This document shows, one piece after another, positions 1 through 64,000 of a DNA stretch of 64,000 nucleotides (the stretch's first letter is position 1; each line of letters begins with the position of its first letter). The notes beneath the pieces are model-generated. The model saw only the letters and a program-made list of their open reading frames with translations. It had not been told where the DNA came from and ran no database searches. Both the position numbers and the translations under genes were made by a program. The stretch lies in the IMG/VR virus record IMGVR_UViG_3300043418_000072, positions 290,099 to 354,098 of that record, one strand, 5' to 3'.

Positions 1-314
1 CCCGGATACTTGGCAAGTATGTTATCCTGCGGTCCAGGTTTTTGCGTTATCGGTATTGGGTTGCAGAGAAAAAATACTTTACTAACATCAAAACTAGTTG
101 CCCGTGTGCCACTATTATTAGGCCATATTTCGTTGTCTTTCCACGCCGAAACATTTTGTATATTCCATTGCGTGGACTTTGTTTTGTGTACGTTGATTGT
201 TCCGTTTTCGAAGCAACACTTATATTGGCCGCTGAGTAGCAACAGGTACAAACAAAAGAATCCGCCACTACCTCCAAAATAACAAATAGTTACATCAGCT
301 GGCTTCTGCGTCAT
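1..314 (-). CDS. Hypothetical protein, 5' part (runs off window): MTQKPADVTICYFGGSGGFFCLYLLLLSGQYKCCFENG...
   Basis: Hand translation; ATG at 314 overlaps the upstream gene's TGA (ATGA); frame open to window edge, so absent from ORF track. Confidence 0.65.
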   Translation of the reverse strand, partial: MTQKPADVTICYFGGSGGFFCLYLLLLSGQYKCCFENGTINVHKTKSTQWNIQNVSAWKDNEIWPNNSGTRATSFDVSKVFFLCNPIPITQKPGPQDNILAKYP

Positions 315-1207
315 CGGGCAACCCCAGTTAACTCTGATACAATAGTTTGTACTGTCTTAATTGAACTAATGTAATCAATTGCTTTGCCCGCAAATACATG
401 CCCAGCAGTCGGACTCTTGATTCCCAGTTCTAGTCCCATTGTGTGATTACCATCTACGTCAGGCTCTGAAGAAAATACCAAAGCATTTTGATGAGCTTCG
501 CCAATATTCTTTACTTGATCAAATGACGATTCGATCATTTTCAGTTTGGTTTCAGTTGAAATAGATGATTCTTCTGATACTGCAAATATTGTTCCCAACC
601 CAACTGCACATGCTCCTGCATCCAAGCAGTCTTGTATATCTTGTGCCGACGTTACGCCGCCCGATGCGATAATATTTAGATTGCTGTGGGTCGATTTTAG
701 TTGCTTGATTCTATCCACTAGACTAATTGACACGTCTGCAACACGGGACGCAGCATCTGGTCCCTTTATATCAATTGCATCAATGTAATTAACTAAGTCC
801 CCAATAGGGCGTGTGCTCAATACTTTGTAGATTATCTTAATTTTATATTTTCTAAAAAGTTTAATGATATTTGTTAAACGAATGTTTGTTAAGTCTACAT
901 CATCAAACAATTCCAAGTAATTTGGATGGTATTTTAGAATAGCTTCAACCAGCGTTGTATCTTTTAATAAAAAATCCGATCGCAGTGCAAGAATAAAATC
1001 ACGAGACCCAGATTGCTCAGTGAATTCTTTCATCTCCGACACAATCTTTGTTACGTCAAGAGTCAATCGAGACTCAATATAATTGTGTACTACCAGGCTT
1101 GGCAGACAGCCTGCGTTGTGAACCGCGAGAGCCAACTTAACGTCGGACACTCTATTCATTGGCGCACAAATAATAGGATGTGTACAAGATAAAAAATTGT
1201 TTTGCAT
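311..1207 (-). CDS. Nitronate monooxygenase / 2-nitropropane dioxygenase-like FMN oxidoreductase
   Basis: PIICAPMN at N-terminus; IIASGGV...GACAVGLGTIF...ESS; HVFAGKA near C-terminus. Confidence 0.8.
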   Translation of the reverse strand: MQNNFLSCTHPIICAPMNRVSDVKLALAVHNAGCLPSLVVHNYIESRLTLDVTKIVSEMKEFTEQSGSRDFILALRSDFLLKDTTLVEAILKYHPNYLELFDDVDLTNIRLTNIIKLFRKYKIKIIYKVLSTRPIGDLVNYIDAIDIKGPDAASRVADVSISLVDRIKQLKSTHSNLNIIASGGVTSAQDIQDCLDAGACAVGLGTIFAVSEESSISTETKLKMIESSFDQVKNIGEAHQNALVFSSEPDVDGNHTMGLELGIKSPTAGHVFAGKAIDYISSIKTVQTIVSELTGVAR

Positions 1208-1222
1208 CAGATACTTATCTTA

Positions 1223-1296
1223 TGGTGCTCCCACTAAGAATCGAACTTAGGACTGCGCTATACCACAGCGCCGATATACCATTTACCTATGAGAGC
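1223..1296 (-). tRNA. tRNA-Thr(GGT)
   Basis: Cloverleaf, stem GCGCT/AGCGC, loop GTGGTAT (unusual G32), TTCGATT, CCA. Confidence 0.75.
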
Positions 1297-1302
1297 AGGT
1301 GT

Positions 1303-2511
1303 TTATTTTGTTTGTATAGAGAATACGTCTGTAAACGATTCGCCCCTAATAACATCATACTTCTTTGTATAGTCAAAGAATGCAGATGGCATATTTGGCG
1401 TTAATGTTGATAACGCTTGTTTCACATTTAGTAGCTCAGTAACCAATACTACATAATTTGGTGCAGTTAGTATTTCAACTGCTTTGTTAATTTGCTCAAT
1501 TGCCCGGCCCCGCAGTTGATTAGGCAAGTTGTTAAAGTTCATGCCTGGCGGAGAAGTTACGTTATAGCACTTCACGCCAATGGTGTTGTTTTCGTTATAT
1601 AGCCGCATCAGGAACGTTGCTGTTTCTGCAAAATCCATTAAACTATATGCAGATATTGCTGTTGTAACTTCCATCTTAAACGGCGATTGAAGTTGGTTAA
1701 GTCTAAGTACGTTACTTTCAACTTTTGGCCAATCTGTTCCGCTGCGAATATATTCTGCCGATTTACCCACTGCGTCAATGCTCATTACCATCTGCACTGT
1801 TTTAAATTTACTAAGACGGTCAACAAACAATGGGTTATACACACTGCAATTGGTGTATAGCTCTAGGTTAATTTCTTTGTTGAATCCGTTATCTATTAGA
1901 TAATCAAGGTAGTCGTAATATTCTTTTATTAAGAATGGTTCCCCACCCGTTAAGCATACTTTCCATACTGAGGCCAAGAAGGCAGGGTCCTTAAGACCCT
2001 CAATAGAATTGCTTTCAATTTTTGTAATAGGTATCACACTGTACTCAATGTGGCTACCTTCTTTATCTGGTTTAATGTTGTGCTGAATCTTTTCTGCTGC
2101 AAAGCTAGAGCTAGATGTTTCATCGCACATTCTGCATTTCATGTTACACAGATTACTAAATCTAAGTTCAATGCGGCCCGGTACTGTCGGTGTGTCGGCT
2201 GTAAATTTATTTGCAAACCATTGATCTTCGTACTCGGGTTCTGGGCCTACATTATAGTAATTCCAAATTGCGCCGCGTGTGCTTTTTAGCCCCATGTCTT
2301 CTTTTGTCTTGCAGCCGCCACATGCAGTTGGGGCAGTGCCACTCAGCATATCTGTCTTCATCTGCTTGAGCCAATCACTGTTGATATACTCAGCGGGTGT
2401 CATGCCAGACTCTAAGTTCTTGATGTAATGACACGGACTAGGAGAGTTGGCGTGATAGTACATCATTGTCCACGGTGCTGGGCAAAAGAACTTCTCAGAA
2501 AACTTTGCCAT
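1303..2511 (-). CDS. Radical SAM protein with N-terminal twitch/SPASM-like Cys motifs
   Basis: CNMKCRMC (CxxxCxxC), LTGGEP, YTN, MSIDA. Confidence 0.85.
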   Translation of the reverse strand: MAKFSEKFFCPAPWTMMYYHANSPSPCHYIKNLESGMTPAEYINSDWLKQMKTDMLSGTAPTACGGCKTKEDMGLKSTRGAIWNYYNVGPEPEYEDQWFANKFTADTPTVPGRIELRFSNLCNMKCRMCDETSSSSFAAEKIQHNIKPDKEGSHIEYSVIPITKIESNSIEGLKDPAFLASVWKVCLTGGEPFLIKEYYDYLDYLIDNGFNKEINLELYTNCSVYNPLFVDRLSKFKTVQMVMSIDAVGKSAEYIRSGTDWPKVESNVLRLNQLQSPFKMEVTTAISAYSLMDFAETATFLMRLYNENNTIGVKCYNVTSPPGMNFNNLPNQLRGRAIEQINKAVEILTAPNYVVLVTELLNVKQALSTLTPNMPSAFFDYTKKYDVIRGESFTDVFSIQTK

Positions 2512-2527
2512 TATGGCTCCTGTATTA

Positions 2528-2603
2528 TGGTGCCTCTAACCGGATTCGAACCAGTGACACAAGGATTTTCAATCCTCTGCTCTACCAACTGAGCTATAAA
2601 GGC
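2528..2603 (-). tRNA. tRNA-Phe(GAA)
   Basis: Cloverleaf, loop TTGAAAA, CCA. Confidence 0.95.
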
Positions 2604-2706
2604 AAATTTAAATGGCATTGTGGGTTCCTACCACACCTGAACCTTGTTCCACCGCTCGTTCAAAGACTTATGTGGCGATCCCGTGCATTCGCATTACACC
2701 ATACCA

Positions 2707-2818
2707 TATAGAAGCACTCTCAAATGCAGGCATAGGAGGAGTCAAGCTCTGAAACTTTCGCATCTGCAGATACTAGGCTTCTTCTCCCGCTTTGACTTAT
2801 GCCAAGAATACTTCTATA
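2707..2818 (-). ncRNA. Long-stem structured RNA candidate
   Basis: Inverted repeat 2707-2720/2805-2818 plus inner GCATA..GTCAAG / CTTTGACTTATGC helix. Confidence 0.45.
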
Positions 2819-3045
2819 TAGGCTCCACCGTTAACGACAGCATTCGTCCTGGCTTTATTTTATGTCGGTTAATGCACGGTGGACACACATGCCGACGGGG
2901 TTACAGTTTCAATGATGGGATTCGAACCCACTAACTACCCGTGCGCTGCGGGTTGTGCTACGCTCAATATAAAACTGGTTTACTCTGTTTCGAACCAGAC
3001 CAACAGTATATCTTTGCACTATCTTTCCATGTCGTCTTCATTGTT

Positions 3046-3146
3046 ACCATATAGAAACACACTATGTGGAATCGAACCACTGACCCTTTCACTCCGTAGA
3101 GACCGTGCAATACGCTTAGTCGCCGACTAGTATGTTTTTATATGGT
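3046..3146 (-). ncRNA. Long-stem RNA with tRNA T-arm
   Basis: 19-nt inverted repeat (wobble pairs) enclosing GTGG-TTCGATT-CCAC. Confidence 0.55.
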
Positions 3147-3220
3147 AGAAGCACTGGGGCTCGAACCCAGGACCCTCGGATTAAAAGTCCGATGCTCTAA
3201 ACCAACTGAGCTATACTTCC
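3143..3220 (-). tRNA. tRNA-Lys(TTT)
   Basis: Cloverleaf, loop CTTTTAA, CCA. Confidence 0.95.
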
Positions 3221-3227
3221 ATGACCT

Positions 3228-3358
3228 TACCATATCAAAGTACGCTACGGAATCGAACCGCAGTCGTCAACCTTTCCCTCCAGGGCAATTGATACAATTA
3301 TAGCTTCCACAGGAGCGACCTGATTCACTATAATGCACTAGCGTACTTTGATATGGTA
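3228..3358 (-). ncRNA. Long-stem RNA with tRNA T-arm
   Basis: Perfect 20-bp inverted repeat taccatatcaaagtacgcta / tagcgtactttgatatggta; GCGG-TTCGATT-CCGT inside. Confidence 0.6.
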
Positions 3359-3428
3359 GGGGCACAGAGAATCGAACTCTGGTTCTCTGGTTAAAAGCCA
3401 GATACTTTAGCCGCTAAGTTATACCCCC
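3354..3428 (-). tRNA. tRNA-Lys(TTT)
   Basis: Cloverleaf, loop CTTTTAA, CCA. Confidence 0.93.
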
Positions 3429-3431
3429 ATA

Positions 3432-3506
3432 TGGTCCACAGCCAGAGAATCGAACTCTGTTAGCCCGGGTAAGAGCCGGGTACTTCGCCAGCAAAGTTTG
3501 CTGTGG
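3432..3506 (-). tRNA. tRNA-Lys(CTT)
   Basis: Cloverleaf, CCCGG/CCGGG stem, loop CTCTTAC, CCA. Confidence 0.9.
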
Positions 3507-3519
3507 ATGGATTCGTAAA

Positions 3520-3594
3520 TTACTTTTCTTTTACGTGCCATCCAGGACCATACGGGGGTCTAGGATGACACTATCGTTTACCTGAACGTTTCAT
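3520..3594 (-). other. Mini-ORF MKRSGKR-UAG followed by a hairpin (read-through would give MKRSGKR-X-CHPRPPYGPGWHVKEK)
   Basis: AGGA upstream; TAG at 3573-3571; hairpin TGTCATCC/GGATGGCA begins immediately after the TAG. Confidence 0.5.
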
Positions 3595-3608
3595 GACATT
3601 TTTCCTTT

Positions 3609-4280
3609 TTAATTCCAAAGTAAGTCAAAGTTGCCAGCTAACACTTTCTTAACGCTTGCAGTCTTGTCACTTACGTGATCTTTAACTGTATCGTCTTGAA
3701 AGCGGTATGTGCGAATTTTGTCTCCTCGCATCCCTGAACCAACTTGTTGCTTTCTGTTGCTTGCTAAGTTGTTATTATAACAGTCTTTTGTTATCTTGTC
3801 AACTCTTTCTCTAATAGTTTGCATGGCTTCTGCCAAACTATTTTCCCTACTGCGGCACTGTGCTGTTACTACTGTGCCGCTAGGTACGTGCGTAACACGG
3901 GCACTGTTTTGGTGCTTGTTACGGTGTTGTCCTCCTGCGCCTGTTCCGCTGTACCATTCAATCTTCAGATCTGAGTCAAGAATAGCAGTGGTCGGCACAC
4001 TTGGATCAACGACAGCGACAGTAACGGTACTAGTATGTACTCGTCCTTTTCGCTCAGTTGGTGGTACACGCTGTATTCGGTGTCCACCTGGCTCGTTGTA
4101 TAAGCCAGATAAATCAGCACCCTCGACTAAGATATGAACTTCGCCAAGATACTCATTTATCAGGCGGCTAGTTCAGCCCTTGCTGTGTGCAAATTTAATG
4201 TAGGCTTGCGCCAAGTCTTTTACAAATAGTTTACTGTCTTCGCCACCTTCTGCGGCACGGACTTCAATTACACGTTTCAT
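3609..4280 (-). CDS. prfA: RF1-like peptide chain release factor lacking domain 1, with in-frame UGA at codon 36
   Basis: Hand translation: IEVRAAEGG...SKG*TSR...EPGGHRIQRVPPTERKGRVHTS...GAGGQH...GSGMRGDKIRTY; PxT and GGQ motifs; TGA 4175-4173 is in frame with ORF 3609-3998. Confidence 0.9.
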
Positions 4281-4605
4281 ATTCATTTTTCTCTTTTAAT
4301 CGCATAGCTTCTAATCTTGCTTTCAAGAATAGTTCAACTACATCTTTATTTAACTTAGTAAATCCTGTCTTGATTAGAAAGAACAATTCGTCTTTTTCTG
4401 ACTCAAGCCATACCACGTGAGCATCACCTGTATTGCCCACTGCCCCAAGTCCTTCGGGGTTGCTGAATCTCTGTGCCGCGTTACAAATGAACGCAAACTT
4501 TACCCCAAAGTCCCTTGATAGTACTTCTGGACCAGTGGCCTCACCTTGGGCAATCCGGTACACATAGTTGTACTCGTACGGAACGTCAACGTAGACTTTG
4601 TGCAT
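4264..4605 (-). CDS. Hypothetical protein
   Basis: 113-aa ORF packed between phosphatase and RF gene, overlapping both. Confidence 0.65.
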   Translation of the reverse strand: MHKVYVDVPYEYNYVYRIAQGEATGPEVLSRDFGVKFAFICNAAQRFSNPEGLGAVGNTGDAHVVWLESEKDELFFLIKTGFTKLNKDVVELFLKARLEAMRLKEKNEYETCN

Positions 4606-5108
4606 TAGATATCACCTTCGTGGCTTGGGGGTAAAATGATACCACCTGCGCTGTATTGGTATGGTTGACCATTGATTGTTGGCTCTTCGTTCTCATCGTA
4701 TGTCCATCCCAGATGCTTCATCATGCGATGCTTGACTAGCAAGTTAGGAGCACGAAATGCTTCAGTGTCATCAAACCCAAGCATGACCCCAACTTCACAA
4801 ACTGCACCACTGCGGCAAACACCGGCATGGCAGTGAACAATCACGTTCATGCGATTCTCTAGTGCATGTTGCAACAAACGAACTAGCTCCGCAGCTTGCT
4901 CGTGACTGCAACGCATTTCTTCTTCAAGAACGTAGTCCTTTTCCTCTACATCGAGGAACTCAAATTGATGAACTTCTCTAAACTTGTAAAGGGGGGTAGG
5001 ACACTCGCTCCCGCAGTCAACAATTTGAATCAACATAGCGTTATCACCGGGGTTTATGTGAAACCCTTTAGTGACATCGCTACGTGCTACGTTTTGGATC
5101 CAGGGCAT
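4605..5108 (-). CDS. Dual-specificity / tyrosine phosphatase family protein
   Basis: HCHAGVCRS = CX5R loop; start reassigned to MPWIQ (AAGGA RBS). Confidence 0.8.
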   Translation of the reverse strand: MPWIQNVARSDVTKGFHINPGDNAMLIQIVDCGSECPTPLYKFREVHQFEFLDVEEKDYVLEEEMRCSHEQAAELVRLLQHALENRMNVIVHCHAGVCRSGAVCEVGVMLGFDDTEAFRAPNLLVKHRMMKHLGWTYDENEEPTINGQPYQYSAGGIILPPSHEGDI

Positions 5109-5280
5109 TTTGTTTCCTTGTGTTAAATACAGTATGAGCAAACCCAATCCTGGATTCGATGAATTACTTAAACTCGGCAACGGAACTTATTCCAATGCTA
5201 AGAGCTTCTCTTGTGTTAAACATTTTACACGAGATTATCCTGAAAAGCAAGATTTGCCTTTTGTACAGGATATGAAATTC

Positions 5281-5314
5281 TGGCAGAGGATAGTGGAATC
5301 GAACCACTAATGAC
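5281..5314 (-). pseudogene. tRNA 3' half fragment (T-arm + acceptor strand + GCCA)
   Basis: GTCATTAGTGGTTCGATTCCACTATCCTCTGCCA abutting the CCA of tRNA-Gln. Confidence 0.7.
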
Positions 5315-5392
5315 TGGCAGGGGTTATCGGATTCGAACCGATGATACTAATTTCAAAGACTAGTGCTTTAGGCCAAACTAAGCTAAACCCCA
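5315..5392 (-). tRNA. tRNA-Gln(TTG)
   Basis: Loop CTTTGAA, G73, CCA. Confidence 0.88.
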
Positions 5393-5396
5393 ACAA

Positions 5397-5798
5397 TTAT
5401 CTATATTTTTCCAAGTTGTTTAATGTCCATCTACCGACATTTTTACCTTTATTTCTACCAGCAAATGTATCTGTTTGACTATGGCAGTTAGGACATAATA
5501 ATCTTAGATTATCTAGTTTATTATTACTTGAGTCACCGTTTATGTGGTCCACTTGACACTTAATTGGACGACTGGCCCATTCGGATATTCCGCAAGTGGA
5601 ACACTTGTTACCAAATAAACTCATTAACACACTGTATATTGTTGGCCGATTTGTTATTTGCCCATCAACAATAAGTTTTTTATTTTCTGCTAATACCATA
5701 CTAGATTTATGCTGACTCTGGCATGCGTGATTACAATAAACTCTCTCTTGTGTTGAATATCTTGGTATGATTTCTTTTTTACAATTTAAGCATAACAT
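5397..5798 (-). mobile_element. HNH homing endonuclease inserted in tRNA array
   Basis: CSTCG...QVDHINGDSSNNKLDNLRLLCPNCHSQT. Confidence 0.88.
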
Positions 5799-5953
5799 AG
5801 TGTTATTCTCCTTAATTGTATTTATAACGTTGGCTTGATTGTGCCAACGTTATACCAAATTGGTGGACAACCGTTTAACGTCCGATCGCCCAAAGACGGG
5901 GTCTGTGTGCTAACAATTTATCCTATTATACGCCGCTAGCAAAGGCGAGGCTC

Positions 5954-6028
5954 TGGGGAGAAGTACGGGAATCGAACCCGTGATAGCGGAATCACAACCC
6001 GCGGTTTTGCCACTAAACTAACGACTCC
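5954..6028 (-). tRNA. tRNA-His(GTG)
   Basis: Loop TTGTGAT, G-1:C73, CCA. Confidence 0.92.
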
Positions 6029-6035
6029 ATAACTC

Positions 6036-6245
6036 TTAGTCGCGCAACTTTTTCAAGTACTCGCGGCCAATTTTTCCTTCTTCAATTTCTTTCAACACTG
6101 TTGCAGTGATGCCACCAGCGCCACTTACTTTTGCAGCATGTCCTCGCTTGAGTTCACGTGCTCGTGCGCTTGCAATAAGCACTAGATCAAAACGATTACC
6201 AACTTGGTCTACTGCTGCTGCTGAAGTGTTTCTACTATTTGACAT
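6036..6245 (-). CDS. rpoZ: RNA polymerase omega subunit
   Basis: VGNRFDLVLIASARAREL...TVLKEIEEGKI matches the RpoZ signature. Confidence 0.88.
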   Translation of the reverse strand: MSNSRNTSAAAVDQVGNRFDLVLIASARARELKRGHAAKVSGAGGITATVLKEIEEGKIGREYLKKLRD

Positions 6246-6255
6246 AACTACCCTT

Positions 6256-6684
6256 TTAAAAATCTTCCGTAACTTGCTTTAAGCCTTCAATTTGGTCAAG
6301 CTCAAAGTCTTCAATGTGCTTAACTGATCCGCCATAGTAGCCATTGTGGCTGTTACGCACTTCAATGTCAATGTAGCCGCGGTCGGTTTTGATAGTCCAG
6401 AACCCGTCTTGAACTACTTCGTATCCGTCTTCTTCGCGATTATCGCCCCAGCCTTTGTCTTCTGTTTCAGTCACCAATGCGCCACGCAATAGATCAAAGC
6501 TGTTACCTTCACCTAGGATAGTAGCACCATTGATGTGATTGAACCACACGCTGTTGCAACAATCGTTCTGTGTATCAAAACGAAAATACTTGCCGCTAAC
6601 TGTACGGAATACCAATGCCCAGCTGTCGTTGCCTAGAAAGATTCCGTTAATGCGCTCACCGCGCAATACTTTGAATGCTGACAT
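6256..6684 (-). CDS. Hypothetical phage protein
   Basis: ORF; start reassigned to MSAFK (AAGGA RBS) to avoid overlap with tRNA-Arg. Confidence 0.7.
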   Translation of the reverse strand: MSAFKVLRGERINGIFLGNDSWALVFRTVSGKYFRFDTQNDCCNSVWFNHINGATILGEGNSFDLLRGALVTETEDKGWGDNREEDGYEVVQDGFWTIKTDRGYIDIEVRNSHNGYYGGSVKHIEDFELDQIEGLKQVTEDF

Positions 6685-6702
6685 TGTATTTCCTTTGTTG
6701 AT

Positions 6703-6777
6703 TGGTGCGTCTGGATGGAATCGAACCACCATTCCTAAGTTCGTAGCCTAGTGTACTTTCCATTGTACTACAGACGC
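6703..6777 (-). tRNA. tRNA-Arg(ACG)
   Basis: Loop CTACGAA, CCA. Confidence 0.92.
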
Positions 6778-6781
6778 AAAT

Positions 6782-6858
<77 letters not shown>

Positions 6859-6969
6859 AATATGCTTTACAACACTGTGGGCTGTCCACTCAAGTCCGTG
6901 TCAGACATATAGCAGTACACTAAATCTCGTCTACTATACATTCCAGTTTACTGCTGGTTCAGTTAAAAT

Positions 6970-7045
6970 TGGTGGAGAATATCGGACTCGAACCGATCAC
7001 CTACAGCTTGCAAAGCTGCCGCTCTCCCAGATGAGCTAATTCCCC
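6970..7045 (-). tRNA. tRNA-Ala(TGC)
   Basis: Loop TTTGCAA, G3:U70, CCA. Confidence 0.95.
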
Positions 7046-7049
7046 AATT

Positions 7050-7123
7050 TGGATGCGGGTGCAAGATTTGAACTTGCGATGCTCCGAGCTTATGAGACTG
7101 GAGTGGTGGCCGCCCTACCCGCT
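7050..7123 (-). tRNA. tRNA-Met(CAT), atypical (unpaired 1:72, reduced D-arm)
   Basis: Loop CTCATAA, T-arm GCAAG-TTCAAAT-CTTGC, CCA. Confidence 0.7.
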
Positions 7124-7130
7124 ATAACCT

Positions 7131-7204
7131 TGGTGCCCCATAACAGAATCGAACTGCTATCCCCGGATTACAAAACCGGTGTTCTACCATTTAACTAATG
7201 GGGC
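7131..7204 (-). tRNA. tRNA-Thr(TGT)
   Basis: Loop TTTGTAA, CCA. Confidence 0.9.
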
Positions 7205-7210
7205 GAAATT

Positions 7211-7286
7211 TGGCTGGCAAACCTGGGCTCGAACCAGGGACATCTTGATTAACAGTCAAGCGCTCTACCGACTGAGCTATATGCCA
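7211..7286 (-). tRNA. tRNA-Asn(GTT)
   Basis: Loop CTGTTAA, G73, CCA. Confidence 0.95.
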
Positions 7287-7294
7287 ATAACACT

Positions 7295-7323
7295 ATTATA
7301 TATGACACGCACATGCTTGTCAA
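7295..7323 (-). promoter_or_regulatory. Sigma70-type promoter
   Basis: TTGACA-N17-TATAAT. Confidence 0.85.
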
Positions 7324-7330
7324 TAAATTT

Positions 7331-7405
7331 TGGTACCCGATGCAAGATTTGAACTTGCGACCAACGGCTTATCAAGCCGCTGCTCTACCACTGAGCTAAC
7401 CGGGT
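7331..7405 (-). tRNA. tRNA-Ile(GAT)
   Basis: Loop TTGATAA, CCA. Confidence 0.95.
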
Positions 7406-7413
7406 AAATTAAA

Positions 7414-7618
7414 TTTGTAAGTAGTTGAGCCGCTGTTATCTCAACGCTTCACCCGAATTAACTAGTCCGGACGGGGGCAGTCTGCCACTAGGAATACTTG
7501 TCCAGTACAGCCTCCAAATGGCCCGCGCACGGTGGGATTCGAACCCATTAACCTTTTACTAAACAACACCTTCGAAGAATATTGAATAGCGTGACGTTCT
7601 CTTGCTGACACTTACAAA
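7414..7618 (-). ncRNA. About 205-nt structured RNA with terminal stem and internal T-arm
   Basis: TTTGTAAGT/ACTTACAAA ends; TGGG-TTCGAAT-CCCA; CTAGT/ACTAG and other helices. Confidence 0.55.
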
Positions 7619-7620
7619 AC

Positions 7621-7696
7621 TGGCGCCGTGGACGGGAATCGAACCCGCCTAGGTCTCATCGACAGTGAGGTGCCCTACCCAGAGAGCTACCACGGC
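7621..7696 (-). tRNA. tRNA-Asp(GTC)
   Basis: Loop CTGTCGA, G73, CCA. Confidence 0.92.
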
Positions 7697-7703
7697 ATTA
7701 ACT

Positions 7704-7778
7704 TGGAGCGGGTAGTCGGTATCGAGCCGACTACTCAAGTTTGGAAGACTAGTGTGTATCCGTAAACACCTTACCCGC
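7704..7778 (-). tRNA. tRNA-Gly(TCC)
   Basis: Loop CTTCCAA, CCA. Confidence 0.92.
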
Positions 7779-7785
7779 TAAAACT

Positions 7786-7872
7786 TGGAGGATAGAAACA
7801 GAATCGAACTGTTACCGCTTTCGCAGTAGATCGGTTTAGCAAACCAACTCGGCACCATGCACACTACTATCC
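7786..7872 (-). tRNA. tRNA-Ser(GCT)
   Basis: Loop TTGCTAA, long variable arm, CCA. Confidence 0.88.
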
Positions 7873-7877
7873 ATAAC

Positions 7878-7953
7878 TGGCATCCTGTACGGGAATCGAA
7901 CCCGTCTCTACAACTTGAAAGGCTGTTGATCTAAACCGATAATCTAACAGGAT
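7878..7953 (-). tRNA. tRNA-Glu(TTC)
   Basis: Loop CTTTCAA, CCA. Confidence 0.9.
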
Positions 7954-7960
7954 ATAAAAC

Positions 7961-8037
7961 TGGCGCCTCGTATCGGGCTCGAACCGACGGCCTCAACAGT
8001 GACAGTGTTGCGCTCTAACCAACTGAGCTAACGAAGC
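7961..8037 (-). tRNA. tRNA-Asp(GTC)
   Basis: Loop CTGTCAC, CCA. Confidence 0.95.
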
Positions 8038-8044
8038 ATAAATT

Positions 8045-8378
8045 TCGAGGAGCATCATTCTTGAGGACTCTTACCCCACCCTTTTGCTCACGCTGTTGTT
8101 CACTGCGATTGCCACCATGCTCCCTCGCTGGCGGGTGTTTACTTTGTGGCTCTTGCTTTCCACTTGATTCTGTTAGTTCAAGGAATACACGGCGTTAAAC
8201 TAACCCACAAACTAGATGTGGTGATTAACTTCTGTCCTTGTTGCAGTCTTTCCGCTAACAATACTTTTCCTTACCCTACTGGACCGACTTTGCTTATCGT
8301 TCGTCACTTTCGTGAAGCCCGGGAAGTCTCTCCCGGGTCGGTTTCCGTCTACTCTAGTACTCACTATTGTCTTAGTGT
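8045..8378 (-). ncRNA. About 330-nt structured RNA candidate
   Basis: No credible ORF; helices CGAGGGAGCAT/ATGCTCCTCG, CCCGGGA/TCCCGGG, TCAC-GAAA-GTGA. Confidence 0.5.
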
Positions 8379-8380
8379 TT

Positions 8381-8466
8381 TGGTGGGGATAGTTAGATTC
8401 GAACCAACTCATCCAGTGGAAACAGATTTACAGTCTGCCGCGCCTCTCCAACTGCGCCGTATCCCC
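8381..8466 (-). tRNA. tRNA-Tyr(GTA)
   Basis: Loop CTGTAAA, long variable arm, CCA. Confidence 0.95.
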
Positions 8467-8478
8467 ATTATTTCTTTA

Positions 8479-8658
8479 TGCTGTTAAGGCTGATATCTAA
8501 TAAACCCTACTAGGAATCGAACCTAGGCCCCCGACGGATTATGCCGGTGTGCGTCCACTACACTATAGAGACTCCCTCCTCTTTCGCTCGGCAAAGCTAC
8601 ACGAATTGAGGTTAGATTTCAGACTGCTTTCAGATTGCCGTCATCAGCCTTAACAACA
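8479..8658 (-). ncRNA. Long-stem RNA enclosing a CCA-less tRNA-like cloverleaf
   Basis: 16-nt terminal inverted repeat; D-like GTG-TAGTGGAC-GCAC; CTAGG-TTCGATT-CCTAG. Confidence 0.55.
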
Positions 8659-8664
8659 CAAACT

Positions 8665-8734
8665 TGGCGCCCCTAACAGGAATCGAACCTGTCTACGTTC
8701 GGCTTCAAATCCGACTCGCAACTCAGTCCGGGGC
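8665..8734 (-). tRNA. Atypical 70-nt tRNA (vestigial D-arm, 8-nt anticodon loop ATTTGAAG; identity unclear)
   Basis: GCCCC/GGGGC acceptor, ACAGG-TTCGATT-CCTGT, G73, CCA. Confidence 0.55.
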
Positions 8735-8744
8735 ATAAACTTAT

Positions 8745-8889
8745 GTACATCAGCGGGATTCGAACCCGCACACATCACCCGAACATACCGCATTGTTAGC
8801 GGCTTACACATCCTAGGCCACTGGCCTTTACTGTCGATGTCCTACTTAGTGTTATGGGTAATGCTCTCCCAATTGATAGTATGACGCAC
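8745..8889 (-). ncRNA. tRNA-like RNA with about 70-nt branched insert replacing the anticodon loop
   Basis: Acceptor GTGCGTCA/TGATGTAC, D-arm, CATTACC/GGTGATG, GCGGG-TTCGAAT-CCCGC; no encoded CCA. Confidence 0.65.
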
Positions 8890-8963
8890 GAAATAGAAAC
8901 ACATTGCTAGTTTCGCCTTGAGCCGACTTTAAAATCAGATGCGGTTTAAGCAATGTGAAAACT

Positions 8964-9103
8964 TGGTGTAGTAATTGGGACTTGAACCCAACTAGTTATC
9001 TGTTTTTACAAACGGGTGATATCACTTCCCATCGCCATATGCCCCTCGGGTTTGCAATCCTGCTACGCACACAGTCAAATAACCTGTCAACCTAACTTAC
9101 CAC
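8964..9103 (-). ncRNA. Miniature tmRNA-like RNA (140 nt)
   Basis: GTGGTAA/TTACTAC with G3:U70, A73, CCA; stemless D-loop GTTAGGTTGACA; helix GGTTATTTG/CAGATAACT; TTGGG-TTCAAGT-CCCAA. Confidence 0.65.
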
Positions 9104-9110
9104 AAAAACT

Positions 9111-9185
9111 TGGAAGAGCTACGGGGAATCGAACCCCGCTTGCCTGGATGAAAACCAGATGTCCTAACCGATAGACGATAGCTCC
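9111..9185 (-). tRNA. tRNA-Glu(TTC)
   Basis: Loop TTTTCAT, CCA. Confidence 0.93.
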
Positions 9186-9186
9186 A

Positions 9187-9269
9187 CTATATGTAAACAC
9201 AATACTCATCCGCTTTACGCTAATATCACTTTAGGCGATTTGATTGTTCGGCATTGTGTTTGCATATAG
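9187..9269 (-). ncRNA. Long-stem RNA candidate
   Basis: 17-nt inverted repeat ctatatgtaaacacaat / attgtgtttgcatatag. Confidence 0.5.
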
Positions 9270-9369
9270 AGCCCTGTAACTTGTACAGGGATATATGACA
9301 GTATCTTTTTAAAGACTGTTAGCATTACAGTACGATCACTGCGCTGCGTTGTTTGTTTAACATGTATGT

Positions 9370-9398
9370 ATTATAGTACCAATTTCTTTATTGGACAA
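9370..9398 (-). promoter_or_regulatory. Sigma70-type promoter
   Basis: TTGTCC-N17-TATAAT; shares downstream ACAYACATGTTAA with the 9465 promoter. Confidence 0.7.
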
Positions 9399-9464
9399 CT
9401 GTTATTTTCTAACTGTTGTTTTTATGCTACTCTACACTTTATGCTAATTTCTTAACATGTGTGT

Positions 9465-9493
9465 ATTATAGCACCCATTTCATTAAGTGTCAA
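9465..9493 (-). promoter_or_regulatory. Sigma70-type promoter
   Basis: TTGACA-N17-TATAAT. Confidence 0.85.
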
Positions 9494-9496
9494 ATT

Positions 9497-9573
9497 TGGT
9501 ACCCCTGGCTGGATTCGAACCTGCAACCAAAAGATTTTAAGTCTGTCCGCACTACCAATTAGCGTACAGGGGC
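9497..9573 (-). tRNA. tRNA-Leu(TAA), short variable loop
   Basis: Loop CTTAAAA, A73, CCA. Confidence 0.85.
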
Positions 9574-9576
9574 ATA

Positions 9577-9653
9577 TGGTACCTTCGGGCGGATTCGAAC
9601 CCCCAACCAACAGTTTCTAAAACTATCCGCACTACCAATTAGCGTACGAAGGC
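9577..9653 (-). tRNA. tRNA-Leu(TAG), short variable loop
   Basis: Loop TTTAGAA, A73, CCA. Confidence 0.85.
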
Positions 9654-9661
9654 ATTGTATG

Positions 9662-9918
9662 TGGCTTCGTTAGCAGGACTCGAACCTGCGACCCGGGGCT
9701 TAAATCGCGTATGCTGGGTGCCCCGTGAGTTTCCAAAAGTTACCCTCACATCCCCTCAATGCCTTATCTCACTTTTCACACATTTCAACCTGTCCCGCAC
9801 TTCCCGGGCTCACAGTGTTTGGTTTTAAAGCCTACGCGATTGTTATCTACTTTGTGCTACTAGATGTATTATCTCATCTACTCAATGCTGCTCTACCTTC
9901 TCTCTACTCTATAACGAA
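9662..9918 (-). ncRNA. 257-nt tRNA-like RNA with large insert and probable pseudoknot
   Basis: Acceptor TTCGTTA/TAACGAA, G73, CCA; GCAGG-TTCGAGT-CCTGC; CGGGGC/GCCCCG; AATCGCGTA/TACGCGATT. Confidence 0.65.
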
Positions 9919-9925
9919 ATAAACT

Positions 9926-10002
9926 TGGTACCCCGTGTCTGATTCGAACAGACAGCCAACTCCTTTTGAGAGAATCCGCACTACCAATTAGCGTAACGGG
10001 GC
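9926..10002 (-). tRNA. tRNA-Leu(CAA), short variable loop
   Basis: Loop CTCAAAA, A73, CCA. Confidence 0.85.
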
Positions 10003-10012
10003 ATTTAAATTT

Positions 10013-10088
10013 TGGTGCAACCTCCAGGGATCGAACCTGGTTCAATGGCTCTTCAGACCACCGCTATGACCACATCAGCTAAAGTTGC
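10013..10088 (-). tRNA. tRNA-Phe(GAA)
   Basis: Loop CTGAAGA, CCA. Confidence 0.9.
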
Positions 10089-10091
10089 ATT

Positions 10092-10166
10092 TGGTAGTTC
10101 CTAGTGGTGTCGAACCACCGACCTCTACAATGTCAATGTAGCGTTCTACCGCTGAACTAAGGAACT
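10092..10166 (-). tRNA. tRNA-Val(GAC)
   Basis: Loop TTGACAT, CCA. Confidence 0.93.
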
Positions 10167-10173
10167 ATAAAAC

Positions 10174-10247
10174 TGGCACGGGAACCGGGGCTCGAACCCG
10201 GAACGACAGAGTCAAAGTCTGTTGTGTTACCATTACACCATCCCCGA
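10174..10247 (-). tRNA. tRNA-Gln(TTG)
   Basis: Loop CTTTGAC, G73, CCA. Confidence 0.92.
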
Positions 10248-10255
10248 ACAAAAAT

Positions 10256-10334
10256 TGGACACTGTGGTGTAAGTTGCAGTACACATTACTAACTATTTGC
10301 AAGGCTACACATAGCGGCCCCGCTTAACACAGTG
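10256..10334 (-). tRNA. Atypical tRNA-like RNA, possibly Cys
   Basis: Perfect CACTGTG/CACAGTG, U73, CCA; TTGCAAA segment; non-canonical D and T arms. Confidence 0.45.
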
Positions 10335-10342
10335 ATAAAAAT

Positions 10343-10514
10343 TGGAGTCTAGTGCTGTTGTGACACAGCAACATCCCTTGAGCGAGAGCGTAGGAACTAA
10401 ATCTACGGGTTTAACACCTCTTGGGTTGAACAGTCAGGACAATTACTTTGTAAGCGTACTAAACAGCGCCTGTTCAGAGCGCTCCCTTTGGGTTACTTTC
10501 ATTTCCAACTAGAC
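10343..10514 (-). ncRNA. 172-nt tRNA-like RNA
   Basis: GTCTAGT/ACTAGAC + U + CCA; adjacent GCTGT-GTCACA-ACAGC T-arm analogue. Confidence 0.5.
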
Positions 10515-10519
10515 ATAAT

Positions 10520-10598
10520 TGGCTCCGAGTGTGGGAATCGAACCCACCTAACCACTGATTAACAGTCAGGTCCCTGCACCTTGCTTGGATTTCTCGGA
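10520..10598 (-). tRNA. tRNA-Asn(GTT)
   Basis: Loop CTGTTAA, G73, CCA. Confidence 0.9.
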
Positions 10599-10604
10599 AT
10601 AACT

Positions 10605-10680
10605 TGGTGCCCCAGTCCGGAATCGAACCGACTTCTCCTGCTTACAAGACAGGACCTCATCCATTAAAGGTTTCAAGGGC
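10605..10680 (-). tRNA. tRNA-Thr(TGT)
   Basis: Loop CTTGTAA, CCA. Confidence 0.88.
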
Positions 10681-10685
10681 ATATA

Positions 10686-10762
10686 TGGCATACCAGGAGA
10701 GATTCGAACTCCCATCACGCAATTTTGGAGACTGCTGTTCTGCCAATTGGAACTACTGGTAT
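10686..10762 (-). tRNA. tRNA-Trp(CCA) with U11-A24
   Basis: ATACCAG TA GTTC CAATTGGCA GAAC A GCAGT CTCCAAA ATTGC; G73, CCA. Confidence 0.93.
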
Positions 10763-10769
10763 ATAAACT

Positions 10770-10853
10770 TGGTGGATACTGTAGGAATCGAACCTACTCA
10801 CTTTACGAACTGGGTTACAGCCAGCCACACCTCTCCAACTGTGTCGAGTATCC
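10770..10853 (-). tRNA. tRNA-Tyr(GTA)
   Basis: Loop CTGTAAC, long variable arm, CCA. Confidence 0.93.
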
Positions 10854-10861
10854 ATTAACTT

Positions 10862-10935
10862 TGGTACCTGGTACAAGAATCGAACTTGTGATAAAGGCTT
10901 ATCAAGCCTCCGTTATACCATTTAACTAACCAGGT
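10862..10935 (-). tRNA. tRNA-Ile(GAT)
   Basis: Loop TTGATAA, CCA. Confidence 0.93.
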
Positions 10936-10941
10936 AAAATT

Positions 10942-11030
10942 TGGCGGGGAGATAGTAGAATCGAACTCTAACCACTTTCGCAGTCCATCGGTTTTCAAGA
11001 CCGTGACAGGCCCAGCCTGCATAACTCCCC
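10942..11030 (-). tRNA. tRNA-Ser(TGA)
   Basis: Loop CTTGAAA, long variable arm, G73, CCA. Confidence 0.88.
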
Positions 11031-11035
11031 GTGAT

Positions 11036-11109
11036 TGGTCTGGGTAGCTGGAATCGAACCAGCGCCTCGAGTATCCAAGACTCGTCGACTACCATTATCC
11101 TATACCCAG
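11036..11109 (-). tRNA. tRNA-Pro(TGG)
   Basis: Loop CTTGGAT, CCA. Confidence 0.92.
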
Positions 11110-11116
11110 ATTATTT

Positions 11117-11191
11117 TGGTGGAGGCCGGGGGTATCGAACCCCTCTAGACAATCTACGTGCAAGGCAGATCCGCAGCCCTCTGCTGCCCCC
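11117..11191 (-). tRNA. tRNA-Ala(TGC), reduced D-arm
   Basis: Loop CTTGCAC, G3:U70, A73, CCA. Confidence 0.8.
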
Positions 11192-11200
11192 ATAAAAGGT

Positions 11201-11347
11201 TTTTGAGAGCCCAACTATCCTCCTGGGAGGACTCACTGGATTGTCTCGTATGGACGAGTTTATCAACCACTATAGCAGCCTGGCGTTATCATGTAGTAGA
11301 CACTACACTATGCTATGTGGGACTCAAGTCCTACGTCTATCTCAAAA
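11201..11347 (-). ncRNA. Structured RNA candidate
   Basis: TTTTGAGA/TCTCAAAA ends; GGAC-TTGA-GTCC, CTCGT/ACGAG, TCCTCC/GGAGGA hairpins. Confidence 0.4.
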
Positions 11348-11349
11348 CT

Positions 11350-11424
11350 TGGTGGATGTAGCTAGATTCGAACTAGCGATAGTTACCGTATGAAGGTAGT
11401 GCATTACCACTTTGCTATACATCC
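11350..11424 (-). tRNA. tRNA-Met or Ile2 (CAT)
   Basis: Loop TTCATAC, A73, CCA. Confidence 0.88.
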
Positions 11425-11504
11425 AAATATATTCCTTAAGGTTTCCGGCGCTGGGCTCGGACATAGTATAGAATCAGAATCTATCTATCATCGTCATCCT
11501 TAAG

Positions 11505-11602
11505 GTATTCATAAACAAACTAGTGGGTCGCTGCCAAAAAATATGTTTCAAATATATTCTAGTCTTCTAGTTTGTTTGTGAATACCCTGTATTGCTACAG
11601 GA
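11505..11602 (-). ncRNA. CCTGT hairpin plus 19-bp long-stem RNA candidate
   Basis: gtattcataaacaaactag / ctagtttgtttgtgaatac; same layout as 9187-9292. Confidence 0.45.
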
Positions 11603-11746
11603 TATGTTAGGGTCGATACCCTAACCAGTTATTTGTACTCTGCTGTTACCGCCAGCATTTCATCCAACTGTCCGCCCGTTTAAAGATTATTATAGTGTTC
11701 TTTCAGGTCCTCGTTACCTGGGCATATAGCACTTATCTAACACTGT

Positions 11747-11899
11747 CTATGCGTGAAGTGAAAACTTTTTACGGCTTTCTAGTTCCTTCCTTGCACGTTC
11801 TAACTTTTCTTGAATCAACGTATTACGTTGTTCTGTTGTTAGCGTATGCTCGGCAGTAAACTTTACTTCACGAATTCTTTTATTAAAGTCTACCTTCAA
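11747..11899 (-). CDS. Small 50-aa protein (TTG start; KVDFNKRIREVKFTAEHTLTTEQRNTLIQEKLERARKELESRKKFSLHA)
   Basis: AAGGA RBS directly after the terminator U-tract; below ORF-track cutoff. Confidence 0.55.
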   Translation of the reverse strand: MKVDFNKRIREVKFTAEHTLTTEQRNTLIQEKLERARKELESRKKFSLHA

Positions 11900-11917
11900 A
11901 AATTTCTTCCTTAAAAC

Positions 11918-11947
11918 AAAAAACCCTAGGGTTTTTAATCCTAGGGT
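11918..11947 (-). terminator. Intrinsic terminator of candidate attenuator
   Basis: ACCCTAGG-ATTAAAAAC-CCTAGGGT + TTTTT. Confidence 0.85.
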
Positions 11948-11973
11948 CCTTTAAGTTTGTTAGCTACTACTTG

Positions 11974-12123
11974 TTAAGCGTAACCACTTCCCTCTAAGAA
12001 CCCTAAACTAATCTCCGGTGCGCGATCATTCGTATTCAAACTAAACGACATCCCTGACCAATAGGCCACTGTGCCTAAGGTAGACTGTTGTTGTTTAAGT
12101 GAATGAAGAATGTTTTGCATCAT
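11974..12123 (-). CDS. Candidate leader peptide, 49 aa (MMQNILHSLKQQQSTLGTVAYWSGMSFSLNTNDRAPEISLGFLEGSGYA)
   Basis: ATG 6 nt after the -10 box (leaderless); codons 40-43 complementary to the terminator 5' arm. Confidence 0.65.
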   Translation of the reverse strand: MMQNILHSLKQQQSTLGTVAYWSGMSFSLNTNDRAPEISLGFLEGSGYA

Positions 12124-12129
12124 GTTAGT

Positions 12130-12158
12130 ATTGTATGTTTATTTACCTTTGTTGTCAA
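12130..12158 (-). promoter_or_regulatory. Sigma70-type promoter with nested TAAATA
   Basis: TTGACA-N17-TACAAT; TAAATA at 12145-12140. Confidence 0.85.
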
Positions 12159-12233
12159 CCTCTTTAACAACATCTGGTAAATTTATTTATCTTTTTGTTT
12201 AAACTTTCGTTTCTTTGTTTGTTACAAGCCTCA

Positions 12234-12262
12234 ATTGTATGACACTTGTCTTTCTGTGTCAA
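12234..12262 (-). promoter_or_regulatory. Sigma70-type promoter
   Basis: TTGACA-N17-TACAAT. Confidence 0.8.
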
Positions 12263-12279
12263 CTACAACTTTTACCATT

Positions 12280-12363
12280 TGGTGCGAGAGACGGGACTCG
12301 AACCCGTAAGCCTTTCGGCGGCAGATTTTAAGTCTGCTGTGTATACCATTCCACCACTCTCGC
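12280..12363 (-). tRNA. tRNA-Leu(TAA), long variable arm
   Basis: Loop CTTAAAA, CCA. Confidence 0.95.
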
Positions 12364-12372
12364 GATACTTCT

Positions 12373-12401
12373 ATTATATATGCTTAACACAAGAGTGTCA
12401 A
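12373..12401 (-). promoter_or_regulatory. Sigma70-type promoter
   Basis: TTGACA-N17-TATAAT. Confidence 0.85.
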
Positions 12402-12411
12402 GCAATTTGTT

Positions 12412-12486
12412 TGGTCCGGCGTGCAGGAATCGAACCCACATTCGCAAGGTAGAAGCTTGCTGTACTATCCATTGTACTAACGCCAG
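12412..12486 (-). tRNA. tRNA-Arg(TCT)
   Basis: Loop CTTCTAC, CCA. Confidence 0.92.
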
Positions 12487-12491
12487 AAATT

Positions 12492-12566
12492 TGGTGCACC
12501 AACTTGGAATTGAACCAAGACTCAACCGATTATGAGTCGGCTGCTTTACCATTAAGCTATTGGTGC
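12492..12566 (-). tRNA. tRNA-Ile2/Met(CAT), Ile2-like
   Basis: CGACTCATAATCG anticodon arm, CCA. Confidence 0.88.
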
Positions 12567-12590
12567 ATAACGAACATTATAACTAATTGA

Positions 12591-13364
12591 TCATTGCGTG
12601 TCAACTGTGTTTAGCGTCTCGTTAAGAAAAATTTTAACTCTGTCCCTTGATACGGCATTTGCATCTGCGTTATACCCATAGGCACATTGTGTTCCCTTCC
12701 AGCACACTGCACTTCCGCTACCATAGCTGTCAAATGCGTGGTGTGTATTTTCGTAATAATTGTACTTAGCATCTTTAAAGTTTTCAGACTGGGCTAATGC
12801 TTTGCAGCGATCTGCCGCTGCCCATTCGTCGCTAAGACCTATATGTATTTGCAGCGGTATTGCTAGTTTGCGTTCAGCAATCGGTTCTCTACAGGTCGGA
12901 TAGTAGGCCACTGCACTTGCAAATACGCCCGAATCGTCTGATGCAATCAGCAACGAAGTTATGCCACCTAAGGAAAACCCGATCACCGACACCTTCCCGT
13001 TGCTCCACGGTTGCTGTTTAACCCACTTGCCAACTGCTATTGCATCTTGTACTGTATTGTAGGAATATGACGAGTTACCCTTAATTGAGCATATATTCGA
13101 CAGTCCGCGGGTGCTAAATGAGTCAATCACTATTGCATTGTACCCTGCATCGTCAATGTATCGTGCCCAGTCATGATAGTGCATGTTTCGCGGGCCGTTG
13201 CATCCATTCAGTAGGAGCACTGTGCCCCGTTTGGCTTTTTCGTTGACTCGCAGAGACAGGCTAGCTTCGTAGTCGGTGTTATCAACCTGCACTGATACCG
13301 CATTGCAATAAGTTGCAAATAAGGCTAGCGAAAGTAATACTAAAGTTTTACGCATTTTGATCAT
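12591..13364 (-). CDS. Dienelactone hydrolase-family alpha/beta hydrolase with signal peptide
   Basis: GFSLGG elbow, D and HAFD triad residues, AVAYYP; hydrophobic N-terminus. Confidence 0.8.
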   Translation of the reverse strand: MIKMRKTLVLLSLALFATYCNAVSVQVDNTDYEASLSLRVNEKAKRGTVLLLNGCNGPRNMHYHDWARYIDDAGYNAIVIDSFSTRGLSNICSIKGNSSYSYNTVQDAIAVGKWVKQQPWSNGKVSVIGFSLGGITSLLIASDDSGVFASAVAYYPTCREPIAERKLAIPLQIHIGLSDEWAAADRCKALAQSENFKDAKYNYYENTHHAFDSYGSGSAVCWKGTQCAYGYNADANAVSRDRVKIFLNETLNTVDTQ

Positions 13365-13369
13365 CCATT

Positions 13370-13409
13370 AAAAAACGGTACACTGCATTTTAGCACAGGT
13401 ACCGTTTTT
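13370..13409. terminator. Probable bidirectional terminator
   Basis: AAAAACGGTAC / GTACCGTTTTT. Confidence 0.6.
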
Positions 13410-13438
13410 GGGTTAGCTAATGTTGTTTTATCGTAACA

Positions 13439-14569
13439 TCATCGTTTGGCTCTCATCCCAGTGTCGGCACTAGCTGGCGCAGATCTCTTACCAGGAGGGG
13501 TTATCTTAGTGTGTCCGCCAACAATAGACTTTGGTGCAGCAACAGGTGCAGCCGGTGCAGCATCTGCTGCGCCCATATCATATCCAGCATCGCCTAGTAG
13601 TAATGTTACTTTTGGCATACCTTCGCTCTCGGGACCATAGATGTACGGCATATCGCTCTTGATCTTGCCAATCATTGAGTCGTAATCTTCGAAGTATTGA
13701 GCAGACTCAGTCTTTACATCCATTAGCAACATTCCGTCAAACTTACTATACTCTTTGTAGTTATCAAAACCAACTGCTAGGATAGCTTCACGGATGTCGG
13801 CGGCTGCTCCACCTTCAAGGGCTTGCTGGTAACGAGAGTTATCAACCGCATTAAACAGTCCATCGGCCATTACTTTAGTAACTGCATTAAGCTGTGTTGG
13901 CTCAATAACTGGGCGGATCTTGTTTACCCAGTAGTCTGGGTTGATACGCTCGGGCAATGCTTCAATTTGACCATTTGGTCCCGGAACCATTGCTCCTTGA
14001 ATTGCCTTAAGAATGCCTTGCATGTTCATGTTAGCTTTGCGAGTGTTGATCCAACGGCCGCCGCTGCTAATGCTGGTTTTAACTTCAACTGCTTTGTTGC
14101 CAACTTGGATGTCACCACCGCCAACTGCACGTCCACTCCAGGAAATGTCTGGGCTCATTACTGCAAGAGCAACTTCGCCGGGGCCCACGCCTTGTGATGT
14201 TAGAGTTTTGGATAGCACAATAAACAACTCTTTTGCAAAGTCGTCGCCCCTAATCAAGTCGTCAAACGAATGAGCATTGCCATCCATTAACTTTCCAGTA
14301 TCAATGATACCTTGCTTGTATTGTTTAAGGAACGCATCCTTACTCTCCACTGGAGCATCAATATGCACAATCACTTGTGCAATTTGTTTAATGAAGCGTG
14401 ATGCATCAGCATCCTTGGATAGAACGCTGGTGATACGTTCCTCAATGTTGCCGGCTTTTAGGGTGTTAAGTACTTTCTGCAATACTGCTGCATCGTCCGT
14501 GGATTTTACCACGTCAATGACTTGCTTCTTTAATGCAGGGTCTTCAAAGATGTTAATTAAATTTCGCAT
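13439..14569 (-). CDS. Hypothetical protein with possible PD-(D/E)xK nuclease motif
   Basis: GPGE...GGGDIQVGNKAVEVKT. Confidence 0.55.
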   Translation of the reverse strand: MRNLINIFEDPALKKQVIDVVKSTDDAAVLQKVLNTLKAGNIEERITSVLSKDADASRFIKQIAQVIVHIDAPVESKDAFLKQYKQGIIDTGKLMDGNAHSFDDLIRGDDFAKELFIVLSKTLTSQGVGPGEVALAVMSPDISWSGRAVGGGDIQVGNKAVEVKTSISSGGRWINTRKANMNMQGILKAIQGAMVPGPNGQIEALPERINPDYWVNKIRPVIEPTQLNAVTKVMADGLFNAVDNSRYQQALEGGAAADIREAILAVGFDNYKEYSKFDGMLLMDVKTESAQYFEDYDSMIGKIKSDMPYIYGPESEGMPKVTLLLGDAGYDMGAADAAPAAPVAAPKSIVGGHTKITPPGKRSAPASADTGMRAKR

Positions 14570-14576
14570 GAAGTAT

Positions 14577-15329
14577 TTATTCTTTTATACGGTAGAAATC
14601 TTTGTCTAGCCACGTTACTATTAAGTCTTCTTGCCTTACGTGCCCGTGCGCATTAAGGCTTGCAATAGTGCTGTCATTGACTAGATTCTGCTCCGCAAGG
14701 GTGTACCAAGTGGTGGTTTTGGCGTCTAAAGGATCGCTTGTTTTGTACACAGCCGCATATAGCCACGGATCGTTTGCTTCTTTGTAAAAGTAAGCATCTC
14801 TGCAATCAAATCCACTTACTGCTAGCATATACATGAGATTAACAAGAGTGTAGTTATAGTAGACTCCGTTATAACTATGAGATTGCGGCCGGTTGTATTG
14901 ACTAAAGGTGTTTTGTGGAATACTTAGAACCAACATTCCGTTTAGATTAATTTGCTGGTTCCAATACCGTAGCGTCTGTATTGGGCTAAGGCAGTATTGG
15001 AAACTGTCGTGTGCCCACAATAGGTCACAAGCTCTAGGAATAACATGGTCGTGCTCAAAGTTTGCTTCTATAGTTTTTACATTGTGCAGATTACGTACAC
15101 GTTGATCCACTTGCGATATAGTTTGATCAACTGCATATACAATAAGATTGCGTGGCTCAGGCGGGTCATCACGTGTTTGTAATGCTGCCCACCACGCTGC
15201 ATCTAATCCTGCGCCACACCCAAAGTCTGCAACTACAGTTAAGCTATCTAGAAAACTATCGTATTCGTATAGTAAATCTAAAACTCGTCTGCTATGCTCG
15301 TGACTTGCTTGGGCGTTTTTAAATGCCAT
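14577..15329 (-). CDS. Class I SAM-dependent methyltransferase
   Basis: VADFGCGAG; start reassigned to MAFKN (TAATG overlap with uvsY). Confidence 0.8.
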   Translation of the reverse strand: MAFKNAQASHEHSRRVLDLLYEYDSFLDSLTVVADFGCGAGLDAAWWAALQTRDDPPEPRNLIVYAVDQTISQVDQRVRNLHNVKTIEANFEHDHVIPRACDLLWAHDSFQYCLSPIQTLRYWNQQINLNGMLVLSIPQNTFSQYNRPQSHSYNGVYYNYTLVNLMYMLAVSGFDCRDAYFYKEANDPWLYAAVYKTSDPLDAKTTTWYTLAEQNLVNDSTIASLNAHGHVRQEDLIVTWLDKDFYRIKE

Positions 15330-15784
15330 TATTGAATTACAATATCTTCCATGCCCGCTGTGCGTAAACGAACAACGTGTCCCATCATGAAGTTTTTGCT
15401 TTCCAGACCCTTCATCACACCAAGCCACTTATTTCTTAATAGTGCAACTTCGTTAATGATGGTTTCCGTATCAACTACTTCATCTTCTGCTTCTGCGTAC
15501 TTCTCAGCATCACGACTTGTTAGGGCACGGTTATACCCTTCAAGGTATTTCTTGTAATGCTTTTGACGAATCTTGCGTAACTGAATGTTAAGGAAGTTTA
15601 AGATAGCTTCAATCTCTTGCAGTTGGTTGAATCTATACTCTGTTACGCCCGGTAAGTTGCTGATGCTTTTCTCAACGTTTCCGCGGATAGCAATCTCCCC
15701 ACGTGCATTGATCAACTCTTTTTCAAAGTATTCGATGCAATCGGGAATTTTACTTAGGTCGCTAACAACACGGTTATACCACAT
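15329..15784 (-). CDS. uvsY: UvsY-like recombination mediator
   Basis: YKKYLEGYNRALTSRDAEKY; helical 151 aa; near uvsX and gp32. Confidence 0.65.
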   Translation of the reverse strand: MWYNRVVSDLSKIPDCIEYFEKELINARGEIAIRGNVEKSISNLPGVTEYRFNQLQEIEAILNFLNIQLRKIRQKHYKKYLEGYNRALTSRDAEKYAEAEDEVVDTETIINEVALLRNKWLGVMKGLESKNFMMGHVVRLRTAGMEDIVIQ

Positions 15785-15786
15785 AA

Positions 15787-16023
15787 TTAATCTTCGTACC
15801 CAGAATCAATGTCGTCTTCGTCGTCCTCAAACCCTGCTGCATATTCTTTATATGCACGGCCGAGTGCTGCATCTGTGCCGCTAAACTCTTTCAGCGAAAC
15901 GTCGTCGAGTGCGTCAACTAGCAACCCCATAAGATTATCTGCTGCTTCCTGGCGATCCTTAACAGGAATGTACTGTTTTAAAATTGTGTACACTTCACTT
16001 AGTACATCTGCTTCAATGCTCAT
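15787..16023 (-). CDS. Small acidic hypothetical protein
   Basis: 78-aa ORF in operon. Confidence 0.7.
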   Translation of the reverse strand: MSIEADVLSEVYTILKQYIPVKDRQEAADNLMGLLVDALDDVSLKEFSGTDAALGRAYKEYAAGFEDDEDDIDSGYED

Positions 16024-16951
16024 TTGATTTCCTTAATTTTGTTAACGGTATTAGTTTACGATCCATCTTTAGTCCGGCACATGCAAAAACACATAACGGT
16101 CTAGGCTGGGTATTTATTTCACTAGCGATATCCAGTTGTTCTGTTTCTTCAATGGTGTCAAATCCAATAGGATCAAACCTATCATCAAAAGGATCAAAGT
16201 GGCAGCACAAAGTGTACTTTCCGCTAGCTGTTATATATAGCCCAGGAGCCTCAAGGTGGGCACAATTCTTTGTACTTAGCTTTTGCTCATGGTTCACTCT
16301 GAAGTTAAAGGTTTGATCTTTTGTCCAAGGCTCAAGAATAAACTCTTCGCCTGTACGGTAGTTTCGTGCCGTTTCAACATTGCGCACTCCTTCAACTAAT
16401 TCAAAGTCTGCAAATTTTAACTGATTCGCTAGCTTAATGCAAGCATTAAGTTGGTGCTCGTTGTGCTTGAATGGAATAAATTGCCAAACTGCTTTGCCGC
16501 CTGCGTTGATAAATGCTGTTGCGTTTTCAATTACTTTGTTAAAGTCAGTGCCCTGTCTATATATCTCGTGGACTCCTGCTAGGCCATCAATCCCAAACCA
16601 GACTCTATGATCTGTATTGCTTAACTTGCGGCCGATTTCCGCCCACCAGTCTGCATTTCGCACACTTCCATTTGTGTGGATCGTAATCTGTTTCACTCGC
16701 GGGATAGTCCAGTCAAGGATTTCACTCAAGTCTGGGTGAATAGCCGGATCTCCGTAGCGACCGCAGAACTGTACTTTGGTCAAACCAGGCAATGCGTCAA
16801 TTGCAGTGCGTAGCTTGTCAACTACTAGATTCTGCGGTACCAGGCCGTCTTTGAGGCCAAATCCATTTTTATTTCGAGCACAACTAGGACACCAAGCATT
16901 ACATTTTGAGCTTAGTTCGACATGTAAGCTCTTGATGTCCTTTAGTAGCAT
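16013..16951 (-). CDS. Radical SAM protein
   Basis: CNAWCPSC; C-terminal Cys cluster. Confidence 0.85.
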   Translation of the reverse strand: MLLKDIKSLHVELSSKCNAWCPSCARNKNGFGLKDGLVPQNLVVDKLRTAIDALPGLTKVQFCGRYGDPAIHPDLSEILDWTIPRVKQITIHTNGSVRNADWWAEIGRKLSNTDHRVWFGIDGLAGVHEIYRQGTDFNKVIENATAFINAGGKAVWQFIPFKHNEHQLNACIKLANQLKFADFELVEGVRNVETARNYRTGEEFILEPWTKDQTFNFRVNHEQKLSTKNCAHLEAPGLYITASGKYTLCCHFDPFDDRFDPIGFDTIEETEQLDIASEINTQPRPLCVFACAGLKMDRKLIPLTKLRKSNEH

Positions 16952-18030
16952 TACTCTACTGCTTCTTCAATAACAGGAGCGTCTTCTGCAACACTCTTGT
17001 CAAAGATGTGTGGATTGTTTGTAATGTCTGACATTACGGTATCCAAGCATCCATCATCGTTGCGTTCCCATGCCTTGCGGAATTTCTTGATGATTTCACC
17101 GTCGACTGTTGTGTACACAAGACTGTTGCCTTCTTTCTTCAACATGCCCTTAGCTTCAATCAAGTCAGTTAACCCGCTGTAAGGGTTCATACCTGTTTCG
17201 TACGGGATCTTAACTTGCACTGACTCAAACGGCTTTGCGTAACGTGTCTTCATGATCTTACATGCAGCACGGATACCCTTAACTTCAGATACCTTGTTAC
17301 CATCTTCGTCTTCCTTCAACTTCAACTTGCGCATAGCAACTACGATAGAGCTAGCATAGATAAAGCCTTGACCGCCGGAGATCTTGTCGTCCGGGTCAAA
17401 CATGTCTTGCGATGCGTATGTGTGGTTAGTTGCAACTAGACCCAAGTTCAAGTCACCAAACATGTTTACACAGTTACGAACCAATGCAGTCAATGCCTTT
17501 GGCTTACGACCCATGTCACCCTTCATGTCACCTGCGTTAAACTGGTTAACGTCTGTTGGTGTTAGCAACATCCCCAAGCTGTCCAATACAAACAAGACTT
17601 TAGGGCGTTGGTCTTCTGGCATGGTTTTGTATTCCTTAACGAACTCACTAATCATTTTAGCGACGTCGTCGATCATGGCCATGTTCAGCTTTAGCAGCTT
17701 GTCTTCACTTGTGTCTACGTTTAGTGCGTGTAGCCACTTTTCATCAAGAGCGTTTTCAGTATCAATTAAGATAGGGAAAATGCCTTGCTTTTGTGCGTTA
17801 GCAACTAAGTTGCCACTACAGATAAAACTTTTGCCTGCGCCGGACTCACCAGCAAACACTGTAACCTTGCCCATTGGGATACCTTTTGTGAAGTCCCCGC
17901 TGATCAAGTAGTTAAGTGCGAAATTGTTTGTTGATACCCAATCGGTTGGGTCGTTGAAGCCTACACTTAGGCCTTCGATGCTTTTCGTAAGAGTCTTACG
18001 AAATTTACTTACGTCAAATGGTTTTGCCAT
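16951..18030 (-). CDS. uvsX: UvsX/RecA recombinase
   Basis: GESGAGKS Walker A; FVLDSLG; ATNHTY; SGGQG. Confidence 0.92.
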   Translation of the reverse strand: MAKPFDVSKFRKTLTKSIEGLSVGFNDPTDWVSTNNFALNYLISGDFTKGIPMGKVTVFAGESGAGKSFICSGNLVANAQKQGIFPILIDTENALDEKWLHALNVDTSEDKLLKLNMAMIDDVAKMISEFVKEYKTMPEDQRPKVLFVLDSLGMLLTPTDVNQFNAGDMKGDMGRKPKALTALVRNCVNMFGDLNLGLVATNHTYASQDMFDPDDKISGGQGFIYASSIVVAMRKLKLKEDEDGNKVSEVKGIRAACKIMKTRYAKPFESVQVKIPYETGMNPYSGLTDLIEAKGMLKKEGNSLVYTTVDGEIIKKFRKAWERNDDGCLDTVMSDITNNPHIFDKSVAEDAPVIEEAVE

Positions 18031-18092
18031 ATTATTGTTCCTTGAAAAATAAAGGAGAGCTAGAGCAATGTCTAGTCTCTCCCTTGAGCAGA

Positions 18093-19106
18093 TTACTGCT
18101 TACGGTTGCGAATCATCGCAAGGATGTCTTCAGCTTTTTGGCTGCTTGGCTTAGCTGCTGCTGGTGCAACAACTGGAGCCGATGCTGCTTCTGCTGCGTC
18201 GTCTTCCCATGCTGGTGTCTCATTAACCACCGGAGCTGCAACAGGAGCTGCAACTGCTGGGCGAGCTTGTGGTACAGGTTTAGCTGCCACCTCATCACCA
18301 GTGGAACCAGAACCAACTTGCAAGCCAGCTGGCTTGAAGTAGTTAGCCCAACGATCTGCATCGTACGGTTGACCATCAACAGATGCTTCAAACATTTCTT
18401 TCATGACTTGCAACGCTGTAGCGTCAGGACGCTTTGGCAAGAAGTCTGCCAAGTTGTACAAGCCGTGAGTCTCAATGGCTTCAGCTTCTGTGGAGTTCAA
18501 TGAACTCTCTTTACGTGCCCATGTGCTGCTGTTGTAGTCAGCATAACCACCCTTGCTGGTCTTCTTGATGTTGAAGTCAAGACCACCTGCGTAGTCAGTT
18601 GGCAAGTTTTCCATTTCTGGATCCATCAATGCGTTCTTTACCAAAGTAAAGATTTGTGGGCTGATGATGAATCGACGGATTGGGTTCTCAGGGGTTTTGT
18701 CATCGCTCAGTGGGTTTTCACGAACGAAACCTTGGAACAAGTAGCTGCGCTTTTTCCAGTACTTGCGACCCATTTCTTCCATTGCTGGGTCTTTGAACCA
18801 TGTACGTACTTCTGCTAAGATTGGGCAAGCATCGCCCCACATCTCAACGCAAGGTACTTGAACTACAACAGGCTTGCTGTCGCTTTGACCTTTAATGCCA
18901 GCGAATGGCAATTTGATCATAGCACGTTCAACCCAAAAGAATGAGTTTTTAGTGTCTGCGTCTGGGAGGAATCGAACACGGGATGTCGTGTTTTCTGGAA
19001 TGTTCCAGTGTGCGTAAATGGCGTTGTCGCCTTGGGGACGATTACCGCCTGTGCGGTTCTCTTGTGATTGTAGTTTTGCGCGAATTTCTGCAAGTGTCAT
19101 AGCCAT
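18093..19106 (-). CDS. gp32: T4 gp32-like ssDNA-binding protein
   Basis: RFLPD, CPIL, KTSKGGYADY, DILAMIRNR. Confidence 0.85.
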   Translation of the reverse strand: MAMTLAEIRAKLQSQENRTGGNRPQGDNAIYAHWNIPENTTSRVRFLPDADTKNSFFWVERAMIKLPFAGIKGQSDSKPVVVQVPCVEMWGDACPILAEVRTWFKDPAMEEMGRKYWKKRSYLFQGFVRENPLSDDKTPENPIRRFIISPQIFTLVKNALMDPEMENLPTDYAGGLDFNIKKTSKGGYADYNSSTWARKESSLNSTEAEAIETHGLYNLADFLPKRPDATALQVMKEMFEASVDGQPYDADRWANYFKPAGLQVGSGSTGDEVAAKPVPQARPAVAAPVAAPVVNETPAWEDDAAEAASAPVVAPAAAKPSSQKAEDILAMIRNRKQ

Positions 19107-19173
19107 GATGTATTTCCTTTATATAAATTAAGATGGTCTTTTAATGTGCCTAATCGTATACAGCACAGTGTGT

Positions 19174-19203
19174 AGTATACGATAATGTATTTAGCTAAGT
19201 CAA
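19174..19203 (-). promoter_or_regulatory. Sigma70-like promoter with nested TAAATA
   Basis: TTGACT-N18-TATACT upstream of gp32. Confidence 0.55.
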
Positions 19204-19231
19204 AAGAAAAGGCACAAATTTCTGTGCCTTT
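19202..19231 (-). terminator. Intrinsic terminator
   Basis: AAAGGCACA/TGTGCCTTT + T-run. Confidence 0.75.
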
Positions 19232-19251
19232 GGCTAAACAAGTTCGAACTG

Positions 19252-20700
19252 TTATCGAACTAGTCTTGCAAGACGTTTCATAACATCAAGTGGGTCATGG
19301 GACTCATTTGTTGGTACTTCGTCTGTTGTGGTTGCTGCCATTGGTTGCGATCCTGCTACAGGGGCAGGTGCTGCTGGCGCTGTTCCGTCCATTGGGGCGG
19401 TGTTTTCTGGTGCAATCTCTGCTTGGATCTTGTCGGCCACGATGGTCATACCATTTGCTCTCATCCAATCCAAAATTGTTTGGCGAGCATCTGTATCTGG
19501 TCCCGAGGTACGACCTAAGTCAGTTAACTTCTCTTCCAAACTCTCTTCACCGAAAATATGGGCAATAGCTTGTGCTGCATCTAGTCCGTCCATGCCAGCA
19601 TTAATTGGTTTGCTCATCACTCTAGACAGTGCTTCGTACTCTTCGTCGTCGGACTCAAATGTATCTTCGGTGATGTCATTTGCCCACTGTTCAAATTCTT
19701 CGCCCATTGGTGTGTGCATACGCTTTTGTTGATCCTTGTAGGCTTTGTACACAAACGGCAATGCTTCGGTGAAACGATCATCGTAAACTTTTTTAACAAA
19801 GCGTTCGCGTAATGCGTCTACATCAATTTCTTCTTCAATGTTGTGTGCTGGATGATACGATTGCTTGTAGCTGTCGTAACCTCTGCGTCCGCCCAAGTGT
19901 TTTAGTTGATTCTTTAGTTCGCCGTAACGCTGCACCGCTGCTTGAGCCATGCTGCTGGTTTCAGTATCTTCAAACTGGCGACGTTTAGCTTCGCGAACAA
20001 AATGGCTCATTGCGCCCATTTCTTTCACAATGCTAGTAATGCTTTCGCCTAACTCATCATCAACTGACCCACCTTGTGAGCAATGTTGTGCCATTGCACG
20101 GGCACCATGTAGATTTTTAAAGTCTAGCAATCTACGTTCACCAACGTGGTTTTCAATGAATACTGCTTCAATGTTACGGCTACGGCTTCCGCGTTTTTCT
20201 TCGTCTACATTGTTATTGTGACGAACAATAATGCGAGCAGGGCCCATTTCTTGATAGCTGCTGCGGCTAGTGCCCCACATCTTGCTTTCGTTCATTGTAA
20301 CTTCATCATCGGTGTATGTGCTGTCCGATTTACTTTGTTGCTTTAGGTCACGTAGGTCTAAGTTGCTCTTGGTAATGTCACGAACGTCAAAGCTCAATAG
20401 GTTAGCTTTGGCAAATCGACGGATACCTTTAAGGAAGTTAAACCAATTATCTTGTTCTTCACCCTCAAGTGCATCAGTAATGTGCTTGCTGAAATAGATC
20501 TTTAAACCTGTTTCGTCAATGATACTGATTGTGATGTTACCGTAGTTCTTACCAGCTGAATCAACGTAATCAAAGTTAATGAAACGTGCTTGTGCCGGAT
20601 CTTCAGTGTGTTTGGCGTTTTCGTCGCCCAAGTTCACGTTCTCAAAACGAGTACGGATCTTGTTAAATAAATTCTCTGCAATCTTGTCTAATTCGCGCAT
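19252..20700 (-). CDS. Hypothetical protein
   Basis: 482-aa ORF downstream of terminase. Confidence 0.75.
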   Translation of the reverse strand: MRELDKIAENLFNKIRTRFENVNLGDENAKHTEDPAQARFINFDYVDSAGKNYGNITISIIDETGLKIYFSKHITDALEGEEQDNWFNFLKGIRRFAKANLLSFDVRDITKSNLDLRDLKQQSKSDSTYTDDEVTMNESKMWGTSRSSYQEMGPARIIVRHNNNVDEEKRGSRSRNIEAVFIENHVGERRLLDFKNLHGARAMAQHCSQGGSVDDELGESITSIVKEMGAMSHFVREAKRRQFEDTETSSMAQAAVQRYGELKNQLKHLGGRRGYDSYKQSYHPAHNIEEEIDVDALRERFVKKVYDDRFTEALPFVYKAYKDQQKRMHTPMGEEFEQWANDITEDTFESDDEEYEALSRVMSKPINAGMDGLDAAQAIAHIFGEESLEEKLTDLGRTSGPDTDARQTILDWMRANGMTIVADKIQAEIAPENTAPMDGTAPAAPAPVAGSQPMAATTTDEVPTNESHDPLDVMKRLARLVR

Positions 20701-20723
20701 AGTTAAACCTGTTATTTGTATAT

Positions 20724-22292
20724 TTAGCCCATAGACATAATGAAGGGCATAGGTTGTATGTACTCATCCATGTCCTTAACATGATCATCTAACTGTGCAT
20801 CAAAGCTCTGTAGTGCTTGTACCATTCTAACTGCTAGCAGCATAGCCATTACCAAGTCGTCTGTTTCACCAATTTTGGCTTTAAAACTGTTTTCCATTGC
20901 CACAAAAGTTTTGAGCTCACCAATTAAATTGCGTGATGCAATAAACAGCTTCTTCTGCTCAACCAAACTCTTAAACTTAGCACACACTGCAATCTTGCTC
21001 TTGCTTGTGGTAGTAAAGCCCTTACGTGATCTACGGCCGCCACCGCTCTTGTACGGCTCAGACAAGAATAGTCCACGGATATTTTCTTCGCCCACTTCTG
21101 CAATAGCAACTAATGCTGCTTCGCCTAATGTATTGTTTTCAACACTGTAGTAAATAGAGTTTTCAGTTCCTGTTACTTCGTATAGATAATTGCAAATCTC
21201 TTTGAGGATAACAACTTGGCGCTGAACAGGGGTTTTGTTGTGCTGCCATTCCCCTACTTGTTTAAGTGTGGGTAGCTCCAAAATTTGGATAGCAGCAGGG
21301 TCTCCACCTGTGCCTAAACTTGGATCAAGCGCAACCACGTAAGTCTTATCGCGTTGTGGCTTTGCATACCACCGCACCTGCCCTTGTCTCTCAATTGGAT
21401 CAATGCTTGCCATTTCGATTAGAGTGGTAGCGTTGATTAAGGTTTCGTCATAGATCAAGAACTCGCAACCGTGTTCACGACGGAAACGTTCTTCACCAAT
21501 GCGTCCAATTTCCTCTGCTTTCCATTGTTCGTCACGATCTGGATGTTCCCACCAGTTAGCTTGGTAAGCACGGAAACCGTTTGTGCCCAATGCTGTTTCA
21601 TTCCCAAACTCGTCGATGCACTTGTTAGCGCCTTTCCAGAGTAGTGCAAACTGGTCTTCGTCACTGTTCGGAGTTGATGTAATAATTGCTTTACCACCAG
21701 TGCTTAACGTAGGAGAAATAGAAGTCCAAAACTCTTTAGCAATACCCGGTCTAACGAATGCAAATTCGTCAGCGTATAGTAGGGAAATAGACATACCACG
21801 CCCAGTTGTTTCTGTTGTGGTTTGTGATACTAGTCGTGAGCCGTTTTCAAAGTCAATTGATCCTTTGTTGTAACTGGTTGCACCTGCTCTAATAAAGTCT
21901 GGGCATAGTTCGTATGCGTAGCGGATACGCTGCATAATTTCCTGGGCACCTGTGTACTTGTGCGCTGCAATTAGAATCGTACTGTCTGGAACAAACATAG
22001 CGTACCAAAGCAAGTATCCTGCTGCGCTAGTTGACTTACCAGTTTGTCGCGGCATCAACGAAATGGAGAAGCGATAATTGTGGTAATTTTCGATTAGTCG
22101 CTTTTGGTACTCAAACGGCTGATACAACATCTTACCTCGAGTCGGGTGCTGGATGAAGAAGTAGTTGCTCATAAAGTACTCAGGTCCCGTTACGGGATCC
22201 GAGCAACGTGCAAATTCTACAATTTGCTGTTGGGTGTAAGATGCCTTTTGGTATGGCGTCTTTACGATGGTTGTTTCAAGTGCTTTGCTCAT
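20724..22292 (-). CDS. gp17: Terminase large subunit
   Basis: MPRQTGKS Walker A, LLYADEFAF, ALDPSLG RNaseH-like domain, DDLVMA. Confidence 0.95.
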   Translation of the reverse strand: MSKALETTIVKTPYQKASYTQQQIVEFARCSDPVTGPEYFMSNYFFIQHPTRGKMLYQPFEYQKRLIENYHNYRFSISLMPRQTGKSTSAAGYLLWYAMFVPDSTILIAAHKYTGAQEIMQRIRYAYELCPDFIRAGATSYNKGSIDFENGSRLVSQTTTETTGRGMSISLLYADEFAFVRPGIAKEFWTSISPTLSTGGKAIITSTPNSDEDQFALLWKGANKCIDEFGNETALGTNGFRAYQANWWEHPDRDEQWKAEEIGRIGEERFRREHGCEFLIYDETLINATTLIEMASIDPIERQGQVRWYAKPQRDKTYVVALDPSLGTGGDPAAIQILELPTLKQVGEWQHNKTPVQRQVVILKEICNYLYEVTGTENSIYYSVENNTLGEAALVAIAEVGEENIRGLFLSEPYKSGGGRRSRKGFTTTSKSKIAVCAKFKSLVEQKKLFIASRNLIGELKTFVAMENSFKAKIGETDDLVMAMLLAVRMVQALQSFDAQLDDHVKDMDEYIQPMPFIMSMG

Positions 22293-22332
22293 AATGTATT
22301 TACGATAAGTGCGCCGTTTATATAAGTTTCGG

Positions 22333-22361
22333 TTGACACGAAATGACTGTTCTGCTATACT
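22333..22361 (+). promoter_or_regulatory. Sigma70-type promoter for HNH gene
   Basis: TTGACA-N17-TATACT. Confidence 0.8.
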
Positions 22362-22408
22362 AAAAGGGTTAAATACAGTTGGGTCTTTAACATTCGAAAA
22401 GAGAAATT

Positions 22409-22942
22409 ATGTCAGACACGCTATTACTTAATGCCGACTTACAGCCTATCAGCATCCTTCCGCTGAGTGTAATCGGCTGGCAGCACGCCGTAAAACTAAT
22501 GTTTTTGGATCGCATCCATGTGCTTGAATCCTACGAAGATCGCGAGATCCGTAGTGAGCACTTGACGATCAAAATTCCGGCGGTAGCGATGACTAAAGAG
22601 TACTTCAACTTTAAGAAGGCTGTTAAGTTTAGTCGCCACAACATGTACCTACGTGACTTGTATCAATGCCAATATTGCGGTGATACATTCCCCAACGCAG
22701 AGCTAACTATCGACCACGTGATTCCACGTGCCGCTGGTGGTAAAACTACTTGGGAAAACTCCGTAACTGCATGTAAGCCATGTAATAGTAAGAAAGGACA
22801 TAAGCTGCAAACGCCTCTGCGTATGCCGTTTAAGCCAACTTACCATTCATTGATTAAGACTTGGAAAGACCGTCAATTCAACGTCGGGCACCCAAGCTGG
22901 AATCAGTACTTGGGTATCGACCGAGCCGTTGCTAACGGTTAA
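22409..22942 (+). CDS. HNH endonuclease
   Basis: CQYCG...LTIDHVIPRAAGG...N...ACKPCNSKKG. Confidence 0.9.
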   Translation: MSDTLLLNADLQPISILPLSVIGWQHAVKLMFLDRIHVLESYEDREIRSEHLTIKIPAVAMTKEYFNFKKAVKFSRHNMYLRDLYQCQYCGDTFPNAELTIDHVIPRAAGGKTTWENSVTACKPCNSKKGHKLQTPLRMPFKPTYHSLIKTWKDRQFNVGHPSWNQYLGIDRAVANG

Positions 22943-23322
22943 TTACTACTAGGTTTAGAGAAAAGCGTATTGCCAGTGGGTGCAGTTTTGCCCACTGGCT
23001 TTTCGCCTGTTAGGTACGGTCTAGAGAACCACAACTGGAACCATTCTGGGCTACCAGGCTTAATGTGATGTTCGTGCTCTAAACGTTTCTTGTCCATTGC
23101 TGTGTCGCTAATATTGCTGCCCACAGGACTCATTTTTCCACCAGGATTGTGGTTGCCAGCATGTGCAGCTTTATCACGAGTTTCTGTGATTCCTGCTAAT
23201 TCCTGCATCCGTGCTAAATCGTGCATACCAACTTCGGCAGGATCGTGTAACACTGCATTAGGAATCAATGACTCTTCTGCAGATGGTACATAATCAGCTG
23301 ACGAAATTCGGTACTGTTTCAT
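22939..23322 (-). CDS. Hypothetical protein
   Basis: ORF in operon. Confidence 0.7.
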   Translation of the reverse strand: MKQYRISSADYVPSAEESLIPNAVLHDPAEVGMHDLARMQELAGITETRDKAAHAGNHNPGGKMSPVGSNISDTAMDKKRLEHEHHIKPGSPEWFQLWFSRPYLTGEKPVGKTAPTGNTLFSKPSSN

Positions 23323-23714
23323 TAAACGCCGTACTTGTTTTTCTTTGGTTTGGCAATCGGACTAGTCTTTTGAACGTTGTCCATTTCTTTGCTGCGGCTA
23401 CCGCTCCAAGTCTGCTTACTTCCGTCACCAACCTGCTGCGAAGCATAGTTGATAATGTCCATTTCTTCTTTGGTATATGGTGCTAGCAAAGGATCGCCTC
23501 CAATCCAGTTATCAGCTTTAGTAGGAAACTCCGGGGCTCCTGCTAAAGCGATACCAAAGCGCCAGCCCTTATATGCAGAGCCAGTACTCATGTTTTGGTC
23601 CGGAAAGGTAACTGCATTTTTAATTGCACCGTTTTGGTCCTTAGTCATTGGCAACATGCCGCCTTCGGCGATCATGTGCTCAACTTCTGAGATATACTCT
23701 TTTAACGTTTTCAT
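23322..23714 (-). CDS. Hypothetical protein
   Basis: ORF in operon. Confidence 0.7.
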   Translation of the reverse strand: MKTLKEYISEVEHMIAEGGMLPMTKDQNGAIKNAVTFPDQNMSTGSAYKGWRFGIALAGAPEFPTKADNWIGGDPLLAPYTKEEMDIINYASQQVGDGSKQTWSGSRSKEMDNVQKTSPIAKPKKNKYGV

Positions 23715-25402
23715 TTACGTAGTTTCATTGCCTGATACTGTGCCATTAAATCACGGCCCATATTGGATACAACATCAATGTTCTCTGTAGCCATTTTGTT
23801 AACAGCCATTGGGTTGTCACCGGGATATTCACGCTTGAACTGCTTCTTCTCGCGATTCATGTCGTCACCTTGATGTGTAATGACATCTTGACCTTGATAA
23901 CATTCTTCAGGAGTATTAGCATATTGCCCTTCGGCTTCGTCCATTTCAATTTCAATTGGCTCATCACACATTTCAACACCGCTGTCACTAGACATAACGT
24001 CTTGTGCGTGAGCTGCTGCTGCGCCATTACCCAATCCAGCAATTTTCAACATTTGCAATAGTTGCTCTGCTGCTTCGCCGTCTGCTGTAATGTTAATGTT
24101 CTTGCTACCATCGCTGCTGGCATTGGTATTAACGTTAATCTTGCCGTGAGTGTCTTGCATTGCTGCTGCTTCTTCACCAAAGTTTTCGTTAACATTCTTG
24201 CTTTCCATAGTTAGACCAGCCAACTTAGCTAGCTCGTCTAATTCTTCTGCAGGACCACGTCCTGTGTTCTGTGCTAACGTCTTTGGATCGCTGATATTAT
24301 GGCTAGTGTCTTGAACTTGATCCATTGTTACTGGGAAGTTTTGACCTGCTGCCTTGCGTTGCACTGCTGGAATGTTTTGTGGCAATACGCTTGCTTCTTC
24401 CATTTGCTTTTTAGCATGTGAATGCAAGTGCATAAAGTCACGTAAACGCTCTGGCATGTCACCGGACATTTTATACGACTGGATGTCTTGATTAATAGCT
24501 TCAAGCATTTCATTCATATTCATGTCAGCTTCGTCCATCATTTTACGGAAGTTAACACTTTCAAGCACTAAACGGCTTTCAGCAACACTGCGGTACTTAA
24601 CTACATCTTTGTGACGCAAGCTGTTCTTCATTGTGTCTATCTTCTTGCCAGCGCCCACTTGGTCGGCGTTTGCATCTTTAGCTCCACGATTGTAATTGCG
24701 CTTGGCTTGTTTTAATAATGAACTTTCGTCTACAGTATCAATATTGGCCTTGCCGCGAATTACTGTACCTGTGCTGCCCTTAGGCGCTTTACCCGTAGTA
24801 CGTCCAAAAATATCACCCTTTGGTGCGTTGAATTCTGGATCACGCTCTTTCTTAGGACGGCCTTTTTGACCTGTCTTAGGTACGTGCTTGGCTTTCTTAG
24901 TGCCGTCGTCGTTTACATCAGTTTGGTATCCATATGTGCCTTTATGCACTGCGCCGCCTTTGACTGGTACTACTTCGCCTTCGTCTACCGTATCGTGAGT
25001 GTCTTTACCTTTAACTACAGTACCTTTGCCCTTAGGAGCTTTGCCTGTAGTACGACCAAAGATATCGCCTTTAGGAGCATTAATCTCAGCTGGCTTTTCT
25101 TTCTTAGGACGGCCTTTTTGACCTGTCTTAGGTACGTGCTTGGCTTTCTTAGTGCCATCATCACCTACATCGTATTCGTTACCATAGCGACCAACCTTGT
25201 GGATAGTGCCTTGCTTGGTCTTTAGTTGTTCGTATTCTTCACGTAGTTTAGCTTCAACTTTGCTAACACCTTCTAAGATGCTGCCTTTGGCTTCTACTTC
25301 GTCGTAGACTTCTTTTGCTACTTCTTTTGCAGTAGACTCGTTAAGTGGTAATAATTTTTTAAAAACGTTTAGAACGTTGTACATTCCGTTGCTGTTGCTC
25401 AT
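23711..25402 (-). CDS. Hypothetical protein with duplicated basic module carrying AT-hook-like KGRPKK
   Basis: Two copies of KKAKHVPKTGQKGRPKKE...APKGDIFGRTTGKAPKG. Confidence 0.75.
   Translation of the reverse strand: MSNSNGMYNVLNVFKKLLPLNESTAKEVAKEVYDEVEAKGSILEGVSKVEAKLREEYEQLKTKQGTIHKVGRYGNEYDVGDDGTKKAKHVPKTGQKGRPKKEKPAEINAPKGDIFGRTTGKAPKGKGTVVKGKDTHDTVDEGEVVPVKGGAVHKGTYGYQTDVNDDGTKKAKHVPKTGQKGRPKKERDPEFNAPKGDIFGRTTGKAPKGSTGTVIRGKANIDTVDESSLLKQAKRNYNRGAKDANADQVGAGKKIDTMKNSLRHKDVVKYRSVAESRLVLESVNFRKMMDEADMNMNEMLEAINQDIQSYKMSGDMPERLRDFMHLHSHAKKQMEEASVLPQNIPAVQRKAAGQNFPVTMDQVQDTSHNISDPKTLAQNTGRGPAEELDELAKLAGLTMESKNVNENFGEEAAAMQDTHGKINVNTNASSDGSKNINITADGEAAEQLLQMLKIAGLGNGAAAAHAQDVMSSDSGVEMCDEPIEIEMDEAEGQYANTPEECYQGQDVITHQGDDMNREKKQFKREYPGDNPMAVNKMATENIDVVSNMGRDLMAQYQAMKLRK
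24846..25156. repeat. Intragenic direct repeat, 59-bp exact core, 252-bp period
   Basis: 24846-24904 identical to 25098-25156. Confidence 0.85.
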
Positions 25403-25995
25403 CTCACAGATCCTTTAGGTGGTGTTGGTAATTTAACTTGTGTGCTGCCTACTGGACTCTTATCGTTTGTAGGAGCTGAGTTTGTTGTTTTGCCAGCTTC
25501 TTTGCTGTCTTCAGCAAATTCATATGTGCGGGCACTTAGCTCTTTTAACAAGCTATCGAAACGGCTTTTACCAACTAGTTCTTGGCCGCCTTCATCTGCT
25601 TTCAATTCAGGCTGCTCTAACAAGCTACCTTCGTGATCTTTACCGTGTGCTTCAAATTCTTCGTTGAAGTCGTACTCGTTCTTGCCGTATACACAAACGC
25701 AATCGGCGTTAAGGCCTGCACGTTCTTTAATAATTTGGCGTAATTGTGCGCTAGTTGTTGGATACTTAACTGCTACCTCGAATGTCCAGCACTCAGTTGC
25801 ACCCATGTGTGGGAAATCTCTGTGCTCTTGGATTGGCATGCTTTTAGCTGGTGTTACTGTTTCTACTTGGTAGGCGTCTAGTGCGTTTTTAATGCGCTCC
25901 ATTACTTCACCTGTTGGGTTTGTACCTGCGATCTTAACACGGTATTCGTATACCGTGTTAAGTTCAAAAATATATTGTTGGAAGTTTTTTAACAC
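25399..25995 (-). CDS. Hypothetical protein
   Basis: 198-aa ORF, non-ATG start. Confidence 0.7.
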   Translation of the reverse strand: MLKNFQQYIFELNTVYEYRVKIAGTNPTGEVMERIKNALDAYQVETVTPAKSMPIQEHRDFPHMGATECWTFEVAVKYPTTSAQLRQIIKERAGLNADCVCVYGKNEYDFNEEFEAHGKDHEGSLLEQPELKADEGGQELVGKSRFDSLLKELSARTYEFAEDSKEAGKTTNSAPTNDKSPVGSTQVKLPTPPKGSVR

Positions 25996-26008
25996 TTGTA
26001 TTCCTTAA

Positions 26009-26533
26009 TTATAGTATATTTAGTCTTTTGCACTTATCGAAGTGCCAACGTTTCATTTGCGGGAATCCGCCAGTTTTATTGCAGTGAGGGCATTGTACCA
26101 AAGGTTTAGGTATACCAGATTTTGCCGCCGAAATGTTTAACTGCCACTGAAGTTTATTAGTAAAGGTTCTATCTGCCCCTTTACCTTTATTGCCAGTGCC
26201 GTGTGTATTTCCTAGCTGTCTAACCGAAATATCTTTACGTAACTCTGCTGATAATTTGTACCCAGACGCGCCTTCGCCACCGTCTGTCAGATTTCGCAAT
26301 ATACCAGTACCTAAATCTTTACGTCCATATTCAGATATTAGCTGTTTTTCTATAGCAAATGCGTCTTTTTCAGATAAATTCCCATTGAGAATAACTATCC
26401 GTGATTTATCAAGAGGTGGGTGTGTAGATTCACATGGTCCGTGCTTGTATGCCCTATTTCCCTTGCCTTTACCAATGTAGTAAGGGGTACCATCTTTTCT
26501 AAGATAGGCATAGACGTAATAATGTAAATACAT
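26009..26533 (-). mobile_element. GIY-YIG homing endonuclease (Seg-like)
   Basis: YYVYAYLR...PYYIGKG...R; NLTDGGEG; C-terminal CPHC; start reassigned to MYLHY. Confidence 0.85.
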
Positions 26534-26598
26534 GTGCTGATTGCTCCTCATAGCATTAGAGTAGTTGGATATTCCCGTATCGCGAACTACACCCATAT

Positions 26599-27111
26599 TT
26601 ATTGTTTCTTTGAGTTTTCGATAATCTGTGCTAGCAATGCGTTGCGATCTAGCACCATACCTTTGCCATCAATTGGCTCTTCCTCTTCGTCTGGGCCTGC
26701 TTTGGCAGCGTCCTTTTTAACTTGATGATCGTGCTTGGCTTTGGCTAACTGTAGCTGGATCATTTTTAACTTCTTGTCCATTTTAGCAGTCTTAGCACTA
26801 ATGGCATGTCCGAGCAAAACGCCTGCTGTTTGCATGATGGGACCACCAAAGCGTGGATCAACGTTCATGCCCAAATCCATTAGGTCTTCAAACTTTTCCT
26901 TGGCTAGCTTAGCCAATTCATCTAGTTCTTCGTCCCCTGCTTCTAAATCTCGCACCAGTGGCAAACTAGCATCAATCTTATCTATTGCATCATCTACCTG
27001 TGTAATGATGTCTTGGTTATCTTTTGCAAACTGCACCGCTTCGTCGATAGTCATATCAGTGTCAACTTTGGTGTCGGGCAAGTTAAACAACGATTCTAAT
27101 TTTTTAGTCAT
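26599..27111 (-). CDS. Hypothetical helical protein (possible terminase small subunit)
   Basis: Context only. Confidence 0.45.
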   Translation of the reverse strand: MTKKLESLFNLPDTKVDTDMTIDEAVQFAKDNQDIITQVDDAIDKIDASLPLVRDLEAGDEELDELAKLAKEKFEDLMDLGMNVDPRFGGPIMQTAGVLLGHAISAKTAKMDKKLKMIQLQLAKAKHDHQVKKDAAKAGPDEEEEPIDGKGMVLDRNALLAQIIENSKKQ

Positions 27112-27118
27112 ATGGTAT

Positions 27119-27553
27119 TTATTTGCCGCCTTGGTGGAAGATTTCGTTTTCTGTAATCACTCTAAACGTCAACCCCTGGCTTCTACACCAAGCCCTAGCT
27201 GCTTCCCACTTAGCCATGTTTATAATGGCTGCTGCCTGCGCTCGTGGGCTTTTACCAGCTTCTTGCAAGCTAGTTTCTTTAGTGGGCTTAACTTCAATAA
27301 CCTCGGCATGTTGCTGCCCGGCTGCATCTACATAGACCATTAAAAAGTCTGGTACGTAAATTGTATTTTTATTTGTTAATGGGTTACGGTAGTTAATGCG
27401 TATGGCTTCGCTTGCCCATTGCACTACACTAGGATTATTGTCTAAGAACTGCATAAACACAAATTCCCAGCTAGAGCGGTATGTAGGAGTTTTTAGCCCC
27501 ACATACTTTTCAGGGTTCTTAATCTGAAATTGCCCCTGTGCATACTTACTCAT
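27119..27553 (-). CDS. gp4: Head completion nuclease (T4 gp4 / TnsA-like)
   Basis: YRSSWE...D.NP.V..W.SE; YVPDF; EVKP. Confidence 0.85.
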   Translation of the reverse strand: MSKYAQGQFQIKNPEKYVGLKTPTYRSSWEFVFMQFLDNNPSVVQWASEAIRINYRNPLTNKNTIYVPDFLMVYVDAAGQQHAEVIEVKPTKETSLQEAGKSPRAQAAAIINMAKWEAARAWCRSQGLTFRVITENEIFHQGGK

Positions 27554-27927
27554 AAAATAATTGCGCGGCTAACGTATTTGTTGGCAATAGGTTGGTTAGT
27601 AATACCAAGATAACTAGTACCCTTGCGGTTCATGTTTAAGAACATTACTAGGTATGCGTTTAATTCGCCCTTGGGCAGCTTGGTAAATTCTTTTAGCGAC
27701 TCCATTGGGTTAATGCCCTGCTGTGTGCTAGTGTAGATAACTGCTGCTGCTAATGCTTTAGCCGCTTCTTTGTTGTACGTTACTTCTTCGAAATAGCTTA
27801 GGATCGCTGCATCAACGTTTGGGCTAACTTTTACGTTTGGCCCAAAATAGTTGTTGAAGTAGGTATTCGGATTTGTGTTGTCGTTGACCGATAAGTCAAC
27901 TGCATTTAAGTTTGTTGCATTTGCCAT
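27550..27927 (-). CDS. Hypothetical protein
   Basis: ORF in tail operon. Confidence 0.7.
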   Translation of the reverse strand: MANATNLNAVDLSVNDNTNPNTYFNNYFGPNVKVSPNVDAAILSYFEEVTYNKEAAKALAAAVIYTSTQQGINPMESLKEFTKLPKGELNAYLVMFLNMNRKGTSYLGITNQPIANKYVSRAIIL

Positions 27928-27928
27928 A

Positions 27929-29602
27929 TTATGCCTCTACATCGCCTTGGTCAGTTGGTAAATCTAAACTACCAAAGTTGCCCATCGAGAAGTTTGAGTT
28001 CTGCTCTGCTTGCGATGATGCGTAGTCAACTGTGTCTCCTGCAATATCGTGCGGGCTTTGTGCTGCTGTAGTAGTCGGAGTTCCAAATTCATCAAATGAT
28101 GCCAATGCTGTTGGATTTGGGTTAGTTGCTGTAGATACTGAGCCATCGTTTTCAAAGTACGAAGGATTAGTCATTGCCGTGTCAGTTGCGTTTGCTACTG
28201 CATCCTCTGTGCTAGAATTCGTTGACGATAAAGTATTTTCCAACTGTTCGTTTACGTTAGCCCCAGGAATAGATGCAAGTTTTTGCTCTGCTAGTGTCTT
28301 GTCTGATAATGTCGAGACGCTTTCTGCTGCACCAGTTGCTGGATTAATCTTGATTAGTTTGTTTAGTGCGCCTGCACCTGTTACTAATCCGCCCACAGCC
28401 AACAAGCCAGAGATGCCGCCGCCTGCTCTCTTACCAACTAGCACACTAGCCCCAAGGCCTGCAAGTACAGTACCTGCCATACCAAGGCTAATTGAGCTGC
28501 CAATGCCAGTGCCATTGCTAGTTACGCCATTGGCATTACCATTGCCGCCAGCGCCCGGGCTTGCGCCTTTGCCGTATTCATAAATTGGGGAACCATTTGC
28601 TAAATTACCTAAGTTAGGCACAAATAATCGATTCAATGGATTATTACCACGTAGCATATCCATACCAAGTTGTGATAATTCTGTTTTAGCCACTGCGCCC
28701 AAGTTCATGTTCTTTAAGTTTTGATATCCTCTAAAGGCCTTAAAGAACGCTGCACCCGGATTAGTTTCAGCAGGTGGTGTTTTACTTAGGTCGCCAACAA
28801 TGCTGTCTGCTGTTGCTAACAAGCCACCTGGTCCAATGATACTTTGTGTACCACCACCAGCAGGGGTTAGTGGGCTCGGAGAATGATCGTAAATTGCTCC
28901 AGCAAATCCGCGCACCGTTTGACTACTTACCCAGCCTGCCCCGTAGATAACGGATTCATAAGAGATAGTCATTTCGTGTTGGATTGGATCGCTTGAGCCG
29001 GCTTGGTGTTGTCCATGCTTAAAGCTCGTAATAACAGGGTTAATTAGTGTGTATTCTGCAAAACGTTTTTGACTCATGCTATAGATACGGATAGCATTAA
29101 TCAATCTGCCAACATCTGAGCGAGGAGTATAACCCCAGCTGTTGTTTGGGCGTTGTCCATACTTGGTTGATTGCATATACGCAGGGTTAACCTGGCCGCC
29201 TGAGTCGGAGTATCCTAAGTCTGCATCACGGAAATAGTGGTTGTAGTACTGGAACCAAATGCTGCGAACTACGTCTGCATGGTCGTCATGGAATGTGATA
29301 GTAATCGGATCGTACTTTACTTTAGTTTGTACAATGTCGTATTTGTTATAGCTGTTTAGTGTCTTAGTGTCAACAGTAAACTTAGGAAGGTCTACGCTTT
29401 TAACTAGCATACCGGCTTTTACTCTAGAGTCGTCGCCGATCTTATTAAGAAATGCAGGAGCCAAGTCCAAGAACACGTGGAACAGGTAGCCCTGACGTGG
29501 TGCTAAATTGAAGTTGTCGCCAACGTATAACTTAGCGGCGTGTTGATAATCTTTAATCTGATCACCTTTGCCCACTTGTTGTAAAAACTGATTAATGCTC
29601 AC
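27929..29602 (-). CDS. Tail tube-like / baseplate junction protein with low-complexity C-terminal extension
   Basis: VKSVDLPKF...YDPITITFHDD, a gp19/gp54-like fold. Confidence 0.65.
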   Translation of the reverse strand: MSINQFLQQVGKGDQIKDYQHAAKLYVGDNFNLAPRQGYLFHVFLDLAPAFLNKIGDDSRVKAGMLVKSVDLPKFTVDTKTLNSYNKYDIVQTKVKYDPITITFHDDHADVVRSIWFQYYNHYFRDADLGYSDSGGQVNPAYMQSTKYGQRPNNSWGYTPRSDVGRLINAIRIYSMSQKRFAEYTLINPVITSFKHGQHQAGSSDPIQHEMTISYESVIYGAGWVSSQTVRGFAGAIYDHSPSPLTPAGGGTQSIIGPGGLLATADSIVGDLSKTPPAETNPGAAFFKAFRGYQNLKNMNLGAVAKTELSQLGMDMLRGNNPLNRLFVPNLGNLANGSPIYEYGKGASPGAGGNGNANGVTSNGTGIGSSISLGMAGTVLAGLGASVLVGKRAGGGISGLLAVGGLVTGAGALNKLIKINPATGAAESVSTLSDKTLAEQKLASIPGANVNEQLENTLSSTNSSTEDAVANATDTAMTNPSYFENDGSVSTATNPNPTALASFDEFGTPTTTAAQSPHDIAGDTVDYASSQAEQNSNFSMGNFGSLDLPTDQGDVEA

Positions 29603-29634
29603 AATACGTATCCTATTATGTATTATTTAGCCAG

Positions 29635-29661
29635 AAAAAAGCCCGGTGATTAAACCGGGCT
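29635..29661 (-). terminator. Intrinsic terminator
   Basis: GCCCGG/CCGGGC + T6. Confidence 0.8.
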
Positions 29662-29694
29662 CAAGTGCTTTTTTATAATATTGCTCGTCTAGGC

Positions 29695-30312
29695 TTATCC
29701 GGAGATCATTGTGCCTAGTGTTCTACCAACCGCTGTACCAATGCCGGTACCTGTTGGAGTTTGTACTGCGTTATCAAAGCGCATGGTTAATGCGATTTGT
29801 ACAGGGTCACTAGAGCTGTATGCCATGTCACCGTAGTCCACGCTGCTCAACATACATCCGTATAGTTCCCAAGTTTCTAAAACGTTAGGCTGGTTAGCAC
29901 CATTACCGCCGTCTAGTACTTCGTAACGTAACAAGAACTTGTAGTCAATACCACTTGCTGCACTAGATTGTTCAGCAAAGTCAAATTGCTTCTGGATTTG
30001 TTCGCCAACTAAGCGGCTTACGTTACCAGCAGCATCGTCGCGTAGGTTAACTGTAATCTCTTGCCATTCTGGTTTACCTTGCAAATATACTTTGCTGTTG
30101 TAAACGTCAACAGTAATAGGGTTGAAGTTAACGTTAGGACGTTTGATGTCAACTACTTGTTTTGTTAATTCTGTTTTGTCAGCACTTACACCAAAGTTTT
30201 CAAAAGTAGCGCGGAAGCGATACTTCAACTTTGGCATTAGCAAACCCTGTGCTGATGCACTTTGGTTAGTTGCCAATGGTACTGTAATTCTTGTTAATGA
30301 TGATACTGCCAT
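29695..30312 (-). CDS. gp19: Tail tube protein
   Basis: PKLKYRFR, GKPEWQEITV, WELYGC, RFDNA; follows sheath. Confidence 0.88.
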   Translation of the reverse strand: MAVSSLTRITVPLATNQSASAQGLLMPKLKYRFRATFENFGVSADKTELTKQVVDIKRPNVNFNPITVDVYNSKVYLQGKPEWQEITVNLRDDAAGNVSRLVGEQIQKQFDFAEQSSAASGIDYKFLLRYEVLDGGNGANQPNVLETWELYGCMLSSVDYGDMAYSSSDPVQIALTMRFDNAVQTPTGTGIGTAVGRTLGTMISG

Positions 30313-30388
30313 CTTATTCTCCTGTTAAGGTATTTACCTAATTTTGGGTGAGTTAACGGGACCGGTATGGTCCCGTTATATACCTACT

Positions 30389-33300
30389 TTATGCGCCTAA
30401 TTGCTTAATGCCACCTGGATTATACAAGCGGATTGGAATGTAGATAAACTCAACATCCTTCATTGGCTCAATAGCGATATCAACATACAACTCATTACGT
30501 GCAATACGTGTTGGTGTATTGTTGCTGTCGTCACATACTACCAAGTAGTCGTACACACCGCGCTTGCTTACCAAGTCGTTTACTGCACCACTGATAATAG
30601 TCTTCAACTGGTCGCGTGTGATCTTGTCGTTTGGTTCAAACAAGAAGCCGTTACCAACGCTAGCAAGAATTGTACGGATGTAGTTAACTAGACGAGCTAC
30701 GTTTACACGATCCATTGCGCTTGCAACTGGGTTACGAGTCTTTTGACCCCATACAACTAAACCAATTCCTGGCAAGTTAGTGATTGGGTTAATCTTGTTT
30801 TCATACAAGCTATCACGTAGACCTTGGTTAACACCAATTGGGTTATACTCACCAGTCATTGCGTCAATGTAACCTACGCTGTTAGCGTTGTCAACTAAAC
30901 CACGGCGTGTACCAGCTGGTGCAAACCATTGATAGCTAATGTTATCACTGTGCAAGAATGTACGTAGAGCAACGTGACTTGCTGGAACAACAATAGTGTT
31001 ACCTTGCACGTCATTTGTTTGCGCTGCGCCTGGGTAGTAAACACCTAGGTACGGATCGTTTGTTGTCAAACCAGTTGCGTTATCTGTGTTGTTGCTCCAA
31101 TTGATCAAATCAATTGTGTTTGGAGCTAAACGGAACGGTGTATCACCAATAATGAACGCTGTGTTTTGACGGTCGTTGTTTAGAGCAACCATGTTAGCAA
31201 TAAGTTCTTGGTAACCAGGAGCTGCAATCAAGTTGAATGCGTATTGGTCTTCACGAACTGCTGTGTTGCCGTCCAATGCTGCCTTCAATGCGCTAACAAC
31301 CATATGGCGTTGAGCTTGGTGACCAGCATACATGCTGCCATTGTCCTTCAATCCACTTGCGCTTACCCATGCGTTAGCCACAGTTGGCAATGAATCGTCT
31401 GGGAAGTTAGCTTCGCTGAAGTAGTTGCTTACAAAACGCTTAACGTTATAACCGCTGCGGCGTGTGTTAAACAACAATGTACCACGTGGATACAAACGAT
31501 AATCAGGAGCGTCAAGATCCAAGTAATCGCTAGTCAACAAATCTGTGATAGTTGGCAAGCTGCCGCTAACTGGATCTACTGTACCTGCTGTGCCCCAACG
31601 TGCATCAGCAAAGATGATACCGTTTTGACCAACTTGGTCTGTGTTATCAATCTTAACCCATGTAGTAGAGCTGAAGCGATACAATGCTGGCCAGTTCTCT
31701 AAGTCGCTTGTGTCTAACCACAAATCGCCCGCTGCTAATGCGCTGCCACTAACTTGAGTGGTTGGCTTGCTTGCGCTAACAATAACCCCGTTGTCATCAG
31801 TCAATGACAAGTTGTAACCGCGTGCATCATTGGTTTCATTTTGGTAACCCATCCAGCCGGTTGTGGTGTTGATCATAACATCAACATCAGTAGCTGAACC
31901 GTAGTACCATAGTGTACCATCTACTGGATCTTGGGTTGGCTCATTTACACTGTATGTATATGCCAATGGGCTCCAGTTAGTTAGTTCCAATGCACCAGTT
32001 GCATTAGCTTGCACACCTGCAATAGTTGTATCAAAACCTGCATCGGCTACCGGAGTACCAGTAACGTTAGTCAATTTGATATCGCCACCGTACTTGTGAG
32101 TCAATGTGATTGTTTTAGCAGTAGTATCTGCAGAAACTGTAAGTTCAGGAATGTTTGCTGCTTGAATAGCCGCTGCAAAGTTAGCTAATCCTGTGCTGCT
32201 CAATGAGATTGAGTAAGTGGTTAGCGCACTAGTTCCAATCGAAGTTACAGTGATCGTAAATGCGTTACCAGAGGTAAATGGGTTTATACTGGCTGCTGCA
32301 TTACTAGTGATCTTAGTTGCGCCTGCTACACGACGGTAGTAAGGCTTAAAGTCGCCAACAGTACCATCAGTTACATCGTAACGAACATATAGGGTACCCG
32401 CTGCAATGTTAAATCCGCCAGCAGTTGGATCCAAGTTAAAGATTGCATTGGTTGGATGGTTGTACAATGGGGCTGCTTGTGCAGTCCATGTACCTGTTCC
32501 TGCGCTGTACTTCTTGATAACAATGTCAGCACCGCCACCAATTGCGCTAGTCTTAAAGAATACGCTACCACTTGGACGTGGTGTTGTATCTGTGCTTCTC
32601 CATGCTGGAATAGCCACATAAGAACCGTATGTTGAAGTTGGTGCATTGTATGTACCAGCAGCAATACCCAATGTTGCCAATGGAGTTTGTGCGCTGTCAG
32701 CAATAACTACTGCATCGTTCAATGCCAAATCAGTTGCAAGGATTTCTAGCTTGTTGTTTACTGCACGGGCCGTAACACCTGTGATAGTTGCTGCGTTAAT
32801 TGCAGTAACTACATCAGCTAATGATTTAGTAACGCTTGTGCTACCAACAGTAACGCTAGTACCGTTAATTGTGATTGCTGCTGCTGGTGATGCAGATGCA
32901 ATTACTGGACTAGAAGTTGTGCCACGGATTGTAGCGTGGTCGGCTTGCCATGTACGGCTACCTAGAACCGCCCATGCGTTTGTTGTTAACTTCTTGAATG
33001 TATACCAAACGCTAGAAGAGAATCCGCCTGAACCAGCTGGGTTTAATACCACTGCGTAAGAACCAATTTCGCCAACGCTTGCTAGAGGAGTGTTAATACC
33101 ACCAACGTTTGAGTATTGAGCGCTATCTGTAATAACTGCTGGAGTTACTGCGTTGAATACGCCTGCGCTAGCATCCCATTCGTTGATACCCCAGTTTGAG
33201 TCTAATAGATCTAACCAGTATGTACCATCAGCTACAGTACCTGTAGGACGGTTGCTTGTTGCTTCCAATTGAGCTAAGTCGATATCAGCACGGATTGCAT

Positions 33301-33619
33301 ATACGCGGTTACCAATGCCTAATGCACTGTAAGCTGCCATCAAGCCGTATTCGTTGCGTTCGTCGCCGTGCAATGCTGTACCAGCACTGCTTTGTTGGAA
33401 TGATGGATAACCAAATGCACTAACTAACTCACGTTGGCTAGCATACGCTTGTAACTTACCTGCATTTGCTTTTGTTGTACCCAATGCAGTTGCGCCTGCT
33501 GGATTTGTTTTGTCTTGAGCGGTAGCCAAGATGACCAATGGTACAGATCCAACTGCGCCTGGTACATATTGACTTTCGTCGGTTACACTTAATTGTAAAC
33601 CTGGAGAAATTAGTGCCAT
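30389..33619 (-). CDS. gp18: Contractile tail sheath protein
   Basis: MALISPG..V.DES; WFAPAGTRRG; LYENKINPI; DRVNVARL. Confidence 0.93.
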   Translation of the reverse strand: MALISPGLQLSVTDESQYVPGAVGSVPLVILATAQDKTNPAGATALGTTKANAGKLQAYASQRELVSAFGYPSFQQSSAGTALHGDERNEYGLMAAYSALGIGNRVYAIRADIDLAQLEATSNRPTGTVADGTYWLDLLDSNWGINEWDASAGVFNAVTPAVITDSAQYSNVGGINTPLASVGEIGSYAVVLNPAGSGGFSSSVWYTFKKLTTNAWAVLGSRTWQADHATIRGTTSSPVIASASPAAAITINGTSVTVGSTSVTKSLADVVTAINAATITGVTARAVNNKLEILATDLALNDAVVIADSAQTPLATLGIAAGTYNAPTSTYGSYVAIPAWRSTDTTPRPSGSVFFKTSAIGGGADIVIKKYSAGTGTWTAQAAPLYNHPTNAIFNLDPTAGGFNIAAGTLYVRYDVTDGTVGDFKPYYRRVAGATKITSNAAASINPFTSGNAFTITVTSIGTSALTTYSISLSSTGLANFAAAIQAANIPELTVSADTTAKTITLTHKYGGDIKLTNVTGTPVADAGFDTTIAGVQANATGALELTNWSPLAYTYSVNEPTQDPVDGTLWYYGSATDVDVMINTTTGWMGYQNETNDARGYNLSLTDDNGVIVSASKPTTQVSGSALAAGDLWLDTSDLENWPALYRFSSTTWVKIDNTDQVGQNGIIFADARWGTAGTVDPVSGSLPTITDLLTSDYLDLDAPDYRLYPRGTLLFNTRRSGYNVKRFVSNYFSEANFPDDSLPTVANAWVSASGLKDNGSMYAGHQAQRHMVVSALKAALDGNTAVREDQYAFNLIAAPGYQELIANMVALNNDRQNTAFIIGDTPFRLAPNTIDLINWSNNTDNATGLTTNDPYLGVYYPGAAQTNDVQGNTIVVPASHVALRTFLHSDNISYQWFAPAGTRRGLVDNANSVGYIDAMTGEYNPIGVNQGLRDSLYENKINPITNLPGIGLVVWGQKTRNPVASAMDRVNVARLVNYIRTILASVGNGFLFEPNDKITRDQLKTIISGAVNDLVSKRGVYDYLVVCDDSNNTPTRIARNELYVDIAIEPMKDVEFIYIPIRLYNPGGIKQLGA

Positions 33620-33709
33620 ATTGTGTTTCCTTTATAATACACGATATCAATATTTATTTGGATATGACAAAATTGGTCCGTTACGGTGCCCTTTGCCAAG
33701 GTTTGCACA

Positions 33710-33715
33710 TAAATA
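33710..33715 (+). promoter_or_regulatory. T4-late-like TAAATA promoter (representative of at least 15 copies)
   Basis: Also on minus strand at 14574, 20721, 22297, 26017, 27116, 29624, 30331, 33651, 36280, 42183, 58252, 61738, 62812, 63686 and on plus strand at 38486, nearly all just upstream of genes. Confidence 0.7.
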
Positions 33716-33719
33716 CAGT

Positions 33720-34070
33720 ATGGAACAACGCCCAATCTGCCCTACTTGCAACACTAGACCAGTTGCAGTCAACTACCTCAAGGAAGGTGTAACGCATTAT
33801 CGCAAGCAATGTGATAGCTGTCTACGTAAAGGCAAGAAATTAAAGCCCAAAAGACCGGCGTGGGCACTAAGCGGGTACAAGAAAAAGCCGCAGTGTGAAA
33901 AATGCGGCTTTATTGCTAAACATCCCGATCAGTTACAGGTGTTTCATTTAGATGGTAAGTTGAATAACACTAACTGGACTAATCTCAAGACCATTTGCGC
34001 TAACTGTGCAATAGAAGTCAGTAAGAGCAAGTTACCATGGAAGACCAGTACTATACTACCAGACTTTTAA
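33720..34070 (+). CDS. Zn-finger / HNH-like small protein
   Basis: Three CxxC pairs; VFHLDG..NN...NL..ICANC. Confidence 0.7.
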   Translation: MEQRPICPTCNTRPVAVNYLKEGVTHYRKQCDSCLRKGKKLKPKRPAWALSGYKKKPQCEKCGFIAKHPDQLQVFHLDGKLNNTNWTNLKTICANCAIEVSKSKLPWKTSTILPDF

Positions 34071-34662
34071 GTTGGCTGTATAGCTGATCAATAGTGCCAT
34101 TGTTGTCAATGATGTGATCAAAATGTGTACCTGCCCAGCTATACTCACTGGCATGGATACCTTCTTTAGCTAACCATTCCTGCGCTTTGATATCACCTCT
34201 ATTGGCTTGTTCTGCAATGCTGTACCAATGCGGAGTGATGCCACGCTGCACCCATACTACCTTAGCCGCTTGAGCTTTGAGTCCGGCGATTTCGTTGGGG
34301 AAACGACAGTCACTAATAACAATACTGTCCTTGCTGGTACGCAATTTGTTTTCTAAGCTGGCAATCCAGATGTCATCATGGAAGTGTGCTCTGAGAACGT
34401 TTGTTCCCCAGTTTTGCAATACCCAACGTGGGGTAATTGGCATACCAAGTCGGCTGCTCCACCACAGGTCAGTCTCTTCTCGCCAGAGTCTACTTTGCCC
34501 TGTGCGCCCTTCCAGCATTTCTCTATCCCATCCAAATACTGATGCCACTGCATCCTTAAGAGTGTTTGCATAGCTTTCGCGCTTAAACTCGTGGAAGTTC
34601 ACCAAATAGTCTGCTGCTGTATCTTTACCTGACCCAATAAAACCACAAATTCCTATAATCAT
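34051..34662 (-). CDS. gp1: Deoxynucleoside monophosphate kinase
   Basis: IIGICGFIGSGKDT; ISDCRFPNE; HASE. Confidence 0.9.
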   Translation of the reverse strand: MIIGICGFIGSGKDTAADYLVNFHEFKRESYANTLKDAVASVFGWDREMLEGRTGQSRLWREETDLWWSSRLGMPITPRWVLQNWGTNVLRAHFHDDIWIASLENKLRTSKDSIVISDCRFPNEIAGLKAQAAKVVWVQRGITPHWYSIAEQANRGDIKAQEWLAKEGIHASEYSWAGTHFDHIIDNNGTIDQLYSQLKSLVV

Positions 34663-34686
34663 AAAAAAGCCCTTACGTATAAGGGC
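34663..34686 (-). terminator. Intrinsic terminator
   Basis: GCCCTTA/TAAGGGC + T6. Confidence 0.8.
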
Positions 34687-34711
34687 ATTATTGCATATTG
34701 TATGCTAAAGG

Positions 34712-35359
34712 TCAACGGCGCATTGTGCCCGTAAAGAATGGATCGTTAATCACAATCTCTCCATCGCTACCTAACATAAAGTTTCCGCTATGCAAATCTA
34801 TTCCATAACCTTTTTTACGTCCGATGTTGGATAATTGCTTAACAGTTTGAGCAAATAACATAAGCTGTTGTTCGCCACCAAGCATAGTAATTAACTTTCC
34901 GGCACGTTCGGGATTACTGTCATTATCAACTTCCCATTTCATAAATCTTTCTATGGCTTGTGCTGGTTTAAAGATTTCAATTCTATCAACTAAATCTGCC
35001 AGCATGTCGCCCAAATCGTCTGGTATCTCAAATAATCGCTCACTCTTGATTTGTAAATACCCTTGGCCGTTGAACTTAAACTTCTGCCATCCCCCAAACT
35101 GTGGCAAGAATGGGTTGGTGGGATTTTCCATACAGAAGTTAGCAAAGTCGATAAAGCTACGTTGCCCTTCAGACATCCCCCTGCTATCAGTTTCGTACCC
35201 AAATATCTTTAAGATAGTACCATCTGGTGCTAGATAAGCGTCTTGATCTTGTCCGTGGCCAAGAAACTGGTACCCTTGTTTGATCATCTCTTTCTTAATA
35301 CCATCGTCCATGCGAGCTTCGTCAACTATAGATTCTGTTATAACTTCATTAATTTTCAT
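34712..35359 (-). CDS. Protein-kinase-like protein
   Basis: LGHGQDQDAY Gly-loop, ILKIF, DLHSGNFM, INDP. Confidence 0.65.
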   Translation of the reverse strand: MKINEVITESIVDEARMDDGIKKEMIKQGYQFLGHGQDQDAYLAPDGTILKIFGYETDSRGMSEGQRSFIDFANFCMENPTNPFLPQFGGWQKFKFNGQGYLQIKSERLFEIPDDLGDMLADLVDRIEIFKPAQAIERFMKWEVDNDSNPERAGKLITMLGGEQQLMLFAQTVKQLSNIGRKKGYGIDLHSGNFMLGSDGEIVINDPFFTGTMRR

Positions 35360-35363
35360 ATGA

Positions 35364-36260
35364 TTAACCAGTCACCCATGTCATTGGAGTACCACCGTCT
35401 TGGAATCGTTTTAGTTCTTCCTCAAGTGCTGCCATTTCTTCTCTAGCTTCGCTAACCAATGCTGCACCGTTTAGAGTGGTGCCGCCCTGTGGGCCAGCAA
35501 TACTTGCAAACTTGCTGTAAGCATGTCCTAGTAACTCTTTAGCAAACGCATAAGCATATTCTTGTAACCACGGCATAACACGGTAGTCGTTTAACAAGTG
35601 CCAGTCTGGTTTGTAGTTGTAGCACCATAGCAAGCAGGACTCTGCATTTTCAAAGTTAGTATCGCCTTGTCCCTGGAATGGAATCTTACGAACAATGGTT
35701 AGCTTTTTAGTAACTGGATTGAATGTAAAGTTCATGAAGCCGCCAAACATCTTCATTGATTGCTTTTGGTAATCAACAAACAACTCGTAACTAGCTAATC
35801 CCCCCACACGCCCTGCTACTAACATGTAAGTGTTTAGGTAACCTGATGCAAATGGTTCAAACTGGCTGGCCGTTGTTCCAGTTACACTACCAATACCACG
35901 GCGGTTAACTTGGCGCACTTCCATAATTTCTTTAGGAAGGATGTATTCTTGTGTTTCTGGCAATAGCTGTAAGAACGCATAGCTTTCTTCAACTGCATTA
36001 CTGCTGCGTTGGCGGTACTTGACCATGGCTTGTTTGATAGCCATTTCGTAGTGTTCTTTTTCAAGTTCTACGTCTACCATACCGTCGCCTAAGCGCATAC
36101 GGATGTAGTCTGTTATTTCCGCACGTTTTGCGTTGGCGCTATCGTAGTCTGCTGAATCATATTGAATATGCCCGCTACCTGTGCCTGTGTTGGATTGGAA
36201 AAGGGTATCTGTTGGTAGATTACCGTTTGCATCGTAGAGTGTTGTGTTTTTAATGGCCAT
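35364..36260 (-). CDS. Neck protein (gp13-like)
   Basis: DYIRMRLGDGMVDVEL; YSKF..I.GPQGG.TLNG. Confidence 0.7.
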   Translation of the reverse strand: MAIKNTTLYDANGNLPTDTLFQSNTGTGSGHIQYDSADYDSANAKRAEITDYIRMRLGDGMVDVELEKEHYEMAIKQAMVKYRQRSSNAVEESYAFLQLLPETQEYILPKEIMEVRQVNRRGIGSVTGTTASQFEPFASGYLNTYMLVAGRVGGLASYELFVDYQKQSMKMFGGFMNFTFNPVTKKLTIVRKIPFQGQGDTNFENAESCLLWCYNYKPDWHLLNDYRVMPWLQEYAYAFAKELLGHAYSKFASIAGPQGGTTLNGAALVSEAREEMAALEEELKRFQDGGTPMTWVTG

Positions 36261-36309
36261 AGAAAAGTCCTGTTACCAGTATTTATTACCGATAGACAGG
36301 ACTTGTGGC

Positions 36310-37476
36310 TTACTGAACGCGGAGCAATACTACGTCTGCACTAATGCGGCCGTTTAGCTTGGTCTCTGTTGCTTTGATATCGTCCAAGAACTTGCGTAAC
36401 TGGATTTTACCTGCTTTAGCAAACTCTTTCAGCTTTTCGTCCGGTTTACGTAGAGTCTTACTTGTGCTTTTGTCTGTGTCGAAGCCTTCAATGCTAGTAC
36501 CTTTGATGCTGAGCTGCTTATATGCAGCGGCCACGTATTTGCCCAGCTTCCGAGTCTTAATGTTATAGACCCAGAGCTCGCCTGCTCCGATAATGTCCGC
36601 AGGATTGATAGAAACAATTTTAAGTGCAGCATCTGCTTTGGCATACTTGAGCTTTGCCACCAACTTTTCTTTGCTCGGGGCTTTCTTAACTCGAGCCTTT
36701 TTAGTTGCTTTCTTGACCCCGCGGTATTGGTCAACAGCTGAGAGCAAGTCATCGATCCAGCCAATAATTCGTTTGAAATCAGCGGCTTTAAGATGGCTAT
36801 AGCCTTCTCGTACTTGGTCATCTGTTTTAGACTGTGCGAGTAATAGTTCGTCCTTGCGCTTGCGAAATAGTCCTTCATACTTTCCTAACTGGCTTTGTAC
36901 TACGTTGTTAGCAACCAAGAAGTCATACAACTTGGAAGGGTTTTTAACTCCTGTTGCAATATCATCAAAGATGCCCTCAAGCTCTCCGATAATTTCGCTG
37001 GTCTTTTCGTTGAGGCGATCCTGGATAGTTGGCACGTATGCTTTAGGTTTGTCTCCCTCCGCAGTCTCTACAACTTCCGGCTCAGCTTGGTCAATGACAG
37101 CTTGTACGCTATCAATAATAAACTCAATGTGGCGTCCACGGAACGGCATACCTTGACGATGTGCCATAATCAAGCTGCACACTGTCATTGGTAGCAAACG
37201 GTCGCCTGCGCGGTTAAACGCACGGATTTCTTCTGCCGTTAGCTTGCTGTTCTTTTGCAGCCACTCGACTACATACTTCTTACAGTCTTTTTGACTGTAG
37301 TAGTAATTGTAGTAATAGAAACTCTTACGCAGAAGGTTATCAAACTTGTCTCCATCCCATTCTGCGGATTCAGCTGGCCACTCAGGCTCAGGCCCTGTGT
37401 ACTTTTCATCAGCAAATGCGATGCGCTGTGCCCGCGGTGCTTTAACTTTAATCTTGATGCCAGCTACTGTTGCCAT
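36310..37476 (-). CDS. Hypothetical protein
   Basis: Start reassigned to MATVAG; C-terminal LRKPDE...LNGRIS. Confidence 0.7.
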   Translation of the reverse strand: MATVAGIKIKVKAPRAQRIAFADEKYTGPEPEWPAESAEWDGDKFDNLLRKSFYYYNYYYSQKDCKKYVVEWLQKNSKLTAEEIRAFNRAGDRLLPMTVCSLIMAHRQGMPFRGRHIEFIIDSVQAVIDQAEPEVVETAEGDKPKAYVPTIQDRLNEKTSEIIGELEGIFDDIATGVKNPSKLYDFLVANNVVQSQLGKYEGLFRKRKDELLLAQSKTDDQVREGYSHLKAADFKRIIGWIDDLLSAVDQYRGVKKATKKARVKKAPSKEKLVAKLKYAKADAALKIVSINPADIIGAGELWVYNIKTRKLGKYVAAAYKQLSIKGTSIEGFDTDKSTSKTLRKPDEKLKEFAKAGKIQLRKFLDDIKATETKLNGRISADVVLLRVQ

Positions 37477-37486
37477 GTCTTTTTCC

Positions 37487-37714
37487 TTAACGTCGTTTCG
37501 GTGCGCCAATGCGCGATGCTTTGTTCCAATCGTATGCAATGCCATCTGGGCACTTGCCATCCGCAACTGTGTCTACCCCAAACACACCACATACTTCAAA
37601 CTCCGGACCTTTGATTGTTACAAAGAATCCCACTGCCTTTGCAGCTTGCATAGCAGAGTCTAAGGTTTCAAACCCATCCAACTCTGTTCCTGCTTTGTTT
37701 ATTAATTTATACAT
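37487..37714 (-). CDS. Hypothetical protein
   Basis: 75-aa ORF. Confidence 0.65.
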   Translation of the reverse strand: MYKLINKAGTELDGFETLDSAMQAAKAVGFFVTIKGPEFEVCGVFGVDTVADGKCPDGIAYDWNKASRIGAPKRR

Positions 37715-38146
37715 TTATTCCTCAATGGCTCTGCGAACCAAAATTTCTTGTTTAGAAAATGCGTCCAACTCCCAGGGCTGGTTCAAATAAGTTACTGACT
37801 TATTATAACGCTTTCCCATCCACATACGTGCATTGTTGGGCAAAAATTTCATCATACCTTTAGCAAGCTGGCGCACATGCACCATTTCGTGTGCTAGTGT
37901 AGTTGCCAAGTCGATCAGCTTAACTTTGTTGATACGTTTCTTTGGGGGCTTGATTAGCACAAGATAGCAGTCTGCAAACTCCATAAACAGGGTTGCGCCT
38001 TCCATACCATCTGGGGTATCTGCTGTTACTTTAACAAGTAATGCTTTTGTGCTATTCTGCAAGCCCAGTTGCTTGATAAAAGATGGCATCAAACTTTCCA
38101 AAAACTTTTGGGTCGTTTTGCTGTTTGACTCTACTTTGTATTCCAT
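37715..38146 (-). CDS. HExxH metallopeptidase-like protein
   Basis: LAHEMVHVRQ...PWELDA. Confidence 0.7.
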   Translation of the reverse strand: MEYKVESNSKTTQKFLESLMPSFIKQLGLQNSTKALLVKVTADTPDGMEGATLFMEFADCYLVLIKPPKKRINKVKLIDLATTLAHEMVHVRQLAKGMMKFLPNNARMWMGKRYNKSVTYLNQPWELDAFSKQEILVRRAIEE

Positions 38147-38152
38147 AACTGT

Positions 38153-38181
38153 ATTATAGCAGCAAAACCATTTTAGGTCAA
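38153..38181 (-). promoter_or_regulatory. Sigma70-type promoter (leaderless transcript)
   Basis: TTGACC-N17-TATAAT, ATG 6 nt downstream. Confidence 0.8.
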
Positions 38182-38182
38182 G

Positions 38183-38446
38183 TTAGTACAAAAGTGCAGC
38201 CATAATTTGCCAATGCTCAAAGTTTTTGCAATGCTCAGCAAACTGCACTTCTAGTTCTGTGTACTTTGATGTTACACGCCCGCGGCGCCTGCACTCAATC
38301 ATTTCATTGTCTAGTGCAACCCAAGTTAGGCGTAGATTGTTGTAAAACTTCCACAGTGCGCTTTTAGCAACAATATCTTTGGTATTTTGCAATACAACTA
38401 GACATGCGTCTAGCTCGTTGTGATGTGCTTGGTGTTTGGCTTGCAT
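38183..38446 (-). CDS. Hypothetical protein
   Basis: Start reassigned to MQAKH, 6 nt after the -10 box. Confidence 0.65.
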   Translation of the reverse strand: MQAKHQAHHNELDACLVVLQNTKDIVAKSALWKFYNNLRLTWVALDNEMIECRRRGRVTSKYTELEVQFAEHCKNFEHWQIMAALLY

Positions 38447-38452
38447 AGGGCT

Positions 38453-38481
38453 ATTATACAACAAAATGGTTAATGAGTCAA
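38453..38481 (-). promoter_or_regulatory. Sigma70-type promoter (leaderless transcript)
   Basis: TTGACT-N17-TATAAT. Confidence 0.8.
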
Positions 38482-38509
38482 ACCATAAATACTACATTGA
38501 GGAAATAGC

Positions 38510-39607
38510 ATGGCACGTTTAAGTCTTTGGAAAGACGGTAAGCATACAAATGATTACAAGTTCTTAGATCGCAGAATTAGCGAAATGTACACCATTGGCG
38601 GAACAGGCGTGTTGCTGCACAAATATTTGGGACCAACTGAACAAACTGGTAGCACTGATGCTACTAAGCCTGTTTACACTAACCAAAGTGAAATGAATAT
38701 CCAAGACTTGTTGTTCTTGGAAAATAGGGATCGCAAATATGATACCAGCGTATACAACATGCGCGGGCAGTATCAAGTAGCAGATAACAGTTTTGACTTG
38801 AGCCAATTTGGTTTGTTCTTGCAAACTGGCACACTGTTTATGACGTTCCACTTAAACGACATGATTGATAACATCGGGCGCAAAATCATGAACGGCGACG
38901 TTCTTGAACTTATGCACTTGATGGACTATAACAGTTTGGATCAAAGTACTCCTGTTGCACTAAAGCGTTTTTATGTTTGTAGTGATGCACAATTTGGCAG
39001 CGAAGGGTTTACCCCAACTTGGTGGCCACACATTTGGCGTGTTAAGTTGAACCCTCTGACTGATAGTCAAGAGTACAAAGATATTCTTAAGAATATCCCA
39101 GGCGGGACAAACACCACTACACCAGTGGGAGACATTTTGAGTACTATCCAGAAATATCAAAACATCAATGACGCTATTATTGCTCAAGCTGAGTCTGACG
39201 TACCAGCTTCGGGATATGATACTAGCGGCATTTATATTCAATCCAACACCCCGCCAGATGTTGCTAGCAATACTCCAACAGACAAAGTACACGGTTACTT
39301 GACTGGTGACGGGCTAGCGCCAAATGGCATTGCTGTTGCTGCCGGAATTGCATTTCCTGGTACTCCAGACGAAGGTGATTATTACTTGCGTCTGGACTAT
39401 GTACCTAATAGACTGTTTAGATTCGATGGCAGTCGTTGGGTTAAAATTGAGGATGCAGTTCGTACCAACTTAACCAATGGTCCAGAGAATCACACTCTTC
39501 GTAGCAGCTTTGTTAACGACACTAGTACCTACACTGACCACAGCGGCGGTACGCACACTACATTGCAGGGTCTAAGTAAGATCCTTAAACCAACGGCAGA
39601 TAATTAA
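38510..39607 (+). CDS. Neck / head-closure protein (gp14-like)
   Basis: DLLFLENRDRKY; FDLSQFGLF; context next to gp15-like gene. Confidence 0.65.
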   Translation: MARLSLWKDGKHTNDYKFLDRRISEMYTIGGTGVLLHKYLGPTEQTGSTDATKPVYTNQSEMNIQDLLFLENRDRKYDTSVYNMRGQYQVADNSFDLSQFGLFLQTGTLFMTFHLNDMIDNIGRKIMNGDVLELMHLMDYNSLDQSTPVALKRFYVCSDAQFGSEGFTPTWWPHIWRVKLNPLTDSQEYKDILKNIPGGTNTTTPVGDILSTIQKYQNINDAIIAQAESDVPASGYDTSGIYIQSNTPPDVASNTPTDKVHGYLTGDGLAPNGIAVAAGIAFPGTPDEGDYYLRLDYVPNRLFRFDGSRWVKIEDAVRTNLTNGPENHTLRSSFVNDTSTYTDHSGGTHTTLQGLSKILKPTADN

Positions 39608-39666
39608 TGTACATCTACAAGTTTACGCATATTGCCAATCGTAAAAAATCAAAAGGGAATACATAA
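39607..39666 (+). pseudogene. 19-codon remnant resembling a GIY-YIG N-terminus (MYIYKFTHIANRKKSKGNT)
   Basis: Fills gap with TAATG overlaps at both ends. Confidence 0.45.
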
Positions 39667-41042
39667 TGGCACAGGCCTATTTTTATGACGGGCAGATCCG
39701 TCGATTCGTAACACAGTTCATCCGCATGATGAGCAACTTCCAGGTGGAGTTTGGCAAGGACCGCAACGGTGCCATTGCGCTACAACGTGTGCCTGTTGTA
39801 TACGGAGATGTTAGCAGACAAGCCGCAATGATTCTACGCAACAATAGTGAGAACAGTTTAAACGCTGTGCCCGCAATGGCTGTTTATATTAATGGACTGC
39901 AATACGATCAGTCTCGTATGCAAGAGCCGTTCTTTGTTAGCAAACTAAACTTACGACAAAAGAGTTATGATCCAATGACAGGCGAATATGGTACTACCCA
40001 AGACAGTGCGTACACTGTTGAGCGTATGATGCCTGTGCCCTATAAGCTAACATTGAAGTTGGATATCTGGACTAGTAATACTGAGCAGAAGCTGCAACTA
40101 GTTGAGCAAATTGGTGTGCTGTTCAACCCTAGCATGGAAATTCAAAGCACAGACAACTATATCGACTGGACTAGCTTAACCGTGGTTACTCGTACCGACC
40201 TAAGCTGGTCGAGCCGAAGTGTACCAACAGGTGGCGAAGAACCAATTGATATTTGCACAATGACTTTTGAGATTCCAATTTGGATCAGCGGTCCTGCAAA
40301 AGTCAAACAACTTGGGGTTGTACAAAAGATTATCACTAGCATTTTTGATGCCAATGGTAACTTAGACGAGAACGCCATGGCTGAAAGTAATTTGTTAGCA
40401 CGTAAAATGCTAACTCCGCTGCACTATAGCGTACTGTTTACCGGCAATACTCTAAAGCTACTAAAGAAGAATGAAATGTCTAATGCAGACGGCACAGATA
40501 AGATCGGCACTGCTGATTTTTGGAAGCCACTGATTGGCATGTACGGTAGTCTCAAAGATGGTGCAAGTCAAGTTCGTTTACAGTTAGCAGTAGCATACGA
40601 CGAAATTGACGGAGTAACTGCAACCACTGAACTAGTGGGCACCATTGCTTATCATCCAACAGATGATACCTTATTGTTGTTTACGCTAGACACAGACACT
40701 GCGCCAGCTAACACTTTGGACCCAATTGACGCTATCATTGACCCACGAAATGTTAACGTAGATGACAACAATTTATTAACACCAACTGCGGGCACACGAT
40801 ATCTTATCTTAGATGGAATTGGCACTGGCACCGCAGTATGGGGCAACTTAACTGCAAACGCAAACGATATCATTGAGTTTAACGGAACCAATTGGACCGT
40901 AAGTCTTGACAGCACTGATCACTCTACGTTAGAATACGTTACTAACTTAACCACTGGTGTTCAATATAAATGGCTTGCAGGTAACTGGACCAAGAGCATC
41001 GACGGTGTATATCACGAAGGCGAATGGTCAATCATACTGTAG
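39666..41042 (+). CDS. Tail terminator / completion protein (gp15-like) with C-terminal extension
   Basis: YFYDGQIRR; PVPYKL...IW; EQIGVLFNP. Confidence 0.7.
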   Translation: MAQAYFYDGQIRRFVTQFIRMMSNFQVEFGKDRNGAIALQRVPVVYGDVSRQAAMILRNNSENSLNAVPAMAVYINGLQYDQSRMQEPFFVSKLNLRQKSYDPMTGEYGTTQDSAYTVERMMPVPYKLTLKLDIWTSNTEQKLQLVEQIGVLFNPSMEIQSTDNYIDWTSLTVVTRTDLSWSSRSVPTGGEEPIDICTMTFEIPIWISGPAKVKQLGVVQKIITSIFDANGNLDENAMAESNLLARKMLTPLHYSVLFTGNTLKLLKKNEMSNADGTDKIGTADFWKPLIGMYGSLKDGASQVRLQLAVAYDEIDGVTATTELVGTIAYHPTDDTLLLFTLDTDTAPANTLDPIDAIIDPRNVNVDDNNLLTPTAGTRYLILDGIGTGTAVWGNLTANANDIIEFNGTNWTVSLDSTDHSTLEYVTNLTTGVQYKWLAGNWTKSIDGVYHEGEWSIIL

Positions 41043-41446
41043 GCGTAGGAGCTTTATTCTACAGCCAGAAAACAAAACGTTATTTGTTTGTGTTACGCAA
41101 CGGACACAAGCATAATGGCCATTGGGGACTAGTTGGCGGTAAGGTTGAAAAAGACGAAACTGCTATCCAAGCACTAGGTAGAGAAATCATCGAAGAGATT
41201 GGTCCAGTTGAATCAAACAAGATCATTCCCTTAGAACACTTTACTAGTGATAACGCTAACTTTGAATATCACACATATCTGGTTACAGTAGAGCGTGAAT
41301 TTGTGCCTGAACTAAATCACGAACATAGAGGGTATGCTTGGACCAGCATTGAGGATCATCCTAAGCCACTGCATCCGGGTGTGTGGCGCACATTTAATTT
41401 CCAAAGCGTGTTGGAAAAGATCAAAACACTAGAGAGTATCTTATAA
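41024..41446 (+). CDS. NUDIX hydrolase
   Basis: GGKVEKDETAIQALGREIIEEIG Nudix box. Confidence 0.9.
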   Translation: MVNHTVGVGALFYSQKTKRYLFVLRNGHKHNGHWGLVGGKVEKDETAIQALGREIIEEIGPVESNKIIPLEHFTSDNANFEYHTYLVTVEREFVPELNHEHRGYAWTSIEDHPKPLHPGVWRTFNFQSVLEKIKTLESIL

Positions 41447-42178
41447 ATCTACTTCGTTTACAAATTGGTTAAAATCAATTTGACGTAAGTTAGGTGCCCA
41501 CTTCCATTCTTCAGGAAGCCTAAACGAGTCAGTTGGCTTAACTCGTACAAAATCAACATCAGGGTAGGTGTTAAATACTTGCAACATTGTCTGAACATAG
41601 AACGCCTCGTTGTATCCATCTTTTAATTCTGGATATCCATTGGTATCTTGGTACAGGTTGTAGCTATGCGTTGGAGTATCTACTCCGTCAAATCCCACTA
41701 AGTAGACTTTAGCGTGTCCGTCAAAGCAGGCCATGTATGCCGCCATCGCGCCGCTGTTCCAACATGGGTCTTGCGGAATATAGTATAGGCGGGTTGGATC
41801 TGCACTAACGTAAGATCTATTTGCATAGACAATATTAGCTGCTGTGTAGTTGCTATCCATTACTTCATTGAGAATTTCAGGTCTAGTAACAACCAAGAAA
41901 TTTGGACGGAAGTCTCTATGCAGTGCATTACAACCGTATGTTTGCAAAGCGCCTAATGCTGGTACGCCGTTTTTGTGATGCTTAATAGCTTCAAGGTTAA
42001 ACTTGCGGCGACTTTCTCCATTGCCAATTACTAGTGCCTTTGTCCCATACTGCGATGCAGTTTGACTAGGAGGAATTGTAATCTGCTCGGAGGTCCATGC
42101 TCCACTAGTTAGATCGCGAGTATCGTTAACTCGCTCTCCAATGTAGGTGCTACGGTATAATGGTTGTATTGTCTTCAT
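41441..42178 (-). CDS. Hypothetical protein (MptE/DUF115-like fold)
   Basis: VIGNGESR, YGCNA, NSG..A, YLVGFD. Confidence 0.55.
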   Translation of the reverse strand: MKTIQPLYRSTYIGERVNDTRDLTSGAWTSEQITIPPSQTASQYGTKALVIGNGESRRKFNLEAIKHHKNGVPALGALQTYGCNALHRDFRPNFLVVTRPEILNEVMDSNYTAANIVYANRSYVSADPTRLYYIPQDPCWNSGAMAAYMACFDGHAKVYLVGFDGVDTPTHSYNLYQDTNGYPELKDGYNEAFYVQTMLQVFNTYPDVDFVRVKPTDSFRLPEEWKWAPNLRQIDFNQFVNEVDL

Positions 42179-42193
42179 ACCGTATTTATTGCT

Positions 42194-43816
42194 TTACTTG
42201 CTATAGAAGTTATCGTACAAGAATTGGTAGTGAGTAGGCAATGTCTCAATATGTGCCATTACTTCTTCTTTGTGCTCTAGCCACTTATCGTAGATTGTGG
42301 CTCGAAGTTCAGGCGACTCGTGACGTCTCACATCCTCATATCTTATATAATTTGGCTCCACGGGATTGTATCCCTGCCCTGCTGCAATATACAAAATCCC
42401 GCCCATGTTGTTATCAAATGTTCGAGTGCGGTGCATACGCATACCCAAGTCAGATGCAGATCGTACATCGTGTGCCAATCCAGACAAGTTAATAGTCCCG
42501 CCCATCGCTCGTGAATACGTTAAATCGCCTGTAACTTCTTTCCAGTACGGAGTATCGTTACGACAGCTTAGTGCATAGTGCTGACTAATAAAGTCTTTGA
42601 ATCCTAGAATCTGTTCTTGGAATCCATAGTTAAACAAATCAACATCGTAGTTACTAACAATGCCGTTACGCATTAACAGAGTATTGCATAATTTAACAAT
42701 GCCTTCGTGTGTTAGCATCAGTCCTGTACTTTCCAGTGGCTCAATGAAGCCATTAGCAAGACCGATGCCCACTACGTTTTTAACCCATGCACGCTCATGA
42801 ACACCGTGCTTGATCTTAATGTGTCGCACTTCGCATGATTCTGCTCGCTCTGCGTCCGGAAACATCATGCGATTGCTCTTTAGATGTTTGCGAAACTGCG
42901 CTTCTGCTTCTTCTTCAGTGGCATGTTTGCTGCTGTACACATAGCCTGTGCCGATGCGATTCCATAGCGGAATGTTCCATACCCATCCGCACTCAATAGC
43001 AGTGCATGATGTATAGTTTTCCATTTCTGCTTCTTTGTCAATATACGGAATGACTGTAGCAATCGCTCTGTCATTTAACAGTGTGTCATGGAAGCTAGTG
43101 AATGGCTCTTTGAGAGTTTGCTCTAATAGCAGACTCTTAAATCCAGTGCAATCAATAAACAAGTCTGCTTCTAGATATCCACTGTTCTCTGTCCCAATTT
43201 TTTCAATTGATCCATCTTCTCTCTGCACAACATCAGTTACTGTATCTAGTAAGTGCGTCATCCCACTCGGCAAGCACAGATTATCTCTAAGCCATGCGCC
43301 AAATAAGGTGGCATCCATGTGATATGCTGTGTCTTCACTAAAATTAAACCCACGAATTTTGTAATCCTCGTTTCGTGTCATTTTATTCTTATCCGTCATT
43401 AATATGCTGTCGTGATAAAACTCTGCAAAGTTGCTGGGATCAAGATTACCACGGTCGGCTGCTGCTAGGAACCATTCCATTGGGCCGCGAGGTTTATCTG
43501 TGAAATCTAAGATGCCAAAAGGATAATGAAACTTGTGCGGCTCCTCCTTTGGGTTTTCTCTAAAGTCAATGAACTTGATACTGGTCTTATATGTTGCATT
43601 ACATGCTGCCATCCAGTCTTCGTCCTTAATGCCAATTAATGCCAGATATTGATTAATATGTCCGATGGTACTTTCGCCCACACCAATGATAGGAATGTTA
43701 GGACTCTCAATGAGAGTTAGCTTAATGTTAGGTAGAAGCCTGGCTATTGCCGCCGCTGTCATCCATCCACTTGATCCACCGCCCACGATGGTAATTGATT
43801 TTACGTTATGGTGCAT
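42194..43816 (-). CDS. Tryptophan halogenase-family flavoprotein
   Basis: GGGSSGW, IGVGEST, FIDCTGF, GWVWNIP (WxWxIP), FIEPLESTG. Confidence 0.92.
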   Translation of the reverse strand: MHHNVKSITIVGGGSSGWMTAAAIARLLPNIKLTLIESPNIPIIGVGESTIGHINQYLALIGIKDEDWMAACNATYKTSIKFIDFRENPKEEPHKFHYPFGILDFTDKPRGPMEWFLAAADRGNLDPSNFAEFYHDSILMTDKNKMTRNEDYKIRGFNFSEDTAYHMDATLFGAWLRDNLCLPSGMTHLLDTVTDVVQREDGSIEKIGTENSGYLEADLFIDCTGFKSLLLEQTLKEPFTSFHDTLLNDRAIATVIPYIDKEAEMENYTSCTAIECGWVWNIPLWNRIGTGYVYSSKHATEEEAEAQFRKHLKSNRMMFPDAERAESCEVRHIKIKHGVHERAWVKNVVGIGLANGFIEPLESTGLMLTHEGIVKLCNTLLMRNGIVSNYDVDLFNYGFQEQILGFKDFISQHYALSCRNDTPYWKEVTGDLTYSRAMGGTINLSGLAHDVRSASDLGMRMHRTRTFDNNMGGILYIAAGQGYNPVEPNYIRYEDVRRHESPELRATIYDKWLEHKEEVMAHIETLPTHYQFLYDNFYSK

Positions 43817-43817
43817 T

Positions 43818-44414
43818 TTATCTCGCTATGTAGTTTATTGTGATTACTAATCGTCTGTCATGCTCTGCTGGCTTAGTGCTTGCATGGAATCTAAGACCAT
43901 CAAATACGCAAACACGACCTTTCTTTGGACTGCAACGTTGGGCTACAGTAAATTTATTGTTTGCCACAAAATCATAAAGTGCCTGCTCAGTGATATTTGA
44001 TTCTTGTATTTCTGCAAGTGTTTGGTCAAATATCACTGTGTCTCCGTCGCTATCACTGATGTAGTAACATGCAGTATAGTGTGGCATTGTGAAGTCCACG
44101 TGCGGAGTATTATGATCATATCCTTCTTTGAGTGTTTGACTTAGATATCCAATTCTAATGCGTAACAGTTGCTCGATAGTGTGACCTGCTGCTTCAGTGA
44201 TTGCATATACAATTGGCTTAATGAACGGAAACCACTCGCTTGGATTTGCGCCAAGGTCATACGCAAGATGTACCATGCCAGAATTATTGCCGTAGCTCTT
44301 GTTAGTGACATCATTGATGTAGTGCCACGGAAATGGGGTACTGGTTACATCAAATTCAATTTGATCTGCATACCCTTGTGGGATTATTTTATCAAAGATC
44401 TGTATGTCAGACAT
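43818..44414 (-). CDS. 2OG-Fe(II) oxygenase
   Basis: PHVD...FHAS...R..ITIN. Confidence 0.8.
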   Translation of the reverse strand: MSDIQIFDKIIPQGYADQIEFDVTSTPFPWHYINDVTNKSYGNNSGMVHLAYDLGANPSEWFPFIKPIVYAITEAAGHTIEQLLRIRIGYLSQTLKEGYDHNTPHVDFTMPHYTACYYISDSDGDTVIFDQTLAEIQESNITEQALYDFVANNKFTVAQRCSPKKGRVCVFDGLRFHASTKPAEHDRRLVITINYIAR

Positions 44415-45640
44415 TATTGCTTTCTAATTTGCAGAGCAGAATCAACATCCTGCATACCAAATGTGCGCTCACATTCGTGACAGTCCCAGCACTGATTGCG
44501 ACATGTGCGCAAAATCTTTTCCAGTCGTTTACCCGGATCAGTTGCCCAAATTCCTGTGTACGGCTTATAGGTAGTTTTAAAGTCTTCTTTGGTATGTCGA
44601 GTGTCAATCCAACCAGGGATCCAGTTGTGCATTGGACCTGCGTTATTGTCAATTACTTCGTTAAAGTCGTCTGCATAAACAGTTTTCCCCACAAAGCTAA
44701 TACTTTGCTTAAACTTGTTAACATCGTCGTAGTACCAACATGCTTTCATGTATTTGGCATCTTCTGGTTTAAACATTGGAGCAGTTAGTCGCCCTGAATA
44801 TTTAAAAATATCCACTAGCTCTGCAAACTCTTTAAATGTATCTGCTTGCCCTGCTACTAAATTAATTCCGCTGCGTGGGAGAGCTGCAAAGTCTTGATGT
44901 TGTCTCCAGCCATTACAACTTAAATCTGCAATGCTTTTAAAATACTCAGTACCAATTACTTCACCAACACTGTCATGCTCTTTCTTAAACGGGCAGTGAT
45001 AGATACAAGCCTCAGCAACCAGCAAACTTGTCATTAACTTCTTCTGCGGATTGAGACTGTTTAAGTAATCCTGTGCCCTTTTGATGCGCTTTAGTTCGCG
45101 GATGTTACGGTTCAAACTACGATCTAATAGAATAGTATTGTAGCCCAAGTATGCGTAATCAATGAACTGCTGTGCGTCAGCTACAATTTGGTTCACTGTG
45201 CTTTTCCAACGCATGTCAGGGCAACGCTGTTGTAGGATACCCATGCGTAGGATATGTTCGCTGCTCATTGTGCAACTACGCAGGCCGCGATCGTAATAGC
45301 CGCCAATCCATTCTACAAATTGATCTCTTACTGATTGATCAAAAGCAACTTCGTGAGGCACTTCAACTGTATTAAATGTTAAGCTGATTTCGACACCGGT
45401 TTCTTCTTGTAGCTTGAACAAATAATCAATTTGCTCGTCGCTTGCTTCAACGCCCATTGGGTTGCCGCAGCGTTTTTGTTGACCATTGTATTCATAATAG
45501 AAGAATTTTCCAAAGTACACATCGTGCAAATTTGCCAAGTACTTTGGGTCGGCATTTTTCATTGTTTCATAAAATACGCCAGCGTGTTCACCATGAAATC
45601 GATCGTAATGTGCGACCGAAAACCGTTTATTGAAATCCAT
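44414..45640 (-). CDS. Peptidase U32-like Fe-S protein
   Basis: ILLDRSLNR, EACIYHCP, DIFKYSGR, C-terminal CxxxCxxCxxC. Confidence 0.6.
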   Translation of the reverse strand: MDFNKRFSVAHYDRFHGEHAGVFYETMKNADPKYLANLHDVYFGKFFYYEYNGQQKRCGNPMGVEASDEQIDYLFKLQEETGVEISLTFNTVEVPHEVAFDQSVRDQFVEWIGGYYDRGLRSCTMSSEHILRMGILQQRCPDMRWKSTVNQIVADAQQFIDYAYLGYNTILLDRSLNRNIRELKRIKRAQDYLNSLNPQKKLMTSLLVAEACIYHCPFKKEHDSVGEVIGTEYFKSIADLSCNGWRQHQDFAALPRSGINLVAGQADTFKEFAELVDIFKYSGRLTAPMFKPEDAKYMKACWYYDDVNKFKQSISFVGKTVYADDFNEVIDNNAGPMHNWIPGWIDTRHTKEDFKTTYKPYTGIWATDPGKRLEKILRTCRNQCWDCHECERTFGMQDVDSALQIRKQ

Positions 45641-45654
45641 AAATCACCTTAGGG

Positions 45655-46077
45655 TTAAATATTGCCCTGCATACCTGCTTGAATTGATTCCCAATGTCGC
45701 AAGTTCCACTCGTATACTGCTTGCGGATCATCTTTCGGAATCGCTGCTTTAACACTAGCAATGTGCGTTGCCCAGGGCCCACTATTACTTATCGTACCTG
45801 TAGCCTGTAGCTCTTTAAAAAGCATATCCATTTGGTTTCCTACTGGAGTATATGCAATACCTCTAGCAACCTGGTAAGCTGTTTCTGCAAAACCCGGCAG
45901 CTTAGTAATATCAAATTTGGTAATGGTACCATCTTCGTTGTATAAATCGTGTGTGGTTGTTCCATCGGGGACGTCAACCCATTGAAAATCTGTGTGTACT
46001 TCAAATTCTTCCCCAATTTCTCGAATTTCGCAAATTCGACCTTGTTCTGTGTTATGTAAAAGTGCTCGTAATGTCAT
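45655..46077 (-). CDS. Hypothetical protein (fibre assembly chaperone-like)
   Basis: Follows fibre genes; RGIAY...QMDML...W..HIASVKAAIPK. Confidence 0.55.
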   Translation of the reverse strand: MTLRALLHNTEQGRICEIREIGEEFEVHTDFQWVDVPDGTTTHDLYNEDGTITKFDITKLPGFAETAYQVARGIAYTPVGNQMDMLFKELQATGTISNSGPWATHIASVKAAIPKDDPQAVYEWNLRHWESIQAGMQGNI

Positions 46078-46094
46078 TTCATTTTTCCTTTTGA

Positions 46095-46814
46095 TTATCT
46101 ATAAGCGTAAACTATAACTAATCCAGCTTGTCCGTATTCACCAGCACTGTGGCCACGTGGGTGCTGGTATCCCCAATCTGTTACGTTGCCAGGGCCACCG
46201 GTGCCCGGGGCGCCAGTGGATATACCGTGTTGCACGTTCCATCCTAGGTTACTGTGATTTCGTATGTGCGCCTGTGCTCCGCCAAAATAGCTTGCGCCGC
46301 CTAGCGAGCTAAGTGATCCATGACCAACGCTGTTGGTGTGTCCCCAACCTCCGCCGCCTTGTACATGCACTGCTTGACCCGACGCACTATTACCACCATG
46401 GCCGCCGCTGTGGCTGTATTGTTGATTAGCCCCATATCCGCCGATAGCGCTCATATATGTACCAAAGCTGCTTGTACCGCCTTGACCTGCTGCTGAGTAG
46501 TAAGCAGCATAGCTGCCGCCGCCGCCCACTGTGACTGCAACCGATCCTACGCCACTTACGCCAAAAACGTTTTCTGCATAACACCCGGCGCCACCGCTTT
46601 CGCAATAGCCGGCTCCGCCGCCGCCGCCGCCGACTAATTTGACATGTACTACTGTTGCGCCGGGATTAGTCCACGTCCCACTTTGCCTAAATGCCTGGAT
46701 ATCAATTAAATCGCCGCGGTCCGACCCGTTGAGCGCGAGGCCACCATTTAATCGTGAAGTCTGCGTTGTTCCATTACTAAATGTAATGCCGCTTGCACCT
46801 AATGTTACTGCCAT
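46095..46814 (-). CDS. Glycine-rich fibre-tip / receptor-binding protein, paralog 3
   Basis: GGGGGGAGYCESGGAG core shared with neighbours. Confidence 0.7.
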   Translation of the reverse strand: MAVTLGASGITFSNGTTQTSRLNGGLALNGSDRGDLIDIQAFRQSGTWTNPGATVVHVKLVGGGGGGAGYCESGGAGCYAENVFGVSGVGSVAVTVGGGGSYAAYYSAAGQGGTSSFGTYMSAIGGYGANQQYSHSGGHGGNSASGQAVHVQGGGGWGHTNSVGHGSLSSLGGASYFGGAQAHIRNHSNLGWNVQHGISTGAPGTGGPGNVTDWGYQHPRGHSAGEYGQAGLVIVYAYR

Positions 46815-46823
46815 GTTTTATCC

Positions 46824-47480
46824 TTATGTGTATGCGATTATTACGCATACTCCAGCTGTGCCAGTGGTTCCGGCGCCGCCGTCATTTGTACGTCCACCAG
46901 TTGCGCCTGATCCCCATGCTGGTCCGTTATTTGTTGCAGTTGTGGAACCCCTATTGTATACACCAGTTCCACCAAAGAAACTGGCGCCACCACCTGCTGT
47001 TGCTGCATGACTTGCTGAATTTCCGTGGCCTGCACCTGTTCCGCCAACGGTTGACAGTTGTGCTCCACCAAAGCTGTTACCGCCATGTCCGCCGCCATGG
47101 CTGGAGTTATTATTTGCCCCGTGCCCACCCGAGGCCGACAACAATGACCCAAAGCTAGTTGTGCCACCTGAACCGGCCGCTGCATAATATCCAACGCCAC
47201 CACCTCCACCTCCAATTGTTACTGTATATGTTGCACCCGGAGAGACTGCGTATGTGCCTTCTGCGTAGCCGCCAGCACCACCGCTTTCACAGTAGCCAGC
47301 ACTGCCGCCACCACCTCCTTGTACCTGCACTAATAATCGAGTACAGTTAGCCGGAACGGTATATGTACCCGTTGATGTAAACATCTGAATACTAATCGGC
47401 TGACCTCTGTCAGAGTACGTTGTTGTTTGAGAAGATCCATCACTAAACGTAATGCCGCTTGCACCTAATGTAATTGCCAT
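46824..47480 (-). CDS. Glycine-rich fibre-tip protein, paralog 2
   Basis: MAITLGASGITFSDG; GGGGGSAGYCESGGAG. Confidence 0.7.
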   Translation of the reverse strand: MAITLGASGITFSDGSSQTTTYSDRGQPISIQMFTSTGTYTVPANCTRLLVQVQGGGGGSAGYCESGGAGGYAEGTYAVSPGATYTVTIGGGGGGVGYYAAAGSGGTTSFGSLLSASGGHGANNNSSHGGGHGGNSFGGAQLSTVGGTGAGHGNSASHAATAGGGASFFGGTGVYNRGSTTATNNGPAWGSGATGGRTNDGGAGTTGTAGVCVIIAYT

Positions 47481-47488
47481 ATTATTCC

Positions 47489-48148
47489 TTAAGAGTAAGC
47501 ATATACTACAATAATGCCGGCTGCTGCTGTTTTGCCGCTGCCGGCGTTACTAGTCGTTCCGCCACTGGCACCCGCGCCTGGTGCGCCTGGACCAATTTGT
47601 TCGCCACCGCTATGTCGTGTTCCCATGCCACCACCGTAGTATCCACTAACCCCTCGGGCGCCATATGCCCCGAATCCGTTTGTGTGGCCCACGCCGCCGC
47701 CGCCTGCGATTGTTATTTGGCCGCCTGAACCAGTTCCGCCATGTCCGCCAGTATGACTGTAGTTTGCGTTTGCTCCGTAGCCTCCAGTGGCCGTAACCAA
47801 TCCCGCAAAACTGCTGGTACCACCTGTGCCGCCTGCTGCGTAATATCCAACCCCGCCGCCACCGCCACCTACTGTAACTGCAAATGTCTGTCCAGGGCTT
47901 ATTGCATGAATTAATCGTTCTGCGTAACCGCCTGCGCCACCGCTCTCAAAATGTCCGGCGCCGCCACCGCCTGCGCCATGTACTTTAACCAATAGTTTCC
48001 TACACGGAGTTGGCGCAGTATATGTGCCGCTGGCTGTAAAAGTGGTAATAGAGACTAATTGACCATAGTCGTTGTTGGATGTAGGTGACCCGTTTTGTTT
48101 AGAGCCATCGCTGAATGTTAGTCCGCTGTTGTCAATTGATACTGCCAT
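47489..48148 (-). CDS. Glycine-rich fibre-tip protein, paralog 1
   Basis: GAGGGGAGHFESGGAG. Confidence 0.7.
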   Translation of the reverse strand: MAVSIDNSGLTFSDGSKQNGSPTSNNDYGQLVSITTFTASGTYTAPTPCRKLLVKVHGAGGGGAGHFESGGAGGYAERLIHAISPGQTFAVTVGGGGGGVGYYAAGGTGGTSSFAGLVTATGGYGANANYSHTGGHGGTGSGGQITIAGGGGVGHTNGFGAYGARGVSGYYGGGMGTRHSGGEQIGPGAPGAGASGGTTSNAGSGKTAAAGIIVVYAYS

Positions 48149-48151
48149 AGT

Positions 48152-49138
48152 TTATTTGAGTTGTTTCTTAATTGTATTTACTTCTTGACGCAATTCTTTA
48201 ATTGCTTCTACTAATAAAGGAACTAGTCGTTCGTACTGCACAGTTAAGTAGTTTTCTCCACTCTTGCTGTTGCCATTTACATCTCTGTCAAATGGTGCTA
48301 ACGCCACTGCTTCTGGTTGTACTCGTTGAACAGCTTGAGCACTTAGGGCAACCTGTTGTGTGGTATTGTTAAATCCAAGTTCCCTGGCTAGATCGTTTTC
48401 TACATACAAGAAGCCACTTAGTTGATCTACTTTATCTAGCGCATTTTCAATCTTACTAATCTTTGTCTTCAATCGTTCATCGGAATAATAAGCTGTAACT
48501 GTTGTGGTTGCAGTAATTGCACCAGTTACTGCAAGAGGAACAATTGAATATACCCCGTTTGTTGAAATTCCCAATGTCGCCCCAGCGGCCGAAGCGGTGC
48601 CGTTTGGATGAATACCAATTGTGTCTGCGCTACCAATGCCCGCAGTACCTTGAAAATAACTGATACCGTATGTTGACGCATTACCAAAATACCAAATTGG
48701 GTTCCTGGCCCCACTGAAGTATACTGCATTATTGAATCCGCTGTTACCACCTGATGTTACTGCACCACTGGCTGTAACTGTTGTTGCACTAACTGAGCCA
48801 CCACTTAGGTTAGTTGCAGTAGTTGCTGATGTTGCTGACGCGGCTGTTCCGCCAATGCTCAACCCAGCTGCTGTGCCAGTTAACCCAGTACCGGGTCCAC
48901 TTATTGCGCCTGACACAGTAAGAGTACTTGCCATGGAAATGGCGCCAGGGAATGTGCCTGCGCCAATATCTGCTGCGGTTAATGTAACTGCGCCCGTTCT
49001 ACCCGCAACGCTTTGCACAGGGCTAGCTGTAGCAACAGAACCTTGTGGATCCCATACGCCCATACCTGCATCATATACGTAGGTGACGTTGTTGTTTGTG
49101 TATGTTTGTCCGTTTGTGGGACTTACTGGAAAAGCCAT
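48152..49138 (-). CDS. Tail fibre with C-terminal S74 intramolecular chaperone
   Basis: AYYSDERLK...YERLVPLLVEAIKEL. Confidence 0.85.
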   Translation of the reverse strand: MAFPVSPTNGQTYTNNNVTYVYDAGMGVWDPQGSVATASPVQSVAGRTGAVTLTAADIGAGTFPGAISMASTLTVSGAISGPGTGLTGTAAGLSIGGTAASATSATTATNLSGGSVSATTVTASGAVTSGGNSGFNNAVYFSGARNPIWYFGNASTYGISYFQGTAGIGSADTIGIHPNGTASAAGATLGISTNGVYSIVPLAVTGAITATTTVTAYYSDERLKTKISKIENALDKVDQLSGFLYVENDLARELGFNNTTQQVALSAQAVQRVQPEAVALAPFDRDVNGNSKSGENYLTVQYERLVPLLVEAIKELRQEVNTIKKQLK

Positions 49139-52100
49139 TAAAATCTCCCTACTACTACTTCAATAGTAGCTATGTTGTTAGTTCTGTTTTCACCTAGTGC
49201 CTTACCAATAATGCAACCAGGTTTATATAGTGCAGTCTCCATTCTTTGAGCTACACCAGGAATACCAGATGTAACTAGAATATCACCTTTATTTACGATA
49301 CCAACTACTTTACACGGAACACGTCCGGTAAACGCAACCGGTAAACCAATTGCTTCGCTGTTCATTAAGTAAGCTGGGTTAGTAGAAATCACACCTGCTA
49401 CTCTAGTGTCATGTGACAAGTTAGTTGCTGTAATTTCTTCTTCGCCGCCGAACACAACCACTGTACCAGGCTCGTATGATTGATCACTTGCGTAGTTTTC
49501 TGCCAAGTCAGCGTATTTTGCGCTGCTCGCTAAACCAATGAAGTTAGCTGCTGTTAAGTTAGCCGATCCATCGCGCAATGCTAGTGTGTTAGCTGTTGCT
49601 GTAGTAGCTGCGTTAAATAATGCGCTGCTGATGTTTAGCCAGTTGTAGGTGCTACTTACGTTATCGTAAACATATTTGTACATAGTACCAGTGTTACCAC
49701 GGAACCATTCATCGCCCTGGATTGGGTTTGCCGGAGCGGTATTACCAGAGAAGTTGGTAATCAATGGTCTGCTCGAACGGGTTACGTTTCCAGTAAATGC
49801 ACCACCAGCAAAGGTTGGGCTTGCACTTGTTCTAATATCTTGCGGATCATTAATAGTAATAGTGCTGCCACTTGCTGTTGCAGTTACACCATTGGTACTC
49901 GCAAAAGTTAGCGTGCCGCTGCCAGCGACTGATCCTGTGCCACTTGTGCCAGCTAGCGAGAATCCAGATGAGGTAATGCTTGCAGTAGTTAACGCAGTAA
50001 CACGACCATACGCATCGGTTGTAATAACCGGAATAGTAGTTGTGCTACCCACTGTGGTTGCACCCGGGCCCGTTGTTGGCAAGGTTACTGCAACTGATCC
50101 AGTGGATGCCGAAACAGTTAGATTGCCTGCGCCCGAACTTGATAATGCAGTAACTCCGCTGTTTGTAACGGTTACAGTAGATCCAGAAATTGCAGTAGTG
50201 ATACCTGTGCCACCAGCAACAGTTAATGTGCCACCACCTGCTACTGTGCCTGACCCACTTGTGCCAGCTAAAGAAATAGTTGTGCTTACTGCGTTGCTAG
50301 TTACGCTGGTCACGCGGCCTTTGCTATCAACGGTGATAGTCGGGATGCTAGTTGCACTACCATATACGCCAGCGGTTACCCCACTTGCTGCTAGTGTTGC
50401 AGAGATTGATCCACTTAGTGATCCACTTGCTGTTACATCACCAGTTAATGTCAATGAGCTAGAGATAGCATTGGTTGTGATACTAGATACGCGACCTTTG
50501 CTGTCAACTACAATAGTAGGAATACTTGTTGCAGATCCGTAGTTACCGGCTGCTACACCAGTTGCTGTTAAGCTCAATCCTGCATTTGCACCGCTCGGAA
50601 TGTTAGCAGTAATATCGCTAGTGTTGGCTAACGTAGTCGATGTGAATGGGCTACCGTTCGCAAAGTTTAAACTGTTGGTATATACTCCGCCTGCATATAA
50701 ACTGCCACTTACACCAACGCCACCTGTTACACGTAATGCGCCGGTTGTGGTATTAGTTGCTGCTGTTCCTTGTTTCAGTGCTAGGTATCCGCCATTGCTT
50801 GCATTACCGTGGAAACGTGCAACTTCTGCGTTGGCAAAGAAACTGCCAGTTGCAACAACAATGTCTCCATAAGCCCCCGTATGATCTGTTGCTAATACCA
50901 AATTGCCGCCTAGTCCCGAATCGGCACCGGCACTAGCAAACAAATAACCATCATTGGCGTTAGTGATAGTATATGCAGGATCTGCAAACAAGTTGCCAGT
51001 GAAGCCCATGTCCATAAATCCAGTAACACCATCAGTGGTGTTGTTTGGATATGCCACAATATCTGCCGAGCCTGTAGCGTTTGTGTTGATCAATGCTGTT
51101 TGCACAAAGAACTGTCCTGCATCTAGTGCTTGACTTGATTGTGTGGCAATAATACTCGGGTTAGTTAATAGGGTGTTGCTAGCTTGGTAACCAAAGTATG
51201 CTGCGCCGTTTACGTTGATTGCTCCACTGATACCGACACCGCCCGTTACAACCAATGCACCCGAGTCCACTGTTGTGCTCGGAGTGATATCTAGAATGTT
51301 AATTGATCCAAGATCTAGTGTGTCGTAGATAAGGCCAGGATCTGTAAAATTGATAGTAGTTGCAGTTGGTTCACTAGCCACGTTACTAAACAATGTCCAG
51401 TGGTTATTATTATGGTTACGCACAAAACCAGTATGCGCATACACGTTAGATGCGCCACCAACAAAGTGACCGTAGAACCCGGTTTCAAAGTTATACGGGA
51501 ATGGACTTCCTTGGAAGTATACCATCGGGCTACTTGTGCTTAATGTACTGGTGCTGATCGCAATTAGGTTCGGCGTGTATACATTACCAACTACGTGAAG
51601 GTCACCGCCGATGTATTGTGTACCTCCGACCCCAACGCCGCCTGTTACAACCAATGCGCCGTTACCACTGCCTGTGCTAGTAGTATTGTCAGTGATAGTG
51701 GTTATACCAGTTACGCCCAATGTACCATTAACTTGTGCGGGACCGTTTGTAGTGATTCCCGCAAATTGCGGTGATGCTGTTGTGCGTAAATCTTGAGGAC
51801 TCGAAAGGCTTACGTTAGTTCCGCTTACGGCAGAAACAAATCCATTAGTGCTTGAGAATGTCAGTGACTGGCTCGCCAATGCTACTGCACCAGTACCTGT
51901 AGTACCAGCAATATCAAGAGTGGTGCTAATGCTTGCTGTGCTTAAAGCAGTTATGCGACCATACGCATCGGTTGTAATAACAGGGATAGCACTTGAGCTA
52001 CCAACTGTTGTTGCTCCGGGGCCTGTTGCCGGTAATGATAAAGTAATTGCACCAGTAGATGATGACACTGTTACATTGCCTGCGCCGCTGCTTGCCAGTG

Positions 52101-53181
52101 AAGTTACGCCAGCGTTGGTAATTGTGATTGCTTGTCCACTTGCGCTTGTGGTAATACCAGTTCCGCCTGTAATAGCAAGTGATTGGCTTGCCAATGCCAC
52201 TGTGCCTGTACCAGTTGTGCCACTAGTACTTAATGTGGTGCTAATACTTGCAGTAGTTAATGATGTTACACGACCATACGCATCAGTTGTGATAACAGGG
52301 ATAGCACTTGAGCTACCAACTGTTGTTGCTCCGGGGCCCGTTGCTGTTAATGCAATGCTTGCACCGCTAATTGTTAAGTTGCCCGTGCCACTGCTAGTGC
52401 TTACCACACGGTTGCCCGAATCGAATACCGACCCTGCGTATACCGCGCCACTAATACCTGCACCGCCTTGTACTACTAATGCACCAGTTGTGGTATTAGT
52501 ACTTGTTGTTCCGCTGGCCGCTACAATGTTTCCAATGTTAAATAGTATTCCGCCATTATTGATTGGGCCACCAGTATATAGTGCGCCACCAATGCCGGCT
52601 CCGCCAGCAACAGTCATTGCGCCAGTGGTAGTACTGGTACTCGATTGACTGTTTGATATAGTTACTGTACCAGCCGACGAGAGTGTGCCGCCAGACAGTG
52701 TTGCGTTAGTTATTGTAAGATTTGCGAATGTTACTGATCCTGTGGTTCGCAAATCTTGTTGATTAGAGATTGTCAACGTGCTACCACTTGCGACAACCGA
52801 TACGCCATTTGTACTCGCAAACGATAATGATCCGCCGCTAGTAACTGACCCTGTTCCGCCAGTGCCAATTAATCCAAATGTAGTAACGGCTGTGTTTGTA
52901 GTTACCGCAGTAAGTCGACCTTTGCTATCAACAACGATAGTCGGTACAAGAGTGGCAGAGCCGTAAATGCCAGCTGATACGCCAGTTGTGTTTAAACTTA
53001 ATCCAACTTCTGGGCCGACAGTTGCATTAGCCGAGATATCAGCAGTGTTACTAATACTTGTAACAATAGACGCACCATTAGTGAACAAGTGATGATCACT
53101 GTAAATTGATCCAGTTGTTGCATCGATGTTTGCTAGGCCAACTGTAAGCCCATTGTGTACTACAAAATTTCCGTTTGCCAT
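49138..53181 (-). CDS. Large repetitive virion fibre protein with C-terminal chaperone-like domain
   Basis: Repeats PVITTDAYGR (3x) and DSKGR (3x); YADLAENY...GRVPCKV. Confidence 0.8.
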   Translation of the reverse strand: MANGNFVVHNGLTVGLANIDATTGSIYSDHHLFTNGASIVTSISNTADISANATVGPEVGLSLNTTGVSAGIYGSATLVPTIVVDSKGRLTAVTTNTAVTTFGLIGTGGTGSVTSGGSLSFASTNGVSVVASGSTLTISNQQDLRTTGSVTFANLTITNATLSGGTLSSAGTVTISNSQSSTSTTTGAMTVAGGAGIGGALYTGGPINNGGILFNIGNIVAASGTTSTNTTTGALVVQGGAGISGAVYAGSVFDSGNRVVSTSSGTGNLTISGASIALTATGPGATTVGSSSAIPVITTDAYGRVTSLTTASISTTLSTSGTTGTGTVALASQSLAITGGTGITTSASGQAITITNAGVTSLASSGAGNVTVSSSTGAITLSLPATGPGATTVGSSSAIPVITTDAYGRITALSTASISTTLDIAGTTGTGAVALASQSLTFSSTNGFVSAVSGTNVSLSSPQDLRTTASPQFAGITTNGPAQVNGTLGVTGITTITDNTTSTGSGNGALVVTGGVGVGGTQYIGGDLHVVGNVYTPNLIAISTSTLSTSSPMVYFQGSPFPYNFETGFYGHFVGGASNVYAHTGFVRNHNNNHWTLFSNVASEPTATTINFTDPGLIYDTLDLGSINILDITPSTTVDSGALVVTGGVGISGAINVNGAAYFGYQASNTLLTNPSIIATQSSQALDAGQFFVQTALINTNATGSADIVAYPNNTTDGVTGFMDMGFTGNLFADPAYTITNANDGYLFASAGADSGLGGNLVLATDHTGAYGDIVVATGSFFANAEVARFHGNASNGGYLALKQGTAATNTTTGALRVTGGVGVSGSLYAGGVYTNSLNFANGSPFTSTTLANTSDITANIPSGANAGLSLTATGVAAGNYGSATSIPTIVVDSKGRVSSITTNAISSSLTLTGDVTASGSLSGSISATLAASGVTAGVYGSATSIPTITVDSKGRVTSVTSNAVSTTISLAGTSGSGTVAGGGTLTVAGGTGITTAISGSTVTVTNSGVTALSSSGAGNLTVSASTGSVAVTLPTTGPGATTVGSTTTIPVITTDAYGRVTALTTASITSSGFSLAGTSGTGSVAGSGTLTFASTNGVTATASGSTITINDPQDIRTSASPTFAGGAFTGNVTRSSRPLITNFSGNTAPANPIQGDEWFRGNTGTMYKYVYDNVSSTYNWLNISSALFNAATTATANTLALRDGSANLTAANFIGLASSAKYADLAENYASDQSYEPGTVVVFGGEEEITATNLSHDTRVAGVISTNPAYLMNSEAIGLPVAFTGRVPCKVVGIVNKGDILVTSGIPGVAQRMETALYKPGCIIGKALGENRTNNIATIEVVVGRF

Positions 53182-53223
53182 AGTTCCATATATCCCTGCT
53201 GGCGGTTAAAATAAATTATAAAT

Positions 53224-56200
53224 TTAAATTAACACATACTCCTTGCTTACGCGAACATTAGTGTTAGCGTTAGCGGCTATAAAGTTTACGTTAACATTAC
53301 CGCCACTTACTGTAGCCGATAAGACGCCAACGTTTCCATTTGTTTGCACAATACCATAAGTGGTAATTGTTGCTGTTGTTCCGTCATGGATAACTAATGC
53401 TTCCATAACTTGATGTTTTCCTGTTACTGTAGCTTGAATCAAATACTTTGCACTGCGGTATGCTGCAAGAGCAAACGCATCTACTAATGTTACTACGTTA
53501 ATACCAGTCACTGATGTTGGAGCTGCTTGTCCAACCCATGCACCGCTTAGGTCCATGGTTCGCTGCAAGGTTAGGCCAGTTGGTCCACTATAGAACTCAA
53601 TGCCCGATGTGTTATCTGTGCCAATAGCAACGTGACCATTGGAGCTAGATAACTGTGTAATTTCGTTAGTTGTTGTTAGCTTGCGAACGTCAATTACTGT
53701 GCCTGCACCCGGTGCAGTAGTAAATGTTAGGACGTTGGCAGTAATTGAGTAGGCTAACACTGGTAACTGTATGATACCGTTTATGCTAACAATACAGTTG
53801 TTGGTTGTCTGATTAGACGACAATGTAAAGTTTACTTGCGATCCGGTTCCGCTAAACTGCTGGTCACTAATTAAAGTGAACTGTGTACTTACTGTACTCC
53901 ATGCACCTTCACTACCACCAAAGTACTCAATAGCGTTTAGTGTAGTGTTGTATCGGAACATACCCGGTACGTCTGTACCACCTGTGTTTCCAGGGCGCTG
54001 ACCGCTTGTACCTGCTGGCAACATCATACTGTCGCTGCTGTTAATAAACAACTTAGCTCCACGAACTAAGGTACTAACTGTTGCAGTATTACCAATCAAG
54101 ACTTGATCGTATGTGCCATCTGGGCGAGCCCAAATTAGGTTGCTGCTGTTTACGCCAGCGACCTTAAAGTCCATCCCTGCTGTTTGGCTGCTGTTGATAG
54201 TAACTGCCTTACCAAGGACTGCATTGCCGGATACTAAGCCTGTGCCTGCTACCGAAAGGTTTGCTCCTACATAAACGTTTCCGCTTACACCAACACCGCC
54301 ACTTACACGCAATGCACCAGTTGAGGTACTTGTTGCGTCAGTACCTTGAGTTAACTGAAGGTAACCGCCGTTGCTGGTATTGCCATGGAATCTTGCAACT
54401 TCTGCAGATGTGTCAAAGCTACCAACCCCAATTACTACATCATTAAACGTACCAGCTTCACTTGTTGCTAGCACTAAGTTACCACCAAAGCCCAATTGTG
54501 GTCGAACAATTACATAACCATCATTTGGCTTAGTGATAGTATAGTTAGGGTCGTTAAACTCACTACCGGTCATACCCAAGTCTGACCAACCACCAGTGTC
54601 TGTACCGTTGTCACCATATGCAGAGAAGTCTGCTGAGCCAGTGCTAGTGGTATTCAACATATACATCTGTGCAAAATCCCCTACTGCATTAACTGCCGCA
54701 ATAGACGAGTTAGACAATGCTGTAGTCAACGATGCTTCACCTACGTTTAGTGTCCCTTTAACATACGCATCTCCACCAATAGCTGCGCCACCATTTGGAA
54801 TAATAAATGCAGCGTCGGTTGGGTTCAATAAAGGGGCAGTAGATGCAACAACTAGGTTACCAAGAGTGGTAGCTACCCCAGTGACCTCAATATTTGTAAA
54901 TTTAGCCGAGCTTGGGTCTGTTTGCCCAATGGCCATTGAGTTAATGCTACCACCAGTTAGTACTGCATTAGCTGTACTAAAGTTAGTTACGCTCAGGGTA
55001 TCAGCGTCTACTGTAACGCCAGTAATCAAGCCGCCAGTGATGTAGGCATTTGATGTAAAGAAATTGTTAGTTGCAACATCTGTAAGGTCGATTAGTGTAC
55101 CACCAATGATGTTTGCAGTGTTAGCTGAGAATGTACCAACGTGGAATGTAATTGCATTACCAGTAATTCCAGTAATTTCTCCGCCATCAAAGTTTACGTT
55201 ACCTGAGAAAATATTACCAGCCGCAATTCGGTCTACCGATATGTTACCAACAATAATGTTACCAGACTGAATTCTTACGTTCGATGCACTAAAGTTAGTG
55301 GCGTGCCAATAAGTTGCTGCACCTGTTACGCCAGTAATAGACCCACTTGTAATTGCCGCAGTACCGTTGAATGTACCAACAAAGGTTGATGCCTGGATTG
55401 TGTTTGTTCCTGGATTCATTGTGATACCAGGAGTAACAAATGCAGAGCTGTTACCAACGGTTGATCTATCAGTGAACATTGGGTAGAAGTTCGCTGTGTT
55501 AGTTGTATCTGTTACTTCAGAATACAAGCTAACGTTAGCTGTGCTTGCTGTACCAGTTAGTACACCAACAATATTTCCACTGCTAAAGTTATCAACATGG
55601 AATGTAGTTGCTGCACCAGTGATACCCGTAATTGATCCACCTGTAACTAATGCGTTACCGGTTGCGAAATTAGTTGCTTGTAAGTGACCAACACCTTGCA
55701 AGTTACCGCCACTGATTTGTGCATTACCTGTACTAAAGTTGGTCGCGGTTAAAGTAGTTGCTGCACCAGTGATGCCTGTAATCGATCCGCCAGTAGCTTG
55801 AATGTTACTGGTAGTAAACTGCCCAATTACCTGTTTGTTAAAGTTCCAGCTATCTGTAGCTGACGCATACACTAGGCTAGCTGCTGCTCCGTCGACTGTA
55901 ATGCCTGCGCCGTTTGCTGCTGCTGCACTGCCTGCACCTTTAGCCACAGTAATATTTAAATCTGTTACGTCCAATGTCTGCGACTGAATAGCAGTCATTG
56001 TACCTTGAACTGTTAGGTTACCAACAACTACTGCATCCGCACCAACATATAAATTGCCACCAATGCCTGCGCCGCCAGTTACAATTAGTGCGCCAGATCC
56101 GGTTGAGTTAGATGGTGTTACTGCGGTAACATTTACGCCACTTGCACTGAATATGCCAGTGTATGGGTTCATCTTAAATGCTGCCGATACGTATGCTGCG

Positions 56201-58230
56201 CTGTTGCCAGTTGTGTAACGATCAGTAAACTCTGGATAGAAGTCTGTGTTAACTACAGAATTGTTTACGCTCTGATATAACGACACGTTAGCTGTGCTTG
56301 CTGTACCAGTTAGTACGCCAACAATATTTCCACTACTAAAGTTTGTCGCAGTTAATGTATTAAACTGACCAGTCACTCCAGTTAAGCTGCCTCCTGTAAC
56401 CAATGCGTTACCAGTTGAGAAATTATCAACCTGGATAGTGTTAATGCCCTGGATAAAGCCGCCACTAATTTGAGCGTTGCCTGTGCTAAAGTTTGTTGCA
56501 GTTAATGTATTTGATTGAGCATCGAAATTAATTAGGCTGCCGCCTGTTACTTGTGCGTTACCAGAACTAAAGTTAGTTGCTGTGAAAGTAGTTGCTGCAC
56601 CAGTGATACCAGTAACTGACCCGCCTGTTACTTGTGCGTTACCAGAACTAAAGTTAGTTGCTGTGAAAGTAGTTGCTGCACCAGTGATACCAGTAACTGA
56701 CCCGCCAGTAATTAAAGCGTTACCTGTGCTAAGGTTTGTGGTTTGTAAGAATCCAAGTCCTTGAGCATTACCGCCAGTGATCTGAACGTTACCAGAACTA
56801 AAGTTAGTTGCAGTTAAGGTAGTTGCTGCACCGGTGATACCCGTAACCGATCCGCTTGTGATTAGTACGTTGCCGCTAGTTAAATTAGTAATGGACGCAT
56901 TTAATGCGCCAACGTTACCATTGAATGAAGCTGCATAAATGTCGCCAGTTGCGCCAATGCCACCAACTACAGTTAGCGCACCAGTTGATGTTGATGTTGA
57001 AGTAGTACCAGCTTGAGCCATAGTCGCTACCACATGCTCAACGTTACCGCCGCCACTTATAAATTTAACAAATCTCTGCCCAGTGGTTGTACCAAGTACC
57101 AAGTTACCGCCATAACTAGATGGCGTATTTGCTTGTGTATATAGGTATGCGTCATTCTGGAATAGTGCAGTACCTAAACTGTTATTGGGACTTGAGCTAT
57201 TGTATCCATCACCTGCAATACCAAGGTCAACGTAAAATGTTGTATCAGTGCCGTTGTTGGCAGTAGCAACATAGTCAGTGGTTGCGCTACCGCCTGCGTT
57301 AATGTTTTGTGTGTTAAGTTGTGCGTACCCGTTGTAGTCTTCAGAGAACTGAGCTACCACCTGTGGTAGGATTGTGTATCCAGTTGGGATACCAGCGTAT
57401 AGAGCGTTAAAGCCGGTTACTGTGTTACCAACGAAGAACGCAGAGTTAGCAGTTGTAATGTTACCGCTAACTAAAATAATGTTACCAGTTACACTTAGGT
57501 TGCCACCAACACTGGCGTTGCCGGTAATAACTGTTTGATCTAACGTAGCAGTAGTAAAAAATCCAGCTGCTGGAGTAGTTGCGCCAATTGAAATTGCGTT
57601 TAGTGATCCACCGGTGATATCTGCGTTACCAGTTGAAAAACTAGATGCCTGAAGATATGCAATGCCTTGTACGTTGCCGCCAAGAATTTGTGCGTTACCG
57701 GTTGAGAAGTTAGTTGCTGTTGCTGTGCTAAATGCTGCGGTGCCGGTGTGGAAGCCGTTTAAGATCGATGCTTCAATTGTTCCTGAGAATGATCCACTTA
57801 CTGCATTTAGGTTACCAATCTTAACATTAGCGAAGCCGCTATTGTTGATTGTTGTAATGCCGGTACCAGTGTCAGTTGTAGTAATTGCCTCAAAGGCTTG
57901 ATCAGCTTCGACCCAAACCCAAGCGGTGTTTACGCTTCCGTACCCTGCTAGACTTGCAAGGTTACGGTTTACAAGCATACCAATATCGTATCCTGCCAAT
58001 GACCCAGTGTATCCGTTATTGAATACTACAATAGGGTCATTAACGTATGTATTTGTACTGTTAACAGAACTAGAAACACCTGTGACCGTTAGGTTACCAA
58101 CAATGCTAATGTTAGAATTTAATGTTAAATCCTGGTTAAAGTTACTACCAACTAATGTGCCGGCCGCAATCTTGGTATAGGTAATTGTACTATCAGTGAT
58201 CTGATTATTCTTAATTCTAGTTACGGCCAT
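53224..58230 (-). CDS. Large repetitive virion structural protein
   Basis: Many ATNFS(S/T)GNA repeats, 1668 aa. Confidence 0.8.
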   Translation of the reverse strand: MAVTRIKNNQITDSTITYTKIAAGTLVGSNFNQDLTLNSNISIVGNLTVTGVSSSVNSTNTYVNDPIVVFNNGYTGSLAGYDIGMLVNRNLASLAGYGSVNTAWVWVEADQAFEAITTTDTGTGITTINNSGFANVKIGNLNAVSGSFSGTIEASILNGFHTGTAAFSTATATNFSTGNAQILGGNVQGIAYLQASSFSTGNADITGGSLNAISIGATTPAAGFFTTATLDQTVITGNASVGGNLSVTGNIILVSGNITTANSAFFVGNTVTGFNALYAGIPTGYTILPQVVAQFSEDYNGYAQLNTQNINAGGSATTDYVATANNGTDTTFYVDLGIAGDGYNSSSPNNSLGTALFQNDAYLYTQANTPSSYGGNLVLGTTTGQRFVKFISGGGNVEHVVATMAQAGTTSTSTSTGALTVVGGIGATGDIYAASFNGNVGALNASITNLTSGNVLITSGSVTGITGAATTLTATNFSSGNVQITGGNAQGLGFLQTTNLSTGNALITGGSVTGITGAATTFTATNFSSGNAQVTGGSVTGITGAATTFTATNFSSGNAQVTGGSLINFDAQSNTLTATNFSTGNAQISGGFIQGINTIQVDNFSTGNALVTGGSLTGVTGQFNTLTATNFSSGNIVGVLTGTASTANVSLYQSVNNSVVNTDFYPEFTDRYTTGNSAAYVSAAFKMNPYTGIFSASGVNVTAVTPSNSTGSGALIVTGGAGIGGNLYVGADAVVVGNLTVQGTMTAIQSQTLDVTDLNITVAKGAGSAAAANGAGITVDGAAASLVYASATDSWNFNKQVIGQFTTSNIQATGGSITGITGAATTLTATNFSTGNAQISGGNLQGVGHLQATNFATGNALVTGGSITGITGAATTFHVDNFSSGNIVGVLTGTASTANVSLYSEVTDTTNTANFYPMFTDRSTVGNSSAFVTPGITMNPGTNTIQASTFVGTFNGTAAITSGSITGVTGAATYWHATNFSASNVRIQSGNIIVGNISVDRIAAGNIFSGNVNFDGGEITGITGNAITFHVGTFSANTANIIGGTLIDLTDVATNNFFTSNAYITGGLITGVTVDADTLSVTNFSTANAVLTGGSINSMAIGQTDPSSAKFTNIEVTGVATTLGNLVVASTAPLLNPTDAAFIIPNGGAAIGGDAYVKGTLNVGEASLTTALSNSSIAAVNAVGDFAQMYMLNTTSTGSADFSAYGDNGTDTGGWSDLGMTGSEFNDPNYTITKPNDGYVIVRPQLGFGGNLVLATSEAGTFNDVVIGVGSFDTSAEVARFHGNTSNGGYLQLTQGTDATSTSTGALRVSGGVGVSGNVYVGANLSVAGTGLVSGNAVLGKAVTINSSQTAGMDFKVAGVNSSNLIWARPDGTYDQVLIGNTATVSTLVRGAKLFINSSDSMMLPAGTSGQRPGNTGGTDVPGMFRYNTTLNAIEYFGGSEGAWSTVSTQFTLISDQQFSGTGSQVNFTLSSNQTTNNCIVSINGIIQLPVLAYSITANVLTFTTAPGAGTVIDVRKLTTTNEITQLSSSNGHVAIGTDNTSGIEFYSGPTGLTLQRTMDLSGAWVGQAAPTSVTGINVVTLVDAFALAAYRSAKYLIQATVTGKHQVMEALVIHDGTTATITTYGIVQTNGNVGVLSATVSGGNVNVNFIAANANTNVRVSKEYVLI
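56540..56701. repeat. Exact tandem duplication, 81 bp x2
   Basis: 56540-56620 identical to 56621-56701. Confidence 0.9.
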
Positions 58231-58311
58231 GCCAAACGCTCCAATATAACATATTTAGCCAAAAGACATTCCTTGCCAATTACGGCAAAGAATGAATTAA
58301 GTAGGTTTAGA

Positions 58312-60345
58312 TTAGTATCCGCCAGATAGCAACGTGCGTTTCCACGTATTTGTTGCAGTGCAGATGTAGATGTAATTTGCATCCCAGCAAATTTGACCAG
58401 CAGTACCAGTGGCATTTGATGCCTTAGTTGCTTGTGGAGCTTTTAGTATACCGCTTAATGTAACGTTACCCTGTACGTTTAGGTCACCAGTAACTGTTCC
58501 GCTTACGCTAGTTACACCGCCTAAGAAACGAATTTCAATAACGTCAGTTGATACTGGAATTTCAGCAAAGGTAATAGTGTCCCCTGCTAAACCAATTGTG
58601 TATGCTACTGTTGGTTGTTGTAGTGTACCGTTAATGCTTACCAATGTACCAAGCAAGGTAGTGGTTCGTGTTAATGCAAATGTGTCGTCGACCCCGTTAC
58701 CACTGAATGTCTGATTAGTAACCTTGTTAGTAACCGGAACCCATTGAGACCCATCATAATACTCCAGCATTGATGCAGATGTATTGTACCGAGTATATCC
58801 CGGAACTCCTGCTGGTCTTGCAGAGTCGGGACCAGCAGGAATTTGCATAGCAGTGTTTGATGCAAAGATTGCCACTTGGTTAGATGGAACTGTAATTGTT
58901 AGGTTACCGTTAATACCAGTGATGTTGTTTGTATTAACATCACCATGCTGGATTCCGTTAAAAGTTCCAGCGTTTACGTTCCCAGTGACTGTTAGATGTC
59001 CTGCCCCAGTTAAGTTCAATACTGGAGTGCTTCCGATTGCTACTCCTAATAATGTCCCACTGTTGCCTAAGCCTGTGTCACCTAAGAACAATACCTGTTC
59101 AGTTACGCCTTGCTCGTTTAAAATTACCACCGCATCGTTGTTTTGTGTTGTGAAACCAAAACTGTCGTTTACAAAACCAATCGCGCCGGCGTCTCTGTTA
59201 TCAGCACCTGCACCAACTGCAATAAACCCAGTGGATGTTACGTTACTACTAAACAGTGCAGTAGGTCCTACAATGTTTCCGTGCATGGTTGCATTAACGT
59301 TGGCTGCGGTTACGTTACCAGTTACTGCTACACTAATTAGTGTACCAACTGTTGTGATGTTAGGTTGTGCTGCGGTAGTCAATGTGCCAGCGATGTTAGT
59401 AAAGCTAGCACTTGTTCCGCTAGCATTACCAGAATGAATACCAAAAGTGTCGCCGTTAAATTGCGTTGCAGTTACGTTACCAGCTTGAACGTTTCCTGTT
59501 ACTACCAAACTTGTTAACGAACCAACACTAGTAATGTTTGGTTGAGCAGGAGTAAGTACTGTTCCGCTAAGACTGCCGCTAATAGTAGCTGCCGAAATGT
59601 TGCCTGCTGCTATGTTACCGGTAACACTAAGAGCTACAAGGGTTCCAACTGAGGTAAGGTTGGGCTGGTTTGCTGTTAATAATGTGCCAGATACGTTCGT
59701 AAACGAAGCGGTTGTGCCTGTAATGTTGCCGCTAACGTCGCCAGTGTGAATTCCAGCAGTATTGCCCACTACGTTGCCGTAGAAGTTACTAATTACGTTG
59801 CCTGCGGTTACATTACCCGTTACATGAATTACTGAACCAGTTGAATCAGTAACTGTACCAACTAATTGGTTTAGGCTTGCAATCGCATCAGTGACTTTGG
59901 TTGTGTTAGTGAATGACAATGCACTAGAGAAAGATCCCGTTGCATTTGTGCCTAATGAAATAACGTTTGCATTGATAGTCTGCCCAACCACTACGCTAGG
60001 ATCACCAAACGACAAGTTGCCTGCACCATCTGTAAAGATCAAGTACCCGTTTGTCCCACCAGTGATCTTAACGTTACCAATTGGGCCTAAGTTCGCGTTA
60101 CCAACAAAGGTAACAGCTCCACCATTTAAAGCAGAAATAGTATTACCGTCAATTAGAATACCACTGGTACTCAAGTTACCATTAATTGTTAGGGTTTGTG
60201 TTGCTACGTTTGTGTTAATGCCAGTACGGAACTGACTAAAGTTCATGTAGAATAATGGCTGACTGTTTGTTGTGAACTGTAGATCCGTGCCTTGTCTGTC
60301 CAAATTGGACACTAGCATTGAACCTGATATTCTACCGATTGCCAT
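58312..60345 (-). CDS. Virion structural protein
   Basis: QPNITSVGTL repeats; RYNTS..LEYYDG; C-terminal GQICWDANYIYIC. Confidence 0.75.
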   Translation of the reverse strand: MAIGRISGSMLVSNLDRQGTDLQFTTNSQPLFYMNFSQFRTGINTNVATQTLTINGNLSTSGILIDGNTISALNGGAVTFVGNANLGPIGNVKITGGTNGYLIFTDGAGNLSFGDPSVVVGQTINANVISLGTNATGSFSSALSFTNTTKVTDAIASLNQLVGTVTDSTGSVIHVTGNVTAGNVISNFYGNVVGNTAGIHTGDVSGNITGTTASFTNVSGTLLTANQPNLTSVGTLVALSVTGNIAAGNISAATISGSLSGTVLTPAQPNITSVGSLTSLVVTGNVQAGNVTATQFNGDTFGIHSGNASGTSASFTNIAGTLTTAAQPNITTVGTLISVAVTGNVTAANVNATMHGNIVGPTALFSSNVTSTGFIAVGAGADNRDAGAIGFVNDSFGFTTQNNDAVVILNEQGVTEQVLFLGDTGLGNSGTLLGVAIGSTPVLNLTGAGHLTVTGNVNAGTFNGIQHGDVNTNNITGINGNLTITVPSNQVAIFASNTAMQIPAGPDSARPAGVPGYTRYNTSASMLEYYDGSQWVPVTNKVTNQTFSGNGVDDTFALTRTTTLLGTLVSINGTLQQPTVAYTIGLAGDTITFAEIPVSTDVIEIRFLGGVTSVSGTVTGDLNVQGNVTLSGILKAPQATKASNATGTAGQICWDANYIYICTATNTWKRTLLSGGY

Positions 60346-60356
60346 CTAGTTCTCCG

Positions 60357-60785
60357 TTAAGCTGCGTTTGTGCTGTTGATGTTATGTACAACAATAATTT
60401 TGTTTGGGTTACCACTTGCATCAATTGCAGGAGGAGGACTTGTAAATGTTAACTGTGTGCCAGACACTGTGTAGTTGTTCACCGGAGCTTGATACACTCC
60501 GCTAATTGTAACTAGGATGTTACTTGCACTGCTTTCGCTTTGACTCATGGTAAAGTTAACTGTAGCATTGTCGCCTGTGAACTCATCTACTACTAATGCC
60601 ACTGTACCAATTTTAGCAACTTGGTTCCATGCACTGTTGTAAAAGAATTCAATTTTACTATTTGTTTGATTGTAACGAATCTGTCCGTTAACTGGAAAGT
60701 CGGGACCTAAGCTGCTTGTACCAAGAGGTAATTGAATAGCGTAGCTACCACCTTTAAGTTGTGTGTTCTTTAAGAATCGAGCCAT
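60357..60785 (-). CDS. Virion structural protein
   Basis: GQIRYN..IEFF; FTGDN..F module shared with neighbours. Confidence 0.7.
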   Translation of the reverse strand: MARFLKNTQLKGGSYAIQLPLGTSSLGPDFPVNGQIRYNQTNSKIEFFYNSAWNQVAKIGTVALVVDEFTGDNATVNFTMSQSESSASNILVTISGVYQAPVNNYTVSGTQLTFTSPPPAIDASGNPNKIIVVHNINSTNAA

Positions 60786-60787
60786 TA

Positions 60788-61090
60788 TTAAGCTCCCATT
60801 GAGCTAATGGTCATTACAATGTTACCACTTGCGTTTGCCCAGATACTGTCGCCCGCATCTAATACAATGCGCTCCAAATCTGAAATATGTGTATCAGATG
60901 CTGCGATGCTTAAATTGCTGTAGATTCTGCAATCTGCTACAGTGCCGCCAGCTGGTACCAAGAATACATTAGCTGTTGCTGATGTTCCATTGGTATTGCA
61001 AAGATACATCGCTGTAATACCCTTTGACTGAGTGCTAGTACCGTAGATAATATTTGCTGCGGTAGTTGTTAGTTGTACGCTTGTAATCAT
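60788..61090 (-). CDS. Virion structural protein
   Basis: 100-aa beta-rich ORF in structural operon. Confidence 0.65.
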   Translation of the reverse strand: MITSVQLTTTAANIIYGTSTQSKGITAMYLCNTNGTSATANVFLVPAGGTVADCRIYSNLSIAASDTHISDLERIVLDAGDSIWANASGNIVMTISSMGA

Positions 61091-61100
61091 TTTCTTTTCC

Positions 61101-61718
61101 TTACATCATCAAAGAGTAAAATAGTGCTTTGTTCTTAGAGATTAATTCTTGTTGTTGTACTGTGTCGTTTGTTACAAATATACCAGTACGGCCGCCGTTT
61201 GGTGTTTGGCTATAGATAACATTGTACCCAGTGTGGGCGCTTGGTGCCACTGTTGTGTTTTGAATCGCGACGTTAGTGTCGTGTTTGATAATTTCTGTGT
61301 TTGAACTAAAGATGCTTCTGCTTAGTACGTCTAAGTTTGCACCTAACTGAGGATTTGGGTCATCACCTAAACTAGCAATACCTGGTGCACCTGAGTAAAT
61401 TGGTTCGTATGTGGCACCGTTTTTAGTTAGTTCCCAGATTAGTGTACCTTCGTTCCAACGAAGTGCTACCTTAGGCGATATACCGCGATCAATTTCGATT
61501 CCTGAGTAAACTGCTGTTACGCCAGCGCCAGATTCGCCCTGGTTTAATGTAATGATGTTGTCAACAACCTGCGTGTTTGTTGACGAAATGTTTGCTACCG
61601 TACCAAGCACCTTTAAGTTGCCGTTAACAATTAAAGTATGGTTGTTAATCTGGACGTTACTAGTAGATTCGATACCAGTAATATTCCATGTGCCGTTAAA
61701 TCTTGTATTCTGAGACAT
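61101..61718 (-). CDS. Virion structural protein
   Basis: DNIITLN.G..GAG...SGIEIDRG. Confidence 0.65.
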   Translation of the reverse strand: MSQNTRFNGTWNITGIESTSNVQINNHTLIVNGNLKVLGTVANISSTNTQVVDNIITLNQGESGAGVTAVYSGIEIDRGISPKVALRWNEGTLIWELTKNGATYEPIYSGAPGIASLGDDPNPQLGANLDVLSRSIFSSNTEIIKHDTNVAIQNTTVAPSAHTGYNVIYSQTPNGGRTGIFVTNDTVQQQELISKNKALFYSLMM

Positions 61719-61768
61719 TTGTCATTCCGTTATTAGATATTTATGCTAACAAAATATTACTTAGGGCC

Positions 61769-61798
61769 AAAAAAATAGCACCCGAAGGTGCTATTTTT
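61769..61798. terminator. Intrinsic terminator
   Basis: AAAAATAGCACC-CGAA-GGTGCTATTTTT. Confidence 0.85.
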
Positions 61799-61811
61799 AG
61801 TTTGCTTACAA

Positions 61812-62726
61812 TTAGGCGTTAGCAATTTGAACAGTAGTGTTCAATGTAGCTGCATCAAATGTCCAACGTACCATTGTACCGTCATCAAACTCATGCCCGG
61901 CTGTACCGTATTGTGTCAACAATGCGTTGTGGCTAGTTAGCTTGGTAACATAGTAAGTCTTGCCGCTGCTGTCTGTAGCAGTAATACTCATTTCTCCTAC
62001 TGCTGCTGGTGTAGCTGCAACTAAAGAACATACTGCTGTACCTTCGCTAGTTGTGACGCGATAGCGGTGGCTACCTTTTTGTGCGTTAATATCAGCAACT
62101 AAGCTGTTACTAGTTACGTAAGCGTAAGCAAGGATAGCATTTTCTTGGTTTGTTGCAGAACCAACATCACCACTGTCAGTTGTTAATGTAATAGTGTTTA
62201 CTGTAATACCACCACGGTTTGTGTACGACACTGTTGGTGCTGCTGTGTAGCCAGAACCTTTGTTAGTAACTGTCACTGATAATGCACCGTATGTTAATAC
62301 TGGAACTGCACCAGTACCTGTACCACCAGAAACGCCAGTTACCGCGCTCAATGCAGTAAACGAGCCTGCGGTTGTAACGCTGTTAACGGTAACAACTGCA
62401 CCACCAGCATCGGAAGTTACGTTAAGAACTGCTGAACCGCCTGCTGTAGTGACTGTTAAGTCAAATGTTTGTGCGTTACCATATCCTGTACCACCTGAAA
62501 TTGTGGCGCTAATTACTTTAGACACAATAACACCGGTTGCTGTTACGCCGCCTGGTAGTTGTGGTGCCGAAAATGTAATTGTTGGTAATGTAGTAGTATA
62601 CGAACCAGCAACCGATACTGCTGCACTTGCTAGGCCTTCACCGCCGATGCCATCATCTGCTGTGTAACCACCGTTGGTACCGACGTTACGGTTACCGAAA
62701 AATCTTTTTGCTAAAGGACGTCCCAT
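61812..62726 (-). CDS. Virion structural protein
   Basis: MGRPLAKRFFG; G/T/A-rich. Confidence 0.65.
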   Translation of the reverse strand: MGRPLAKRFFGNRNVGTNGGYTADDGIGGEGLASAAVSVAGSYTTTLPTITFSAPQLPGGVTATGVIVSKVISATISGGTGYGNAQTFDLTVTTAGGSAVLNVTSDAGGAVVTVNSVTTAGSFTALSAVTGVSGGTGTGAVPVLTYGALSVTVTNKGSGYTAAPTVSYTNRGGITVNTITLTTDSGDVGSATNQENAILAYAYVTSNSLVADINAQKGSHRYRVTTSEGTAVCSLVAATPAAVGEMSITATDSSGKTYYVTKLTSHNALLTQYGTAGHEFDDGTMVRWTFDAATLNTTVQIANA

Positions 62727-62810
62727 TTTGTTTTCTCCTTAAAATATGAAAATAGCGTTCTAGGCCTACGCTGATGGTACAGCATAAACTCTCAATTAAG
62801 AGCGAACATA

Positions 62811-63680
62811 CTATTTAGCGTTTTTCTTAAACAGTAGCTTAAAGTGACTCCAAAACGGATTGTTTAGAATGTGTATTCCATTAACAATCTTTCTATCAGG
62901 GTGTAGCAACTTAGTAACATTATGCATCTCCGTCCAGTGTACACCCGGTCTATGATGATGCTCTTGGTGATATCCTGCACCAAATCCAAAAATGTTATAC
63001 CAAGTACTGTAGATGCCGATCGAATCTTGTGTAGTATCACCTCTACGGTCTAATACGCCCCAATGCTCGCCGTAGCTGTTTGCATTGTTAACAAAGTACG
63101 CCATAAAATAGACTGGAATTAAAAATAGACCGTATACCGGGTTTATTAGAAATATACTCAACCAATAGATTCTAACTGCCCACTGTTCTCGTTTGAAACG
63201 AGCATACAATTCTTTAACTTTTAAAATATCAGGAACAACAGATACCCATGCCCACTTAGCATCACCGTACAGTGCCGAGCGCCAGCAGTATATCCAAAAA
63301 TTAGTAGGCTCATTAGTTTTACTAAATTTAAAAACTGATACTGGGTCTTTTGTTCGACCATTGACTGGCTTATCATTAATGTGCTTGTGATGCAGTAAAT
63401 GTCCGTGACGCCATAATTGGTGTGGTAATCCCGAGACTGCGCTTACAAATAATTCGTATATTCTATTCATTGTTGCAGAAACAAATACGCTGCAATGAGC
63501 GTGATGATGTAAGCAGGTGTTTTGTACGTTAACAATAAACCATATATGGAATACGCTAATAACAAACCATGCCCACACAGGAGGGTCGTAACATGCTACT
63601 AAGTAAGGAATAGATCCAACAAGTATTAAATTTATTAACAACAATGCGTCCAGCGGGGAATATCGAAAAATTTGTTTCAT
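62811..63680 (-). CDS. Fatty-acid desaturase-family membrane protein
   Basis: His boxes HHHAH, HGHLLHH, YHQEHHH; hydrophobic segments; start reassigned to MKQIF. Confidence 0.8.
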   Translation of the reverse strand: MKQIFRYSPLDALLLINLILVGSIPYLVACYDPPVWAWFVISVFHIWFIVNVQNTCLHHHAHCSVFVSATMNRIYELFVSAVSGLPHQLWRHGHLLHHKHINDKPVNGRTKDPVSVFKFSKTNEPTNFWIYCWRSALYGDAKWAWVSVVPDILKVKELYARFKREQWAVRIYWLSIFLINPVYGLFLIPVYFMAYFVNNANSYGEHWGVLDRRGDTTQDSIGIYSTWYNIFGFGAGYHQEHHHRPGVHWTEMHNVTKLLHPDRKIVNGIHILNNPFWSHFKLLFKKNAK

Positions 63681-63712
63681 GCTAGTATTTACTAAAAAAG
63701 TGGTGTAGACGT

Positions 63713-63736
63713 AAAAAAGCCCCAATTAAGGGGCTT
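63713..63736 (-). terminator. Intrinsic terminator after capsid gene
   Basis: AAGCCCC/GGGGCTT + T-run. Confidence 0.8.
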
Positions 63737-63773
63737 CTTAGGGGACAGCATCTTGCGATGCTGTGGGTAGATA

Positions 63774-64000
63774 TTACTGGAAGCTCAAGTTGCTTACAGC
63801 GATTTCTGCCAAGTAGTCACCAGCGTTGCCCAATGAGCTAGCTGTGTTTGTCAACTCAACATAACCGTAACGGGTCATGAAGCCAACTACTGGTTCGAAT
63901 GTGCTTGGGTCTAGAACAACACCAGAGCTCATCAATGGTACGTATGGGCAATAGAACGCTGCTGCATCAGCTTCGCTCGAACCTTTGTAACCAACCAATA
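63774..64000 (-). CDS. gp23: Major capsid protein, C-terminal fragment
   Basis: FYCPYVPL...DPSTFEPVVGFMTRYG. Confidence 0.92.
   Translation of the reverse strand, partial: LVGYKGSSEADAAAFYCPYVPLMSSGVVLDPSTFEPVVGFMTRYGYVELTNTASSLGNAGDYLAEIAVSNLSFQ

What the first reader, a model, noticed from the sequence alone, without database searches (positions are those of the whole stretch)
8745..8889. tRNA body with the anticodon loop replaced by a branched 70-nt domain
Seen: acceptor with a possible G-1:C73 pair, normal D-arm and T-arm, a 7-bp CATTACC/GGTGATG stem, then ACATC/GATGT, AGGCC/GGCCT and CCGC/GCGG helices; no CCA is encoded. The layout resembles the adjacent mini-tmRNA-like RNA. It is too short for a group I intron. 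Inference: an anticodon-less tRNA mimic (decoy for synthetases, tRNases or uncharged-tRNA sensors) or a protein-spliced intron.
Basis: partly seen in the sequence, partly recalled or inferred. Interest (0 to 1): 0.65.

Follow-up and report, generated by a model that had tools for sequence, protein, structure and literature searches.

The report
Anticodon-less tRNA look-alike in phage
A giant freshwater phage carries, inside its long row of tRNA genes, a gene for a complete tRNA body whose anticodon loop is replaced by a conserved 79-base branched RNA domain, so it cannot decode; it resembles the unexplained tRNA-like stable RNAs known from phage T4.

Summary
On the minus strand at 8889-8745 lies a full tRNA cloverleaf: a 7-bp acceptor plus G-1:C73, a D-arm and a canonical T-arm. 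Its anticodon stem is extended to 8 bp and opens into a 4-bp helix and a three-way junction with two hairpins. There is no anticodon loop and no encoded CCA, whereas 36 of the 37 ARAGORN-called tRNAs in the window encode CCA. The window is the end of a 354-kb jumbo-phage record. The only homologues found are an identical copy and a 92 % copy in a sister phage. Four of the 12 differences are compensatory pair changes (chance about 1e-4 or less), and a 54-nt core of the insert is invariant. Metatranscriptome contigs from two studies cover the insert and both junctions, and none skips it. An intron is not supported. The insert is too short for group I. There is no BHB motif, and no splice position restores U33. 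ARAGORN's intron mode is blank, and the phage has no EndA or RtcB. It is also not a tmRNA or a Y RNA. My best reading is an unspliced, non-decoding tRNA-like stable RNA processed out of the tRNA array. The closest analogue is T4 species 1 RNA. Its function is untested. G-1:C73, the HisRS identity pair, is a lead.

The parts
8745..8889 (-). Whole tRNA-like RNA gene (145 nt, from G-1 to C73)
   Evidence: The homologues L020:10814-10958 (100 %) and L003:7365-7508 (91.7 %) come.
8882..8889 (-). G-1 (8889) and the 5' acceptor strand UGCGUCA (8888-8882)
   Evidence: It pairs 7 of 7 with 8752-8746. G-1 pairs with C73. Among the window's tRNAs only tRNA-His shares G-1 plus C73.
8864..8879 (-). D-arm: CUAU / CAAUUGGG / AGAG
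   Evidence: ARAGORN draws it as the D-arm once the insert is replaced in silico by a 7-nt loop. It is invariant in L003.
8856..8863 (-). 5' strand of the 8-bp extended anticodon stem, CAUUACCC
   Evidence: It pairs with 8780-8773. The innermost pair C:G becomes U:A in L003.
8779..8857 (-). 79-nt insert in place of the 7-nt anticodon loop: 2x1 internal loop, 4-bp helix AACA/UGUU, three-way junction
   Evidence: It is not repeated elsewhere in the 354-kb genome. Rfam finds nothing even at E <= 10.
8800..8853 (-). 54-nt core of the insert, identical in the window and L003
   Evidence: The chance of no change is about 0.009 at the element's own divergence of 8.3 %.
8841..8849 (-). Single-stranded junction segment CUAAGUAGG
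   Evidence: It is unpaired in the MFE and centroid structures and invariant in L003.
8808..8840 (-). Hairpin a: ACAUC/GAUGU, an asymmetric internal loop (GACAGUAA / AG), then AGGCC-AGU-GGCCU
   Evidence: A diverged relative in an RNA run has AGG-UUUGUAA-CCU at the tip (run X3, record 10 and its loose end).
8787..8803 (-). Hairpin b: GCCGC-UAACAAU-GCGGU
   Evidence: In L003 it reads GCCGU-AAGUAU-ACGGU. The closing pair changed on both sides, and the loop differs in sequence and length, so the loop is not an anticodon.
8773..8780 (-). 3' strand of the extended anticodon stem, GGGUGAUG
8753..8769 (-). T-arm GCGGG-UUCGAAU-CCCGC
   Evidence: Two compensatory pair changes in L003 give GUAGG/CCUAC.
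8745..8752 (-). 3' acceptor strand UGAUGUA (8752-8746) and C73 (8745); AUAAG follows, not CCA
   Evidence: In contrast, 36 of the 37 ARAGORN-called tRNAs in the window encode CCA.
9465..9493 (-). Candidate promoter of the transcription unit: TTGACA, 17-nt spacer, TATAAT with a TG extension (12 of 12)
   Evidence: This is a consensus match only. It lies about 575 nt upstream, before tRNA-Glu, the 137-nt RNA and the element.

Best explanation
It is a gene for a non-decoding tRNA-like stable RNA, not a tRNA and not an intron-bearing tRNA.

Proposed mechanism:
- It is transcribed with its neighbours from the tRNA array of a 354-kb freshwater jumbo phage.
- Its canonical acceptor, D-arm and T-arm make it a substrate for the host's tRNA-end processing: RNase P at the 5' side and 3' trimming. 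They also give it the L-shaped, nuclease-resistant tRNA body.
- The anticodon loop is replaced by a conserved 79-nt three-way-junction domain that stays in the mature RNA. The molecule can therefore neither read a codon nor be cut by anticodon-loop nucleases.
- The tRNA body acts as a processing and stability handle, and possibly as a binding surface for proteins that recognise tRNA bodies. The invariant 54-nt core of the insert is the specific effector surface.

Shown:
- the anatomy;
- the conservation with compensatory changes;
- the absence of an anticodon and of an encoded CCA;
- the presence of the unspliced sequence in RNA libraries.

Inferred:
- the processing route;
- the stability;
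- what the insert or the body binds.

A sub-hypothesis is that, after CCA addition, G-1:C73 makes it a ligand or substrate of host HisRS.
For: - The body is a complete cloverleaf.
- There is no anticodon loop, and ARAGORN finds nothing in normal or intron mode.
- The Rfam tRNA model does not reach it.
- It lies co-oriented inside an array of 37 tRNAs in the window, 50 ARAGORN genes in the genome, downstream of a 12-of-12 sigma-70 consensus.
- The L003 homologue is 91.7 % identical. It has 3 compensatory pairs as aligned and a fourth after re-placing the indel: two in the T-stem, one in the extended stem and one in hairpin b. The chance is p about 9e-5 for 3 or more and about 5e-6 for 4 or more.
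- A 54-nt insert core is invariant, while the upstream spacer is only about 82 % identical.
- RNA-library contigs from two studies (runs X3; X4 and X17) cover the insert and both insert/body junctions. In X4 and X17 their depth is 4-5 times that of the adjacent spacer. No joint removes the insert.
- There is a precedent: T4 rnaC, a 139-nt stable RNA in the T4 tRNA cluster with a canonical T-arm and long internal hairpins. Its role is still unknown (PMC3014915).
- Other CCA-less, anticodon-less tRNA-likes occur in related arrays: the 98-99-nt family at L009:4856-4954, L047, L065 and L072, and one at L008:16375-16470.
Against: - Only two distinct full sequences, plus one partial variant, are known, so the covariation rests on few events.
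- The RNA evidence comes from assembled contigs. They cannot show ends, strand or level, and DNA carry-over cannot be excluded.
- A rare spliced form could have been dropped by the assembler.
- L003 has an uncompensated change (G.U to U.U) in the acceptor stem, and its MFE z-score is only -0.94.
- No partner protein or target RNA was identified. The phage genome holds no antisense match longer than 12 nt.
- The narrow distribution (one phage lineage) would also fit a young, nearly neutral element.
Confidence: 0.55

Rival explanations
1. It is a tRNA mimic that acts through its body as a decoy or substrate. After CCA addition by the host enzyme, G-1:C73 makes it a HisRS ligand, charged or merely bound. 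Alternatively, it soaks up a host defence enzyme that recognises the acceptor/T-arm part of tRNAs. Without an anticodon it stays invisible to the ribosome and to anticodon nucleases. The insert then only serves to remove the anticodon loop.
For: - Among the 37 tRNAs of the window, only tRNA-His has G-1 together with C73; position -1 is U in 29 of the 37. The pair is kept in L003.
- From established knowledge, HisRS and AlaRS are the classic synthetases that charge acceptor minihelices without an anticodon. The neighbouring anticodon-less RNA (9103-8964) carries the AlaRS identity pair G3.U70 with ACCA, conserved in three phages.
- Unrelated anticodon-less, CCA-less tRNA-likes recur in related arrays. 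This suggests that the body itself is what matters.
Against: - No CCA is encoded, although 36 of the 37 array tRNAs encode it.
- The phage has no CCA-adding enzyme and no HisRS.
- In the 98-99-nt family the -1:73 pair is U:A in three of four members, so His identity is not general.
- The insert core is invariant, which is more conservation than a mere spacer would need.
- No phage decoy of this kind is documented in the papers I searched.
Confidence: 0.2
2. It is a tRNA gene interrupted by an intron that is removed, either by proteins (endonuclease plus ligase) or by self-splicing, to give a normal tRNA.
For: - The insertion sits exactly where tRNA introns sit, in the anticodon loop.
- The rest of the gene is a normal tRNA body.
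- Contigs could miss a short spliced product.
Against: - The 79-nt insert is far below group I size, and Rfam gives no intron or ribozyme hit even at E <= 10.
- The geometry is a 2x1 internal loop, a 4-bp helix and a multiloop. It is not a bulge-helix-bulge motif.
- Every possible splice position leaves C or G at position 33, never U (read from the sequence).
- ARAGORN's intron mode is blank.
- The phage has no EndA or RtcB.
- The nucleotides flanking the would-be loop covary as a pair.
- No joint skips the insert in three RNA runs.
- The gene has no CCA, unlike 36 of the 37 tRNAs in the array.
Confidence: 0.05
3. It is a decaying tRNA pseudogene that took up a piece of foreign or duplicated DNA in its anticodon loop. 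It is carried along and co-transcribed without a function of its own.
For: - It is found in only one narrow phage lineage.
- This part of the array is rearranged between the window and L003. The 137-nt neighbour has moved, the 67-nt neighbour is replaced, and the 254-nt element is absent.
- L003 has one unpaired change in the acceptor.
- The array also holds other tRNA debris, such as an orphan 3' half at 5283-5314.
Against: - Four compensatory pair changes among 12 differences (p about 1e-4 or less).
- An invariant 54-nt core next to an 82 %-identical spacer.
- The insert is not a repeat of anything in the genome.
- In RNA libraries its depth is above that of the spacers.
Confidence: 0.15
4. 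It is a miniature tmRNA-like molecule used in trans-translation.
For: - The topology is a tRNA-like body with a large internal domain.
- It lies next to an RNA with G3.U70 and ACCA.
- Rfam's tmRNA model touches the T-loop (15.8 bits).
Against: - The third acceptor pair is C3:G70, not G3.U70; the discriminator is C73; and there is no CCA.
- It has a full D-stem and anticodon stem, which tmRNAs lack.
- No reading frame with a conserved stop is shared with L003.
- The tmRNA score of 15.8 bits is far below the gathering score of 47.
- The phage already has a permuted tmRNA at 179583-179981 and has no SmpB.
Confidence: 0.02

Closest known systems
Phage T4 species 1 RNA (rnaC) and species 2 RNA (rnaD), the small stable RNAs of the T4 tRNA cluster
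   Same: - They are encoded inside a phage tRNA gene cluster, co-oriented with the tRNAs.
- rnaC (139 nt) has a canonical T-arm (CCGGG-UUCGAAU-CCCGG), a terminal closing stem and long internal hairpins. It has no anticodon and no encoded CCA.
- Their function is unknown (PMC3014915).
   Different: - There is no detectable sequence homology. My model of the element scores rnaC at 17.7 bits, the same level as ordinary T4 tRNAs.
- rnaC has no D-arm and only an imperfect acceptor. The present RNA keeps the whole cloverleaf, and only the anticodon loop is replaced.
Bacterial Y RNAs with tRNA-like domains (YrlA; D. radiodurans Yrn1)
   Same: - They are non-coding RNAs that mimic the tRNA D-arm, T-arm and acceptor and are handled by tRNA enzymes. 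Some are encoded in phages (PMC4201824).
- Yrn1 has the same arm order: terminal stem, D-like arm, stem-loop, T-arm.
   Different: - Y RNAs are defined by a Ro60/Rsr-binding helix and lie next to rsr. This phage has no TROVE protein.
- The YrlA motif GNCGAAN0-1G is absent.
- In YrlA the ends lie in the anticodon-equivalent stem, so it is permuted relative to this RNA.
tmRNA
   Same: A tRNA-like body whose anticodon region is replaced by a large structured domain. Phages of this group also encode tmRNAs.
   Different: tmRNA has G3.U70, A73-CCA, no D-stem, pseudoknots and a tag reading frame. None of these is present here.
tRNA-like processing modules (mascRNA of MALAT1; the tRNA-like/miRNA chimeras of murid herpesvirus 68) and the engineered 'tRNA scaffold' for expressing RNA inserts in the anticodon arm. 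The comparison rests on my own knowledge and is not tested here, except that Rfam's mascRNA model has no hit on the element.
   Same: A tRNA-shaped body is used for RNase P/Z processing and stability of an RNA that does not decode. The engineered scaffold has exactly this layout, with the insert replacing the anticodon loop.
   Different: Those are eukaryotic, eukaryote-viral or man-made. No natural phage example with a defined cargo is known to me.
98-99-nt anticodon-less tRNA-likes in related phage arrays (L009:4856-4954, L047:7114-7211, L065, L072), found here
   Same: - A full tRNA body, an 8-bp acceptor including the -1:73 pair, and no CCA.
- The anticodon arm is replaced by a long, covarying hairpin with a variable tip.
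- They sit in tRNA arrays.
- The 5' end UGCGUYA-UA is shared. L072 even has G-1, UGCGUCA and C73.
   Different: - The insert is a simple bulged hairpin of about 40 nt, not a branched domain.
- The model of that family scores the element at only 20 bits, below many ordinary tRNAs, so homology is not shown.
Archaeal-type intron-containing tRNAs (bulge-helix-bulge introns)
   Same: An insertion of tens of nucleotides in the anticodon loop of an otherwise normal tRNA gene.
   Different: There is no BHB motif, no restorable anticodon loop, no splicing enzymes in the phage and no spliced form seen.

Membership tests
Canonical decoding tRNA (Rfam RF00005) | Acceptor, D-arm and T-arm of a cloverleaf | tested here: met
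Canonical decoding tRNA (Rfam RF00005) | 7-nt anticodon loop with U33 and an anticodon | tested here: not met
   A 79-nt structured insert takes its place. ARAGORN finds nothing, and the Rfam tRNA model gives no hit even at E <= 10.
Canonical decoding tRNA (Rfam RF00005) | 3' CCA, encoded in this array's tRNAs | tested here: not met
   The tail is CAUAAG, while 36 of the 37 array tRNAs encode CCA. Post-transcriptional addition was not testable.
tRNA with a group I intron | Intron with a group I catalytic core (about 200 nt or more; Rfam Intron_gpI) | tested here: not met
   The insert is 79 nt, and Rfam gives no hit at E <= 1 or E <= 10.
tRNA with a protein-spliced (BHB) intron | Bulge-helix-bulge motif: two 3-nt bulges on opposite strands around a 4-bp helix | tested here: not met
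   The geometry is a 2x1 internal loop, a 4-bp helix and then a multiloop.
tRNA with a protein-spliced (BHB) intron | Excision restores a canonical anticodon loop | tested here: not met
   Every splice position leaves C33 or G33 (sequence). ARAGORN's intron mode is blank.
tRNA with a protein-spliced (BHB) intron | Splicing endonuclease and ligase available | tested here: not met
   The phage has no tRNA_int_endo or RtcB. The host is unknown.
tRNA with a protein-spliced (BHB) intron | Spliced RNA exists | tested here: inconclusive
   No joint skips the insert in three RNA runs, but these are contigs, which drop rare or short forms.
tmRNA | G3.U70 with A73-CCA (alanine identity) | tested here: not met
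   The element has C3:G70, C73 and no CCA.
tmRNA | Tag reading frame with a conserved stop; match to the tmRNA model | tested here: not met
   The frames are not conserved between the window and L003. The Rfam tmRNA score is 15.8 bits against a gathering score of 47, and only on the T-loop.
Y RNA (YrlA/Yrn1) | Ro60/Rsr (TROVE) gene nearby and a Ro-binding helix motif | tested here: not met
   The 354-kb genome has no TROVE domain. The motif GNCGAAN0-1G (PMC4201824) is absent from the sequence.
Phage tRNA-cluster stable RNAs (T4 rnaC type) | Encoded in a phage tRNA cluster, with tRNA-like T-arm and closing stem, non-decoding | tested here: met
Phage tRNA-cluster stable RNAs (T4 rnaC type) | Accumulates as a discrete stable RNA processed from the tRNA precursor | tested here: inconclusive
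   It is present in metatranscriptome contigs at 4-5 times the depth of the spacer, but the ends and the size cannot be seen.
Phage tRNA-cluster stable RNAs (T4 rnaC type) | Sequence or structure homology to T4 rnaC | tested here: not met
   My model of the element scores rnaC at 17.7 bits, the same as ordinary T4 tRNAs.
98-99-nt anticodon-less tRNA-like family (L009 type) | Scores above ordinary tRNAs with the family's covariance model | tested here: not met
   The element scores 20 bits, while ordinary tRNAs reach 41 bits and family members 115-121 bits.
HisRS substrate (tRNA-His identity) | G-1:C73 at the top of the acceptor stem | tested here: met
   conserved in L003.
HisRS substrate (tRNA-His identity) | 3' CCA end and actual histidylation | not testable with these tools
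   CCA is not encoded, and the phage has no CCA-adding enzyme or HisRS. This needs biochemistry.

The most novel reading that the evidence does not exclude
The phage makes a set of aminoacylatable but anticodon-less tRNA bodies. This one carries the HisRS identity pair G-1:C73, and its neighbour carries the AlaRS pair G3.U70. These are the two synthetases that ignore the anticodon. The RNAs would be charged, or would bind the synthetase, outside translation. Each would present a different structured domain, as a non-ribosomal aminoacyl carrier, a synthetase-directed regulator, or a decoy for defence enzymes that attack tRNA acceptor ends. That would make it a natural 'tRNA scaffold' with a cargo.
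Probability: 0.15. Interest if true: 0.8.

Novelty: new variant of a known kind. Interest (0 to 1): 0.5.

Why it matters
Phage tRNA clusters have been known for fifty years to encode tRNA-like stable RNAs, such as T4 RNA C and D, whose roles are still unknown. This element is an unusually clean case. It has a complete cloverleaf in which only the anticodon loop is exchanged for a conserved branched domain, and its acceptor carries the histidine identity pair.

Related jumbo-phage arrays hold several unrelated anticodon-less, CCA-less tRNA look-alikes. Together they suggest that non-decoding tRNA bodies are a recurrent phage invention. They are not annotation noise.

Possible uses include tRNA-processing handles for small RNAs and decoys in the conflict over host tRNA-targeting defences. 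The element also shows that standard tRNA finders and Rfam miss this class entirely.

Tried and rejected
- **Cultured phages:** blastn of the 546-nt gap against 50,697 phage records gave no match.
- **My model of the element (R1):** it found only the three known copies in 16 related loci and in the whole genome.
- **Pattern scans of IMG/VR:** five scans returned the same two records. Two of them were keyed on the acceptor and also picked up the unrelated 98-99-nt family.
- **Metagenome contigs:** two exact-pattern scans found nothing. The diverged variant seen in RNA run X3 was not in IMG/VR either.
- **Bacterial genomes:** the pattern gave 7 hits, fewer than chance predicts, and none matched the model.
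- **Rfam:** at permissive E-values on the insert alone and on the whole array it found no riboswitch, ribozyme, intron or Y RNA.
- **Parent tRNA:** none could be found. The best identity to 551 tRNAs of the fetched loci is about 60 %, which is background.
- **Mobile repeat:** the insert occurs only once in the 354-kb genome.
- **Antisense target:** the phage genome holds only 10-12-mers complementary to the insert, at chance level.
- **Partner enzymes in the phage:** EndA, RtcB, CCA-adding enzyme, TROVE/Ro, HisRS, class IIa synthetase core, FemAB, L/F-transferase and SmpB are all absent.
- **Homology to the 98-99-nt family:** this was suggested by the shared UGCGUYA-UA 5' end, but the family's covariance model did not support it.
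- **K-turn and sarcin-ricin motifs:** I checked the internal loop of hairpin a by eye, and the consensus does not fit.
- **Literature:** searches found no description of this element.

Full report
**Context**

The window is the last 64 kb of a 354,098-bp IMG/VR virus record that CheckV rates complete. Its first 12.6 kb carry, on the minus strand, 37 tRNA genes called by ARAGORN. The whole genome has 50 such genes, including a permuted tmRNA and an amber-suppressor tRNA. The nearest cultured relatives are only distant jumbo phages: 25 % protein identity to Ralstonia phage RsoM2USA. Runs holding the sequence are freshwater metagenomes.

**The observation**

- G-1, then the acceptor UGCGUCA pairing 7 of 7 with UGAUGUA, and C73 opposite G-1.
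- U8 and A9, then a D-arm CUAU/CAAUUGGG/AGAG.
- An 8-bp stem CAUUACCC/GGGUGAUG. It includes the five canonical anticodon-stem pairs and the 26:44 pair.
- A 2x1 internal loop and a 4-bp helix AACA/UGUU.
- A three-way junction with the single-stranded segment CUAAGUAGG.
- Hairpin a: ACAUC/GAUGU, an internal loop, then AGGCC-AGU-GGCCU.
- Hairpin b: GCCGC-UAACAAU-GCGGU.
- A short variable region UGU, the T-arm GCGGG-UUCGAAU-CCCGC, and the tail CAUAAG.

The free-energy minimum reproduces these helices except the canonical D-stem, for which it draws a 3-bp alternative (z = -2.04). The insert between the canonical stem strands is 79 nt. When I replaced it in silico by a 7-nt loop, ARAGORN called a clean cloverleaf with an 8-bp acceptor. 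So the body is a genuine tRNA body.

ARAGORN, in normal and in intron mode, does not detect the natural sequence. Neither does the Rfam tRNA model.

**Homologues and selection**

A neighbouring protein (DUF7448) led to 18 related loci in IMG/VR. The element occurs in only two records: one identical (L020) and one 91.7 % identical (L003, a 320-kb contig).

Of the 12 differences:
- two pairs are compensatory changes in the T-stem;
- one pair turns the innermost C:G of the extended stem into U:A;
- one pair turns the closing C:G of hairpin b into U:A, while its loop changes in sequence and loses a base.

Random placement of 12 substitutions gives three or more such pairs with p about 9e-5, and four or more with p about 5e-6. 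Positions 37-90, the core of the insert, are identical. The spacer just upstream is only about 82 % identical, and the arrays as a whole are 92-97 % identical. One change in L003 (G.U to U.U in the acceptor) is uncompensated.

A third, more diverged variant appears in an RNA run. Its hairpin-a tip is AGG-UUUGUAA-CCU (record 10 and its loose end). I could not retrieve it from any collection. The changing loop of hairpin b shows that it is not a displaced anticodon.

**Expression**

Twenty public runs from 17 studies hold at least part of the stretch, six of them RNA libraries. I laid three metatranscriptomes and one DNA run on 8400-9300.
- RNA-run contigs cover the insert and both junctions: X4 8700-8797 and 8823-8893; X17 8781-8853 and 8824-8957; X3 8800-9069.
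- In X4 and X17 the depth over the insert is 4-5 times that of the adjacent spacer.
- In those runs the assemblies break into tRNA-sized pieces of very unequal depth. The DNA run gives one flat contig.
- No joint removes the insert. The joints seen (8957 to 9105, and 8890 to 8959) lie outside it, and at least the first, which skips the 137-nt neighbour, matches a genomic arrangement also seen in DNA.

These are contigs. They cannot show ends or strand, cannot exclude DNA carry-over, and can miss a rare spliced form.

A 12-of-12 sigma-70 consensus lies at 9493-9465 on the same strand, upstream of tRNA-Glu, the 137-nt RNA and the element.

**What it is not**

*An intron.*
- At 79 nt it is far below group I size, and Rfam finds no intron or ribozyme even at E <= 10.
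- The geometry next to the stem is not a bulge-helix-bulge motif.
- Every conceivable splice position leaves C or G at position 33, never U.
- The flanking nucleotides covary as a pair.
- The phage encodes neither a splicing endonuclease nor RtcB.

*A tmRNA.*
- It has C3:G70, C73 and no CCA.
- It has full D and anticodon stems.
- It shares no conserved reading frame with L003.
- It scores 15.8 bits against the gathering score of 47.
- The phage already has a permuted tmRNA.

*A Y RNA.* The genome has no TROVE/Ro protein, and the YrlA motif described in PMC4201824 is absent.

*A mobile repeat.* The insert is unique in the genome.

No parent tRNA could be identified among 551 tRNAs of the fetched loci.

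**What it most likely is**

The closest known things are the small stable RNAs of the T4 tRNA cluster. T4 rnaC (139 nt) has a canonical T-arm, a closing stem and long internal hairpins. Its role, and that of rnaD, is still unknown (PMC3014915). There is no sequence homology, and the present RNA is far more tRNA-like.

The array around it is rich in further non-canonical tRNA-like genes.
- A 137-nt RNA with G3.U70 and ACCA lies at 9103-8964 and is conserved in three phages.
- A 67-nt RNA lies at 8734-8665. In L003 a 155-nt G3.U70 element takes its place.
- A 254-nt RNA lies at 9918-9662. It is conserved in more distant relatives but absent from L003.
- A 110-nt CCA-less RNA lies at 3347-3238.

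More distant relatives carry a 98-99-nt family with a complete body, an 8-bp acceptor and no CCA. A covarying hairpin with a variable tip replaces its anticodon arm. That family shares the 5' end UGCGUYA-UA with the element, but its covariance model scores the element below ordinary tRNAs. I therefore treat it as analogous, not homologous.

I conclude that the element is an unspliced, non-decoding tRNA-like stable RNA.

*Shown:* the fold, its maintenance by compensatory change, the lack of an anticodon and of CCA, and the presence of the insert in RNA libraries.

*Inferred:*
- The tRNA body recruits RNase P and 3' trimming to cut the RNA out of the array transcript and stabilises it.
- The conserved insert core is the specific working surface.

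A second reading gives the main role to the body, as a decoy or as a HisRS ligand.
- For it: G-1 with C73 is otherwise found only in tRNA-His among the 37 tRNAs. The neighbour carries the identity pair of AlaRS, the other synthetase that ignores the anticodon.
- Against it: CCA is missing, and the phage has no CCA-adding enzyme or HisRS.

A pseudogene cannot be fully excluded, given that only two full sequences are known.

**Verdict**

- The 'mimic' interpretation is structurally supported.
- The 'protein-spliced intron' is not supported.
- Novelty: a new variant of a known but unexplained kind, the phage tRNA-cluster tRNA-like RNAs.
- Interest: 0.5.

Noticed in passing
window 8964-9103 (-): A 137-nt tRNA-like RNA plus CCA, without a D-arm. 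Its acceptor is G1:C72, U2:A71, G3.U70, followed by A73-CCA: the alanine (tmRNA-type) identity. It is conserved in L003:7738-7876 and L005:7617-7754, with compensatory changes in the T-stem. The phage has no SmpB.
   Followed up: partly
window 8665-8734 (-); L003:7517-7672: A 67-nt tRNA-like RNA with GCCA lies directly downstream of the element. In the sister phage a different, 155-nt tRNA-like RNA with G3.U70 and ACCA takes its place.
   Followed up: partly
window 9662-9918 (-): A 254-nt tRNA-like closure (UUCGUUA/UAACGAA, canonical T-arm, GCCA). It is conserved in the 79 % relatives (L004:7170, L005:6496) but is cleanly absent from the 99 % relative L003. Rfam gives no hit, and the folding z-score is about 0.
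   Followed up: partly
window 3238-3347 (-): A 110-nt CCA-less tRNA-like RNA with a perfect 7-bp closure and long hairpins in place of the D and anticodon arms (z = -3.17). It is also present at L003:13959-14068.
   Followed up: no
window 8544-8640: In RNA run X3, a 120-nt contig at depth about 1500 ends in adaptor sequence at 8640. This points to an abundant small RNA covering the spacer and the 5' half of the odd 'tRNA-Ile(aat)' at 8501-8573. That gene itself lacks CCA and has C at position 37.
   Followed up: no
window 9465-9493 (-): A perfect sigma-70 consensus with an extended -10 (TTGACA, 17-nt spacer, TATAAT; 12 of 12) lies inside the tRNA array. It suggests a bacterial host whose RNA polymerase uses sigma-70-type promoters, and a strong internal promoter.
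   Followed up: no
L009:4856-4954, L047:7114-7211, L065:1373-1471 (-), L072:3786-3883 (-); also L008:16375-16470: A conserved family of 98-99-nt anticodon-less, CCA-less tRNA-like genes in the tRNA arrays of other large phages. The Rfam tRNA model scores one at 43 bits with a 40-nt insertion. The distal hairpin covaries and the tip loop varies. L008 holds a further, different GAAA-capped example.
   Followed up: partly
G000:C1:179583-179981 and 174391-174465: The genome outside the window holds a permuted (two-piece) tmRNA with tag ANDSQFLMVA and an amber-suppressor tRNA (anticodon CUA). Relatives L009 and L017 also carry tRNA(CUA).
   Followed up: no
window 62724-62803 (-): An Rfam 'freshwater-2' RNA motif scores above its gathering score (55.9 bits against 49.9).
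   Followed up: no
window 311-2511, 4605-5180 and 5397-5798 (-): Protein genes lie among the tRNA genes. They are an FMN TIM-barrel protein (NMO/IMPDH/DHO_dh-like), a radical SAM protein, a dual-specificity phosphatase-like protein and an HNH endonuclease. The first two could be tRNA-modifying enzymes; this was not examined.
   Followed up: no
window 5283-5314 (-): An orphan tRNA 3' half (T-arm, acceptor strand, GCCA) lies directly downstream of tRNA-Gln, with no 5' partner.
   Followed up: no
L004, L005, L006, L008, L017, L047, L072 (for example L004:4913-5004): Unusually long (91-95 nt) 'tRNA-Ile(UAU)' genes recur in the arrays of the related phages.
   Followed up: no

What the first reader, a model, noticed from the sequence alone, without database searches (positions are those of the whole stretch)
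8964..9103. 140-nt miniature tmRNA-like RNA
Seen: 7-bp acceptor with G3:U70, A73 and encoded CCA; stemless D-loop followed by GGTTGACAGG; a 9-bp helix in place of the anticodon stem; a 2-nt linker; T-loop TTCAAGT; and a roughly 70-nt two-hairpin insert. Established: these are the hallmarks of the tmRNA tRNA-like domain (alanylation, SmpB binding, GGATTCGAC-type D-loop), but tmRNAs are about 350 nt with pseudoknots and a degron tag. One frame GCA AAC...TAA (ANPRGIWRWEVISPVCKNR) exists but lacks a hydrophobic degron end. Inference: an SmpB decoy, or a rescue RNA that does not tag for degradation.
Basis: partly seen in the sequence, partly recalled or inferred. Interest (0 to 1): 0.85.

Follow-up and report, generated by a model that had tools for sequence, protein, structure and literature searches.

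The report
Phage tmRNA-like alanine-acceptor mini RNA
A giant freshwater phage carries, inside its tRNA gene array, a conserved 140-base RNA shaped like the tRNA-like head of the ribosome-rescue RNA tmRNA but without its message part, so it probably acts on ribosome rescue rather than decoding codons; one other phage is already known to carry a simpler version.

Summary
On the minus strand, 9103..8964 encodes a 140-nt RNA. It has a 7-bp acceptor stem (G3:U70), A73, encoded CCA, a stemless D-loop, a 9-bp helix (P2) in place of the anticodon arm, a 2-nt linker, a T-arm and a 75-nt two-hairpin insert (P3, P4).

I found 20 distinct homologues in jumbo-phage and metagenome contigs, always inside tRNA arrays. 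Across them 95.9% of cells pair, against about 42% in slid controls, and 15 pairs show compensatory changes. The acceptor stem does not vary (one sequence has a C2·A71 mismatch).

ARAGORN and the Rfam tmRNA models do not call the element.

At least three relatives carry a complete two-piece tmRNA a few kb away, so this RNA is an addition to tmRNA, not a substitute.

The closest known thing is the "TLD-only" tmRNA of mycobacteriophage DS6A. A similar molecule inhibits tmRNA in E. coli, perhaps by titrating SmpB. This family is more diverged and adds a conserved extra domain.

Best reading: an alanine-accepting, SmpB-directed tmRNA mimic. Function is inferred, not shown. It is a new variant of a known kind.

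The parts
8964..9103 (-). The whole 140-nt tRNA-like RNA gene (the 'A-family' member). RNA position p corresponds to window coordinate 9104-p.
   Evidence: Sequence read. Covariance model hit of 144 bits, E = 4e-34. 20 distinct homologues.
9097..9103 (-). Acceptor stem, 5' strand GUGGUAA (RNA positions 1-7). G3 pairs with U70.
   Evidence: Six of the seven pairs are invariant in 20/20 sequences, including G3:U70; pair 2:71 is U:A in 19/20 (one C·A mismatch).
9085..9096 (-). Stemless D-loop GUUAGGUUGACA (positions 8-19), with conserved GG and RAC.
   Evidence: Alignment. It resembles the tmRNA_permuted consensus aAaUGGuUUCGAC and E. coli ssrA GGAUUCGAC.
9076..9084 (-). P2 helix, 5' strand (positions 20-28). 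It pairs with 8994-9002.
   Evidence: 7 of the 8 modelled pairs show compensatory changes.
9035..9074 (-). P3 domain (positions 30-69): an 8-bp helix CUGUGUGC/GCAUAUGG that encloses a purine-rich internal loop and a short inner stem, GG/CC.
   Evidence: 100% of cells paired in 20/20 sequences. Four pairs switch between wobble and Watson-Crick by a change on one side.
9012..9032 (-). P4 bulged hairpin (positions 72-92): outer stem AUGG/CCGU, inner stem GUG/CAC, loop AUAU.
   Evidence: 3 of 4 outer pairs and 1 of 3 inner pairs show compensatory changes.
9022..9042 (-). Short frame GCA UAU GGC GAU GGG AAG UGA (positions 62-82). It is the only frame with a stop in the same column in all 20 sequences.
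   Evidence: The peptide is not conserved (AYGDGK, AYSGSE, AYSDME and others) and the GCA lies inside helix P3. I keep it only as the basis of the minority 'mini-tag' reading.
9003..9011 (-). A-rich single-stranded linker UUGUAAAAA (positions 93-101).
   Evidence: Alignment. No conserved pairing with the P3 loop.
8994..9002 (-). P2 helix, 3' strand CAGAUAACU (positions 102-110), followed by the 2-nt linker AG (8992-8993).
8975..8991 (-). T-arm UUGGG-UUCAAGU-CCCAA (positions 113-129).
   Evidence: 4 of 5 stem pairs covary. Weak tmRNA T-arm hit of 9.2 bits. Found again by my pattern scan.
8964..8974 (-). Acceptor stem 3' strand UUACUAC, discriminator A73 and encoded CCA (positions 130-140).
   Evidence: Invariant in 20/20 sequences.
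9111..9185 (-). tRNA-Glu(UUC) located 7 nt upstream. It is probably co-transcribed with the element and cut away by tRNA-processing enzymes.
   Evidence: ARAGORN and Rfam. The spacer and the CCA+AGUUU context are shared with neighbouring tRNAs.
9465..9493 (-). Promoter-like site matching the sigma-70 consensus exactly: TTGACA, 17 nt, TATAAT (12/12, preceded by TG). It lies upstream of tRNA-Glu and the element.
   Evidence: This is a consensus match only, not evidence of function.

Best explanation
The element is a tmRNA-mimicking, tRNA-like RNA without a message part. It is a larger and more diverged relative in kind of the 'TLD-only' tmRNA of mycobacteriophage DS6A.

Proposed mechanism, step by step:
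1. It is transcribed as part of the phage tRNA array. (Inferred.)
2. Like its tRNA neighbours, it is released by RNase P at G1 and trimmed at the 3' end to the encoded CCA. (Inferred.)
3. Host alanyl-tRNA synthetase charges it through G3:U70 and A73. (Inferred from established identity rules.)
4. It has a stemless D-loop, a T-arm, and a helix leaving from where a long variable arm would be. It has no anticodon. It therefore presents the surface that SmpB binds on tmRNA. (Inferred from architecture.)
5. It then either competes with full-length tmRNA for SmpB and stalled ribosomes, or enters stalled ribosomes without supplying a degradation tag. Either way it re-tunes ribosome rescue during infection. 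(Inferred.)
6. The conserved P3-P4 domain, with nearly invariant purine-rich loops, is a second binding module whose partner is unknown.

What is shown: the fold, its conservation, its genomic context and its co-occurrence with tmRNA. Everything biochemical is inferred.
For: - Fold and conservation. 20 distinct homologues; 95.9% of cells paired against about 42% in slid controls; 15 pairs with compensatory change; an acceptor stem that does not vary apart from one C2·A71 mismatch, with G3:U70, A73 and CCA in 20/20.
- tmRNA-type architecture. No D-stem; P2 directly replaces the anticodon arm, with a 2-nt linker to the T-stem. The D-loop GG...RAC resembles the tmRNA consensus. Reviews define the TLD in exactly these terms: reduced stemless D-loop, T-arm, G3:U70, A73, and H2 mimicking a long variable arm (PMC3968760, PMC3985003).
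- Link to the precedent. My family model finds the DS6A TLD-only gene (NC_023744 28478-28560) as the best hit in that genome, 30.6 bits, E = 9e-6, aligned through acceptor stem, D-loop, P2 and T-arm.
- Published precedent. DS6A is listed as 'TLD only', and a similar molecule strongly inhibits tmRNA in E. coli, perhaps by titrating SmpB (PMC4131195; PMC11915505).
- No coding signal. No frame is conserved as a peptide.
- Context. The element always directly follows a tRNA, with tRNA-like flanks. The phages involved invest in rescue functions: complete permuted tmRNAs with ...ALAA tags in L026, L031 and L032, and a GGQ-only release-factor-domain protein at 3609-3998.
Against: - The Rfam tmRNA models and ARAGORN do not recognise the element, even at relaxed settings. 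RF00023 does align the DS6A TLD at 34.7 bits. Homology to tmRNA is therefore not demonstrated.
- The D-loop is 2-3 nt shorter than in tmRNA. The 3' junction is AG instead of the tmRNA GGAC, which takes part in the SmpB-binding core.
- Pair 2:71 is U:A, not the G:C found in tRNA-Ala and tmRNA. This may weaken charging.
- No SmpB homologue was found in the window or in the fetched loci (using the E. coli SmpB query only).
- Co-occurrence with a complete phage tmRNA fits poorly with a pure inhibitor of trans-translation.
- The large conserved P3-P4 domain is not explained by a decoy role.
Confidence: 0.5

Rival explanations
1. It is a working minimal tmRNA. Hairpins replace the pseudoknots. After the nascent chain is transferred to Ala-RNA, the ribosome resumes on GCA (RNA position 62), adds a short non-degron tail (AYGDGK in the window) and terminates at the UGA/UAA in the top of hairpin P4. 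This would be rescue without marking the protein for proteolysis.
For: - Frame f0 (GCA UAY RGC GRY NNN RRG URA) has its stop codon in the same column in 20/20 sequences, and there are no indels between GCA and the stop.
- GCA is invariant, and there is an invariant A four bases before it.
- The stop sits in a hairpin, as it does in tmRNA helix 5.
- Pseudoknots 2-4 are dispensable in vitro (PMC3985003), and natural tags of only 2 residues exist (PMC11915505).
Against: - The peptide is not conserved; all variation is explained by the RNA helices.
- GCA and the next two codons lie inside the 8-bp helix P3, which is paired in 100% of sequences, whereas resume codons are normally single-stranded.
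- The conserved 'stop' is simply U-R-A at the top of a conserved A/U-rich hairpin.
- No pseudoknot 1 equivalent is supported.
- A loop of only 75 nt has to reach the mRNA channel.
Confidence: 0.1
2. It is an alanine-accepting (or merely tRNA-shaped) RNA that has nothing to do with SmpB. Examples: a decoy or sponge for a host factor that recognises tRNA acceptor/T-arm modules, such as a tRNA-targeting defence nuclease or a processing or modification enzyme; a dedicated alanyl donor for a non-ribosomal transferase; or a scaffold whose P3-P4 loops bind a phage or host protein. In this reading it resembles the still-unexplained stable RNAs C and D of the phage T4 tRNA cluster.
For: - There is no detectable sequence homology to tmRNA.
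- The acceptor stem is fixed across all seven pairs, not just at G3:U70 (a single C2·A71 mismatch aside). This suggests a partner that reads the whole stem.
- The P3 loops are nearly invariant, which suggests a specific ligand.
- The same arrays hold several other non-canonical tRNA-like RNAs, some without the alanine identity pair.
- T4, a relative in virion genes, has 139-nt and 119-nt stable RNAs at the end of its tRNA cluster. The 139-nt one has a T-arm and an acceptor-like stem.
Against: - The particular combination of G3:U70, A73, CCA, a stemless D-loop with GG...RAC, and a helix in place of the anticodon arm is the hallmark of the tmRNA TLD and of no other described RNA class (PMC3968760).
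- The family model cross-hits the DS6A TLD.
- No candidate transferase or partner gene is consistently linked to it.
Confidence: 0.27
3. It is a decaying remnant, for example a tmRNA or tRNA pseudogene, or a structured spacer that only helps array processing, with no function of its own.
For: The array also contains degenerate-looking tRNA-like genes, for example an 'Ile-AAU' tRNA without CCA at 8501-8573. The element is patchily distributed among related phages: absent from L009, L011, L013-L015 and L022.
Against: 20 sequence variants differ at about 19% of columns yet keep every helix through compensatory changes. They also keep the acceptor stem (bar one mismatch), CCA and the loop motifs. 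Pseudogenes do not do this.
Confidence: 0.03

Closest known systems
'TLD-only' (CDS-less) tmRNA of mycobacteriophage DS6A (tmRNA Website; Mao et al. 2009; Hudson et al. 2014, PMC4131195; PMC11915505). I located it at NC_023744 28478-28560.
   Same: - Both are phage-encoded.
- Both have a 7-bp acceptor stem with G3:U70 and A73, a stemless D-loop with GG...GAC, a helix in place of the anticodon arm, a short linker and a T-arm.
- Neither has a tag reading frame.
- My family model aligns to it end to end (30.6 bits).
   Different: - DS6A is 83 nt with only a small hairpin (about 20 nt) inside P2. This family is 135-142 nt with a conserved 75-nt two-hairpin domain.
- RF00023 aligns DS6A at 34.7 bits but does not align this element.
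- DS6A has the tmRNA-type stem GGGGCCG/CGGCUCC and does not encode CCA (it reads CUA). This family has GUGGUAA/UUACUAC and encodes CCA.
- This family sits in tRNA arrays of jumbo T4-like phages and can coexist with a complete phage tmRNA.
Bacterial and phage tmRNA (Rfam RF00023, RF01850 beta_tmRNA, RF04321 tmRNA_permuted), including the permuted tmRNAs of related phages (L014, L026, L031, L032).
   Same: The tRNA-like domain architecture and the alanine identity elements. It is encoded in the same tRNA arrays.
   Different: - One piece of 140 nt, against two-piece tmRNAs of 250-450 nt in these phages.
- No pseudoknots supported.
- No conserved tag ending in ALAA.
- Not detected by any tmRNA model.
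Mitochondrial (jakobid, oomycete) and some plastid tmRNAs that lack a tag frame (Rfam RF02544; PMC11915505; PMC3985003).
   Same: Natural tmRNA derivatives reduced to a tRNA-like domain, with no obvious message part and with an unresolved mechanism.
   Different: Those are products of organelle genome reduction and are mostly permuted. They have no extra conserved domain. There was no Rfam hit to RF02544 here.
Phage T4 stable RNAs C and D (species 1 and 2 RNAs; NC_000866 70908-71046 and 71053-71171).
   Same: Stable RNAs of about 140 and 120 nt, encoded at the end of a T4-type phage tRNA cluster and processed with the tRNAs. rnaC carries a T-arm and an acceptor-like stem. Their function is unknown.
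   Different: No sequence or model-level homology beyond the T-arm (18.7 bits). There is no G3:U70 (rnaC has G4:U69) and no encoded CCA.

Membership tests
tmRNA (trans-translation RNA) | Acceptor stem with G3:U70, discriminator A73 and a 3' CCA (alanine identity). | tested here: met
   present in 20/20 sequences, with CCA encoded.
tmRNA (trans-translation RNA) | tRNA-like domain with a reduced, stemless D-loop, a T-arm, and a long helix (H2/P2) in place of the anticodon arm. | tested here: met
   T-arm and P2 covary, and no D-stem is possible. The D-loop is 2-3 nt shorter than the consensus seen.
tmRNA (trans-translation RNA) | At least one pseudoknot (PK1) between H2 and the tag frame. | tested here: not met
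   The nested structure explains the covariation. The P3-loop to linker pairing that is possible in the window is lost in other clades and in the recombinant L031.
tmRNA (trans-translation RNA) | A message-like domain: a conserved tag frame with a resume codon, a stop and a C-terminal degron. | tested here: not met
Frame f0 has a conserved stop but a variable 6-residue peptide ending in K, R or E.
tmRNA (trans-translation RNA) | Recognition by curated tmRNA models (Rfam RF00023, RF01849, RF01850, RF04321, RF02544; ARAGORN). | tested here: not met
   only a 9.2-bit T-arm match. The same models find true tmRNAs in relatives at 97-140 bits.
tmRNA (trans-translation RNA) | Charged by AlaRS; binds SmpB and EF-Tu; enters stalled ribosomes. 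| not testable with these tools
   This needs biochemistry. No SmpB gene was found in the window or in the loci.
TLD-only / CDS-less tmRNA variants (phage DS6A type) | A tmRNA-type tRNA-like domain with no tag frame. | tested here: met
   The cross-hit of my family model to the DS6A gene scores 30.6 bits, E = 9e-6.
TLD-only / CDS-less tmRNA variants (phage DS6A type) | 'Little more than the TLD' (about 65-85 nt). | tested here: not met
   It is 140 nt, with a conserved 75-nt P3-P4 domain. DS6A is 83 nt.
TLD-only / CDS-less tmRNA variants (phage DS6A type) | Detectable descent from tmRNA (aligned by RF00023 across acceptor stem, D-loop, H2 and T-arm). | tested here: not met
   DS6A scores 34.7 bits with a global alignment. 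The window element has no such alignment.
TLD-only / CDS-less tmRNA variants (phage DS6A type) | Inhibits tmRNA function, probably by titrating SmpB. | not testable with these tools
   Reported for a similar molecule in E. coli (PMC4131195, citing Mao et al. 2009). Not tested for this family.
Canonical or intron-containing tRNA-Ala | Cloverleaf with a D-stem and an anticodon arm carrying an Ala anticodon. An intron, if present, lies in the anticodon loop. | tested here: not met
   ARAGORN calls nothing with introns of up to 120 nt allowed and thresholds relaxed. RF00005 gives no hit. There is no D-stem, and the insert is a conserved structured domain, not an anticodon arm.
Phage T4 rnaC / rnaD stable RNAs | Sequence or structure homology to T4 species 1 and 2 RNAs. 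| tested here: not met
   The family model gives 18.7 bits on rnaC, through the T-arm and acceptor stem only.

The most novel reading that the evidence does not exclude
The family is a naturally minimised, fully functional tmRNA of about 140 nt. Two hairpins replace all the pseudoknots. A 6-codon frame (GCA UAY ... URA) adds a short tail that is not a degron and supplies a stop codon. The phage would then rescue ribosomes stalled on its own damaged or cleaved messages without condemning the proteins to proteolysis. It could work alongside the phage's ordinary degron-tagging tmRNA and the GGQ-only release-factor-like protein.
Probability: 0.1. Interest if true: 0.9.

Novelty: new variant of a known kind. 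Interest (0 to 1): 0.6.

Why it matters
Trans-translation is the main ribosome-rescue pathway of bacteria and an antibiotic target. How phages manipulate it is almost unstudied. Until now the only phage 'TLD-only' tmRNA was a single 83-nt gene in mycobacteriophage DS6A.

This finding shows that a second, independent-looking and well-conserved family exists in freshwater jumbo phages. It carries an extra conserved domain and can sit next to a complete phage tmRNA. That makes several questions testable:

- Can a tRNA-like domain without a message enter stalled ribosomes?
- What happens to the peptide afterwards?
- Do phages use such RNAs to block, bypass or re-route host quality control?

The finding also shows that standard tRNA and tmRNA finders miss a whole layer of CCA-ended tRNA-like RNAs in phage tRNA arrays. 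At least eight go uncalled in this window alone. This recalls the T4 stable RNAs C and D, which are still unexplained.

Tried and rejected
1. **Intron-containing tRNA.** ARAGORN with introns of up to 120 nt allowed and relaxed thresholds calls nothing. The insert is a conserved two-hairpin domain with no anticodon arm.
Not conserved. L033 and L054 stop early, and other clades have a 1-nt indel near the end. Frame f1 (GCG AUG...) lacks a stop in 5 of 20 sequences.
3. **Pseudoknot between the P3 loop and the A-rich linker.** Complementary only in the window clade, and broken in L031, which combines the window-type loop with another linker. A scan of all column pairs gave no coherent extra helix.
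4. **Homology of the insert to tmRNA PK1.** A 9-mer (CCGAGGGGC), a 12-of-13 match (ACCCAAGGGGCAU against ACCCAAGGUGCAU) and GUAAAAA are shared with E. coli ssrA. AGUAGGAAC is shared with the L026 tmRNA. BLAST E-values are about 0.85, so I treat these as chance or at most a lead.
5. **SmpB gene nearby.** tblastn and phmmer with E. coli SmpB against the window and the loci found nothing. Sensitivity is limited.
6. **Close relatives in cultured phages.** None. Only the neighbouring tRNA-Glu matched in 50,697 records.
7. **Copies in bacterial genomes.** Two pattern matches among the representative genomes, neither a family member.
8. **First degenerate pattern (GGTTGAC...GGGTTCAAGTCCC).** It found only chance pairings of a promoter with a tRNA.
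The roughly 320 tmRNA-centred loci they fetched contain no family member.
10. **Linkage to the GGQ protein.** Homologues occur only in loci that carry the element, but in just 4 of about 12 of them. Not significant.
11. **Single-sequence thermodynamic folding.** It does not give the tRNA-like fold and was not used as evidence.

Full report
**1. What is there**

The window is part of a T4-like jumbo myovirus. It encodes a T4-type large terminase, a tail sheath and a gp15-like sheath stabiliser. It is 100% identical over the region to IMG/VR contig 3300043418_000072, which is 354 kb long.

Between 1223 and 12566 the minus strand carries 37 tRNA genes found by ARAGORN. All of them have an encoded CCA.

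The finding lies in a 537-nt stretch of this array that neither ARAGORN nor Rfam annotates.

- acceptor stem GUGGUAA/UUACUAC with G3:U70;
- A73 and an encoded CCA;
- a 12-nt D-region with no possible stem (GUUAGGUUGACA);
- a 9-bp helix, P2;
- a 2-nt AG linker;
- T-arm UUGGG-UUCAAGU-CCCAA;
- a 75-nt insert.

The gene starts 7 nt after the CCA of tRNA-Glu. It is followed by the same AGUUU-type spacer as its neighbours. A site matching the sigma-70 promoter consensus perfectly lies upstream at 9493..9465. That is a consensus match only.

**2. Is it more than chance?**

Exact and degenerate pattern scans were run on IMG/VR and on the metagenome collection. I also fetched loci around a neighbouring protein. 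Together these gave 31 loci holding 20 distinct sequences of 135-142 nt. Mean column identity is 81%.

A covariance model built on them scores members at 120-154 bits. The next best hits are ordinary tRNAs at 36 bits or less, so the family is sharply bounded.

On the model-fitted alignment, 95.9% of cells in the proposed helices form pairs. When the partners are slid by 1-3 columns, only 36-46% do. Fifteen pairs show changes on both sides, against 1-3 pairs in the slid controls.

Helix by helix:

| Helix | Result |
|---|---|
| T-stem | 4 of 5 pairs covary |
| P2 | 7 of 8 pairs covary |
| P4 outer stem | 3 of 4 pairs covary |
| P3 (8 bp) | paired in every sequence; varies only between wobble and Watson-Crick |
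| Acceptor stem | 6 of 7 pairs invariant; pair 2:71 is U:A in 19/20, with one C2·A71 mismatch in L050 |

RNAalifold recovers all these helices independently. Thermodynamic folding of single sequences does not. Its minimum-free-energy folds are 12-20 kcal/mol lower and differ between members. The evidence is therefore comparative.

**3. What it is not**

- *Not a tRNA, with or without an intron.* RF00005 and ARAGORN, even with introns allowed and thresholds relaxed, call nothing.
- *Not a recognisable tmRNA.* Only the T-arm scores against RF00023, at 9.2 bits. The same models find complete permuted, betaproteobacterial-type tmRNAs in related phages at 97-140 bits, with tags such as ANDSQFALAA.
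- *Not supported as having a pseudoknot*.
- *Not accompanied by an SmpB gene nearby,* using the E. coli query only.

One short frame, GCA UAY RGC GRY NNN RRG URA, does end at the same column in all 20 sequences. However, its peptide is not conserved, its variation follows the helices, and its first three codons lie inside P3.

**4. What it resembles**

The tmRNA tRNA-like domain (TLD) is defined by four things: G3:U70 with A73 and CCA; a reduced stemless D-loop that contacts the T-loop and is held by SmpB; a T-arm; and helix H2 leaving where a long variable arm would (PMC3968760, PMC3985003). The family has all four.

Its D-loop consensus is GUUUGGUUGACA. The Rfam tmRNA_permuted consensus is aAaUGGuUUCGAC and E. 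coli has GGAUUCGAC. The family's loop is 2-3 nt shorter, and its 3' junction reads AG where tmRNA has GGAC.

The literature holds a direct precedent. Mycobacteriophage DS6A is listed as having a 'TLD only' tmRNA. A similar molecule, chargeable or not, strongly inhibits tmRNA in E. coli, perhaps by titrating SmpB (PMC4131195; PMC11915505, both citing Mao et al. 2009).

I located that gene at NC_023744 28478-28560. It is 83 nt long. My family model finds it as the best hit in the 60.6-kb genome: 30.6 bits, E = 9e-6, aligned through acceptor stem, D-loop, P2 and T-arm.

As a calibration, RF00023 aligns the DS6A gene globally at 34.7 bits but produces no such alignment for the window element. ARAGORN misses both. 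The window family therefore shares the DS6A architecture but is more diverged from tmRNA. It also carries 75 nt of conserved extra structure.

**5. Context that bears on function**

- *Coexistence with tmRNA.* The family coexists with a complete phage tmRNA within 2-8 kb in L026, L031 and L032. It is an addition, not a replacement. About 320 other tmRNA-centred viral loci hold no family member, so the family is confined to a small clade.
- *Patchy distribution.* It is absent from close relatives (L009, against L010 which has it) and from L011, L013-L015 and L022. L031 is a recombinant of two subtypes. HNH endonuclease genes lie 120-400 nt away in L033, L054, L029 and L026. This suggests spread as a cassette.
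- *A GGQ-only protein.* The window encodes a 129-aa protein made of a release-factor GGQ domain only (motif GAGGQ) at 3609-3998. Homologues occur only in loci that carry the element, but in just 4 of about 12 of them.
- *Not seen outside metagenomic phage contigs.* No member was found in 50,697 cultured-phage records or in the representative bacterial genomes.

**6. Most likely mechanism**

Shown: a conserved, structured, tRNA-array-embedded RNA with alanine identity elements and tmRNA-TLD architecture, no conserved coding frame, and coexistence with tmRNA.

Inferred: processing by RNase P and 3' trimming to CCA; charging by AlaRS; binding of SmpB and EF-Tu; and, as a result, either competition with tmRNA or entry into stalled ribosomes without tagging. 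The P3-P4 domain would serve as a second binding module.

| Reading | Probability |
|---|---|
| SmpB-directed tmRNA mimic | about 0.5 |
| tRNA-shaped RNA with a different partner (cf. T4 RNAs C and D) | about 0.27 |
| True mini-tmRNA with a short non-degron tag | about 0.1 |
| Functionless remnant | about 0.03 |

**7. Novelty and verdict**

The kind is already known: a phage-encoded, message-less tmRNA mimic. This is still a new, well-supported family with a distinct extra domain, a different genomic setting and coexistence with tmRNA. None of the standard tools detects it.

I class it as a new variant of a known kind, with interest 0.6.

Noticed in passing
window 8745-8842 (- strand): A second uncalled tRNA-like RNA ('B'). 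It has a T-arm GCGGG-UUCGAAU-CCCGC, an acceptor-like stem ACAUC/GAUGU and no CCA (it ends ...GUACAUAAGUUU). It is conserved in L008 at 87% identity. The T-stem covaries (GUAGG/CCUAC). An inner hairpin also covaries, but its loop is not conserved, so it is not an anticodon.
   Followed up: partly
window 8665-8734 (- strand): A third uncalled tRNA-like gene ('C') of 70 nt. It has GCCCC.../...GGGGC, G73, an encoded CCA and T-arm ACAGG-UUCGAUU-CCUGU. In place of a normal anticodon arm it has a 4-bp stem with an 8-nt loop, AUUUGAAG. My family model scores it at 21 bits. It could be an odd decoder or another mimic.
   Followed up: no
window 8900-8957 (- strand): A 58-nt hairpin closed by a 9-bp stem (CACAUUGCU...AGCAAUGUG), directly after the element. 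About 85% identical copies sit elsewhere in the tRNA arrays of L010-L012.
   Followed up: no
window 10520-10598, 9673-9689, 5292-5308, 3246-3262, 2915-2931 (- strand): Five more perfect 5-bp T-arm modules lie outside any ARAGORN call. One is a 79-nt tRNA-Asn(GUU)-like gene with an aberrant D-region and an encoded CCA. Standard finders miss at least eight tRNA-like genes in this array.
   Followed up: no
window 8501-8573 (- strand): The gene ARAGORN calls 'tRNA-Ile(AAU)' scores only 37.6 bits, has C at position 37 and lacks the encoded CCA that every other tRNA here has. It is conserved in L008.
   Followed up: no
window 3609-3998 (- strand): A 129-aa protein made only of the release-factor GGQ domain (GAGGQHRNK). 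It matches RF1 residues 210-334 and, more weakly, PrfH. It is a candidate codon-independent peptidyl-tRNA hydrolase sitting inside the tRNA array.
   Followed up: partly
L008:~7518-7669 and L026:~7095-7175: Another conserved CCA-ended RNA, of about 150 nt in L008, lies next to the family member. It shares the motif GGGUCU.ACAUGGUGU...GAUUGAUCAC. The L008 copy also has G3:U70, A73 and CCA. It is not present in the window.
   Followed up: no
L011:7771-7848, L013:4186-4273, L022:1416-1450: In relatives that lack the family, the slot after tRNA-Glu holds other non-canonical CCA-ended RNAs. L013 has a roughly 90-nt one with acceptor stem GGACGAA/UUCGUCC and two hairpins. L011/L012 have a roughly 80-nt one. 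L022 has a roughly 35-nt minihelix-like one.
   Followed up: no
L014, L022, L023; L009-L013, L022: Related phages carry tRNAs with a CUA anticodon, that is, amber suppressors, which ARAGORN calls 'Pyl'. They also carry 92-95-nt 'tRNA-Ile(UAU)' genes. The long open reading frames in the window (up to 1668 aa) give no sign of stop-codon recoding here.
   Followed up: no
L011, L022, L026, L032, L039: GOLLD RNAs (193-212 bits) sit in the same tRNA arrays, some of them enclosing a tRNA. None is present in the window.
   Followed up: no
window 62724-62803 (- strand): A freshwater-2 RNA motif (RF02980, 55.9 bits) lies between a 304-aa ORF of unknown function (61812-62726) and a fatty-acid desaturase gene (62811-63725).
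   Followed up: no
window 42194-43816, 1303-2511, 311-1207 (- strand): Unusual cargo genes: a tryptophan-halogenase-family protein (E = 3e-109), a twitch-domain radical SAM protein (E = 1e-81) and an FMN TIM-barrel protein (NMO/Dus-like). The last two flank the tRNA array.
   Followed up: no
IMG/VR at large (loci L064-L348): Betaproteobacterial-type permuted tmRNA sequences are very common in viral contigs, many of them 260-364 kb.
   Followed up: no

Follow-up and report, generated by a model that had tools for sequence, protein, structure and literature searches.

A tRNA-Trp with the Hirsh-type U11-A24 pair and a release-factor-1-like gene with a conserved in-frame UGA in a 354-kb freshwater phage

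The stretch of DNA analysed here (henceforth the window) comprises the last 64 kb of a 354,098-bp virus record rated complete, and all coordinates refer to the window unless stated otherwise. ARAGORN revealed 37 tRNA genes between 1223 and 12566, all on the minus strand, and one of them is a tRNA-Trp. Profile searches (Pfam, PHROGs, NCBIfam and Rfam), a scan for consensus promoters and direct reading of the sequence gave the following features:

1223-12566, minus strand: array of 37 co-oriented tRNA genes interleaved with small ORFs and the RF1-like gene (a translation module).
10686-10762, minus strand: tRNA-Trp (anticodon CCA), trpT-like, with an encoded CCA end, G73 and A1-U72.
10737-10753, minus strand: D-arm of this tRNA, with stem GUUC (10750-10753)/GAAC (10737-10740), U11 (10752) paired to A24 (10738), and a 9-nt loop with one extra C.
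10726-10728, minus strand: anticodon CCA in the loop CUCCAAA, which keeps the A36-A37-A38 motif needed for i6A/ms2i6A37 and for UGA wobble by E. coli tRNA-Trp.
3609-4286, minus strand: RF1-like release-factor gene lacking domain 1, with an ATG at 4286 (relatives start at the ATG at 4280), a TAA stop at 3609-3611, a PxT motif (PPT) at 4056-4064 and GGQ at 3927-3935.
4173-4175, minus strand: in-frame TGA of the RF1-like gene at the conserved Trp codon of RF1 (context GGC UGA ACU).
4109-4160, minus strand: tentative conserved RNA stem starting 12 nt 3' of the UGA (4147-4160 pairs with 4109-4122; 24-nt loop), AU-rich and weak.
12130-12158, minus strand: nearest upstream sigma-70-like promoter (11/12 match) before the tRNA block holding tRNA-Trp.
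11912-12123, minus strand: 49-codon ORF (11974-12123, one Trp codon) followed by a hairpin (11923-11947) and a T-run (11912-11922).
7295-7323, minus strand: perfect 12/12 TTGACA-17-TATAAT promoter, the nearest strong promoter upstream of the RF gene; others of the same kind lie at 12576-12604, 12373-12401, 9465-9493 and 3774-3802 (the last inside the 3' part of the RF gene), and five perfect matches in 11 kb are far more than expected by chance.

A sequence-only reading had described the tRNA as carrying the Hirsh-suppressor U11-A24 pair in a GTTC/GAAC D-stem with anticodon CCA, in a window without a TCA-anticodon tRNA, and this observation proved correct. ARAGORN calls tRNA-Trp(cca), and Rfam's tRNA model (RF00005) scores it 49.9 bits against a gathering score of 29. 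Read on its own strand, it consists of acceptor AUACCAG, U8 A9, D-stem GUUC, the 9-nt D-loop CAAUUGGCA, D-stem GAAC, anticodon stem GCAGU/AUUGC, loop CUCCAAA, variable loop GUGAU, T-arm GGGAG-UUCGAAU-CUCUC, G73 and an encoded CCA. The free-energy fold alone does not return a cloverleaf (z = -0.44), which is usual for tRNAs and is outweighed by the covariance-model and ARAGORN calls. The anticodon stem has five base pairs (G27-C43, C28-G42, A29-U41, G30.U40 and U31-A39), as does that of a second copy (see below), unlike the 4-bp stem with unpaired 27-43 of the Blastocrithidia-like UGA reader. The G73 discriminator and the CCA anticodon are TrpRS identity elements, from which we predict that the tRNA can be charged by the host.

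The nearest GenBank match is enterobacterial chromosomal trpT (83.6% identity over positions 7-67). On alignment with a Salmonella trpT, the D-arm, T-arm, variable loop and anticodon loop are trpT-like, and the D-arm (GUUC/GAAC against GUUC/GAGC) differs only by G24 to A, one inserted C after position 13 and U to C at position 20. 'Hirsh-type' is thus literally accurate with respect to sequence. None of the 37 tRNAs in the window, the 50 in the whole genome, the 45 of a complete relative (G001, see below) or those of the related loci has a tca anticodon, so no cognate opal suppressor was found. Inspection of the whole genome revealed a second tRNA-Trp(CCA) with an identical D-arm at genome 287208-287284, 2.8 kb outside the window and missed by the sequence-only reading, and an amber-suppressor tRNA(CUA) at genome 174391-174465.

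We next examined the RF gene. Pfam PCRF (PF03462) and RF-1 (PF00472) domains, both above cut-off, map to about 3675-4313 on the minus strand. The two pieces flanking the TGA, searched separately, match prfA model positions 115-146 and 164-342; RF1 is the best family (NCBIfam prfA 155.6 bits), ahead of RF2 (prfB, 95.8) and PrfH (41.7). The score falls below the prfA equivalog cut-off of 400 and the gene starts at model position ~115, as it does in all relatives, so that N-terminal domain 1 is absent whereas the PxT and GGQ motifs are present. An upstream ORF (4264-4605) was considered as a frameshifted domain 1 and rejected, since it has no family match, is not helical-looking and lacks a slippery site. 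The best PDB hits are RF1, and a database homologue aligned to solved RF1 structures places the TGA on the conserved Trp (T. maritima ERKGWNLEV, E. coli EARRWRVEI).

To determine whether the TGA is conserved, we scanned IMG/VR with the downstream piece and found 316 relatives. In all 79 informative loci of the best 80 (67-100% identity) the codon is TGA, while the neighbouring codons drift synonymously. A more distant homologue found by chance (G015, 51% identity) also has TGA, and its use as a query gave 64 of 64 further informative loci with TGA, even though the residues after the site differ completely. In the non-redundant total, 112 of 113 distinct genes (51-100% identity) have TGA, the exception being a 41%-identity outgroup with TTT (Phe), whereas other Trp residues in the same genes use TGG (2.1 per gene). 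Database proteins of 222-226 aa showing W at the site are not genuine TGG variants: they were called with code 4, and their DNA has TGA. Variation is dominated by the third codon position on both sides of the TGA (entropy 0.56/0.44/1.29 upstream and 0.57/0.29/0.91 downstream), so one frame is translated throughout. Contigs of an RNA library cover the gene without any difference, and divergent strains in two other metatranscriptomes cross the site with many differences elsewhere and none at 4173-4175, although such libraries can contain DNA and contigs drop rare variants. The TGA is also present in contigs of independent metagenomic runs. An assembly error or pseudogene is rejected by this conservation, the synonymous drift around the site and the independent runs.

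The TGA does not reflect a change of the genetic code. TGA terminates 122 of 396 crudely called genes (31%), with short downstream extensions (median 10 codons), and the gains in ORF coverage from making any one stop 'sense' are similar, which speaks against genome-wide code 4 or code 15. We then examined 826 in-frame stops with at least 35 stop-free codons on each side. A first screen was swamped by shadow frames of conserved genes, but after filtering for ORFs in other frames only the RF TGA was conserved as a stop in the complete relative G001, crossed by protein homology (74.6% identity, E 5e-33) and free of a long ORF in another frame. The RF gene's own terminator is TAA in 67 of 69 distinct genes, against 63% genome-wide. 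Searches of the genome found no tRNA-Sec, SelB or TrpRS.

A stem starting 12 nt after the UGA has some covariation support: RNAalifold and pair counts on 57 relatives gave 95% of cells paired and 29 double-change cells, against 7.9 +/- 2.2 in shuffles and at most 7 when slid. However, it is weak, and it is not evident or conserved in sequence in the deeper clade.

The sequence-only reading had further inferred that this tRNA supplies the read-through of the UGA, and this interpretation is only partly supported. In support, with no UCA tRNA and no Sec machinery in the genome, near-cognate tRNA-Trp(CCA) is the only plausible decoder, and all 10 large contigs of the clade carry a tRNA-Trp in the same array and orientation as the RF gene. 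We sampled tRNA-Trp with a pattern independent of the D-arm and found U11-A24 in 1 of 104 bacterial tRNA-Trp, where C11-G24 dominates, in 28 of 90 viral tRNA-Trp, and in 13 of 15 tRNA-Trp next to TGA-RF genes, rising to 18 of 21 with the deeper loci. This led us to reject our initial assumption that A24 is the common natural state of bacterial tRNA-Trp. In the same clade loci 34% of 802 non-Trp tRNAs have U-A, and tRNA-Trp (86%) is the highest of all families (His 75%, Arg 68%); among GC-matched viral tRNA-Trp the figure is 17 of 56 (30%). The pair is kept while neighbouring D-stem pairs vary. The enrichment, which is not corrected for shared ancestry, is therefore real, and pure AT-drift is only partly adequate as an explanation since the enrichment survives GC matching and within-locus controls. 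Nonetheless, U-A at 11-24 is common in phage tRNAs of many specificities (16 of 50 in this genome), and on large contigs alone the contrast is 8/10 against 5/12 (p = 0.10).

Strict co-occurrence of A24 with the TGA-interrupted RF gene, which had been put forward as a test, was rejected in both directions. A24 is not needed: G001 (364,247 bp, terminal repeats, complete) has the TGA-RF and 45 tRNAs, but a single tRNA-Trp with the trpT-like U11.G24, and two further relatives with the same UGA target, G015 and L059, have C11-G24. Neither is A24 specific: the phages G012 (complete), G013 (99% complete) and G014 lack any RF1-like gene yet have U-A tRNA-Trp, in G012 and G013 with the same D-arm as in the window. 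The cultured Pseudomonas phage Psa21, considered here for its tRNA only, also has A24. None of these data show that the phage tRNA, and not that of the host, does the decoding.

The proposed cascade from an attenuator through tRNA-Trp to RF1 is not supported. Upstream of the tRNA block holding tRNA-Trp lie, in order, the 11/12 promoter, the 49-codon ORF and the hairpin with its T-run (11912-11947), probably the putative attenuator of the sequence-only reading. The ORF has a single Trp codon and no tandem Trp codons, nothing ties this arrangement to tryptophan, and tRNA-Trp and the RF gene sit behind different consensus promoters.

Published work suggests how the UGA could be read. Native E. 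coli tRNA-Trp(CCA) inserts Trp at UGA when RF2 is weakened (about 80% of residues), which requires the A36-A37-A38/ms2i6A37 context kept by the phage tRNA (PMC11903333); prfB mutations raise UGA read-through in B. subtilis from 6% to 19-54% (PMC7918605); and G24A gives a pre-bent tRNA with faster forward rates that is accepted faster on near-cognate codons (PMC11805395, PMC13092985). The most economical reading, which we hold with moderate confidence, is kinetic competition at the UGA between host RF2 and Trp-tRNA-Trp. In this view, ribosomes either terminate, giving a 37-aa dead-end peptide, or insert Trp through near-cognate pairing of tRNA-Trp(CCA) (C34 opposite A), giving the full ~225-aa factor, and only the latter would be functional. 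Output of the factor would depend on the ratio of Trp-tRNA-Trp to RF2 activity. The stop is almost certainly read through on purpose, and the invariance of TGA over TGG indicates that the stop property itself is selected and hence that the site is regulatory. The phage tRNA-Trp genes, in an array that appears to be driven by sigma-70 consensus promoters, should raise read-through by mass action as infection proceeds; the A24 form probably does so more efficiently but is dispensable, making the phage tRNA a helper and not an obligatory dedicated decoder. The motifs of the RF1-like protein predict UAA/UAG specificity, and 63% of the phage's genes end in TAA. Our analysis establishes the anatomy of the tRNA, the conservation, position and uniqueness of the UGA, the standard use of TGA as a stop elsewhere, and the absence of a UCA tRNA, tRNA-Sec, SelB and TrpRS from the genome. 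By contrast, that Trp is inserted, that read-through is regulatory and that the phage tRNA contributes, including any charging and increased UGA decoding by it, are inferences from sequence without protein-level evidence, for a host that can be placed only as probably Proteobacteria from the nearest cultured relatives.

Other explanations fit less well. That the A24 tRNA is the dedicated and necessary decoder at the end of an attenuator cascade draws on the enrichment and constancy of A24, the shared array and orientation, and the documented Hirsh effect, but is unlikely given G001, G015 and L059, the A24 D-arm in RF-less phages, the single Trp codon of the leader-like ORF and the separate promoters. 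It is somewhat less doubtful, though still not favoured, that the phage tRNA has nothing to do with the UGA and supplies ordinary UGG decoding like the other ~49 tRNAs, with A24 an inherited lineage trait and host tRNA-Trp alone reading the UGA. These phages carry near-complete tRNA sets, U-A is common in their tRNAs, RF-less phages have the same tRNA, and wild-type tRNA-Trp reads UGA in E. coli; yet the U-A fraction of tRNA-Trp exceeds that of every other family in the clade and of viral and bacterial tRNA-Trp, and extra tRNA-Trp must shift the competition with RF2 by mass action.

It is very unlikely that the UGA is a true stop, yielding a 37-aa peptide and/or a downstream part made separately by re-initiation (a split or N-terminally truncated factor). 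Although gene callers using the standard code predict 172-187-aa products starting after the TGA, no start codon is conserved there (the following codons are ACU, GCU, AAA, CUG, AUC and others), the 36 upstream codons are under strong purifying selection in the same frame and form an integral part of RF1 domain 2, and the stop falls exactly on a conserved Trp. A general late switch to TGA = Trp, as proposed for Jade phages, with the RF1-like gene as part of the machinery, is less likely still. RF1 is found in TGA-recoded Jade phages, and the huge phage LR745206 has a domain-1-less RF1-like gene with two in-frame TGAs at non-Trp positions, but here TGA ends 31% of genes, no other conserved in-frame TGA exists in 354 kb, there is no UCA suppressor or TrpRS, other Trp codons in the RF genes are TGG, and an absence of in-frame TGAs from structural or lysis genes of clade members is already largely the case. 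Selenocysteine or another non-Trp residue is a remote possibility: a hairpin about 12 nt downstream of a UGA is reminiscent of bacterial SECIS spacing, but the phage genome has no tRNA-Sec or SelB, the position is Trp in cellular RF1s, and the stem is AU-rich and not SECIS-like in conservation.

Compared with the Hirsh suppressor (E. coli trpT G24A, su+9), the phage tRNA shares the unchanged CCA anticodon, the GUUC/GAAC D-stem with U11-A24 in place of U11.G24, and a trpT-like T-arm, variable loop and anticodon loop, but it is a natural phage allele with one extra D-loop C, of unknown effect, and different acceptor and anticodon stems. The RF gene resembles prfB, whose autoregulatory +1 frameshift likewise involves an RF2-specific UGA that is almost never replaced, so that expression depends on competition between RF2 and an alternative decoding event. 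Here, however, both parts are in one frame, the context is GGN UGA R/C without a CUU-U slippery site or upstream SD element, and the gene is phage-encoded, lacks domain 1 and is RF1-type, so that RF2 would control a different factor (cross-regulation). In phage Q-beta (coat to A1 protein), and at leaky UGA in E. coli and B. subtilis, tRNA-Trp(CCA) inserts Trp in competition with RF2 and a purine often follows the stop, but in Q-beta read-through extends a complete protein at its natural end, whereas here the UGA replaces an internal, structurally conserved Trp. The code-change module of Jade phages (RF1, TrpRS and UCA suppressor tRNA) also clusters a phage RF1 with tRNA genes, but it is written in the standard code and serves genome-wide TGA recoding; this phage lacks TrpRS and a UCA suppressor, and its only conserved in-frame TGA is in the RF gene itself. 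PrfH also lacks the N-terminal domain while keeping the codon-recognition and GGQ domains, but the phage protein is much closer to RF1 (41.7 bits with the prfH model TIGR03072, cut-off 166.65), keeps the RF1 PxT motif, and the genome has no RtcB (no PF01139 match).

Programmed recoding in release-factor genes is so far known only as the prfB +1 frameshift, and a survey of more than 12,000 bacterial genomes found none in prfA. Phage RF1/RF2 genes are known, but we found no description of a UGA-interrupted phage RF1 in a literature search whose incomplete coverage precludes proof of novelty. The gene family described here, in standard-code phages with a nearly invariant UGA at a Trp codon (112/113), would thus be a natural, sequence-defined case of regulatory stop-codon read-through in bacterial viruses that is open to direct reporter testing. 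The A24, G24 and C11-G24 forms of tRNA-Trp within one phage clade also supply a natural allelic series for asking whether the 50-year-old Hirsh effect is used in nature. By UvsX the phage is related to Rak2/GAP32/CBB/Atu_ph07-like jumbo myoviruses of Proteobacteria, none of which appeared among the phage records listed with an RF1 match. A bolder possibility, not excluded but tentative, is that a widespread family of jumbo phages, relatives of Rak2/GAP32-like myoviruses of Proteobacteria, gates synthesis of a domain-1-less RF1 by programmed UGA read-through, as a cross-regulatory counterpart of prfB autoregulation in which low RF2 activity and/or high Trp-tRNA-Trp switches on a phage UAA/UAG-specific release factor. 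Natural Hirsh-type tRNA-Trp genes in the same promoter-rich array would then have been selected as the phage-supplied activator, giving a translational timer or sensor of the host's termination capacity during infection.

Gene callers either split this gene or silently translate it with code 4, so that its annotation in public databases is inconsistent and short contigs carrying it may be mistaken for recoded genomes. The RF1-like gene of LR745206 has Phe at this site and its two TGAs elsewhere, which looks like a globally recoded genome, and a full-length prfA-hemK pair in a record labelled as an Acinetobacter phage has TGG.

A tRNA with anticodon CUA, labelled 'Pyl' by ARAGORN but of the amber-suppressor type, lies outside the window at genome positions 174391-174465 (-) and is conserved in the complete relative G001 (363408-363482). 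Moreover, in deeper clade loci (L360-L425), five CUA tRNAs and one UUA tRNA lie near the RF1-like gene. The presence of a UAG suppressor alongside a UAG/UAA-specific release factor looks antagonistic. TAG ends only 26 of 396 genes, and no in-frame TAG gene was found. Another translation-rescue element of these phages is a permuted tmRNA-like gene, located outside the window at genome positions 179583-179981 (-) and at 361980-362523 in G001, that is conserved in both genomes (tags ANDSQFLMVA / ANDSVFALAA).

We next considered the surroundings of the tRNA array and the RF gene and the rest of the window, where the following features were noted:
12576-12604, 12373-12401, 9465-9493, 7295-7323 and 3774-3802 (-), perfect 12/12 sigma-70 consensus promoters (TTGACA-17-TATAAT)
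4605-5180 (-), dual-specificity-phosphatase-like ORF
4264-4605 (-), 113-aa ORF with no family match
311-1207, 1303-2511 and 16013-16951 (-), a flavin TIM-barrel protein and two radical-SAM enzymes
62724-62803 (-), match to the 'freshwater-2' cis-regulatory RNA motif

The five perfect promoters, along with two 11/12 matches, are all co-oriented with the tRNA array and are far more than chance allows. One of them lies inside the 3' part of the RF gene, upstream of three tRNA-Lys genes. Directly upstream of the RF gene are the phosphatase-like ORF, which rests on weak Pfam matches only (DSPc / Tc-R-P), and the 113-aa ORF, whose stop overlaps the RF start by 20 nt in another frame. The flavin TIM-barrel protein (NMO/DHO_dh-like, possibly a dihydrouridine-synthase-like enzyme) and one radical-SAM enzyme sit inside the tRNA array, while the second radical-SAM enzyme lies just upstream of it. 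They are candidate tRNA-modifying enzymes that could influence decoding. The 'freshwater-2' motif, found with Rfam at 55.9 bits against a gathering score of 49.9, lies upstream of a 304-aa ORF (61812-62726).

Inspection of tRNA-Trp genes next to TGA-interrupted RF genes in related loci revealed two further arrangements that bear on the D-arm. In locus L382, two tRNA-Trp(CCA) genes (2914-2989 and 2994-3068) lie in tandem, 4 nt apart, next to a TGA-RF gene; one has C11-G24 and the other U11-A24, and they thus form a natural pair differing in the state of position 24. In locus L006, a tRNA-Trp next to a TGA-RF gene (5070-5148) has C at position 9 and an odd D-stem (UUCU/AGAU). A9C is the other classical D-arm change that promotes UGA reading by tRNA-Trp.

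In one relative (L324 84-755 and L325 47-718), the RF gene ends TGG TGA TAA, such that TGA serves as the terminator, with an immediate TAA backup, in the same gene that needs an internal TGA read through. By contrast, TAA is the terminator in 67 of 69 genes across the close clade. The 635-kb huge phage LR745206 (L429; LR745206.1 47179-49515, reverse complement) has a domain-1-less RF1-like gene with a PPT motif and GGQ, but with Phe at the site studied here and two in-frame TGAs at non-Trp positions, suggesting a TGA-recoded genome whose RF1 gene is itself written in the altered code. Finally, members of this RF family in public protein databases (P0001-P0120) are stored either as 172-187-aa fragments that start after the TGA, or as 222-226-aa proteins translated with code 4 on short contigs. 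Their annotation is therefore inconsistent and may mislead genetic-code predictors.
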